A DNA stretch of 63,571 nucleotides, counting the filler, from Hausera hauseri (taxonomy: Eukaryota): assembly GCA_046269625.1 (NCBI GenBank). It is 9 parts of 9 records of this genome, joined end to end, with 100 filler letters (N's around TTAATTAATTAA, not from the genome) between each part and the next. Parts side by side here need not be neighbours in the genome. Positions count along the whole stretch, not along the records: positions 50,437 to 55,623 come from JBJURY010313164.1; 8 more parts are not named here. One strand, 5' to 3'. Each line of letters opens with the position of its first letter. Positions within the stretch are counted from its first letter, which is position 1. The translations under genes were made by a program, and so were the position numbers. The notes under the pieces are model-generated. The model was not told where the DNA came from, searched no databases, and saw nothing but the letters and a program-made list of their open reading frames with translations. This document shows, in pieces, positions 1 to 63,571 of the stretch.

Positions 1-329
1 TTTATTACTGAGTCTATAAGGCTTGCCCATGCTTTTGGTAGTCTTTTCAATTTCACTGCGCGGTTCAAAAAACTTCGAAATTGAGAAATTTCCTGACCCG
101 CGGAATTCCATGGGTTTTCTCCGTAAGTATTGATAAGCTAATATAACGATTAGTGATATTTTGCAGCAACGTACATCTAATAAAATTGATTTTCAAATTT
201 TTGGCAGGCACTGCCTTAGTGAGAAGCTAATTCGGTAGTATTCTACATATTTGGAATGTATTATATGTTAATCGGAACTTATAAACCTAATAAAACGCGT
301 AATAAATTCATTACAAACCAGTAAAGTCA

Positions 330-700
330 GTAACGTAAGAGGAAAAACAGTTCTTCATCTTGAATTCATAGCTGGAAAAATCTATTGGATTTATTTGATG
401 AATTTCCTTTACCAAGGCCCTTACTTCAAGTGATTCTGGAGTACACATGAAGGTTTCCATAAGTCTCTAGACTGTTGACTTTTTCTGCATTGAATATACA
501 TTGTTTCTTGTATGCAGTTTTCTTTTCGTCTGGCCGAAATACAGTTTTTCACAATTTTTGCAAGATTTAAATTCTTAAATCTGGGATTTGTTTGCTGATA
601 ATTCTCTTCTTATTGTCCAGGACTCATGTGTTGGAATCATTCGTACTTTTAATTTCCAGAAGACATTTCACCTTATGTGTTCAATATTGTCCGGGAAATG
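330..700 (-). pseudogene. Penelope-like element GIY-YIG endonuclease remnant
   Basis: The minus strand at about 506-570 reads FKSCKNCEKLYFGQTKRKLHTR, matching CxxC...Y(I/F)GQT.R.L..R. Flanking stops; boundaries approximate. Confidence 0.45.
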
Positions 701-897
701 TTATCATTTGATTCATTTTCTGTGGCTGTAAAAGATGAAACTAATTAAATTTAAATTCTAAATGAGGTAAAAACAAAACTATTAGGACAGTCAACAAATT
801 ACGTTTTTGATCCTAGTGAAAAGAAATCTATTTTTAGATCACTGCAAATAAAAGTAGTTATTGATCAAGAATTTGTTTTCTGAATATTTTGTTTTAA

Positions 898-3158
898 CGG
901 TTGTCCTCTGGTCTAAATGGAATGGCGTTGTCTATGGTGTGGGTCTGTGAAACCCTGTAAACATTCCCTAATTTTTTTAAATAATTGAGTCAGAAAAAAA
1001 CATTCAATTTAGTTATATACATTTTAAGCTATTTGTGCAATAATGATTGTTATTGTTTTACTGTATTTAAAATCAGCGAAGATACGAATATGTCTACGAG
1101 AGAAGTTAATTGGTACTTGCACATATTATCTATATGAAATTACCAAGCTGACTTTATTTTTTAGGTCAATTTGTGATGGTCGGCCATCAACGCAAGAGAA
1201 AGTGCGTTAAGAAAATTAGCTGCAGCGCTCGTCCAAAAAGGCAATGCAAAAATGTCGCTAATGAAGTGATTGGTTATGTGTATGAAAAGTCGAATGCCAG
1301 CGAGATGTTCGACAATTCCTCAGAAAATGAAGTATCATCATCCCCCGCTGATACTTTGGATGTCGACTGTTTGACTGCCATAGAAACTAACTCTGACTCT
1401 GATGAAAGTGATGAAGATGATGAACTCATCCCGCATCCCAATGAAAATCTTACTTCAGCTTCTGGACGCGTCTGGCACACGACTCCTCCATCAAATCAAG
1501 ATCGCACAGCCACACAAAATGGAATAAATATCCGTATTAATCAACGTAACAGGGTTATTTCCCCAACTGAAAGAGAAGCTGTACTTCTTTTTTGGACATT
1601 ATTCTTAAATGGAGATTCTTAAATGGAGATTCTTAAATGGAATAATGAAAATCCAAATAAACGCAAAGTTTGGAAGACAATGGATCTTGTGGAATTGGAA
1701 GCTTTTGTTGGTCTGCTAATAGTCATGGGGCATTTAAAGCGAAGTATCGAACTATGGAAGACATACGGTCTATAAGAGATGGAATTCCTGTTTGTAGAGC
1801 CACCAGTGAGATTACGAGCGCATTTATCAAGAAACAGCGAGAAGTCTATGTGCCCAGTGAGTGGTTAACAACCGACGAACAGCTGTTAGAGTTCCATGGG
1901 CGAGTTCCTTTCAAACAATATATCGGCACCAAGCATTGCAAGTTGGGAATTAAATTGATGTGGCTACGTGATGCTCAGTCTTATTATGCTCTCATTGCTG
2001 TGGTCTATATCGGCAAAGGCTCTCTTTCACCAGGAGAAAACATCACTGCCAAAGGCATAACTATGCACTTGTTCAACCCTATTTAAACACGGGTAGACAC
2101 CTAACTAGCGACAAGTGGTATTCTTCTGTTGAAGGCGCCGAAGAGTTGAAGCTCAAGAAAACGTCTTACATTGGAACATTGCATAGTAACAGAAGCAGAG
2201 TACTTCCCGTAGCCAGATCAATCATCAACCGCGCAAGAAAGGACACTCGAGTCTATTACAATGGCCAAGGAATCTCTATTGTCTTTCTGGAATAAGGGGT
2301 ACCTACTCCACAAGACAATAGAAAGTGTATCACGGTATTGGAATACAATCGCACGAAATCTGGTGTGGATATATTTGATAAGCATGTCCGTGGATACTCA
2401 TGCAAAGGAAAATACAGACGCTGGCCTTATGCCATCTCCAACCTCATTGATACAGCAACGAACAATGGATGTATCATCTTCAGTGACCGGGGTCAAATCA
2501 AAAGAAATCCATTATGAGTTTCTGAAGAATGCGGACTATCAACTTGTTGACCAGTAGATCAAGCGTCGCATGGAGGACTGTTAACTCAAAGAGAGTGTGA
2601 AGCTAGCAATGAACTTGTTGGGATATCATGTTGTCAAACCTTCTTTGCCAGGATTTCTGGACGACAGGAAGTCAATTAAGCTGGAAAAAAGAGATCGAGA
2701 TGTGCATATTGCCCACATTCTAAAGACAAACACATCTTGGGTTTGTCCGCGATGCAAGCGACCATTCTGCTTGGAGCTTGTTTAACAAATCCTGTCCAGA
2801 CTGTTGGCATTTGAAATGTATTCTCTATTTGTGTAATTCAACTTCTGTTAACTATATCTCTCTTGGTTCGTGAATGCGTTTCTTTATTTATACTGACATA
2901 CAGTGGCTAGAATTGTTCTAAAAATGAATAAATATATGAAAATCCTCAAGAGTCCGACAGACCCAGACCATAGACAAAGATGAATTTCTCACAAAAGGTG
3001 TCTTAAATTGCAGATATCTACATGGTCCTTTTAGGAAAGTATAAGAGTAGTTATTTAAGAAAAGTCATAATTTCATCGCTGTCAGTCACTCGTGCCCTAA
3101 AAATGTTTGCTGCCAAAATTCAAAAAGACTATATCAGACCCAGAACAGAGGACAACCG
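898..3158 (+). mobile_element. piggyBac DNA transposon, full-length and non-functional (2261 bp)
   Basis: TTAA at 894-897 and 3159-3162. 13-bp TIR CGGTTGTCCTCTG at 898-910 and 3146-3158. 21-bp internal inverted repeats at 928-948 and 2957-2977 with one mismatch. Transposase inside. Confidence 0.95.
1173..2800 (+). pseudogene. piggyBac transposase, frameshifted
   Basis: Acidic N-terminus; ELEAFVGLLIVMG; TTDEQLLEFHGRVPFKQYIGTK..KLGIK; TSDKWYSS; SGVDIFD; Cys-rich C-terminus (CAYC, CPRCKRPFC). A 14-bp unit repeated three times at 1601-1641 shifts the frame. Confidence 0.92.
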
Positions 3159-3471
3159 TTAAGCGTAGAAAGATAGAAACCCATATGTGAGCAGTCAGAA
3201 TCCGGTGTTAGATATTCAAAAACAACTGTACGAGTCAAATAATTACCGAATTGAACTCAAAAACTCTGTGAACCTTATAGCTTCTATAAATTCCCCATAT
3301 GCCCAAACCGTTTGTGGCAGCACAATGGACACTTTATTTTCCATAAATATTCACTTAAATTAATTAGTCGCATCGGTAAAGGGACTTCTGCCCACCCCTG
3401 TATATTCCTATTGGAAAGTTGTAACAAAAGTCCGGTGAGAATCATAATTTTGAAATATGGATTTACATGCG

Positions 3472-4258
3472 TCATTCAAATGGAAATAACATTTGCTCAC
3501 CGTGAATCGTAATCACATTTTGTTGTACAACCGAATTCCGTTGTTTTTTGTGAGGTATTGAGTTCATAAATTCACTATTCATCCTTTTCAAAGTAACGGA
3601 CGACAACTGACGAGTTTCATTGATGTCAAGTGACAACCGACTCCTCAAAATCCGTTCTCTCAATTGTGGTGGTTCAAAATTTTCCGATTCTGTTGGTTTT
3701 TGCATGACTTTTGATCGTTGTGGTTGTCGTCTTAATGGAGTTTTATGGTCGCTATTCAACGGTTTAAGTGAAGAACCACTCGACGATGCTTGACTGGCAT
3801 CATTTAAATGACTTATGGTTTGTGTATGATCTTCGTCAACGGTTTCCACTATGTCATACATCTCACGGAACGCACCCGGTTCCAATTCCCAAGACGCATC
3901 CCTACAACGACATCAATCAATCAACTGTGCTATTGCCACTCAACCGATCTGGCAACCACAGACCACACGACTGCAAATTATCCAGGAACACGTCTCTGTC
4001 ACCGCAATTCGGACATTTGGCGTGATGCAATCCCGCCGACAGACAGTAGCGCCGTGCACATTCTCGGTGCATCCAGCAACGAGAACAACAAATGCCGTGT
4101 ACGACATTGCCGGCGTCGATTTTCGCGTGCAGTTGCTGAATTTCGGATTCAGTGGTGGAAATTTGAAAATTTTCATCATAACCGGGATCAGTGATGTACG
4201 ATAAACAAATGGTACATTCTGGAATGTTACCATCGAGCTGTTCCAGTTGTTCGGTCAT
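3472..4258 (-). CDS. G2E3/PHF7-like PHD/RING zinc-finger protein, 3' exons (intron 3902-3944)
   Basis: CTIC...CCSRCWMHRECARRYCLSAG..KCPNC...GLWLPD joins R-DASWELEPGAF across a 43-nt GT..AG intron, restoring the family RDASWE motif. Upstream exons not resolved. Confidence 0.75.
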
Positions 4259-5093
4259 GTCCTTAACAAAGGTTATTGAAAGCAGATTGTGAGTTCCGTT
4301 TTATCAGTTTAATGACGTATTAACTGAAAGGATTCCAATAGATCTTGGTATAGCACTAGTCAGTAGTTAAATACAATGTACAGAGTTTATCACTTATGGC
4401 GGACAGTCAAATTTCCGTCGAGATAAGCGGTTGTTGGCATAGATGATTTATGTAATCTTCCGATCTATTTGATTTAAACGCGAATGCCTAAAGACATTTT
4501 TAAACTTGTTCTCGGACGAATCTGTCTTAGATCTACACGTCGATATAAACAGTCGAATTGCACCATAATGGACTGTAGAGAAGTGGATGGCTTTCTATGT
4601 CTATTTAGTTGTTATAAAAAGCACTAAAGTTGTGAGTTTCGGACCGGATGGAAGAATTTTCGTCAAGACTAACGGTGTCGACAAAAATGAGGAGCATTGT
4701 TCACTAAATTCCGTAATCTGTTTAATTTCCTAAAGGAGGCTATGTAAAGTATATGTGGTTGATGTCTTGTTCCCGCTAACAATACCAAATGTTCATGATT
4801 AACTTTCTTTTCTTTGTTGTGCAAATCAGGCGACCAGATACAATTGTACATCATTCACTGTGCCTCACTGATGTGCCGAAATTATTCATCAGTTAAATTG
4901 ATCTTGAACAATCATCTGGAGGCCGTTTTCCAATTGTTGCTCAGTTCCGGTTTTTCTGGTTTATTATGTAAATTCAAAAGTAACTTTGTTTACGAAAAAA
5001 TCGGTTCATAGAGGAATCCGAAAACTGTTCGAAAATCAAATCTATCAAGTCTATCTTCATTATACTTCTGGTCGTGTATGCCGATTTATTATC

Positions 5094-5193
5094 NNNNNNN
5101 NNNNNNNNNNNNNNNNNNNNNNNNNNNNNNNNNNNNNTTAATTAATTAANNNNNNNNNNNNNNNNNNNNNNNNNNNNNNNNNNNNNNNNNNNN
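5094..5193. other. Artificial contig spacer N44-TTAATTAATTAA-N44 (also 10434-10533, 15400-15499, 33009-33108, 38054-38153, 43875-43974, 50337-50436, 55624-55723)
   Basis: The same 100-bp cassette, with stops in all six frames, occurs eight times. Confidence 0.99.
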
Positions 5194-5197
5194 CAGT

Positions 5198-5512
5198 TTG
5201 CCCTACAATATATCTATTGTGGGAATACAATCAGTAACAGTGACATGTGATTTTGGCGAGCCAATAAATTTATGCACATTGGCTCAGAATAATCCAAGTC
5301 TCTATGAGTCAGAATTATTTCCGGCACTAAGATTAACTTGCTATAATCCTCTATGCGTAAATGAGTTTCGTACGAGTGAAATTGTTATTACCGGTTTGAA
5401 GGATTTGAATTATAATGATTTTGTTAGCTGTGTTTTGGATAATATATTATTATCGACTTATTTCTCTTTTTCGAAAACGCAACACATGTGTATACAGCAA
5501 CAACTTTATTAA
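5198..5512 (+). CDS. TBP-like protein, C-terminal repeat (5' end cut by contig edge)
   Basis: IQSVTVTCDFGEPINLCTLA...YESELFPALRL..NPLCVNEF....IVITGLK resembles TBP repeat 2 (IQN.V.SCD...YEPELFPGL...IF.SGK.V.TGAK). Homologous to 39811-40247. Confidence 0.75.
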   Translation: MPYNISIVGIQSVTVTCDFGEPINLCTLAQNNPSLYESELFPALRLTCYNPLCVNEFRTSEIVITGLKDLNYNDFVSCVLDNILLSTYFSFSKTQHMCIQQQLY

Positions 5513-5527
5513 CACGACAATAACAAT

Positions 5528-6372
5528 CTATACCATCACTACATGATCAATCCTGAATATCACCCTCCTCTTATTCCTCTTTTTCCGCAATAATAGCGAT
5601 TTCAATTTCTTCATCACCGCATTCACTGTGTCGGCCATCTTCGCAACAGTCTTGGAACAATTCGGTATCTTCAATCTTATTAGCTGCATCCAATTGAATA
5701 CATGTATATTTTGTAATATCTTCTTCAAAGCAGGTATTATCCCCTTTGCTCATATCAGGTTTATTATTAGTGTCTATTATGTAGGTCATATTGTATATTT
5801 AGCACTTGTTTATACACCTCAACATAATGTACATTTGTTTTAATGCATCAAGTGATTTAAATATCTGGTGGCGCCATATTCGAATAGGTTTTCGACCATT
5901 GGGATTCTAATGTCCTCATTAGATTCTTCGATTAATGCATTCTTGACCAAATTTTCGAGTTCGAATCGATGTTTCTTCGAGTTCGAATAATGTTTTTGAT
6001 CATCTAATATCATATTCACATTCCGCATGCATGACTTCATATCCCGCTCCGCTACTAGATTTATCGATTTCGGCATCACTGCGCTTTAAATCCACATTTT
6101 GCTTATTTCGAAATATTGATTTTATGCCCATATTGTACATTTTCATGACATAATTTTTATGTACTTAGGGGGTTTCATATACTGCGAATCGATTCCAGCC
6201 GTTAGATTTTTCGAATAATTCGAACTTCAATATTCGAGCTCGAAAATCTTTGAATTTAGAATTTTCGACTCGAAATTCAAGTTCCCCATTGTCCATTTTC
6301 TATCTGTCCCCGCTCAGTGTTATATCAAATTTTGCTTCCTTAGCACTTAAAAACATCGAAAATATGGCCCAT
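5528..6372 (-). other. Cluster of small, closely packed unknown ORFs (5571-5789 acidic, 5840-6079, about 6165-6372), probably element accessory genes
   Basis: Compact intronless ORFs next to the TBP-like gene, some with internal stops. No family recognised. Confidence 0.35.
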
Positions 6373-6409
6373 TTGCATTTTCGATCGATATTGATCGATA
6401 TCTAATCGA

Positions 6410-7105
6410 TAAATTTAAATTCTAACTGCACATTTATATACTACATCATGTTTCCTTTCGATTGCATCCGGTCCCGAGTGCTAATCATCTATATTGGAAC
6501 TATCGGAAATTCGATATTATTGATTTTTGCACACTTGCATACATTCTTTTGCACTGCACACCACATACCAAGGTGCATCTCGATGTGCTCTATCCATTAG
6601 CACTTGACCCCGATCAATTCCATTACTCCTACGCTGCACAACTGCAAAAGTGTATAAAGTGAAAAGGTGCCCTGACAACCATATCCAAGAGTACACCAAT
6701 ACCGAGTTTTGCATTAATCGAAAGTACATCAAGAACTGCACCTGCCAGTATATGCGCCATATTGATATTATTGACTTAAAATTTATAGCGGAAAGGCCTG
6801 TGGCGGTTCGATACCACTTGGAAATTATTCGAACACCAATCAACCGATTTAAATTCTAACTGCACATTCACATACTGCATCACATGGGCTACCGATTTCA
6901 CCTGGTGCCGAGTGCTAATCATCAATATTGGGATTATCGGAAATTCGATATTATTTATTTTTGCACACTTGCACATGTGCTGCACACCTGGAATGTGCAC
7001 CAATCGATGCGCACTGATATGCACTATCGATTAGCACTTTGTCCAGATCGATTCGATCAATACTGCACTGTGCGGCAATCGATTTGTGCAAACTGCAAAA
7101 GTGTG
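6410..7105. repeat. Diverged direct repeat, about 250-bp blocks about 435 bp apart
   Basis: TTTAAATTCTAACTGCACATT...CCGAGTGCTAATCATC...TATCGGAAATTCGATATTATT...TTTTTGCACACTTGCA occurs near 6414 and near 6848. Confidence 0.85.
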
Positions 7106-7214
7106 CCTAGCAACAGTGCGTAGCGGTGCCGTCGCCTAGCACTCTATAGCTTGATAGTGCACCGTGTGCTCTATCGTTTGGCGCATGTGCAGTATCGATT
7201 TCCTGAGGGTGGGA

Positions 7215-9700
7215 CCGTACCGCCATTTTCACCCTACTCACCAGTGGTGATGGTCAAGAAAAAAGACGGAACCATGAGCTTCTGCATAGCTTATAGTGTA
7301 TTAAATGAAATAATGGAGACCGATACATACCCATTGCCAAGCATTGATGAAATATTAGATAAACTACATGGTTCAACAATATTTACAACTATTGATTTAC
7401 AGAAACGATATTGGCAGGTAGAAGTAAAAGAAGAAGATAAACCTTAAACGGAGTTTTCAATAGGGGAAGGATTATGGAAATTTAATAGGATACCATTTGG
7501 ATTAAAGAACGAGCCGCCAACTTTCCAAAGAGGAACAGAATTATTACTTTTAGACGCACTCCATGCTATGGTGTATATCGATGACGTAATAATAACATCA
7601 TCGAATTTTCAATAACATTTAAAGGATTTACAAGATCTATTCGACAGATGAAAATAATTGGTTTAAAAATAAATCCCAAGAAGTGCATATATGCTAAAAC
7701 TGAAGTTGATTTTCTTGTACATCGAGTTGATAAGCACGGAGTGGGACCACAGCATAGACTATTAGGAAAAATTCAAGATTTTCCAAAACCCACTATAGTT
7801 AAAGAATTACGGCAGTTCCTCGGACTTGCGAACTATTATAGAAGATTTATAAAGGATTTTAGTAAGATAGCCAAACCGCTCTACGAGTTATTATGCGAAG
7901 ACCTATAAAAAGTAATATGGACAAGTGATTGCCAGAACGCTTTTGAGCATTTAAAAGAAAAATTATTAAACGCTCCTATTTTAATTTATCCAGACATGAC
8001 TAAGCCGTTTATATTAGCAACTGATGCAAGTGACTATGGAGTAGGAGCAGTCCTATCACAAAAAGGTAAGGATGGTAACGAACATCCAAATGCATATGCA
8101 TCAAGAAAATTAAGTAAGCACCAAAAGACGTATTCCGTCATCGAAAAGGAACTGTTAGCAGTAATATTCTCATTAGACGTATTTTCGCCTTTTATCAGTG
8201 AGAATAAACCCTTAGTAATATACACAGATCATCGACCATTACAATGGTTGAAAAGGCATGAAAATCCCAATAGTAGCTTATTACGATGGACTTTAAAACT
8301 TCAACTCTATACATTAGATTTTCAATATAAGCCCGGCACACGAAATGCAAACGCTGACTACTTATCGAGAATATCACAGGAACAAAAGGAAAGGAAAGAA
8401 GTAGTAGCAGCCGTATGGAGCATGGACGGATCCGTAGAAAAGATAATGGAAAATCAAATGAAAGATGAAGAGATAAAAACAATCAGAAGTTATATACAAA
8501 ATAGAATAGTACCAAAGGATAGAGAGTTAGCTCGTCATTTGGCCCGATTCATTGAGGCTTACAAAGAAAAAGATGGATTTTTGCATTATATTCATCAGAA
8601 TGGACCTACACAAGTAATTCCAAAAAATAGAGCAGTTTTTCTAACTCAGTACCACGACGGATTATTAGGCGGACACCAGTCAGCAAGAAAAACGATAAAT
8701 AAGCTGAAAAAAAATACTTTTGGTCACCTATGATAAAGGATGTTCAAGACTGGTGCGATAGCTGCAAGCTGTGCGCTACCAGGAAAAACACCGGATCTGA
8801 ATTTAAAGACCCTCTGAAAGTATAGGACAATCCCCCGGATCCATTTGAATTTACTGCAATGTGTATAACCGGGCCATTACCACTAACTAGAAATGGAAAT
8901 CGATACATTCTTGTATTTATAGACTATTTTACTCGATGGGTCGTTGCCTTCTCCATGCAAGATATGAAGGCGGATACAATGGCAGAGAAATTTGTATAAA
9001 ATATTGTATTTAATTATGGAGCTCCAAGGATCCTATTAACAGACCAAGCGTCGAACTTAACCAGTAATGTGATGCAAGCTATATACGATATTATGAGGAT
9101 ACTAAAGTTGCGGTCAACACACGGTTATCCGAAAAATAACGGAATGGTGGAAAAATACATCGGCGACCTGAAAAATAAGTTACAAAGGGTCATCAGTACT
9201 AGGAAAAATGATGGGACGAATACATTAACGCTTGCGTATTCGTAAATCTAACGTCAGTACATGAGACCACGAAGGAGACTCCATTTTATTTGATGTACCT
9301 AAGAGATGCCAGACTACCTATCGACTTGGATTTTAATGTAAAGCCCACGTCCCACTTAATGGAAGTGGAAGAATACAAGCAACTAATGCAAGAGCGATTA
9401 CAGTTAGCATATGAGATAGTGAAGGATAATCAGAAAGATTATAAGATAACTTATAAAAAGTAGTATGATAAAAAAACCAACCAACCAACAATTAAAGTAA
9501 GAGATTCGATCATGGAATATACTCCACTAAATAAAAAGGGAAAAACATCCAAGTTAGATAGGTTGTACAATAGACCATATGTGATAGAAAGGTAGATCTA
9601 CCCAACGTTTGTCTAAAGAAAAACAATACTATTCTCAAAGTTTATATCAACAGATGTAAACCAGCGCCTAAAGAGAGTGAATTAAAAAACGATGAAAAAG
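7215..9700 (+). mobile_element. Ty3/Gypsy pol pseudogene (RT, RNase H, integrase)
   Basis: SPVVMVKKKDG, YPLPSID, IDL, YIDD (near 7574), FLGLANYYRRFI, TDASDYGVGAVL, YTDHRPL, HHCC zinc finger, DYFTRW, TDQASN, NGMVEK. Several stops and frameshifts. Confidence 0.95.
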
Positions 9701-10433
9701 AACTTGTACGGGCCATCAAATATAAAAAGAGAATTAAAAAAACTCAAAATTACGAAGTATTCGGATACTTTTGCCTATGGGTTCTGATAGGGATACCAGG
9801 CCTTATAGCTCAGATGATGAAACCACTTGACCCATGGGTGAGAACCTTTCCTTCAAACGAAACCTTAGAAAGTAGCCTGATGAAAAGTATTTATCATGAG
9901 ATAACCTATACAAGGAAAGGCCAAAAATGTATAAGATTTATGATATTTGAAAGGCTACCCAACTCGTATATGATAGGAATTCAAGCGATCCACGAACATG
10001 ATCGCGAACGAAGCCCGAAACAACGAAAGTATGATTGCGGTCTTAATTATTGGAAAAACACAACGGATTGTATAGTACATGACTCTGGCAATTATCTCAT
10101 ACACTATACTCTAATCAAGAGACATAAGAATTGCTATCAATGGCAATATACCACGTACCGAGGTATCATACAGGTTCCTAATAGATGAACAATGAATGCA
10201 ACCAAATTAGACAAAATAATAATAAAGTGAACAAAGTTGTATCGAAATTAGAACAATGATAGAGCTGGAAGAGAACAGAGCAATAAGTATAAGACTCACC
10301 AATGTACAAAAGAAGCAAAGGATACCAACAAAGTTCTAGTTACTGACAGGCACCTTCGAGTTTGCTGTAACGCCATACGAGGAAGAACCTATGATTTAGA
10401 ATTTGTGTTAGTACGAAAGGATCCAGAGATCAC
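9601..10433 (+). CDS. Env-like extension in frame with the integrase C-terminus
   Basis: One frame reads KVYINRCK...YEVFGYFCLWVLIGIPGLIAQ (hydrophobic) into ORF 9814-10188, which has cysteines and the sequons NET and NTT. Degenerate after 10188. Confidence 0.45.
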
Positions 10434-10533
10434 NNNNNNNNNNNNNNNNNNNNNNNNNNNNNNNNNNNNNNNNNNNNTTAATTAATTAANNNNNNNNNNN
10501 NNNNNNNNNNNNNNNNNNNNNNNNNNNNNNNNN

Positions 10534-11005
10534 TGTCTTTTGAAAACAATTTAGCAGGTGGTGACAGTCTCTCAAAAATCCACGGTATAGCGAATATTCG
10601 CTCAGAAATTCCCGGTTGTATAATGGATACAACTTACATTATTTGCGCAACGCTATTCAATTGACACTGCCGCAAACGGTAAAAATCAAACCGAATTAAT
10701 ATGGTCCATTGGTGAAAAAGATCAGCGACGATGATTTGGATACGATGGAAGACACAATTGGAAAATTTTACAGTGATTTGGCGTTGAGTAACGATATCCC
10801 AGATACATCGTCGATTTTTCTCAAAGAAAATATGGCGATAATTGTCAGTTCACATGGCGGAGAAACAGCAGCAGCAGCAATAGCGGCAGCAGTTTTGCCA
10901 CTGGAAGGAGCTAAAGGCTACCTGACACTGAAGCTCAAAGGATTCAAGGAAAGGAGTAGCGTCAAATCTCCAATATGGAAAATGTGGAACTTTACTATGA
11001 TTTAA
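10534..11005 (+). pseudogene. Polinton ORF convergent with pPolB, copy 1; function unknown, possibly SSB-like
   Basis: Homologous to 44014-44480 (KKISDDDLD.MEDTI, GAKG.LTLKLK..K...VKSPI). Frameshifted. Confidence 0.5.
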
Positions 11006-11314
11006 CTGACTTACTTTGTGTGTGTATGTGTGTGTGTCTTTTGTGATTTTAGTTTTTCTCCGATTAATAAATAAATGTATTCGTGTTACATATTTTGTTT
11101 TCTCTTACAAGGTTGTTGTTTTACTTTTATTTATATTGTACTTAATAATATTAATAGGTTAAGTAAGCAACCGAAAACAAAACACAAAAGACACTGAACA
11201 AAGTACAATATTAACATCGAAACAAAACAATGTACAAAAGATAATCATTGTCAATAATTGTCACAATATCCAGACCAGATTAAATTGTCTGTATCTGTCA
11301 ACACCGAAAGTGTT

Positions 11315-14300
11315 TTATTCCAAACGCCAGTGTCCGTACGACCGACCCTTATTTCGCCCCACCCACTTTCGCTTGTCATAGTTGTATGACAAAGCAACCT
11401 TTTTATTTGTGATGGTATACAGCTGGTGCTCAATCGATCGTATGGTCGTTTGAGACACAGCAGCTTTTCCTTCTTTTTCTTCTTGTCCATTATAGATGCG
11501 GCGATAATCGCCGTGATTTATTTCCTTCTGTTTCATTTTGATGCCTTTTGTCCGCATTTTCGGCCCACAGTCCTTTAGAAGACTGTATCACTTTGGGTGA
11601 AAAAATATATATTCCATATATTGAACCGGCCTTTACTTTTGTCCTTGAAGCAGCTGATTTTGTTGGTGATCGCGTTGCTGTACAACGAATAATCCGACGG
11701 GTAGTTGAACGTGTCCAGTAGTCCATCTGCCATCATTTGTCGGAGCAGTTAATCGCAATTGACGCTTTTTAGCTAAAGGAAAAAGCTGTCTGTGTCACCG
11801 GCAACGATGCTGATCTCACAGCCATCGAACATTTGCCGGTAATGTGTCAAGTCACGATACTGGAGCTCGTACATTCGTAACTTGCTCAGATCCAATACCA
11901 CTTGTCCGATGTAACTTGGCCGGTCCAGTATGACTTCTTCCCTGTTTAACAGCACTGCAACCAATCCATCGGCAATGTGCATTGACCGCCGAAACTGAGC
12001 CTTACTCGTATACGTTATCAACCGCTTTTTGCTATTACATAGGCGTACAATGAACCGCTTTTTCAGATTCTCTACTGTTTTTTCATAGAGAGAATTGTTT
12101 TTCAGCTTGTAGCGGTCCTTTTCGAACTTTGTACAAGCTGTGGCTCGTTTTTCTGAATTTCCATCAGTGCATGCTTGATTATTGGCGCTGATTGAATTTG
12201 AATGCGCGATGCACATGTATGATGCATACACCGAGATGCATGTGGAACTGCAGAAAACGCCAATGGACCACGCAATTCAGCTTCGGTTCATGCACCATGA
12301 GCAGTTTCTTCACTTTTGAGCCAGGCGGACATTGGTTAAATGGGGCGACCGGTAAATCGTCCAAAACGTCATGCAGCTCATCTGGTACCACGATGTTGAC
12401 CTCCATCAGGTATCCGACTGAGCTTGCCATATCTGATCGTAGTAGGTTGACCATAATGTCGTCCAGATCTTATCTGTCGACTATCTATTCAAATGAACCG
12501 TACGGCAAGGGTGGCGAAAGAGCCCAGCCGTACAGGTTATTAATATCAATATACAGCAGTGATGTAGTATCGGTAACACTGACCCGATGCTTGTTGACAA
12601 ATATCATGCCGCCGCGAATACCAACATCAAACAGCCGGTACATTTCCGGGTCTTGCAGCAGCTCAATTTCTCGATCCAGTAACATTAGAGCTGACACCCA
12701 ACTCATTCCCGGTATGGAATAAAAGTTGAGTGGTTCCAGCCTGTCTTCAGCCAGTGCTTTCGCTCGAAACGCCTGGAGCACATCGGCTGGCAGGTACACG
12801 TCCAGTTTAAGATACTGGAGCATGTAATCTAACATGTTTATACAGCCGTGTTCTGTTTAGCACCTCTGTGCTTTGCGGTATTCATCCTCTGCGATACCTA
12901 TCCGTCGCGGCGGTAATTGTTCTGCTGTCCGGAGTCGCTCATATGATGTTGCAAAGTCATATGGGAATATGCCCTTGCTGCGTGCAATATGTGTGAGGAA
13001 CTGCGTTGAGGTTATTGGCACATCCGTCAAGGTATTTACCAACTTCGCCAGTGATTTATTGAGAAATTTCAATGAATCAAGGAAGCGTACCTAAAACCGG
13101 TATATGCGTGCTGACATGGACAGATACTTCTCCATTGTTGTTGGCATTATGGATAGGTCCTAGTGCGGAAATCCGTTGATGGCCAATTTTAGTATATGGT
13201 GACAATAATAACCTCGGAAATTTTGAAAGAGCATCGGTGGAATGGTCGCACACGCCTCGCTAAATTGAATGAATTGCATGCTGCTCCAAGGTATCGACCG
13301 GTGACATCGTCGTGATCCGGTATGAGTCGTTCCTGTGCATCAAAGGGTAAAATTTTATGGCACAAATAACATTCCTCTGTGACTGCAAATGTCAGGCGTT
13401 CGTCTTCATTTGTCCAAATCAGGAGTTTTGTGCTGTTACTGCAATACCACGGCTCGATTTCCATTTCAACTATCGTTTCCAAACTCTGCAGGAAATCACT
13501 TACACAGTTTCAGCCGTGAAAGGCGTATTACTGCGGCTGACCGACCGCTTTTATTGAGACAACCAACATATCAACCTTGATTGGACCATGTTTTTGATCA
13601 CACACGTTGTGACGTGGTAGAATTGCCTCACTATCGGCATATACCACATATACCTGACTGTCCGTTTTCGACCAGTCATTGAATCGGAGAATTTTTTGAG
13701 TAGCATGACGTACATGGTTGTTCCCATTGAATTCTACTTGCACAACGTCACATGTTTCTCCCATGTTGTTTTTGACCTGAAACCATGCAAACATACAGGA
13801 TACCATTTACTTTGTATACGCTTTTGGACAAACTGATGGTGATCCATGTTCCACAGTCGGTCCAAATTTGTCACGGCCATGTAATGAAAATTTTCTGTCT
13901 GCTCCAACAAAAACATATTTACTGTGCATCTATTCAGGTTCCGACTTCGATAAATTATATCCACAAGCGGATTCTTGTAAATTTCTTCGTCTGCCGGTAT
14001 TTCAACTATTGTTTTGTACCGGAACACGTTGACTGACAGTGTCAGATTACGCTGTTCAAATGTTGGAATGGTTTTTAGTTTCATCGTCATCCAGTTTTCG
14101 TCGAATTGTAATTCGGAAAAATACTGCCGATACTGACTTGGACGATATGCACTATGTCTGTCCACTTCATCATATTTTAACACGGCCAGAATACTGTAAA
14201 TGAAACAGTATTCGTCGTCAATATTTTTTACATTCACAACCGCGTAAGAGTGCTTTAGAGCTTCAGGTGTCGGTATGAAAGAACGTCCGTACAGGAAAAT

Positions 14301-14546
14301 TATGTCACTCGACTTTGTTATAATAAAACCGAGAGTGACAATTTTTATTAATCGCCAACCACTGCCCTTTTTGGTGTAGTTAGCAATTTTTTTGTCCAGC
14401 TTTTCGCTTATGTCGGCAATGAAATCTTTGGAATATGGAACTGCTCGATGTGACAGGTACCATTGTTTCCTGTCACCTTGCAGATTCTCAAATTCTGCAA
14501 GTGCATAATATTGCACTTTGCAGTTGTGGTGTTTGAATTTCTCCAC
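11315..14546 (-). pseudogene. Polinton/Maverick protein-primed DNA polymerase B, copy 1
   Basis: GSGW, NVKNIDDEYCF (OTU-like), YADSE, CxxC..DHD.VTG.Y.GAAC (EndoVII/HNH), YLKLDV, YIDINNLYGWA, YKLKNNSLY.K, GDTDSF, KGIK. Many frameshifts. Confidence 0.93.
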
Positions 14547-14559
14547 TTCGGTTTGTCAC

Positions 14560-15242
14560 TGGTTGCGCACATGAGCGGGTACATGCCTCAGTTGAGTTGC
14601 TGATTTCGCCGACATGTTTACTTTTATGTCCACGTACGATCTGTTTAGGTCGTACTTGACAGTAGTGGGCGGTTCCTGCTGCTCCTGCTGTTGACGCTCT
14701 GTACTGCTGCTTTGCAGGTATTCGTCAAGACTTGTTGATGTTTGACGTTTTCTGCTTGTTGAGGGAATACTGCTTTATGCTGCATCCATTGATATTTCCT
14801 TTTTAGACCTCTGAAACTGGTTCGATTTGTCCTGGTACTCATTATGAAATTGCTTATAGTAGATTTCATCAACTATAAAACAACCGCGACAAATATAGGC
14901 TCTTTTACCGTGCACCATTGTGGCGGCACAGTATTGCTCTATTGCACTATGGCAACCATCAACGTCGTGCAATGTACCTGTACAGTACCGTGGGTACATG
15001 GGGCAATGCACTAGCATCATCTTCTTCGGCCGTGTAAATAGTCCAAGATGATGCTTGTGCATCGCATAAAAGTCGGGGTATGGACAGCGGGTTAGAATAA
15101 CACACGTTGGATACACATACGTGTCCGGAACAATGTTGTAATATTTCGCCATCTGTTGATGGTACTGATCCCCTCCACATGTATGTAAGAGACTCAATAC
15201 ATTGGATTTTGCTTGCATTTTTAAATTTAAACAAACTAACAT
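14560..15242 (-). pseudogene. Cys/His-rich ORF upstream of pPolB, possibly its N-terminus, copy 1
   Basis: MHKHHLG.FTR.KKMML.HCP.YPRYC...C.GC is conserved with 48085-48641. Confidence 0.55.
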
Positions 15243-15499
15243 TTAAAATATATTACAATTTTAAATAAAATAAATTAAAATACATAAACATTAAACATAA
15301 TCCAAATAGTCTGTGTTTAGAGGTTTGCTTTTTTATAAATACAACAAAGCAAAACGTACGAATGCAGTCGAATAAAACGACTGAAATGCAAACAGCAAAN
15401 NNNNNNNNNNNNNNNNNNNNNNNNNNNNNNNNNNNNNNNNNNNTTAATTAATTAANNNNNNNNNNNNNNNNNNNNNNNNNNNNNNNNNNNNNNNNNNNN

Positions 15500-16530
15500 G
15501 ATAGCGCGTGGCGAGGTGAGCAAAAGTTAACGAAGGTGCGTCTTACAGAAATATAATAGAGAGGCGCTAAAAGAGGAAGAAACAAAACAGGAAATGCTCC
15601 ACGTGTAACGCGAAAAATGTTGCTAGCACTGAGAAAATGTGTACAAGGAGTAAGTCGATACTGGCGATTTCAATCGACACTGCTGCAAGTCGTTCAGACC
15701 ATGGGAACATGGGGAAAATCGATGGGAAAATTTCAAACGGGTAAAATTTCCACATGACAAAGTCTGCCGGTGATGGAAATTGGTACAATACATTGCTCAT
15801 AAGCTGGGAAAAATTTGATACTATAGCCGCCTCACGATCAGACCAATGGATCGGGGTGAAAAATACAATCAAACGAAGGAAGGAACGAACGAATTAAAAA
15901 AGGCCAATAGTTAAAGTCAAAATCATTATAGTAGGTAGAAGTGTCTTCTCCCAACCACTTGCTAAAAAGTGCTCAGATCGTGCTGGAAACCAGTTTTCCC
16001 CACTTATCTCTCAATTCTGAGCATTTCATGTTTTATGGTCGGAGACCCTCCAACCGGAAGCGCATGTCGCATGTTGCACATGTCAACGGCGGAAATTGGC
16101 AAAGCTGGATGAGGCGAGAAAATTTTCCTGGCGCGGCGAGAGTCGATAATAATACTGGGCGGCGCTAGAAGCAAAAGAAGCAAAACAAGAAATGTTTTAT
16201 GAGAAACAAGACACGAGTTACGAATTGCGCAGTGTTTGGTTCAAATGTCAAATCAATGTTGGGGAATCAAATGCGCACAATTTCAACGTTGTCTGACCAT
16301 GGGAACATGGGGAAAAATTGATGTGGAAATTTCAAATTCTAGAAATTTCCCATTGTTTAAATCTGCTGGTTGTGAAAATGGGTTGAGCACGTAGCCCATC
16401 AGTATTTGAGCTTACACTATTAAAGCCAATTTACGATAAGACCAATGGATCTCGGTGAAAAATGCAACAACAAAAAACAAACACATCGTTAAAAAGTAAA
16501 AATCGTCATCATTAAGATAATCGTCCTAAA
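15500..16530. repeat. Diverged tandem unit of about 600 bp, about 1.7 copies
   Basis: GACCATGGGAACATGGGGAAAA near 15697 and 16295; AGACCAATGGATC..GGTGAAAAAT near 15840 and 16439. Confidence 0.85.
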
Positions 16531-16532
16531 GG

Positions 16533-19500
16533 CGTTTGATCGTTCGTTCGTTCGTTCGGTTGTTCGTTTGTTCTTTCGTTTGTTCTTTCGTTCGTTCGTT
16601 CGTTGGTTCGTTCCTTCGACCAATCGTTCGTTCGTTCGTTCGGTTGCTCTTTCGTTCCTTCGTTCGTCCCTTCGATCGATCGTTCGTTTATTCGTTCGTT
16701 CGTCCGTTAGTTCCTTCGTTCGTTGGTTCGATCGTTCGTTCTATCGCTCGTTCATTCGGACGTTTGTTCGTCCGTTCGTTCGTTCACTCGTTGGTTCTTT
16801 CGTTCTATCGTTCGTTCGTTCATTTGGTCGTTCGTTAAATTTTACGTTCGCTCGTTCCATTATTCTTTCGTTCGTACGTTCATTCATTCGTTTGTTCCTT
16901 CGTGCGTTTGTTCGTTTGTTCATTCTTTCGTTCTATCGCTCGTTCGTTAGTTTCTTCGTTCCTTCTTTCGATACTTCCATCGTTCGTACTTCCGTTCGTT
17001 TGCTCGTTCGTTCGTTCGTTCTTTCTTCCTTTCGTTCGCTCGTTCGTCCGTTCGTTCATTCGTTCGTTTGTTCAGTCGTTCGTTCTATTGCTAATTCGTT
17101 CGGACGTTCGCTCGTTCGTTCACTTGTTCGATCTTTCGTTCGTTCCTTCGTCTTCACGTTCGCTCGTTCGATTATTCTTTCATTAGTAAGTTCGTTCGTT
17201 TGCTTGTTCGTTCGTTCGTTTCTTCGTTCGTTCTTTCGTTCCTTCGTTCGTTCTATCGTTTGTTCGTTCGTTCGCTCGTTTGTTCATTCGTTCGTTCTTT
17301 CGTTCCTTCGTTAGTTCGCTCGTTCGTTCGTTCGTTCTTTTTTTCTTTCGTTCGTTCGTTCGTTCGTTCTTCGTTTGTTCGTACTTTCGTTCGTTCGCTC
17401 GTTCGTTCTCTTTTTCTTTCTTTCGTTAGTTCGCTCGTTCGATCGTTCGTTCTTTCTTTTGTTCGGTCGTTTGTTCGGTCGTTCGTTCCTTATTTCGTTC
17501 GTTCTTTCGTTCTTTCGTCCGTCTGAATATTCGTTCGTTCATTCACTCGTTCGTTCGTGCTTTTGTTCGTTCATTCGTTCGTTTCTCCGTTCTTTCGTTC
17601 GTTTGTTCTTTTGTTCGTTATTTCGTTTGTTCTTTCGTTCCTTCCTTCATTCGTTCGTTCATTCCTTCGCTCTTTTGTTCCTTCTTACGTTCGTTTTTTC
17701 GTTCTTTCGTCGGTCTGAATGTTCGTTCATTCCTTCGTTCGTTCTCTCGTTCGTTCGTTTGTTCGATCTTCATTTCGTTCGTTCGTTCGTTCGTTCCTTC
17801 GTTCGTTTTTTCTTTCGCTCGTTCTTTATTTGGTTTGATAGTTCGTTTGCTCGTTCTTTGGTTGGTTGGTTGGTTTGTTCGTCCGTTCGTTCGTTCGGAC
17901 CTTCGTTCTTTCATCCGTTCTTTCGTTCGATCGTTCTACCGTTCGTACGTTCTTTGGTTCATTCTTTCGTTCGTTGGTTCTTTCTTTCGTTCTTCCGTTC
18001 GTCCGTTCGTTTATTCCTTCGTTCCTTCGTTCGTTCGTTTTATCTTTCGTTCATTCGATCGTTCGGTCGATCCTCCGTTCTTTCGTTCGTTCCTTCCCTT
18101 CTTCGTTTGTTCGTTCGTTCGGTCCTTCGTTCGTTCGTCCGGTCCTTAGTTTTTCCGTTCGTTCGATCGTTCGTCCCTTCGTTCGTACCTTCGTTCTTCC
18201 CCTTCATCGATTATTCGTTCGATCGTACGTTCGTTCCTTGTTTCATTCGTTCGTTCGTTTGTTCTATAGATTGTTCTTTCTTTCGATTGTTCTTTCGTTC
18301 CTTCTTTCGTTCGTTCGTTCTCCTGTTCGCGCCTTTTTTCGCTCATTCCTTCGATCTTTCGTCCGTTTGTTCATTTGTTCGTCCTTTCGTTCGTTCTTTC
18401 GTTCGATCATTTGTTTTTTCATTCTTTCCTTAGTTCCTCCGTTCGTTCTTTTGTTCGTTCTTTCTTTTGTTCTTTCTTTCTTTCGTTCTTTCGTTTGATC
18501 GTTCGTTTGTTCGTTCTTTCTTTCATTCGTTCGTTCGTTCCTTCTTTCGTTCTTTCGTTCGTTCTTTGTTTCTTTCGGTCTTTAGTCCCTTCTTTCTATC
18601 GTTCGTTCATTCGTTCCTTCGTTCTTTCATTTACTTATTCTTTCGTTTTTTCGTCAGTGCGTTCGTTCGTTCGTTCATTTGTTACTTCGTTCTTTCTTTG
18701 ATTAGTTCGTTCGTTCATTCGTTCATTCGTTCCTTCGTTGGATCCTTGTATAGTTCCTTCGTTCTTCCGTTCGTCCTTTCTTTCGTTCGTTCATCCGTTC
18801 ATTCGTTCCTTCGTTCGTTCTTTCGTTCGATCCTTATATCGTTCTTCTTTCTTTCGTTCGTTCTTTCCTTCCTTCTTTCTTTCTTTCTTTCATTAGTTCT
18901 TTCGTTCGGTTTATCTTTTGTTCGTTCGATTTTTCTCTCGTTCGTACGTTCGTTTGTCCGCTTGCTCGTTCGATATTTCGTTCTTTAATTCCTTCTTTCT
19001 TTCGATCGTTCGTTCGATCGTTCTTTCTTTTTATCGATCGTTCCATCGTTCGGTCTTTCGTCTGTCTTTGATTATTTCGTTGGTTTGTTGGTTCGTTCGT
19101 TTGTTTGTTCGTTCTATCTTCGTTAATTCGTTCGTACTTTCATTCTTTCGTTCATTCGTTTGTCTTTCCTTCTTTCTTTTGTTTGTTCGTTCGTTCTTTG
19201 GTTCAATCGTTCGTTCTTTCCCTCGTTTCTTTTACTATTCGTTCGTTAGGTCGTTCCTTTGTTCGTTTCTTCGTTCGTCCGTTCGTTCGTTCGTTCCTTC
19301 GATTTTTCGTTCGCTCGTTCGTTCTTTCGTTCTTTCCTTCGTTGTTTCGTTCGTTAATTCGTTTGTTCGTTCGTTGTTTCGTTCGCTCATTCGTTCGTTT
19401 GTTATTTCTTAGCTTCGTACGTTCGTTCGCTCGTTCGTTCTTTCGTGCATCCGTTCGTTCCTTCGTTCTTTCGTTTGCCCGTTCGTTCTTTCTTTCGTTC

Positions 19501-22500
19501 GTATATCCTTTCGTTCATTGGTTTCTTCGTTCGTACGTTCGTTCCTTCGTTCCTTCATTCGCTTATTCGTTAGTTCGTTCAGTTGTTTGTTCGTTCGTTC
19601 GTTTTTCTTTTGTCCTTTAATTCGTTCGTTTGTTCTTTCATTCGTTCGTTTGTACATTCGTTTGTTCTTTCGTTCGTTCGCTCGGTCGATAGTTCTTTCG
19701 ATCGTTCGTACGTTCGTTCTATTGTTTTTTCGTTCGCTGTTTCTATTGTTCTTTCGTTCGTTCGTTTGTTCGTTCGTTCGTTAGTTCGTTCTTTTGTTTG
19801 TTCATTCGTTACTTCGTTCTTTCGTTCGTTAATTCGTTTATTCTTTCGTTCTTTCGTTCCTTCGTTCGTTCTTTTGCTTGTTCGTTCGTGCGTTCGATTT
19901 TTCTTTTGTTCGTTTGATAGTGCGTTCTTTCGTTCGTCCCTGAGTTCATTAGTCCGTTCCTTCGTTCTGTCGTTCGTTCTTTCGTTCGTTCATTCGTTCT
20001 TTCTATCGTTCGTTCGTTGGTTCGTTCTATTTTTCGCTCATTCATTTGTTCTTCCGTTCGGTCTTTCGTTCTTTCATTTATTCGTTCTTTCGTTCCTTCT
20101 ATCGTTCGTTCGTTCGTTGGTTCATTCTTTCTTTTAATTGCTTGTACATTCGTTATTTCTTTCGTTCGTTCGTCCTTTCGTTTGTTTGTTCTTTGTTCCT
20201 TCGTTCGTTGTTTTTTCTTTCTTTCGTTCCTTCGTTCCTTCGCTCGTTCGTTCGTTCATTCGTTCTTTCGTTCGTTATTTCGTTTTTTTCTTCTTTCTTT
20301 TGTTTTTTCGTTCGTTCATTCTTTCGTACATTTGCATGTACGTTCGTTATTTCGTTCGTCAGTTCGTCCTTTCCTTTGTTTATTCTTTCTTTCTTTCATT
20401 CGTTCCTTCGCTCAATCGTTCCTTCCTTCGTTTTTTCCTTCGCCCTTTCGTTCGTTCGTTCATTCTTTCGTTCGTTCGTTCGATCGTTCTTTCGTTGTGT
20501 CCTTCGTTCGTTTGTTCGGTCGCTCTTTCTTTTTTTCTTTCGTTCGTTCTTTCGATCGCTCGTTTGTGTCTTCGTTCGTTCGTTGTTTCGTTCGTTCGTT
20601 TTTTCGTTCCCTCATTCATTCATTCTTTCGTTCGATCTTTCGTTCGTTTGCTTGTTCTTTCGTTCGTTTACTCGTTCTTCCCTTCATCCTCTCGTTCGTT
20701 CGTTCTTTCCTTCGTTATTTCGTTCCTTCGATCGTTCATTCTTTTGTTCAATCGTTCTTTCCTTCGTTCTTTCGTTCGTTTGTTCATTCCTTTGTTTGTT
20801 TCTTCGTTCGTTCGTTATTTTTCTCGTTCGTTTATACTTTCGTTCTTTTGTTCGATTGTTCGTTCATTCTTTCGTTCGTTCGTTCGATCGTTCTTTCGTT
20901 GTATCCTTCGTTCGTTTGTTCGGTCGCTCTTTCTTTCTTTCGTTCGATTCTTCGTTCCTTCGATTGCTCGTTTGTGTCTTCGTTCGTTCGATCGTTTATT
21001 CTTTTGTTCATTCGTTCTTTCATTCGTTCATTCATTCTTTCGTTTGTTTGTTTGTTCGTTTGTTCGTTCGTAGGTTCATTCTTTTTTTCATTTCTTCGTT
21101 GGCTCGGTCGTTCGTTCATTCGTTCGTTCGTTCTTTCTTTCGTTCCTTTGTTCGGTCGCTCTTTCTTTTCCTTCGTTCGTTCGTTCTTTCGATCGCTCGT
21201 TTGTGTCTTCGTTCGTTCGCTGGTTCGTTCGTTCGTTTTTTCGTTCCCTCATTCATTCATTCTCTCGTTCGATCTTTCGTTTGTTTGTTTGTTTTTTCGT
21301 TCGTTCGTTCGTTCTTTCTTTTTTTCATTCGTTCCTTCGCTCGTTCGTTCGTTCATTTGTTCCTTCCTTTGTTTTTTCGTTACTTCTTTCGTTCGATCCT
21401 TTGTTCGTTCCTTCGTTCGTTATTTCATTCTTTTTTTCTTTCCTTTTTTCTTTCTTTCGTTCATTCTTTCGTTCATTTGCTTGTACTTTCGTTATTTCGT
21501 TCGTCAGTTCGTTTTTTCCTTTGTTTTTTCTTTCGTTCGTTCGTTCGTTCTTTCTTTCTTTCATTCGTTCCTTCGCTCGTTCGTTCGTTCATTCGTTCCT
21601 TCCTTCGTTTTTTCGTTCATTCTTTTGTACGTACGTTCCTTAGTTCGTTGGTTCTTTCGTTTGTTCGTTTTTTCGTTCCTTTGTTCGGTCGCTCTTTGGT
21701 TCGTTATTTCCTTCGTTATTTTGTTCTTTCTTTCTTTCGTTCCTTTGTTCTTTTGTTCGTTCGTTCGGTCGGTCCTTCTTTTGTTCTTTCAATGGTCCTT
21801 TCGTTCGTTCTTTCGTTCGTTTGTTTTTTCGTTTGTTCGTTCGTTCGTTCATTCGTTCGTTATTTTCTTTCGTTCTCTCTTTCGCTTTTTCATTCTTTTG
21901 TTCTATTTTCATTTTCTTCGTTTGTTCCTTCGTACTTTCTTTCGTTCGTTCCTTTTTTCTTTCAATCGTTCGTTATTTTCTTTCCTTCGTTCTTTCGTTT
22001 GTTCATTTTTTCTTTCGATTTTTCTTTTGCTTATTTGTTCGTTCGTACTTTCTTTCGTTCGGTCTTTCGTTCTTTCTTTCTTTCGTTGTTTCGTTATTTC
22101 TTTCTTTCGTTCCTTCGTTCGTTCTTTCCTTCTTTCGTTCGTTCGTTTGTGAGTTCGTTCCTTCTTTTGTTCTTTCGTTCGTCTGTTCGTTAGTTATTTC
22201 GTTCGTTCGTTCTTTTGTTCGGTAGTGAATTCGTTCTCTCGTTCGTTATTTCATTCCTTCTTTCGTTCGTTCGATCTTTCTTTCGTTCGTTCGTTCGTTC
22301 GTTCGTTAGTTCTTTCTTTCGATCGTTCATTCTTTCGTTCTTTCGTTTGTTTTTTCTTTCGCCTGTTTGTCCATGCGTTCGTTTTTTTGTTCATTACTAC
22401 AATCGTTCTTTCCTTCTTTCATTCGTTCGTTCGTCCTTTCCTTCGTTCTATCGTTCCTTCTTTCGTTCTTTCGTTCGTCAGTTCGTTCGTTATTGCGGTC

Positions 22501-25500
22501 GTTCGTTCGATCGTTCTTTTGTTCGTTCGTGAATTCGTTCTTTCGGTCGTTTGTTCCTTCGTTCATTCGTTCTTTCTTTCGTTCTTTCGTTCATTCATTT
22601 CGTTCGTACGTTATTTCTTTCTTTCCTTCGTTCGTTCGTTCTCTCGTTCTTTCCTTCTTTCTTTTTTGCTTTCGTTCGTTCGTTCGTTCGTTCGATCCTT
22701 CGTTATTTCTTTCGTTCCTTCGTTTGTTCGTTCGTTCTTTCGTTCGTTCATTCGGTCTTTCTTTCGTTCGTTCGTTCTTCCTTTCGTTCTTTCGTTCGAT
22801 CGTTCGTTCAAACGTTCGTGCGTTCTTTCATTCTTTCGTTCTTTCGTTCTTTCATTCTTTCATTCTTTCCTTCGTTCGTTCGTTCCTTTCTTCTTTCGTT
22901 CATTCGTACTTTCGTGCCTTGGTTGATTGGTTCATTCGGGCCTTTGTTCACTGGTTTATTCGTTCATTCGTTCGCTCATTCGTTCTTTCGTTCCTTATAT
23001 CTTTCGTACTTTCGTTCGTTTTTTCTTTCTTTGGATTTTTGTTTTGTTCGTTTGTTCATTCGTACTTTCTTTCGTTCCTTCATTCATTTCTTTGTTCGTT
23101 CTTTCGATCTTTCTTTCATTCGTTTGTTTATTCGTTCGATCCTTCGTTCGTTCTTTCCTTCGTTCGTTCGTTTGTACGCGCTTTCGTTCATTCGTTCTTC
23201 CGTTCGTTCGGTGGTTCATTCGTTCTTTCCTTCGTTCGTTCTTTTGTTCTGTCTTTCTATCTTTGGTTCTTTCGTTCCTCCTTTTTTTCTTTTGTCCGTT
23301 CGTTTGTTTGTTTCTCCTTTCGTCCTTTCGTGCGTCAGTTCGATCGTTCTTCCGTGGTTCGTTCGTTCTTTCTTTCTTTCATTTCTTCGTTCCTTTATTC
23401 GTTGGTTCCTTCGTTCTTTCGTACCTTGCTTCATTCGTTCATTAGTTCATTTGTTCATTCTTTCGTTCTTTCGTTCATTCTTTCGTTCTTTCGTTTATTC
23501 CTTCTTTCTTTGGATTTTTCTTTTGTTCGTTTGTTCATTCGTACTTTCTTTCATTCCTTCTTTCAGTCGTTCGTTCATTCGTTCGTTCTTTCGTTTGTTT
23601 TTTCTTTCGCTTGTTCGTCCATACGTTCGTTCTTTCGTTCATTAGTACGTTCGAACTTTCATTCGTTCTTTCATTCGTTTGTTCGTTCCTTCGTTCATTC
23701 TTTCGTTCGTTCATTCTTTCATTCGTTCGTTCGTTGATTCGTTCCTTCTTTCTTTCATCCGTTCGTTCTTTCGTTCTATCGATCATTCGCTCCTTCTTTC
23801 ATTTGTTCTTTCTTTCGTTCTCTCCTTCGTTCATTCGTTCGTTCTTTCTTTCTTTTGTTTGTTCGTTTATTCTTTCATTGGTTCGTTCATTCTACCATTG
23901 GTTCTTTCGTTCATTCACTCCTTCGTCCGTTCTTTCGTTCCTTCGTTTGTTCTATAGTTCAATTGTTCTTTCGTTCGTTCCTTCGTTCTTTCATTCGTCC
24001 TTTCGTTAGTTCTTTCCTTCATCCATTATTTCGTTCCTTCCTCGTTCGTTCTTTCTTTCGTTCTTTCATCTGTTTGTTCGTTCGTTCGTTTGTTCGTTCT
24101 TCCTTTCGTACGTTCGTTCTATAGTTCATTCCTTCCTTTTTTCGTCCGTTCGTTCTTTCGTGCCTTTGTTCATTCTTTCGTTCGTTCTTTCTTTCGTTCG
24201 TTCTTTCCTTCTTTCGTTCTGTCGTTTGCTTGTTCGTTATTTTCGTTCGGTCCGTCCTTCTTTATTTCGTTCGCTCGTTCGTAATTTCTTTCGTTCGTTC
24301 CTTCTTTCTTTCGTTTGTCCGTTCGTTCTTTCGTCTGCTCGTTTATTCATTCGTTCTATGGATCGTTCTTTCTTTCGTTTGTCCGTTCGTTCATTCGTTT
24401 GTTTGTTTTATCTTTCCTTCATTTGTTCGTTCGTTCGTTCGTTCATTCGATTTTTCATTCGTTCGTCCTTTCGATCTTTCGTTCGTTGTTTTATTCTTTC
24501 TTTCTTCCGTTCCTTCGTTCATTCGCTTTTCCGTTCTTTCTTTCGTTCGTTCTTTCGTTCTTTTGTTCTTTCCTTCGTTCTTTCTTTCGTTCGCTTTTTC
24601 TTTCGATCGTTCATTCGTTCATTCGTTCTTCCTTTCCTTCGTTCGTTCGTTCGATCTTTCTTTCTTTCTTTTGTTTGTTCGTCCGTTCTTTCCTTCGATA
24701 CTTTGTTCTTTCGTTCGTTCTTTCTTTCGTTCGTTCGCTGGTTCGCTCTTTCTTTCGTTCCTTCATTCGTCCGTTCATTTGTTCCGTCGTTCGTTCGTTC
24801 TTTCGGTCGTTCTTTCGGTCTTTCGTTCGTTCCTTCATTCTTTCGTTCGTCCGTTCGTTCTATCATTCGTTTGTTCGTTCGTTCTATCGATCGTTCTTTC
24901 TTTCTTTCATTCATCCGTTTTTTTCCTTCGTTCTTTCGTTCTTTCGATCGTTCATTCCTTTGTTCGTTCTTTCTTTCGTTCGTTCGTTCGTTCTTTCGGT
25001 CATCCGTTCTTCGTTCTTTCGTTTGATCTTTTTTTTATTTTTTCGTTTGTTCATTCTTTCGTTCTTTTTTTGTTCGGTCCTTCATTATTTCGATCGTTCG
25101 TTCGTTCGTTCGTTCTTTCGTTCGTTCGTATGTTCATACGTTCTTCCGTTCGTTCGTTCGTTCTTTCTTTCTTTCTTCCTTATTTTCGTGTGTTCGTTCG
25201 CTCTATCGTGCGTTCATTTATTCGTTCGATCGTTCATTCGTTCGTTCTTTCATTTGTTCGTTCTTCCTTTCGATATTTCGTTCGTTCTTTTATTCTTTCG
25301 CTCTTCCTTTCCTTCTTTCTTTCGTTCGTTCGTTCGTTCTTTCGGTCATCCGTTCTTCGTTCTTTCGTTTCTTCGTTCTTGCGTCCATCCGTTGGATCGT
25401 CCGTTCATTCGTTGGTGCGTATTTTCATTCGTTTTTTTCCGTTCTTTTGTTCGATCTTTCGTTTATTTTTTTGTTCTTTCGTTTGTTCAATGGTTCGATC

Positions 25501-39000: not shown

Positions 39001-39810
39001 CTTTGTATCTCGGCAATTCAATGTTGAGTCGACACTTTAAATCATCGGGCACATCATACATTTCGCGACCGATAAAATCAATCAGTTTAGATTTTGCGGC
39101 CGATAAAACGACATATTGCTCTTATACGGCTGTTTCGTTCAACTTTAAGTCCATGTTGAATTGACTGAAAGCATCACCAAGTTTTACAACATTTTCACTC
39201 GATAGCTGCTTTACACGATAACTGTACTTTAGTGTGGTCAAGAACACCGGATCATTCAACGAAATCTGTACGGGCGTTTGCAAATAATGCATTTCATACT
39301 TTCAAAAACGTCGCGTCGGTAAAAATATCGGTGTTTGATGCGTGGGCTTTAATTTTCGTTTCTGTATTCCATTAGTCATTTGCGCTTGTCGTTTTAATTT
39401 AGGCTCTTCTAATTGTTGGGCAGTTTCTATTTTCGGTTCCAGATAGTTGACATTAAAATTGTTGACACCAAGCACTCGTGATAAATCGGAACTTTCATCA
39501 TCATAACTATTGAGTATTATCGCTCTATCTTTGTCTGACATGCGTTTACCACTAATATTTCTCCCTTGCCGTTTTAATATCTGTTTTACTAATTGTTGGA
39601 CAGGTTTCGGTTCCCAGACAGTTGACATTGTCATTCTTGTCACCAAACAACCATGACCAATCTGTACTTTCGTCATTGTCAGAAGTATTATTGAGCAAAA
39701 TCGTTTTATTATCGTTTCTCATCGTAGGAATGTTTGAACGAATATGAGAATGATATTTATAGTCCATTGGCCAGAGTATGTAACTTTGATTCAGTAATTT
39801 TATTTTTAAT

Positions 39811-40247
39811 TCAGTGTTTAATTTTATTAATAGTAGTCTCATAGTTGACTGAAAGAATCCCCAATATGACAATTTTCCACCGTTAAACATATTGACACAA
39901 AGCGGTGGAATAGTGTTAGTCGCAGTACTGGAAACAGTTCGGGCTCATAAATACATTCGGTAGCCATTGCCAATTTGTTCCGATTAATTGATGGTGTGGT
40001 GGTGAGCAATCTAACTGAGTCGTTACCGTCATTGATTGAATTTGGTCAATGACAATTCCGAATGGTACATGTTTGTCATTTGTGACTGGTTTGCGACAAC
40101 CCATATACGACACTTTCCCAATGGAAATATGATGCACGTAATATCCGGTGGACATTTGTGGACATACTGCCTCGGCTTCCATTGATTAAGCGGCAGTGCA
40201 TTAATACACTCAGTAACATGTCCGCGGTAGTTAATATTGGCTATCAT
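39811..40247 (-). pseudogene. Polinton-encoded TBP-like protein (two repeats), frameshifted
   Basis: Repeat 1: IANINYRG...TCIIFPLGKCRI/MGC. Repeat 2: IQSMTVT...IN.NKLA...IYEPELFPVLRL...PLCVNMF..GKIVILG. Confidence 0.8.
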
Positions 40248-40277
40248 GATTGATTGAAACAGTGTTTATGCTGCACT

Positions 40278-40285
40278 TATTTATA
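40278..40285 (-). promoter_or_regulatory. TATA box in a 60-bp divergent intergenic region
   Basis: TATAAATA on the minus strand, 30 bp before the TBP-like ATG at 40247. The ATPase ATG is at 40308. Confidence 0.45.
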
Positions 40286-40307
40286 TGTGCGTGTGATAAT
40301 AAACAAA

Positions 40308-40963
40308 ATGTATAAGAAATGCATCACCAACGACCTAAAGCTGCATAATAGTGCCATTTTTCAGAATGTAGGCCACAGTGGAAGTGGCAAAACGCACTTT
40401 TTTTGCAAATTGCTGTAGAACTACCGTGACATATTCCAATCGCCGCAATTCAACCATATTTACTGGCATCAGGGCAGTAGTGATGATGGAGAGTCCGGTT
40501 TGACACATCAGGAATTTTGTAAACTGAAATCAATAACGGTAATTGATGGGTTTAATGAGAACTGGTCTAAACAATTACGCAACGGTGACGTTAATGTCAT
40601 TGACGATTTATTTCAAGAGGCAACGAAACATACCGACTTCAACAACCTGTTCACGAATATTAACGACACCGTGGTGTGACGGTTATTTGCATTACGCAAA
40701 ACATGTTCCATCAGGGCGGACAGCATCGAACAAGAAATCTAAATGTACACTATTTGATGTTGTTCAAAAATTCCTGTGGTCAGGCTATCATTGATTATGT
40801 TGCACTACAAGCATTTCTTCACAACCGAGCCTACTTGATAGATTCATATCATGATGTTGCGAACAAACTTCATGGATATTTGTTTATTGACTTTACACAG
40901 CAGTGTTCAGATTACATGCGTGTACGAACAGATATCTTTAATCAGAAAGGTGTGTGTCTATGA
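40308..40963 (+). pseudogene. A32/FtsK-like DNA packaging ATPase
   Basis: Walker A GHSGSGKT, Walker B VIDD, RH, ITQN.F, R..NLN.HY..LFKN, HGYLFID. One stop and one frameshift. Confidence 0.93.
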
Positions 40964-41203
40964 ACAAATTCGAAAATCTACATGACTATAATAAAAATGA
41001 AGAAATTCCAAAAAACAATGGTTAAACGTAAACCTACCAAGCGGGTGTCCGGCAAGAAATGTGTATCAAAACGAACCGCTACAGTTAAGCGATTAATTAG
41101 TTTTGTGCTTTAAACAACAACAGTAGCATCTAGATGCTACTTACCGTCAAAGTAGCAACGGTTATAAACAACTACGTCTCATCAGCATCAATGCGTCTAA
41201 AAA

Positions 41204-41527
41204 ATGCTATTCAAACGTAGTCAGCCGTACTTCATTGCTTTGCTCAAGGCACCTATGAGACATAAGCGAAACATGCTACGATGATTCCCGCAATGTATAG
41301 TAGACGATTTGATGGAAATTTTGTATAATATCGTTGAAAGTCACGTTGACATTGGTAGTGGAAAGCGGAATTTACTAAAGTATCGAAAACGACTCATTGG
41401 TCTTGCCAACTCTCGTAGTAAACTACTGGAATGAGAGGTTATGTACCAGCAAGGTGGCGGATTCCTTGATGCAATTCTACCAGTTGTCACGCCATTACTG
41501 GGTAGACTCATTGGTAAAACAGTTTAG
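41204..41527 (+). pseudogene. Basic Polinton core-like protein with QQGGGFL and an amphipathic tail
   Basis: LMEILYNIV...LLKYRKRLIGLAN...QQGGGFLDAILPVVTPLLG. Two TGA stops. Confidence 0.7.
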
Positions 41528-41638
41528 CATAAACAATGACGGTAAGTATATGATGATTTAGCGATATGGGTGCAGGGTTTTTATTATTTTGTCCCAGTTT
41601 ATCGAATCTTTCATTAACGTTTCGTTCTAATTGCTGCA

Positions 41639-42717
41639 ATGCAAACAAAAATGACATCATCGACGACAACAATGGACGACGTGTGGTTCGATCCGCGTCA
41701 TCCCGACGAGTATACTGGCGTCGACAAACTAGCCAAGACTGTCAAGCGGAATCGGCACGAGACCCAACGTTGGCTTAGAAAACAATTTGCATACAGCCTA
41801 AATAAACCGATAAGCAGATGGTTTCCAACTAGCATATACCATGTTGCCGGTGTAAATAACGTATGGCATACGGATCTGATGGAAATGATTCCGTACGCTA
41901 GCAATAACGATGGGTATTGGTACGTGCTGACATGTGTTGATGTGTTTTTAGTTGTTTCGCACGTGAAATTGCAATAAAATCCAAATTCGGTAGAGAGATT
42001 GCAGACGCTGTTCACAGATTAGTTGAACAACAATAACCACCGAAACATGTACAAACGGATTTGGGTAAGGAATTCTACAATGCCAACGTTGCAACGGTTG
42101 TGAAACGGTTCAGCGCAAACTACTACTCGGTGTTTTCCCAATACAAGGCAGCACATGTTGAATGTTTTAATTGAACATTGCGAGGTCGCCTAAACAAATT
42201 CCTTACGAAGCAAGGCAAGAAACGCTGGACATATGTACTGCCGGATATTATTCTTGCATACAATCATTCGACACATCGTGGCATCAATGGATTACGGCCG
42301 GTGGATGTAATCGATGATTTGGATATGCGGCTTTACGAAAACGGAATACAACGACGACGACGACGACGACCAATTAAACTTCCCAAGTATAAAATCCGTA
42401 ATTATGTGCTTATTTGAAAGCTGAGTACGATGCCATTCATTAAGAATTTCAATCAAAACTGGAGCGATAAGATTTTCCGAATTTCAGCAATCAACACAAA
42501 TGAAACACCTGTTATATACGTTTTAGAAGATGAAAATGGTGACGAAATACGTGGCTAATTTTACGAATAGGAACTGCAAGTACTACCGGAAAAAAGTTTT
42601 GTGTATCGTATTCAGGAAATTCTACGTTCATGTGGCAAAGGTTCGAATAAACAATATATCGTCAAGTGGCACGGATACACTACATCGAGTTGGATATTTG
42701 CATTGCAGATTGAGTAA
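41639..42717 (+). pseudogene. Polinton retroviral-like integrase with a C-terminal chromodomain
   Basis: WHTDL, LTCVDVF, QTDLGKEF, VECFN*TL, YNHSTHRGI, NWS..IF, YIVKWHGY...SWI. Confidence 0.93.
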
Positions 42718-43771
42718 TGAGCATTTATTTGGTACTTAATAATAACAGGGTATAAGAACATGACAACAGCAATAACGCTGAACGGTTTACCATGGCGTTG
42801 GACCAGCCGCTCGACTTACGCCAGGTAGCCTGGGAATTGGCTTTGGTTGAATTTACATTTACATTTCTACCAATAACACAACATGAGAACAGTGGTATAT
42901 ACTATACTCTACTAAGAAAATCTCCTGCATCTAGTCATTTGCATTTAGTCCGAAACTCTAATGGAATATTTCATGTTTGCAATTAAAAGCGGCAATATTT
43001 CCCCGTTTATGTTTTTCATTTAAACAATAGATTGGTGCCAAAACACAAACATCCGATTGAATTGCAATTTAAATCACTAACCGATGCCCAGACATGGGGT
43101 TTTCAATCTGCCAATGTGCGCTAGAAATGTCTGCAGCTCCGTGGACATAGCATAATTAGTGAAAATTGGACTTTTACATGAAAATCACCGATATTACAGT
43201 GAACTGACAAAAGACTGAATCATTCTTTTACTCTCATACAACAGGAAATGATTTTTTTACGGAAACGGAAACAGAATTGTGTGCAACCATTAAGGCAGTA
43301 GCTAAATTGGCCCTCAAGACACTTGAGTTAAACTCTGATGGCAGTATTTCGTTTACACTACATGATAATGTTATATATTTTGCCTTTGATGAACTACTGT
43401 CACGGGATTTTGGTTTTAAGAAACGGGAATTCGGTCAATGCGGCCGTGGACAACCCATTATGGCTAAGCACAAATCAGGTCTCCAAGAAGCATGTCCTTG
43501 AATCAATATTTTAGCGGATCTAACCGAAACCGTATATCTTGGCGGAGATTGTAAACAACTATTGGGTTATATTGGACTGGATTCGGACACGTACAAAACA
43601 CCGGTCGAAACTGCTCACGTAAATATTATATGGCTCATGTATTTATCATTGTATCAAAATGTTGTGCACAGTATTGGCGTGTATATAGTCGACGAATTTT
43701 GGAAACCCTTTAAATTTCTGTTTGGAGCCAAGACACATGTGATGCTACATTTTCGTCGTCGTTGTCAATAA
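42717..43771 (+). pseudogene. Minor capsid (penton) protein
   Basis: N-terminal N..RF...LDQPLDL...WELALVE and C-terminal I.VYIVD...F.F.....V.LHFRR. The start overlaps the integrase stop (TAATG). Confidence 0.8.
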
Positions 43772-43785
43772 TAAACAAACTGCGT

Positions 43786-43798
43786 TATCACTATCACT

Positions 43799-43874
<76 letters not shown>
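43786..43874. repeat. (CAT)n microsatellite
   Basis: About 25 perfect CAT units running to the contig end. Confidence 0.98.
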
Positions 43875-44013
43875 NNNNNNNNNNNNNNNNNNNNNNNNNN
43901 NNNNNNNNNNNNNNNNNNTTAATTAATTAANNNNNNNNNNNNNNNNNNNNNNNNNNNNNNNNNNNNNNNNNNNNATAGATGAAATTTCAGTTAACGTTTT
44001 TCTTTTTTAAACA

Positions 44014-44480
44014 ATGTCTTTTGAAAACAATTCAGCAGGTGACAGTCTCTCAAAAAAGCCACGATACAGTAAATATTCGCTCAGAAGGTCTCTTTTTTTA
44101 ATGGATACAACTTACATTATCTGCGCAACGCTATTCAACTGCCATTGACGCAAGCGGCCAAAATCAAACCGGTGAAATATGGTTTATTGGAGAAAAAGAT
44201 CAGCGACGATGATTTGGATAAGATGGAAGACACAATTAGAAAAGTTGACAGTGATTTGGCGTTGAGTAACTATATCCGAAATACATTGTCGATTTTTCTC
44301 AAAGGAAATATGGTGAAAATTGTCGGTTCATATGATGGTGGAGAAACAGCAGTAGCATTAGCAGCAGTTTTGCCACCAGATGGAGCTAAAGGCCATCTAA
44401 CATTGAAGTTGAAAGAATACAAGGATCTGCACGGCGTTAAATCACCAATATTAAAGTAGGGAAAGTTTACGCTAATTTGA
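44014..44480 (+). pseudogene. Polinton ORF convergent with pPolB, copy 2
   Basis: Paralog of 10534-11005. Confidence 0.5.
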
Positions 44481-44716
44481 CTTTGTTTTTAATTTTAGCG
44501 TATGATGATAAATAAAATTTATTGGTTTTGTTTGTTTTTCATATTGGTTCTCGTGACATTAAATGAAATATAAAGTTACTTTAAATGATGATAATAATAA
44601 TAATAAAACAAAAGCAAAACAACGAAGAATATATATTATTTATAAAATGTAGATCACAACAAAATTTCAAAGTCAATTGACCTGTCTGCAACGAAATCTG
44701 AACGCGCATGCGTGTT

Positions 44717-47700
44717 TTATTTCAAACGCCAATGTCAGTACACCAAACTATTATTTCACCCCACCCACTTACAATTATCATCATTCATGATAAAGCGACT
44801 TTTTTATTCGTTACAGTATACAGCTGGTGCTCAATCGATCGTATGATCGTTTGTGACACAACAGCCTTTGATTAGCCTCCTTCTTCATAAATACGTCGAT
44901 AATCACCGTGATGGATTTCCGTCTGTCTCAGCTGGACTCTTTTTGACTGAATTTTCGGTCCACAGTCCGTCAGAAGACTGTAGCACTTTGGACGTAGGAA
45001 TATACATTCCAGATACTGAACCCTGCCTTCACTTTCATCCTTGAATCAGCCTATTTTGTTGGTGATCGCGCTGCTGTACAACGGATGACTCGGTGGATAG
45101 TTGGACGTGTCCAATAGTCCATCTGCCATCATTTGCCGGAGCAGTTGGTCGCGATTGACGTTTCTCAGCTCTAGGAAAAAGCTGTCTATGTCACCGGCAA
45201 CGATACTGATCTCACAGCCATCGAACATTTGCCGGTAACGTGCCAAGTCGCGATACTGGAATTCGTACATTCGCAACTTGTACAGGTCAAATACCACTTG
45301 TCCGATGTAACTTGGCCGGTCCAGAACGACTTCTTCCCGGTTTAACAGCACAGCAACCAATTCATCGACAATGCACATTGACCGCCGAAATTGCACCTTA
45401 CTCGTGTACGTGACCAACCGCTTTTCGCTACTGCATAGGCGTACATTGAGCCGCTTTTTTAGATTCTCCACTGTTTTCCGTATAGGGAATTGTTTTTCAG
45501 CTTGTAGTAGTCCTTTTCGAACTTTGTGCAAGTTGCGGCTTGCTTCTCCGAATTTCCATCTATGTACGCCTTGAATATGTGAGCCTGTGTGAATCGGATT
45601 GCACAATGTATCTGCACGACGCATACACCCAACTGCATGTAGAGCTGTAGCAGACGCCAATGGACCACGTAATTCAGCTCCGGTTCATGCATCGTGAACA
45701 GTTTCTTCACTTTTGAGCCTGGTGGACATTGGTTAAATGGTGCGACCGGTAAATCGTCCAAAACGTCGTGCAGTGCATGTGATACCACGAGGTCGACCTC
45801 CATCAGGTATCCGACTGAGCCTGCCATGTCTGCTTGTGGTAGGTTGACCATTATGTCGTCCAGGACTTGTATGTCAACTACCCATTCGAATGAGCTGTAC
45901 GGCAAGGGTTGCGAAAGCGTTCAGCGGTACAGCTTATTACTATCAATATACAGCAGTGATGTGGTATCGGCGGTAGCACTGACCTGATGCTTGTTGGCAA
46001 ATGTCATGCCGCAGTGAATACCAACATCAAACAGCCAGGATATTTCCGGGTCTTGCAGCAGCTCAATGTCTCGATCCAGTGACATTAGAGCTGACGCCCA
46101 ACTCATTCCCGTTATGGAATAAAAGTTGAGTGCCTCCAGCCTATCTTCAGCCAACGCTTTTGCTCGAAACTCCTGGAACACATCGGCAAACAGGTATACA
46201 TCCAGTTTAAGATACTGTAGCTTGTACTCCAACAGGGTTCTACAGCCGAGCTCTGCCAAAAACTATTGTGCTTTGTGATAGTCTTCTGTAATACCGGGCC
46301 ATTGCGGTGGTAATTCGTCTGTCGTCTGGAGCCGCTCGTACGATATAGCAAAGTCATACGGGAATATGCCTTTGCTACGTGCAATGTGTGGTGAACTGAG
46401 TCACTGTTAGTGGCACATCTGGCAAGACATTCACCAGCTTTGCCAGAGATTCATTGAGAAATTGCAATGAATCGACGAAGCGTACCTGGAACCGGTTTAT
46501 ACAAGCAGACAGTGGCGGGTATTTCTCCATCGTAGTCGGAATTATGGATAGTTGCCAGTGCGGAAATCCGTTTATGGATCATTTCAGAATATGGTGACAG
46601 TCATAACCTCGGAAATTATGAAAGATCGCCGGTAGTAATGGCCGAATGCGCCTTTCCAAATTGTATGAATTACATGCAGCGCTAAAGTATTCACTTGTAA
46701 AATGATCGTGATCCGATACGAGCAGTTCCTGTGCATCAAACGTCAATATTTTGAGCCAGAGGTAGCATTCATCGGTGGCTGCAAACATCACTTGTCCGTA
46801 TTCGTCTATCCAGATCAGTGACTTAGTGGAATTATTGCGATACCACGGCGCAATTTCCGTTTCTACTTTTGTTTCCAACTGATGTATGAAATAACGCACA
46901 CAGTACCAACCGTAAAACGCATAATACTGCGGCTGACCAGTGGCTTTTATCGGAACCAGCATACCTACGGCGGTTGGTATGTTTTTGGCCGTAGATGTTG
47001 TGCCGCGATAGAATTGCCTCGATATCGGCATATGCTGCATATGACGGACTGTCCGTTTTTGACCAGTCAGTGAATCTTAGCTCCTTTTTGACAGTCATGA
47101 CATACATTGTTGTTCCTGATGCATTATGTCTTCACAGCGCCATATGCTCTTCCCATGTCGCTTCTGATCTGAATCCATGCAAACACAGCGGACACCATTT
47201 ACATCTTATTTGTTTCTGGATAAACAGGTCATGCGCCATATTCAGCAGTCTGTCCAGATTTGTCACTGCTACGTAATGAAATCGGTCATTCTGTTCCAAC
47301 AGCATTAAATTCACTAGGCGTCCATTCGGGTTTCGACTGCGATAGATTATGTCCACATGCGGATTTTTGTAAATGTCTCCATCTGCTGGTATTTCCAGTA
47401 TTGTGTTGTACCGGAAAACGTTGGTGTACAGCGTCGGATTACGCCGTTCAAATGTCGGGATGGATTTCAATTTCATTGGCATCCAGCTTTCGTCGCAGTC
47501 CAATTCGGAGAAATACTGCCGATACAGATTTGGACGACTCGCATTGTCTGGCCACTTCATCATATTTCAATACGACCAGAATATTGTAAAGAAAGCAGTA
47601 TTCATTGTCCGTACTTTGCACATTCACGACCGCACAAGACTGTCGTAAAGCTGCATGTGTCGGTATGAATGATCGGCGGGATAAATAAATGACATCACTC

Positions 47701-47978
47701 GACTTTCTTATAATAAAGCCAAGTGTGACAATTTTCATAATTCGCAATCCACTACCCTTTTCCGTGTAGTTGGCGATTTTCTCACCGAGCTTTTCGCCAA
47801 TGTCCGCAATAAAATCTTCTGAATAAGGTACAGCTCGATGTGACAGGTACCATTGTTTCCTGTCGCCCTGTACATTTTCAAATTCTGCAAGTGCATAATA
47901 TTGCGTAATATTGCACTTTGCAGTGTTTGAATTTCCGAACTTCAGCTTGCAATCGGTTTCGCACACTGGACGGGACAT
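44717..47978 (-). pseudogene. Polinton protein-primed DNA polymerase B, copy 2
   Basis: GSG, DNEYCF, HYVAV, YADIE, DHDHFT, FHNFRGYD, YLKLDV, YIDSN.LY, YKLKNNSLYGK, GDIDSF. Confidence 0.93.
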
Positions 47979-47999
47979 GACTCAATTACGTTCTTGTGT

Positions 48000-48641
48000 T
48001 CGCGGACAAGTCCACCTTCATGTCCATGTACAAACTGTTTAGATCGTACTTGACGGTAATGGGAAAATTGACTTCCTATTCCTGCTATTCCTGTTGCGTC
48101 TGTTCCTCCTTATCTGTACTGCTTCGGATTAATTCGCCGAGGCTTGTGGAGGCCTGACGTTTTATGCTGCTTGTTGATGGGATGTTGTTGCTTTTTGTTG
48201 CGTCCATTAGTATCTGTTTTTTCGACCGCTTAAACTGGTTCAGATGGTCTTTGTGCTGAATATAATTGTTCATAGTTGATTTGTCATCAACTATATAACA
48301 ACCGGGACAAACATAGACCCGTTTACTGTGCACCGTTGTGTTAGTACCATAGTATTGCTCCATTGCATAATGGCAACCAGCAACGTCGTGAACTCTACTA
48401 GTACAGTAACGTGGGTATGTGGGGCAATGCGCAAGCATCATCTTTTTAGACCGCGTAAACGGCCCGAGATGATGCTTGTGCATCTCGTAAAAGTCAGCGT
48501 ACGGGCATTTGGTTTAAACGTTGCACGTTGGACACAAATATGTGTCGTCCGTGCCAACGCCGTAATACTTCGCCATCTGCTGATAACACTGGTATTCATC
48601 TTCGTGCATGCATGATACTCAATACATGGGATACTGAACAC
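48000..48641 (-). pseudogene. Cys/His-rich ORF upstream of pPolB, copy 2
   Basis: Paralog of 14560-15242. Confidence 0.55.
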
Positions 48642-50436
48642 ATTTCTAAATAAAATAAATTAACATTTGTTATAGATTAACTTCATAAATAAAACAAATT
48701 AAAATAAGTGTAAAATACAATATATATTAATACTTTAAACTAAATTGCTACTTCTACGGCAGTGATGATGGTGGTTGTGGTGATGGTGGTCTAAGGGGGA
48801 TTATAAATATTGGTCACGTAATGCCACCACAAATAAAACACATGGAAGCGTAGATAGAAACCGAGATTCCGCGATTGACCGACGATATTTTGACCGGACA
48901 TGTGTTTGACGTACAGTACCTATGTGAGCTGTCGGAAATGAGAATAATGAGCCGGCGAGAGTACAATGAATTAATAGTCCGGTATCTTTTGGCGAAACGC
49001 ATAGAAGACTAAATGAAACAAAAGCAACGACGGATTAAACTTTTCATAGAATTCGTATTTTCTGTTTCATTTTGTATTGTAATGAAAAAGTTGATTGACC
49101 GTATTTAACCACACATTTGTATTATAATTATATATAATTTTCTATGTATTTGTTTTTATGCATCAATGTAATGTATTTCACGTTCTCGCTACATTGCAGT
49201 GGGATTACAACATGTCCCACTTGACTTAACTCATTGCTCTGTATCACTCATTCGACGATCTCAGGAGTCACCTTTACAATCTCGATCGACCTTTACATAA
49301 TGATGCTTGGTACTCGTCGGGTGAAAATATGCTATTGCGTGCAGAGGCCAATTGGAGGGCACGTGACCCTATGTACGCCATATGAAGCATATTGTTGGTG
49401 ATATGAATGCATTATATAGGTGCAATTTTCTACACGTATCAGAAATTGGCGGATGGCTATGCGTTGTGAGATAATAAGCGTCAAGTACGGTTTCTAGATG
49501 ATCTTATAAAATGTTATCAACTTTTCCCAATGTGACAGCCAGCGAAGAAGATTTGCTTGAAGCAACATTGCAACATGATTACTTCCGATGGTCTCGATCA
49601 TTCTCCTATCGAATTACCTAATCCCTATGGATTGTGTAATCGGATTACATTTGAACTGCTGAGTTGCAGATGTGGTGATCTTATATTACAAGAAGAAGAC
49701 GATGACGATAAAGAAATATAATAAAAGTTTAATACAAACGTTGTTTTTACTACTAAACAAGACGGTTAAAATGAGGTAGGTGGGGCAATAGTGGTGTCCG
49801 AAAACTAGGTCAGACATAAAATGCTTGCTATAGTCAAATAGGTGTGGAAATGCGGTTGTCCGGAAGTGGGTCACAGAAAAACATTTCTCCTACCCAAGTC
49901 ATCTTACTGAGTCCAAATATGTAGGTGTCAGAAACTAGGTCAGTACAAAAAATTTTTCCGACTCAACCCATTGCGTCAATAAAATAAAAGAAAATTATAC
50001 AATAAAACAAAACAATATATAAATAAATTAAATAAATTAAATTTGAAATAAAATTAATAAACTAAATAAAATTATAATTCAAAGACCAAAACTTACGTGG
50101 TCCATTTTTCGGCGATAACGAATTCGTAGAAATGACGATAAGCTAAGTGTCGTGATATTATATACGTGGTAGTGTGTGCCTTGGTAATACTTTACTGACA
50201 AGCACTGTTGACTAGGAAAACTGACTTTAAGTTGAAAAACCAACATCTAACCAGATGTCCATTATTTGGAGAATGCCCTTTACACTAATACTACTAGAAT
50301 AAATCATGAGAAAAACAAAAACCCGTGCGCAACGACNNNNNNNNNNNNNNNNNNNNNNNNNNNNNNNNNNNNNNNNNNNNTTAATTAATTAANNNNNNNN
50401 NNNNNNNNNNNNNNNNNNNNNNNNNNNNNNNNNNNN

Positions 50437-52800
50437 TCAATGTGCCGCTGAAAAGTTTGTGCGGCATTCCGCAAACCGAATGGCATAAACAGGTATTCAT
50501 AGAGGCCGAAAGGAATAGTGACGGCAGTTTTTCTATGTCTTCAAATGCCACCGGTATTTGATGGTATGCTTTAGCTAAATTAATGTTCGAATAGATGGTG
50601 GTTGAATTAAGAAGATGCAAGATATTCTTGATGAGTGATAAAGGGTATGCATCCATGATTGTCAAGTTGTTCAACTGCCGGTAGTCACCGCATTGTCTAA
50701 AAGTACCGTCCTTTTTTGTACAACGTGTAACGGTGATTACTAAGGAGATTTGGAATGTCGTACTATGCCAGAACGTTCTAGTTCGAGACATTCGGCTTCT
50801 ACGGCCTGTCTACGACGAGGTGACAGAGGCCGTACCTTTTGGAGCATTGTACGTTGATGCTGTGTAACTATATGGTGTAAAGTACTGTTTGCGGGAGTAA
50901 ACGTGCAGTCTTTTTTAAGTACGCGTGGACATAATGTGTTGACGAATTTCTGTAAAGTATTAGGGAACTTTGAAAGATTTGGTGAAAGTGGTGAAACGGC
51001 TTGAGTAGTAGCGGATGCAATTTGTGAGTTGTTAGGTGATGTGCAGTCAAGTAGTATTTTGTGTAAGATGGTCGAATTGAAAATGGTGTTGGATGAAGTA
51101 TTTTCGTCGAATAAATTAACGTTGGTGGCAGTACCATAATTATCGACATCAAACTTCAATTGTATATCAACATTATTATTTAAAAATTTACAAATGGAAT
51201 TATTGTTATAAAAAATCGAATTATTCATTAACTTATTTAAGATTGACCTCCGCATTCCGGTCGACTGCGCGGTAGTCAAAATAATATTGACAGGTCCAGA
51301 AATGTCGCCAGTGGTGCCGTTCCTCAAACATCGCTGAGTTCAGTCAACCAGTAAATTATAGTGTGAGAGAAAGTTGGATCCTAGAATTGCCGTCTGGACG
51401 TTAGCGATTGTGAACATCCAGAGGAAGGGTAAAGGAAAATTTGGTAAAGTGAAAGATAATTTAGCCATGCCAGAAATGTGCAGCGGTTGATCTGAAGCAG
51501 TGTATAAGGACTTAAGTCTGAATGGAGAATTTTGTATAGTGAAGGTTTGTAGTAATAAAAAATCGCTGCACATGTATCAATGAGAAAGTCAACAGACTGC
51601 GTTGTAGGAGCAGTGATTAAAGCCTTTAGAGCAAAAACAGCAAAAGAGACATGTCGGCGTTCAGAAAGTGAAGTAGTGCCTTTGCCAGAGTTTGCCGTGA
51701 CTTCTGGCGGCAAACAGTTTTTTTGAAAGGGTGAATTAGGACGACTATTAGGAAGAAAGGCAGTACGTCCGTCGTTCGTATTTGATTTAAAGGTGCAGCC
51801 TAGAATATATTTACGAGCTTTGTTTTTGAACCTTGCATGGTAGATGCAAACAAAGGTGTCCGAGGAAAAATTCTTGTTATAAAATTTGCACTGTGGGCAG
51901 CACTTCTAAGCATTAGTGTTGAATTTGCTGTGGTATAGCAGATGGACGAACACGCAGGCGAAGGTGAGCGGTTTCTAGACGTAGAAAGAACGCGGTCAGC
52001 GGCAAAACCCCCTCGCCGGGACAGAGACATTTCGTGTAATTTATTATTGATATTGTTGATTGTTGCATGCAATGCAATATTTTCAGCACGTAGCTGATTA
52101 AGCTGTTGTTCTATGGATGTATTATCATTAGCAGCAGCTGCTGCTGAAACAACTGGTGGAGAATTTACGTGTGGGACATCGTGTGTCCTATCGGCTAATT
52201 CGGCCAATTTCTCAAGCTGTGTGGAGTCTTCTACCACGTAAGTAGGGCCCACATTTGGATAAGTAGCGCATCAAGGAAATAGTGGCGCAGTAGATCTGGG
52301 TTGTGTTACTTAGTGACGCCGAGAGTATGTAGATGTGCTAAAATGTACGTAAGAATTCGGATGGCCGTTGGGTGCCTATAACGTTGTCGTGGAAGAAACG
52401 ATGTATGATCGTGTCCATGGAAGGTTCTGTGATCTTAAGAACTGCGTTAGAAAGTTAGGAATATGGGTCTGGAAGTTCAAAGATTTCTATGATGTTGCGA
52501 ATGCGGGTTTTGATGTTATTAGGGAGTAAGAAGAGGAGATTATGTGCTTTAGTTAAAGAGTCAGTGATGTTATTTGCCTGTAGCCATAGCTGATGAAATT
52601 GCAAACGAAGTTTTGCTGGAACCTTGGTTGTCAATAAAAAATTCGGTGCAGTTGGGGAAAGGATTGGAAGAGGTAATGGATGGAAGGTTGCTAGTAGGAG
52701 TAGAAATGGGTTTTTGGAGCAATATAACAGGTATTAATTTCGTGGTAGTTTTATCCGTGGTGTCTATGATTGGTGAGTTTATGCCACCACAAATACGGAG
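50437..52800 (-). mobile_element. Ty3/Gypsy element H (gag, protease, 5' part of RT), decayed
   Basis: gag IGTQRPSEFL and LEKLAELADR; protease FLIDTCA and ILGSNFL; RT KKDGTFRQCGDYRQLN, YPL, YHQIPVA. Confidence 0.9.
51684..51723 (-). promoter_or_regulatory. -1 ribosomal frameshift signal (AAAAAAC plus pseudoknot), element H
   Basis: AAAAAAC tg TTTGCCG CCAGA agtca CGGCAAA c TCTGG at the gag/pro boundary. Confidence 0.7.
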
Positions 52801-53149
52801 ATGTATGTGGAGGCAAGTGTGGCTTGTAAAAGATGGTAGGGTTCCGTTGAGAGTTATGATAGCGCCGTTATGGGTGAGGTAAAATCGGAAGAGCAAAGTA
52901 AAAAAGAAATGAAGGTACGAAAATTTGCAATATGGAAATGTGGTGTAGTGATTGTGTAAATGTGTATTATTGAGGAAAAGGAGAATAGAGAGGGGGAAGT
53001 AGTATGCCTGGGGCGTGGTGTGGGGCCGACGCGAGCGGCTTCGTCTGACCAACCGGCGTAGGGTTGACGGACGGGACCTCCGCCTCGGCGAGGCGGGCCC
53101 CAAATTGCACGGTGACCGAATCTCCCCTCAAAATTGCGGCCATGTCTTC

Positions 53150-53343
53150 AGCTCAATAATGTATTTGATGCACAGACAATTAATGTATCGATCCGCTATG
53201 TCCATTGATTTAGGCTCGTCCAAACGCTGACTGGCCAAATGGCAATTCACAGCATTGTAATAAATACGACCTTTCAGTGCATAGAAGTCAATCAGAGTCA
53301 GTGTGTGATACAGCTAGATTTTGAAATAAAGCCATAATGAGGT
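53150..53343 (-). pseudogene. NAA15/NAA16 (NatA auxiliary subunit) fragment
   Basis: HTLTLIDFYALKGRIYYNA...LDEPKSMDIADRYINCLCIKY resembles TPTLIEL...K.KIYKHAG...DEAQ.LDTADR.IN.KC.KY. Confidence 0.75.
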
Positions 53344-53401
53344 CTATGGAAAGGTAAAGTTATTAAAAAGATAAAATTATTATCGTCAACGATAAAATTA
53401 C

Positions 53402-54150
53402 CGAGTCGTTCAACTTTGCTTTCGACCGACACTAAATCGGATTTTATTGTCTGTGCCTGACTGATGAGGGTAACATATTCCTCCGCATATTTGGCGATAC
53501 TGGCTTCAAGTTGCTTAATGAGATTCTCGGTTCCTTCCGCTTTTTTCTTATCCGCTTGGGCAGCTTCAGTTAACTCGGTTAATTCACTTCTAAGCAGTTG
53601 AACTCGTTTTAAAATACCAGCATAATTGACTTGGGCAATCACCCATTTCACCATCGGTCCGCATGCATTACTAGCTTTGTTAATCTTTTCAAAATTGCAA
53701 TCCGCGTTGCTCAAATATTTTTCTTTCATTGTGTCACGTATGGGATCAGTAATGTCGTCAGTATTGAAATTCAATATATTCTGAACAAAATTATCTTTAA
53801 CTATGGACTTGAGAACCGATGTCTCTTCCGCAGTTTTTTCTCCCAATAAAAAGCATATCGCTTCTGCAGCCATCTTTACCAACTGTGGAGAATTTTTCAT
53901 AGCTCTAATTTCCTGAACGTCTTTCTTGCGAATATTCTATATAGCGTGCTTGGCATCATTAACGGATGGCTCAACTTGCTCTAGCTCCATATTAACAGCT
54001 TGTTTCTTTTCATTAATAAATTGCTCTTGTTTAACCATTTCTTTTTGTAATTCCTGATTAGTTGCCTTACGTTGTTCTGTCTCTTGCTGCTCTTGAACTA
54101 TCTGTTTCAGCTTTTGGTTGGCAGCATTGTTCATTCTTTACAATTCTTCC
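53402..54150 (-). pseudogene. DYNC1H1: Cytoplasmic dynein heavy chain fragment (stalk CC1-MTBD-CC2)
   Basis: AANQKLK, VEP.V.DAK.A, VKMA.EAIC.LLGE, KYLSN, KAS.ACGPMVKW..AQ.NYA, LISQAQ.IK. One stop; intronless. Confidence 0.92.
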
Positions 54151-54173
54151 CAAATCGTCCAAATCAAACCCAA

Positions 54174-54893
54174 AACAACGGATGGTATAAGGCACCTCCA
54201 TCTCAAATTGAAACTGGCAATACTTGAAGTATTCAATAGAACAATTCTACCCGGTGCCAATAAATTTTGGATTTCGTTTCTATTTTCCATAATTTCGCAA
54301 AAAGACTTTCTCAACTCACGGTAATAAGTACAGGTTTTATAAAACGACTTAACAATGTCTAAATTACACCCTTTATCCGTACAATTTAGTCCTTTTAAAG
54401 GTATGGACTTCAATTTAGGGGATATAGCATAGTATTCCTGATATTTTTCTTCGTAGTTCTTTATTCTTTCTGCCTCACTGAAACTGTGGCGTATTATATA
54501 CTTAATATTTAGTTCTTTTTCATAATTAACCGTCTCCAATTTGTGCATTTCTTCGTTAGAAATGAGCTGTGTAGCAGGTTTAAAACTCGCTGAACTCGCA
54601 ATCCATTCAGACAGTAAACAGTTACGGAAAAATCGATTTAACCAATGCTTTTCTATATCTTGAACGTTGATTTTCGGTTTCGTCTGATAAATTGTATTGA
54701 CATCGACAAGTGTTTTCGGCAAATCATCCGAAAACGATTTAATAATCACATCATCATGCAATAATCTAACGGGAACAAAATCCGGATCACGAAAATCTGA
54801 CGTTGATATCGAATGTATGTGGTTTATTTTCATCATGTTCGGAAAAATCATAAGAACTTTAACTTTATACTTATGATTTCCGGACGTTTGGCG
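54174..54893 (-). pseudogene. Inserted host fragment whose 3' half is SKI2/SKIV2L helicase-like
   Basis: LNIKYIIRHSFSE...C...C..DI...FY...LLAPGRIVLL resembles SKI2 VEDMMKRSFSE...L..GRVV. The 5' half is unassigned. Confidence 0.6.
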
Positions 54894-55339
54894 AATCAAA
54901 CCCAACATCGACCGTGGATTGCCAACGACAATATCGTGATCACTAACATTCTACAAATGAACGTGTTGATCCAACAGAAAATTTATGGCTTTGTCAACGT
55001 TAACTAAACAGTGAATACGCATTTTGCCCCTTGTCGGCTTTCGGAGTTTTTTGCAAGCTAATATTTCTAACAGTTTAATCAACTTCTTACCATCATGTAA
55101 ATCCAAATAGAGATCGTCAATAGTTTGTGATATTTTAATCAAATGGGAATTCATCCCTTTCGTAAATGTTTTTTCTGAACCATTTCGCGTTCCTCGGCTA
55201 GTGCTTTAATTCGAGACCTTTCGTACAATTTTGCAATGCTATCTCCTCCCTCAAATTCTTCTTCATCGCTAAAATAGACCCCATTGGCATTGCCATTTGC
55301 GTCCCATTTCATATTTTGCTGCATACTCTGAACTTCCAT
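54894..55339 (-). pseudogene. beta-spectrin N-terminus and CH1 domain fragment
   Basis: [26 protein letters not shown]...DLY.DL.DGK.LIKLLE.L...[19 protein letters not shown]...DIV.GN...LGLI. Frameshift and stop. Confidence 0.92.
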
Positions 55340-55723
55340 TGTGTTTGGAAAAATGTATCTCAAACGAAAATCAGAGATATTGATAAACTGATAAAATACA
55401 GACAATCAAATCACAGAAACAATGTCAGTAATGTAAATGTTATTAATGCGATATAACAAGCAAAAAACTGGTGTCGCTTTAATTTCATGTATTGATGTAT
55501 TCATATTCAGATTTAGCAGGTAATTTCGGCTTATTTGAAAGGTTCTATCTAGTCGACTCCGCTTAACTTCATGTAGTCGTAAAGTTGAGTGTGACGCTAA
55601 CCGAAATGTGAAATTATGCTGTANNNNNNNNNNNNNNNNNNNNNNNNNNNNNNNNNNNNNNNNNNNNTTAATTAATTAANNNNNNNNNNNNNNNNNNNNN
55701 NNNNNNNNNNNNNNNNNNNNNNN

Positions 55724-58700
55724 ACCAGAGATTTGAAAAGATTTTCTTCAAATTGCGGACCCTGGTCCGTTATAATGTGACATGGTGAACCCAAGCGGTT
55801 GATCCATATTTTGATAAAAGCATCTGCTACGGAATCAATGTTGGTTGATGGAAGAGGAAAGGCTTCCGGCCAGCGAGAAGCGCGATCACTCATAGACAAG
55901 ATATATTGGTAACCGATGTCGGATGTTGAAGGGCCGACAAGATGCAAATGAAAGGTGTCAAAACGAGATGTACAAGGGAAGTGGTAAAGTGGTGGTTTGA
56001 GCTGATTATGGACTTATACTGCTGACATGCTACACATCCCTTAACCCAGACCTGTACATCTGTACGTATAGTTGGCCATACATCGTGGCGTTGCAGTAGA
56101 CGAAATGTGGCTTTCGAACCCGGATGATGAAGAGAGTGAAAATGAGTGAAAGCTGTCTTTTGTAACGATGGAGCAAGAATGATTTTTTTATTGGTCGAGT
56201 TGGATGTCGAGTTGGCGATGTCATCGATGATCTCAACAAACTTCTCAGGATTTTAGAGGACAAAATTGGCTGAACTGTAATTGAACTGACCGACCTCGAC
56301 AGAAAGTCTTCTACTAAATTTTCGGTTCCTGAAATATATTTCATTGAAAAACTAAATGTCGACAGATATGATATATGTCGTTCTTGTCTGGATGATGGCT
56401 ATTTTAACATCATGATATGAAGTAGAGTCATGTAGTCGGTTTGGATGACGAATTGAGGTGATAGAAGCAAATGCTTGAAATGCTTTACCACTAGAACTAT
56501 GGCCAGGAGCTCACGATCGAATGTTGAGTATCGGCTTTCTGCTTGCGCGAGCTTTCGGGAATAGAATTCTAACGGCTCATCTATACCATTGTATATTTGG
56601 TGTAATATCACACCAGTGGCTGTGGTGGAGGCATCGGTGGTTAGTGTTAGTTCCGCGTTAGGTTTTGGAAAAGCCAGGATTTCAACGGTTTTCAGACCTT
56701 CACGAAGGCGATCAGATTGGTTTATTATATCAGAAGTTCAGTGGATTAATTGTCTTTTCTTCCCGGAGGAGAGGGGTGCGAAAGGTGTCATTAGTTCGGA
56801 GCAGTGTGGCACACATTTGTGTACAAAATGCAGTGTCCATAAAAAACTCCTTATGTCGGTAGTAGTAGGTGGTAATGTCACATTTTTCAACTGTTGCAAG
56901 CGGTCAGGCTGGGGGGAATGACCATCGGGAGTAATTATATGGCCTAAAAAGTTGATGCGTTTCTGAAAGAAATTAAATTTGGATAAATTAATTTTCAGGT
57001 TGCTTTGATGCAATCTGTGAAAAATAATTTGGAGATGCTCATGATATTGTATTATGGAGGTTGAGGCGACTAGTATGTCGTATATATGGATGAGCAAAAT
57101 CAAGACCTGAATGTACTGTGCCGATATGGCGTTGAAAGGTTTGAGATGCGCTACGTAGGCCGAAAGGCATGAAGATGTATTCATAAAGGCCAAATGGTGT
57201 GATGACAGCAGTTTTTGGAATGTCGTCAGGTGCAACAGGAATTTGATAGTAGGCCTTGTGCAGATCAATGATAGAGTAGGTATTGGTGATACTGAGGCTA
57301 TAAAAAATATCCTTAATGTGTGGTAGTGGATAGGCATCTGTAATAGTTAGGTTGATTAATTGTCGATAGTCACCACATGGCCTGTAAGTACCATCTTTCT
57401 TTACCACTACGTAAAGAGGAGAGGCCCATGGAGAATTCGATTTCCGAACGATGCCAGACTTTTCCAGTTCACTAAATTCCTGTTCCACAGCTTTACGTCT
57501 GCGTGGCGACAAAGATCTGACCTTTTGTTTGATAGGCCTCTGATGCTCTATTAATATATCGTGATAAGTTTTGGATGGAGACTTGAAGTTGACATCCCTT
57601 TTATCTATCCGAAAGCAAGACGTTGTGACGTATTATTTAAGATCGGAGTTTAGAGATAAGAACGAATGAGGCATGTCATCGGACGAGACAGTTGCAGCAA
57701 TTTACGAAGAACAATCGGCATTGCCACTGTCAAAATTCAGTTTGTATTTTTGTTTTAAAATTGGTTTGTGATTGTTATACTCGTCATCATTTGATGAGGT
57801 ATTCGGTATATTTATAAAAGCGTGAATTTAGGTGTTCCCTAGATTGTCTGTGAGATATACGTGCGGAATTCGGATCGAGTTCCTACTCAGAAGACAGCCG
57901 TATTTGCAATCAACCAATAGAGCATATGCAGCAAGAAAATCTGAGCCTATTGTGGGAGATTTAATACTGGCCACGTAAAACTTCCAGACAAACTTATCCG
58001 GCAAGTTGGCGAATGTGAAAGTCAGTTCCGTGGTTCCTGCAACGTGCATCGGTTGCCCACTGGCAGTGAAGAACGGAGGACAGGAAATTATAGTGGATGT
58101 AAGAGTGAAGGACAAGGGAAGGAGTGAAAAGGCAGCTCCTGAGTCTATTAAGAATTTGATATGTGAGGTATCTCTGCACAACAGTGCAGCTTTCAACAGA
58201 AAGACTGCGGAGGCGGTGTTGAAACTGCTAGAAGATTGAGCGATATTGCCTGCGCCAGAATGTGCCGTGGCATCTGGCGGCGTTGTTAGTTTTTTGAGGT
58301 TTGTTGGAGAAAAGAAGAGGAATGAAAAGAGCGAGGAGAAGAAGATGGAGGAAAACTAGAATTCTTTTTATAATATTTGCATCCTGGGACACACGAACTA
58401 GCCTTGGACTGATACTTTCTGTGATAAATGCAGAATGGATTGTCTACTGCATAACGTTTGTCGTAAAATCGACATCACAAAAGACATTTGCTTGCGTCTC
58501 CGTGGAATTTGTTATGATGAAAGCAAATTATTCTTCCATCTCGAGATTTGGATCAAAAGGAATGCCTGCAAAGACTACGATAGCGCGAGACACGGTTTCC
58601 CCTTCTTCGAGGCACAGATAAATCACTGAATTGGGCTGTAATCGCAGGAATTGCCTGTTGGTGTGTCGAACTGTTTCTGCATCATTTGCAGTTGTGCAAA

Positions 58701-59295
58701 TAAAATGTTATCCGTGTGATGGTATGTGAGCGGTTGCTGCAGCTACTGGTTGTAAGCTATTTGATTGTAAGATGTCAAAACATCTATCTGCCAGTAAGGC
58801 AAGTTTCTCGAGTGCCGTTGAATCGTTTACGACAGTAAGCAACGCTCTGATATAGGTGGGCAAAAAAGAAAGAAAATACCGACGAAGAAGTTCGGCATTG
58901 TTTGTAAGAGTGACACCTAAGGAACTCAGTTGAGAAATAGCGGTTTTAAGGAAATCAAACGGCTTTTGATTTCCGATAGCATGTTCATTAAAGTATTTTT
59001 TTATGTTATGCTGTCAATGGAAGGGTCGGTAATATGTAGGACTGATTCGTACAGCATGTCATGGATTTGAAGAGGTGAGTATGTCGGCAAGATTATTGAT
59101 TTGCTATTTGATATTTGCTGAAAGAAAAAACTGTGATGCAATTGGCTTTATGCCATTGCAAATGGAATTGTAGCCAGGTGAGAGTCGAATTAGCTTTGTC
59201 TAGGAAGAACTCTGTACAAGGAAGATTTGGAGATGTAGTTGGTGTGGGGTCAGCAGGACGACGATCAGATGGGGTCTTGGTGGCGTTTTCAACAT
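55724..59295 (-). mobile_element. Ty3/Gypsy element I (gag, protease, RT, RNase H, 5' part of integrase), decayed
   Basis: gag PCTEFF and LEKLALLAD; FLIDSGA; WASPLYVVVKKDG; MPFGLR; TDAS; YSTFDRELLA; HLVGP, SRWPEAFP, TDQGPQFE. Homologous to element H. Confidence 0.95.
58254..58295 (-). promoter_or_regulatory. -1 ribosomal frameshift signal, element I
   Basis: AAAAAAC TAA caac GCCG CCAGA tgcca CGGC acat TCTGG. Confidence 0.7.
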
Positions 59296-59949
59296 AAGAA
59301 GGATAGGGGTCCGATCAACCCCGTAGGCGAAAATAAAGCATGAGATGGGTAACTGGACGTTCATGGCATGTGAAAGACAAGTAATTCGACAGGATGTAGT
59401 GATACCTCTATACGTGAAATAAAAGTTAGAAGTGTTGAGTGAGGAGGATAGAGTTTTATAGGGGCTGAGCTGTGGAATTGAATGGAACTCTTATGGTTTT
59501 AATGTGTTAATTATTGCTGAAGACAGGAAAGAAAATTACAATGAGGTGATCCTAAGGGAACGTTAAAATGCACGGGGGAGTGGGCGGCTTCCTTTAGGGT
59601 TGAGGTTAAGCGTATAGCCGGAAAGGTAGTGGTAAATATTAATTGTGATAAAATAATATCTAAAGTCTTCGAGCTTAGAAACCTTTTAAAATTAAAATAG
59701 ATGTTAGCTGTTAAGGATTTATGCGTGTCCAAAGAATGGCCGCACTGGTGGGCGGAAATCAGTGAAAACAACCTCACCCATCTGTGTCTAAATGTGGTTT
59801 TACTGACCGCCATGACAGCATCCTCATTATGACCAGGCACTGACGATGTTATTTTAATGTGAAATGATTGCGCTGAACAATTTCCGCCGGCCCCGAATAC
59901 TGTTGAATTGAAATTGGCACCGTATGACCTGATCTGCCTTCGTGGTAAA

Positions 59950-60251
59950 AGGATATTAGCATCTGTAATTTGGGAACCCGTTTCTTGAGTTCGAAAACTC
60001 TTCGGATCGCTATTATTACTTTTGTCTATCGCAGCCTGGGACCTGATGTGAAACGTAAAACTGTGTTCGGGTGGTGCAGTCTTAAATTTGTTTGTGTACC
60101 GATTAGTCCCGTTCACAATGAGCCAGATTATTGGCGCCGTACTGTTAGTCGTATCACGAGATTTCCAGCTGATGAAAGCGTTGTTTTCCGTTGTTCGAAT
60201 ATCACTAATGATTGATGCTCGTGGCAAACCATTTGTTGATTTGTTATGCAT
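59950..60251 (-). pseudogene. Fibronectin type III-like host fragment
   Basis: P.ASIISDIRTTENNAFISWK...PEHSFTFHIRS. Weak motif match. Confidence 0.35.
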
Positions 60252-60289
60252 TGCTATGATACTTCCAAGTATAGAGAGATAGAGGTAGA

Positions 60290-61200
60290 TAATTTTTAAG
60301 TTTTATTAAGCTGATAAGCCTTAGTGAGCATGTTTCATAACTCTTTGGAACACAAATTATCAAAAAATGCTTATTTTCAAAATGGATTATTTTGAGAAAG
60401 ACTTTAAGAGCACTGGTTTTAAGTAAATGTCTAAGCAAAATAACTGATTTGCTATACGCTTCAGGGAAATATGATGGTAAAAGGAGACTGTACAAAACAC
60501 TGACAGTGTAAGTTGTTTTCATTAGGGGAGCAAAATAGAGATATTTCTGAAGTGTTTCGGAGTTTTCTTTGTAAATAGCTTCCATAAGATTCGTGTTAGC
60601 ATGATGGTTGGTGGTAAAAAATTCAGTAAATAATTTATAGACCACCGGAGTTTTTCACTGCTGACCTGTAAGGACAAATCTCCGATATTGATAAGTAATT
60701 CCATACATTTTTTGTTATTTGATATAGTAACACCTGAAAGAGTTACTTCACTCTCTTCAGTATGAATTACATCTGACGGATCAATCCTCGTAGGAGGGAT
60801 AGCCCCATTATATATTTCAAGCTGCTGTATTGTTCGATAGTTATCTTTCTCTTCGATTATTAAATCTGGACCTTTAGAGATCTCAAAATAATTTCCGTCT
60901 CTGTATAGATCTTTCAAATGCGCTTCGACCTTTTTACGAAGGTTAATAAAAAATTCGTTAGAATGAACTTCAGTTTCAGATTGATGAGAATTACGACGAC
61001 CAGATGAATTATAAAGTCACTGTGACAATACGGCATTTTCTGTAGGTCTTTCTCGACAAGCCGGGATTTTTCCGCTGATAAAGGTACCTAATATCACATT
61101 CTCTGATAAATTTACAAAGAATTTGGATAAGATTCACACGTTTGTTCACAGATTCCTCCATTTCTGATGAAACTTCAAAATAATTTTCTAAAACATCATC
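60290..61200 (-). pseudogene. USP9X/fat facets-like deubiquitinase fragment
   Basis: [17 protein letters not shown]; HSNE; EVTLSGVTIS...IGDL....KLR....LLNFLPP; VLYSLLLP. These follow the order of USP9X motifs EYINECD, HTND, LPGVIMS, LMKLMPP, VYALLMP. Confidence 0.72.
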
Positions 61201-63253
61201 GAGTCGATTCCGTTTTTCGACTTCGGCAACAAGTTTATCAGTACTGAACTGGCCTCTGACAACCATTATGAGTTGCTTAATAACGTCATCGGAACCATTG
61301 ACATCGAGCAAGCCACCAACGACAACTGGTAGTCGCTGGGGGTTGACCTTTTGAATGTATATTTTAATGTACTTCTGCAGTTGATGTCGGTATAGATAGA
61401 GTACCAAATCGTAAACAAAATTTAATCTAACACAGACAATTATGAGGAATGGTTGATCGGTCAATTTAGCCGCCTTCGAAAAATTTGTAACTCTCTGCAA
61501 ATCCTCTCAAACTCCTTAATCTGTCCGGTCTTACAGGCCGATTGAATGTGCTTAAAATGCACTTCTGGATCTTGGCTAATGTTAGCGATTGAGCTGAGGA
61601 AATAAAACAGGCCCTCGTAACATTTTCATGATTTGAAAATTTTAATGATGTTAGTCGTACCAAGTTGTTCGTGATATTTACTGGCAATCTGAACGCAGAC
61701 CTGCAGATTCTGTCTGATGTTTGCGTGAAGCATGGCTTTGATATACTCAAGAGAATCGTCAACTGACAAACAGTGGAAATAGTTAAGAAGGAACTCCGGA
61801 TTCAACAGATGAGTATGGACGACATAATCGGTATAATGTTCAAGTGCCCGTTGCAATAAACCAGTTTTTTTACATATTTGTGCAATGTGAGCTTTATCGT
61901 AATGCATGAATATTTTGTTGCCCGTAAGGGCATCGGCAACTTGCGGCGCATGCACAAGATTCATTTCGAGCAGTCGCATTTGTAAATGAGCTTCCGATGG
62001 TCTGTTATTTTTTTGTGCATCCAACAGGAATGAAGTGCACTGCTGAGCCAGACCCTGTTCCATGAAAATATCGCCAATCTGATTGAGATCGTTGTTGAGT
62101 GGTTCTTCGTCCTGAACGAGCATTTGTGCAGATTGTAGACCCTGGTCAGGGTTTGTTCTTATCAGATTTCTCAGCAGGTATACGTAATCAGGTGTGAATC
62201 CAACATTTTTCGAGTACAGAATAATCTTCTGGAACTGTCCCATTTCTGCAAAACACTGAACAACTTTCTGAGGCACATTTGCTCTTAAATAGACGGACAA
62301 TATCAATGTGGGGTTATTCTGTTTAACAATGTCACCAAATTCTTCGGAACATTCACGTTTATCTGTCTTTAACCACTTTTCAAGTAACTGTTTCTTGCCT
62401 TGTAAAAGAACTGATCACCAGAGTTTCAGACATTCGTATTTGTTAAGTTGTTCTTGGTCTAGTAGAATGCCGAAATACTGAAGTAAATTGGAGGCTTTGA
62501 GTAGGCACTTGCTGAAATCGGTGAATCGTTTTAGCAGTTCTCAATGTTCCTTTGGGTGCACTTGCTGCTACTTTGCAGCCTCGGAATACTGACCGATACT
62601 GACTAGGTTGCTGAATTTGTGAACGAAAAGGTCTTCTGCACAGTTTGTTTCTGATAGTCACTCGTAAAGCCAAGTCGGGCATGTTTAGAGTATTTGTAAT
62701 GTAAGAAACGATCGTGTCTTCCTCAATCGAAACAAATAAAACCTGACCCTTTCGGTTCACTCCGATAAATCCAGCGGTGGCTTCGTACGGTGATGTGACA
62801 AATATTGTTTCACTGCTGATGCGATATACATAAATTCATGTTCCGATCTCGATATTGTTCATGTAAATGTAACCATATTTGGTGATTAGAAATACCATGC
62901 TGTATTTGTTGGAAGTCTGCATAGCTACTGGAAAATCAGCTGCTGCTTCCGGTGGAAACATAACATCAACGCTGTACAACTGCATAGCATCAACAACTCT
63001 ACTCTGCTGTGCCGAAATACCGATTAAAGTTAACAATTTCGTACTGGGATCACAACGACAATTAATGATTTGACAACCGTTTAACGACGAATGCCGATAG
63101 AATATTTTCATAGGACTTGAATCATCTTCCATTAACCAAAGAAACACTGCATTTTCCGTAACTATAGTAATTGTATTCACCGAAATCCATTTATAATAAT
63201 AACGTCTACATATAATAACGTCTTCCGTTAAATTGTGAGATTTCATTTTGCTC
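61201..63253 (-). pseudogene. CLTC: Clathrin heavy chain fragment (propeller to proximal repeats), intronless, with internal deletions
   Basis: [78 protein letters not shown]. Confidence 0.96.
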
Positions 63254-63571
63254 TGACACCAATGTAGAGTCCTGTGTATCATCGACATTAAGTAGAATAG
63301 TAAAATCCAAATGACAAGAATTAGCTCCAACATTTTATTCAAGATTCAAAAAATTCTATAATTAATCATTAAATCATTATCTATTTGCAAAATATACATG
63401 AGACTGTTGATCCTCTGTTAAATCATGAAAGTACACCAAATAAAAGAAAAAGTACACCAATAAAAGAAAAAACCGTCAATTTTCATACTTTCATTAGAAT
63501 TTACTGCATAAAAGAACCTTTCCGATATTTGCACTAAACGATTCTTGATAAAAAGTATCCATATGCCTGAC
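63252..63571 (-). mobile_element. Candidate 5' LTR end and primer-binding site (tRNA-Leu type)
   Basis: The minus strand reads AATAAA (about 63334-63339) ... CTCTACA T TGGTGTCAGA. CA is at 63264-63263 and the PBS at 63261-63252. Confidence 0.55.

Follow-up and report, generated by a model that had tools for sequence, protein, structure and literature searches.

The 720-nt SKI2-like insert that splits a beta-spectrin retrocopy in this Hausera hauseri contig is, as judged by comparison with a paralog and relatives, one contiguous segment of SKI2 that has been closed end to start and opened at a 12-nt sequence. The same 12-mer flanks the insert as a direct repeat. Since the insert opens exactly at the four codons of the 12-mer, the repeat most likely reflects a microhomology that spectrin and SKI2 each had of their own, and not a target-site duplication. 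The initial annotation of this DNA had described a SKI2-like insert nested in spectrin; the assignment to SKI2 stands, but the insert departs from the order of SKI2, and its circular permutation, which was absent from that description, requires a third joint. The contig analysed, which carries no N along its full length, occupies positions 50437-55623 of the window (the whole 63,571-nt stretch of DNA that was analysed), and the assembly searched comprises 869 Mb in 909,086 contigs. The features are collected in Table 1.

Table 1. Features of the LTR-borne cargo and its carrier, listed in the reading direction of the minus strand (window coordinates).
Feature	Position	Strand	Basis
5' part of spectrin cargo, ATG at 55339-55337	55247..55434	-	common to siblings; probably of spectrin origin, the parent contig stopping short
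Spliced beta-spectrin fragment, first calponin-homology domain	54906..55246	-	92% identical to parent gene
Left 12-mer (LGLI), spectrin to SKI2 part B joint	54894..54905	-	common to five sibling contigs
SKI2 part B, 393 nt, downstream half in intact SKI2	54501..54893	-	paralog and relatives
Closing joint, end of B to start of A (54501/54500)	54495..54509	-	short homology at both matching paralog places
SKI2 part A, 327 nt, upstream half in intact SKI2	54174..54500	-	paralog and relatives
Right 12-mer, SKI2 part A to spectrin joint	54162..54173	-	sequence comparison
Eight further parent-spectrin bases (W, T and two bases)	54154..54161	-	match to parent
Cytoplasmic dynein heavy-chain stalk fragment with stops	53403..54152	-	89-92% identical to sibling cargo
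NAA15-like NatA auxiliary subunit fragment, common last cargo piece in family	53131..53313	-	Pfam and siblings
Conserved GC-rich 3' end of LTR	53019..53132	-	its end is the inverted match of the LTR start
Decayed internal region of carrier	50437..52950	-	reverse transcriptase by weak Pfam match

On the minus strand TTGGGTTTGATT lies at 54894-54905 and again at 54162-54173, with no third site in the window; the 720 nt between the copies are as first described, and the repeat spacing of 732 nt, or 244 codons, is in frame. Since some 12-mer repeat turns up in 3.9% of 2000 shuffles of the 756-nt stretch, the repeat by itself is weak evidence. Both copies, though, are placed at breakpoints. At the first the spectrin match ends; behind the second come 8 bases (54161-54154) identical to parent spectrin, a match with a chance of about 1e-5 by composition. 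The right-end 20-mer has two matches in the 869 Mb at one mismatch or fewer, namely the parent beta-spectrin gene and this site, and its reversed control has none. Where spectrin had been said to resume as LGLI-WTI, the match to spectrin extends over the W codon, the T codon and just two bases of the third, and W-T is accounted for by neither the dynein copies nor SKI2. Spectrin picks up exactly at its break, in support of the out-and-back template switch that had been proposed. The reported switch to dynein soon afterwards is borne out by dynein similarity from 54151, as is the lack of poly(A): there is no A or T run longer than 5, and no poly(A) or element end at the insert, in 54101-54960. 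Both 12-mer joints are bridged without differences by contigs of run X1, the right joint by a 439-nt contig; X1, the one public run listed as containing this sequence and with no RNA run beside it, has filtered records and may be the source sample, so it is not independent.

The permuted order is seen on alignment to the assembly's intronless SKI2 paralog (C439027), found by a protein search of the same genome as a 1079-codon frame with human SKI2W as its best PDB match. Along this paralog the second half of the insert is matched ahead of the first half, so that the insert reads B-then-A. Among all 244 rotations of the 732-nt unit, the best against the paralog is the one at codon 135 (window 54501/54500), with a score of 472 versus 269 unrotated and 244 residues aligned against 241. 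Its first 129 columns are gap-free, the 12-mer included, and the four codons of the 12-mer align with four SKI2 codons inside that stretch. The paralog is identical to the unit at 408 of 732 bases and has L-S-I-I at the opening point, not L-G-L-I. A search of 1.84 billion proteins at an E threshold of 0.001 returned three that passed (P0001-P0003), and in one of these, P0002, a single frame runs across the opening point and reads LIPAVVLSVVRQT, which is a match to the insert's end, exactly four residues, and then the insert's start. On these proxies the 12-mer, native to spectrin, is in SKI2 register as well; it is therefore probably native to SKI2, the donor's own copy being read from the register, and microhomology is favoured. 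The insert has no introns and, once rotated, is colinear with the intronless paralog, whereas the ORF ends of P0001-P0003, as seen in the proteins with the DNA unseen, suggest introns inside both A and B in relatives. Alone, the insert has no PDB match and a sub-threshold Pfam match to an MTR4-like stalk only. Compared with one sibling copy (L006), part B carries 4-, 2- and 12-nt deletions, and its other deletions are located at short repeats. An open frame of 270 codons was considered as a sign of selection and rejected, as the 4-nt and 2-nt deletions put part of B out of frame. No other permutation was found in a screen of 92 sequences, many of them overlapping.

The third joint, at which the end of B meets the start of A, keeps the reading frame and falls on a homologous motif. 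Comparing, in the paralog, the 12 bases that precede the start of A with the 12 that precede the end of B gives 8 identical positions out of 12, with a run of 5, and 0.5% of about 187,000 random position pairs match as well, a post hoc figure obtained on the paralog. None of the 16 equivalent cut positions in the paralog offers an AG/GT pair, and P0001 continues in frame past the end of B; judged by these two proxies, the closing joint is probably neither a splice site nor a back-spliced exon-exon junction.

The A-B region of the true SKI2 donor was not found by DNA, protein and pattern searches of the same genome, in which SKI2 matches were confined to the window contig, the intronless paralog, the 5' end of an intron-bearing SKI2 (L040, on C221175), MTR4-like loci and fragments; word-index protein searches and a metagenome scan gave no donor match either. 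In the assembly, part A with the right joint is present as a single copy, and no duplicated donor turned up, nor any orphan SKI2 sequence lying upstream of A or downstream of B. The paralog (L021/L033) stands intact and diverged alongside the intron-bearing L040 and is likely a functional retrogene. At two other loci (L028 and L038) the SKI2 exons are much nearer the conserved animal type and differ in sequence style; these probably come from a second organism in the assembly. Elsewhere a SKI2 fragment is fused behind an ISXO2-like transposase domain (L044:297-1115, Pfam on L044; also L048, L051, L052 and L054), and gene pieces are therefore also joined to a DNA transposon.

The host of the insert is a spliced copy. 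Its parent beta-spectrin gene is present in the assembly (C593, L005), and a 52-nt intron of that gene is missing from the fragment at 55195/55194, as it is in all six siblings displayed at that place. With a 1-nt frameshift in the A run at 55174-55169 and a stop at 54953-54951, the locus is a dead pseudogene that shows no sign of function. The spectrin-to-B joint is common to five sibling contigs (L003, L004, L006, L011 and L012), which also have derived changes in common: the cargo was amplified as one unit. In four of the five, B gives way at 54689 to a sequence that they share and that is importin-5-like in L003; the remaining one ends earlier. In a 7-row tree the five cargo copies form a group separate from the parent, moderately supported (87/86). 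The order of events that the locus had been thought to record can be read only in part, and a search for processed siblings with an empty site found none: L002 and L007 stop short of the joint, and L013 leaves spectrin earlier. A more distant spectrin copy (L019, on C429330), 72% identical to the parent exon, is intron-free and frameshifted and has GC-rich ends.

The whole cargo lies inside an LTR. Of 197 candidates for the GC-rich LTR end, 40 were scored and 30 retrieved, and Pfam run on the upstream frames of six of the 30 (L073, L074, L075, L081, L087 and L097) found host genes in all six. In three loci (L059, L062 and L064) an integrase region and polypurine tract precede the LTR start, which is followed by cargo; the cargo is therefore inside the LTR, and the LTR start in these loci is the inverted match of the LTR end seen in the window. 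With the LTR start on one side, the LTR end on the other and the internal region downstream, the cargo does not replace internal ORFs. On the window contig the LTR end and the reverse transcriptase are both present, the other side being cut off by the contig end; the internal region (50437..52950) presumably holds gag and protease too, judging by position. Across the family the cargo modules are constantly reshuffled. In L058:4900-10000 (C181083) an intact, intron-free dynein heavy-chain frame of more than 5 kb runs directly into the NAA15-like piece and the LTR end, and the cargo identified by Pfam in nine loci (L003, L060, L066, L073, L074, L075, L081, L087 and L097) includes importin-5-like sequence, LIM fused to dynein, RNA polymerase Rpb2, tubulin-like, ABC-2 membrane, PRP8 PROCN, NatA subunit, HEAT-repeat and helicase C pieces. 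At window positions 53019-53000, after the LTR end, there is no TGG-type primer-binding site, and the bases there mirror the polypurine tract, which may point to self-priming or to a misplaced end.

How might such an insert have arisen? The explanation we prefer, and to which we give about an even chance, is that three reverse-transcriptase template switches (out, loop back and return) in a retrotransposon particle made it. Copying the cargo RNA 3' to 5', the enzyme would have left spectrin at the 12-mer for a co-packaged, spliced SKI2 message, copied part A, and then jumped back downstream on SKI2 at a short AT-rich homology. Part B would have been copied next, until the enzyme reached its own entry point on SKI2; there the template would already have been cut by RNase H, and a return to the spectrin RNA at the 12-mer would have been forced, the nascent end matching the 12-mer that remained on that RNA. 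The product would be exactly one turn with one extra copy of the 12-mer and no spectrin lost, and later switches would have swapped the downstream sequence, to dynein here and to importin-5-like sequence in siblings. Consistent with this proposal, short-repeat slips are common in this cargo, the host is spliced and its cargo lies inside LTRs, and the closing joint falls at a short homology. A published study of LTR elements reports switching at microsimilarities (PMC5131818), and the review PMC3187697 describes forced and dynamic copy choice in retroviruses, from which the process may by analogy extend to this locus. Counting against it are the missing donor, a closing joint that X1 leaves unbridged, the single copy of part A with the right joint, the expected rarity of three non-homologous switches in one round, the lack of any second permutation among the 92 sequences screened, and the fact that a circular template yields the same end product.

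A true circle as template would in fact need the fewest events, since the two 12-mer joints would be the reciprocal products of one crossover and B-to-A the closing joint. Either the enzyme went into a putative circular SKI2 RNA of about 750 nt at the 12-mer and made one round of it, or a small circle of DNA, derived from SKI2 cDNA or from an intronless paralog of the kind that exists here, made one crossover into the cargo at the 12-mer. Order flips are a published mark of circular intermediates (PMC7450558), and in the account of PMC4897178 they mark pseudogenes derived from circular RNA, which are without poly(A) and LTR-flanked. Nevertheless, the closing joint lies inside an exon in P0001 with no splice-site pair in the paralog; circles with non-splice joints in coding genes are often judged artefacts, although PMC11244336, which says so, cites some validated ones too; and linear-RNA switching accounts for the rest of the cargo. 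We consider a circle possible but doubtful, and a shade more doubtful the specific version in which the reverse transcriptase of an LTR element used a microhomology to enter a circular host RNA, made one turn and came back to the same base of its first template, RNase H having destroyed the path behind the enzyme so that exactly one round would result. Stepwise assembly, in which spectrin-to-SKI2 and SKI2-to-spectrin chimeras formed separately at one and the same 12-mer hotspot and were joined later through the short homology, or in which the donor held an internal tandem duplication, seems to us unlikely. The left joint does occur without part A in the five sibling contigs, the cargo is prone to reshuffling, and no exact match between the 732-nt unit and 1.9 kb of the spectrin gene is longer than the 12-mer, though this is there by construction; but the assembly holds no free copy of A with the right joint and no donor with a duplication, and four siblings that leave B at one point fit truncation of a longer insert equally well.

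Two further explanations bear on the joints themselves. That the closing joint is an assembly error fusing two loci might be suspected from the 909,086 contigs of the assembly and from run X1, whose sole hole in 54380-54720 is 54489-54501. However, the assembly contig crosses the joint without N, the run contigs that flank the hole end without loose unlike ends, no orphan SKI2 turned up beyond A or B, the join is in frame at a homologous motif, and the bridged, reciprocal 12-mer joints predict just such a closing joint; we regard an error as quite improbable. More improbable again, to the point that we give it very little credence, is a target-site duplication, which the initial annotation had offered beside the template switch and which an endonuclease or integrase would have made on insertion of a 720-nt piece. 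A perfect 12-nt direct repeat with spectrin intact on both sides is what it would leave, but SKI2 would have to have lost 12 nt that happened to equal the duplication, there is no poly(A) or element end, and the swapped order is left unexplained. The repeat of such a duplication would be foreign to the insert, and here the 12-mer occupies, without a gap, four codons of SKI2's own, between those that match the insert's end and those that match its start.

Among known systems, the animal LTR-mediated chimeric retrocopies (Tan et al. 2016, PMC5131818) come close, with partial spliced pieces, several parents per cargo, no poly(A) and amplification by the element; microsimilarity at the joints, a feature of those retrocopies, is probable here. 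In the fly cases presented there, however, cargo replaces internal ORFs, so that its position inside the LTR makes the present family a variant; the 12-base match is twice the median of 6 given in that paper, whose main text does not use the word 'circular' and which is not known to describe a permuted insert returning to its entry point. Pseudogenes derived from circular RNAs (Dong et al. 2016, PMC4897178) have in common with our insert a non-colinear joint, the lack of poly(A) and an LTR neighbourhood, but their joint as reported is a back-spliced exon-exon one, whereas that found here looks intra-exonic and microhomology-based and is nested in the retrocopy of another gene. Duplications through circular DNA (PMC7450558) likewise turn A-B into B-A, with separate closing and opening points at short homologies, although those in that account are large genomic segments with homologies of 1-2 bases, in contrast to a probably spliced 0.7 kb and a 12-base homology left as a direct repeat. 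The insertions and duplications ascribed to retroviral copy choice in PMC3187697 resemble the insert in the RNase H-dependent switching, between or within templates, that may have produced it; those concern retroviruses in culture, and this is a germ-line fossil involving an LTR retrotransposon and two host messages. In a search of the main texts of the open literature, no relevant paper on this combination was found. What sets the insert apart from the retrocopies of Tan et al. is the location in the LTR together with the permuted, loss-free nesting, which is mechanistically informative in a functionally dead locus.

The locus shows that a direct repeat flanking an insert in a retrocopy need not be a target-site duplication but can be the scar of a crossover, and that gene capture by LTR elements, besides fusing segments, can permute one and keep the reading frame. 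Circular permutation is one way in which new protein architectures arise. The retroposition mechanism of circular RNAs is called unknown in PMC4897178, and capture of a circular RNA in one turn, if true, would supply it and would predict that permuted, loss-free inserts flanked by direct repeats recur in the LTR-cargo family. As dozens of cargo-bearing LTRs are present in the genome, the loop-back and circle models can be tested by counting.

Elsewhere in the window, 61009-63345 holds a decayed and apparently intron-free clathrin heavy-chain fragment (Pfam Clathrin), after which coding-like pieces continue down to 59511, upstream of another LTR-type internal region. The gaps at 50337-50436 and 55624-55723 are N runs with a fixed TTAATTAATTAA spacer, and adjacency across them is not evidence of linkage. 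Positions 16540-33008 form a 16.5-kb degenerate tandem array of a 4-base unit with extreme strand skew.

Follow-up and report, generated by a model that had tools for sequence, protein, structure and literature searches.

Behind the primer-binding site (PBS) of a decayed Ty3/gypsy element of Hausera hauseri, we identified a fragment of a clathrin heavy-chain gene that begins within the PBS itself, and the same layout was found in this genome with about 20 other host domain families besides clathrin. We are highly confident that such pieces were captured via RNA by this group of elements. The copy studied here would represent the 5' end of a dead element, whose clathrin piece was, on balance, probably acquired when RT jumped to a host mRNA packaged alongside the element RNA, with closure of the product at second-strand transfer. 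A more general view, that the PBS may be a routine entry point for host mRNAs and that stacks of fragments, ordered with the youngest at the PBS, exist in hundreds of elements, is offered tentatively.

The element copy and its clathrin cargo

The window, i.e., the whole stretch of 63,571 nt that was analysed, consists of contigs strung together via N linkers. The element copy lies on contig JBJURY010900980.1 (C900980; 7,848 bp, window positions 55724-63571) and continues off this contig at both ends, and sequence past 63571 or before 55724 is not attributable to it. Its features are as follows:

63263-63571, minus strand: 3' half of a multicopy Ty3/gypsy LTR, ending in ..CTACA and cut by the contig end
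63252-63261, minus strand: tRNA-Leu PBS, first 10 of 18 nt (TGGTGTCAGA), complement of the tRNA-Leu 3' end
61201-63252, minus strand: processed, decayed clathrin heavy-chain fragment, about residues 97-860 (Pfam and blastx), with stops, frameshifts and an internal deletion
60242-61200, minus strand: second coding-like piece, 84% to L046 and 76% to L030, shared by few copies
59296-60241, minus strand: pre-gag region, common to many family members
55724-59295, minus strand: broken gag-pol with gag-like, protease-like, RT, RNase H and integrase regions (Pfam), the integrase cut by the contig end; gag and protease were called by position and motif, without a Pfam match

Reading along the minus strand, an AATAAA motif (63339-63334) is followed by the LTR terminus ..CTCTACA at 63263, one spacer base and the PBS, which starts at 63261; the clathrin codons (SKMKSH) begin at 63252, with one A common to PBS and clathrin. 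A genome-wide search with 63200-63571 gave 26 matches. Among 11 other loci that were inspected, the match stopped within a few nt of the LTR CA in four, followed by unrelated flank, extended through an 18-nt PBS, complete or nearly so, in two, broke off before the joint in four and showed the same clathrin joint in one (L002). The complete LTR of L002 (738-1396) is 659 bp long (TGTAG..CTACA), and a solo LTR copy (L047) has a perfect 5-bp target-site duplication, with four of five bases in L182. Two tRNA-Leu(CAG) genes in the assembly (L111 and L119) end in PBS-complementary sequence. The earlier note had read this place as an LTR end followed by a tRNA-Leu PBS, the competing readings being a single-copy sequence or a clathrin intron. 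Both parts of that reading are now well founded: 63263-63571 is multicopy, with TG..CA ends and a target duplication in the solo copy, it ends in CA and not in AG, and the LTR-end/PBS motif, matched by the two tRNA genes, recurs genome-wide. The truncation of the PBS to 10 of 18 nt and the recurrence with many other host genes were absent from that note.

LTR bodies differ among family members, often only the first ~60 nt being common. The LTR body was also checked for a host origin and showed no homology to host genes: no credible Pfam match was obtained for 19 ORFs, and one 74-aa ORF had no match among 1.8 billion proteins, which speaks neither for nor against such an origin. A G-rich motif inside the LTR was considered as the PPT and rejected, since the LTR begins 37 nt earlier and the PPT precedes the LTR. 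The PPT precedes the LTR in five of the eight PBS loci with a resolved LTR start (L002, L049, L051, L137 and L164); therefore, tandem or permuted (circle-derived) copies are common, L002 among them.

By blastx, the clathrin fragment falls into three blocks in two frames, with five stops. One host exon (L016) is intact and bordered by AG and GT; the window copy continues across both borders, at 62204 and 61794, and has therefore lost two introns. In another clathrin copy, L044, the sequence runs on over the 5' border of host exon L081, which represents one further lost intron. Compared with L016, the window copy shows 30 differences over 411 nt, spread over all codon positions (18 non-synonymous and eight synonymous codons). 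We regard these differences as neutral decay and the cargo as a passenger, a dead piece with no evident function. The clathrin coding sequence ends abruptly at 61201, without a poly(A) tail, and is followed by a piece that family member L046 also has.

The identical LTR-PBS-clathrin junction is present on contigs L002 and L022, the latter behind a different LTR, and a contig of a separately assembled run (X1, which may be the same sample) spans the joint with no differences. Identity between L002 and the window copy is 93.8% for the LTR and 93.6% for the cargo; L002 may stem from secondary retroposition of the chimera, but may equally be a tandem copy or a divergent haplotype. In L044, of which L045 is a sister, clathrin runs from the start codon behind the PBS; L017 and L101 are further clathrin fragments. 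Changes at invariant residues are shared at four sites by the window copy and L044, at one by the window copy and L045, and at 17 by L044 and L045, whereas the parent exon itself departs at four of 100 invariant sites. Because the window copy thus shares with L044 and L045 no more than the parent departures give, separate captures or an early split are indicated. The possibility that the window copy is a deletion product of the L044 capture was considered and found unsupported by these shared changes. Genome searches did not recover the parent exon around codon 97, and the 1-nt overlap at the clathrin joint refers to retrocopy L045, this comparison being made with retrocopies only.

Host clathrin clusters with flatworm clathrins (FastTree, 54 sequences, support 0.999; long-branch attraction is possible), and the host animal is a probable flatworm. 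The assembly also contains short contigs with small clathrin exons (L041-L043, L093, L095-L099 and L102-L107) at ~73% DNA identity to the main gene, some of these exons in two versions; these contigs probably come from other animals whose DNA entered the assembly.

Further along the element, the piece at 60242-61200, for which neither a Pfam domain nor a homologue was found, is probably an older cargo. In relatives sharing the pre-gag region, differing host pieces join at about 60241, 60173, 60024 or 59794. The RT is nearest to Ty3 RT (E 3.5e-30), with no matches in a search against phages, and the pol order PR-RT-RNase H-integrase together with the gypsy-type RT places the element in Ty3/gypsy. 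In L201 the order is PBS-cargo-pre-gag-gag-pol-PPT-LTR, with a closing LTR 82% identical to the window LTR family, and L202 is alike. The earlier note had placed the cargo between PBS and gag, which is what we see: gag-pol follows in the window copy, and L201 and L202 have the same layout. Its further idea that the PBS could belong to another LTR family than gag is not supported, as these two loci link the LTR family to the gag-pol family, with the caveats that the window copy runs off its contig at both ends and that LTR bodies vary within the family. Because of LTR-element biology and the loss of introns, it would follow that the clathrin cargo was inside the packaged RNA.

Host gene fragments at PBS sites across the genome

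The LTR-end/PBS 14-mer ACATTGGTGTCAGA occurs 272 times in the whole assembly versus seven times for the reversed control, and the LTR end followed by the full 18-nt PBS occurs 97 times versus none. Of these 272 sites, we inspected 92, taken from the start of the contig order, and the DNA behind the PBS at these sites forms 49 families. Host-type Pfam domains were detected in sense orientation at 24 of the 92 loci (264 ORFs; two matches weak), including RING/PDZ, ECM29, guanylate cyclase, UBA1, ABCC TMD0, TTI1, Nup205, Hakai, SH3, JmjC, GGT plus laminin G, kinases, dynein, alpha2-delta-type VWA/Cache, CSE1, ankyrin, C2H2 and a weak BLTP1. At a further two loci, the matches were to the element's own RT and to a Polinton-type polymerase. 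None of 140 antisense ORFs behind the PBS was host-type, the one with a Pfam match being a Polinton-type capsid. Similarly, the longest ORF was sense in 37 of 41 post-PBS families (≥450 nt; p=1e-7). Fragments of Polinton-type capsid and DNA polymerase lie behind gypsy PBS sites in L170 and L171.

Eight of 18 contigs of the window gag-pol family (a count that leaves out L219 and L220, which have <320 nt upstream) have sense host domains upstream of the shared region, namely DPY19, FN3 twice, RME-8, UBA1, PSME4, dynein, and DPP3 with beta-COP, and no host domain was found in 51 antisense ORFs of the same upstream regions. For clathrin, introns are demonstrably lost; for the other cargoes, it is mostly orientation and continuity that point to an mRNA origin. 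Searches for the parents of six and of two other cargoes recovered mostly sister copies and no parent exon spanning the PBS joint.

The length of the exact tRNA match at the 92 sites was 10-13 nt in 54, 14-16 nt in nine, 18-19 nt in 28 and 31 nt in one; exactly 18 nt were found at 26 sites, and 11 nt was the commonest short length (20 sites). The search pattern required 10 nt of PBS, and a relaxed pattern gave 392 occurrences versus 69 for the control; these counts suggest that few joints would lie at 8-9 nt. Ten of 12 inspected tRNA-pattern matches were junctions at least 23 nt into tRNA-Leu, with family membership established for part of them, suggesting possible read-through of the usual plus-strand stop. 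PBS-type junctions 23-31 nt, perhaps ~50 nt, into tRNA-Leu were noticed in L059, L112-L118, L120 and L121.

The order of pieces also varies among relatives. In L245 and L246, UBA1 begins ~45 nt after the PBS, but in L069 an additional 340-nt piece precedes it, and a single post-PBS start leads into different genes in L144 versus L181; newer pieces thus appear to stack adjoining the PBS. On the other hand, a stretch of ~107 nt that follows the PBS in L237 is missing from its sister L053 (3-nt overlap at the trim), and L178 is a trimmed member of a 24-copy family. Judging from these sister copies, some PBS joints, those of two cargoes, are secondary trims.

Two large post-PBS families, the L052 group (24 loci) and the L063 group (13 loci), have open frames that begin at the PBS and, in two members, are 294 and 370 aa long, without a Pfam match; they carry downstream host or Polinton pieces and stand behind many different LTRs. 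In addition, a separate contig of the window (50437-55623, minus strand) has three ORF pieces in a row upstream of a second gag-pol of gypsy type: a CH-domain N-terminus (ATG at 55339), which we take to be spectrin-beta-like, an ORF at 54138-54950 and a dynein stalk piece at 53298-53936. This is a cargo-before-gag layout, on a contig where no PBS was found.

Proposed entry step and its alternatives

During minus-strand synthesis, RT would switch, upstream of gag, from the element RNA to a host mRNA, and the resulting minus strand would lack a PBS complement at its end. The plus-strand strong-stop DNA, with a tail copied from the tRNA 3' end, would then be joined to this strand with little or no homology. 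We infer these steps, whereas the LTR end, PBS, intron loss, sense orientation, place ahead of gag-pol and recurrence are observed directly. The proposal is favoured by the lost introns, the number of sites with sense cargo, the concentration of joints at the PBS, the stacked pieces and the junctions that extend into tRNA-Leu. Every round would place a new piece, or a trimmed old one, directly behind the PBS, and because each round adds there, cargoes would stack with the youngest nearest the PBS; the same faulty transfer would also produce trims. The joints adjoin or lie within the tRNA-derived tail, but later trimming gives an identical structure, so this placement is not diagnostic. Several findings do not fit the proposal easily. 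Detectable host cargo is present in 12 of 31 short-PBS versus five of 18 full-PBS families (p=0.54), i.e., such cargo and a short PBS are not associated; secondary trims occur; and about half of the identifiable cargoes, clathrin included, start inside the coding sequence and not at the mRNA 5' end.

In a possible though less likely alternative, an ordinary double template switch by microhomology at some place in the dispensable leader, of the kind reported by Tan et al. (2016), would have been followed by deletion and overwriting down to the shortest PBS that still primes (~10 nt), and the joint at the PBS would reflect selection and not the capture step. The absence of association between cargo and PBS length, the trimmed sisters (L053 versus L237, and L178), a floor of PBS length near 10 nt and the multiplication of families with an 11-13-nt PBS (13 copies) all agree with such attrition, and L044, with clathrin from the start codon, could be an untrimmed form. 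However, descent of the window copy from the L044 lineage is not supported by the shared changes given above. Moreover, the clathrin of L044, ECM29, ABCC TMD0, TTI1 and a ULK4-like kinase begin at or near the N-terminus behind the PBS, as judged from Pfam positions, and random trimming of long genes would seldom yield N-terminal starts.

Splicing offers a quite improbable route, in which a cryptic donor in the PBS after nt 11 would be joined in cis or trans to acceptors of host genes, similar to read-through transduction by retroviruses. PBS nt 12-13 are indeed GT, 11 nt is the commonest short PBS, and for all three clathrin joints 11 nt from the PBS joined behind an AG is a possible reading. 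In contrast, the PBS breaks off at 10 nt in 13 of 49 families, sister copies of L053 and L127 do not have AG just before the joint position, and the clathrin AG lies inside coding sequence without a pyrimidine tract. Finally, a chance match, a clathrin intron or a misassembly can be practically dismissed: the assembly is very fragmented (909,086 contigs) and a 13-nt pattern with one mismatch arises in 14 of 100 window shuffles, but the multicopy LTR has sharp ends and a target duplication, and the joint is present on three contigs and on the separately assembled one.

Comparison with known systems

Host-gene capture by LTR elements is known; what stands out here is the host joint anchored at the PBS and the scale. 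PBS-joined deletions in retroviral vectors were reportedly described by Pulsinelli and Temin. In the literature searched, which included few subscription papers, PBS-anchored capture of host mRNA was not found.

The element shares with Ty3/gypsy elements (Metaviridae) using a tRNA-Leu PBS the LTR ends, PBS, PPT, PR-RT-RH-IN order and an RT nearest to Ty3, and differs in its leader, where 3.9 kb of cargo plus the shared pre-gag region stand against ~190 nt in L059. LTR-mediated retrocopies in animals have switch points anywhere, with a median microsimilarity of 6 bp and replacement of internal ORFs, and 15 cases were given for fly (Tan 2016; PMC5131818). The term PBS is absent from the main text of that paper, and its Supplemental Data Set 1 may hold PBS-adjacent joints. 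Both sets consist of partial, intron-free host mRNA in LTR elements and include multi-gene chimeras; the retrocopies of that paper were copied further with the element, and those here may have been. In contrast to that paper, the 5' joint here lies at PBS nt 10-18, with an overlap of 0-3 nt in the few testable cases, gag-pol is retained and not replaced, and the scale is far larger than the 15 fly cases.

Aberrant second-strand transfer with a PBS joint and tRNA read-through of 7-54 nt is described for HIV-1 proviruses (PMC12657518); there the joint is to downstream viral sequence (a deletion), whereas here it is to host mRNA sequence and inherited in the genome. Sense-oriented transduced host fragments are likewise reported for maize Bs1 (PMC7264820 and PMC5131818) and for plant LTR elements that have acquired additional ORFs (PMC7264820). 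There, copies are few or the additional ORFs are fixed, mostly lying between pol and the 3' LTR, in contrast to the variable cargo in the leader observed here. The available portion of PMC12801592 makes no mention of capture.

At least a quarter of the inspected PBS sites are followed by pieces of host coding sequence whose 5' joint is sharply placed, and pieces of this kind contaminate the gene annotation and copy counts of this genome. Joint counts in one genome make the entry step testable, be it minus-strand switch-back, second-strand transfer or later trimming. If true, entry at the PBS would be a natural conveyor for exon shuffling as well as a fossil record of packaged RNAs.

Other parts of the window contain a ~16-kb pyrimidine-rich simple-repeat array of TTCG/TTCT type (16500-33000; AT skew about -0.85) and, by eye, two regions resembling broken DNA polymerase B genes of Polintons or adintoviruses (11773-14555 and 45046-47981, minus strand). 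The contig with the latter region matches L066 behind a PBS.
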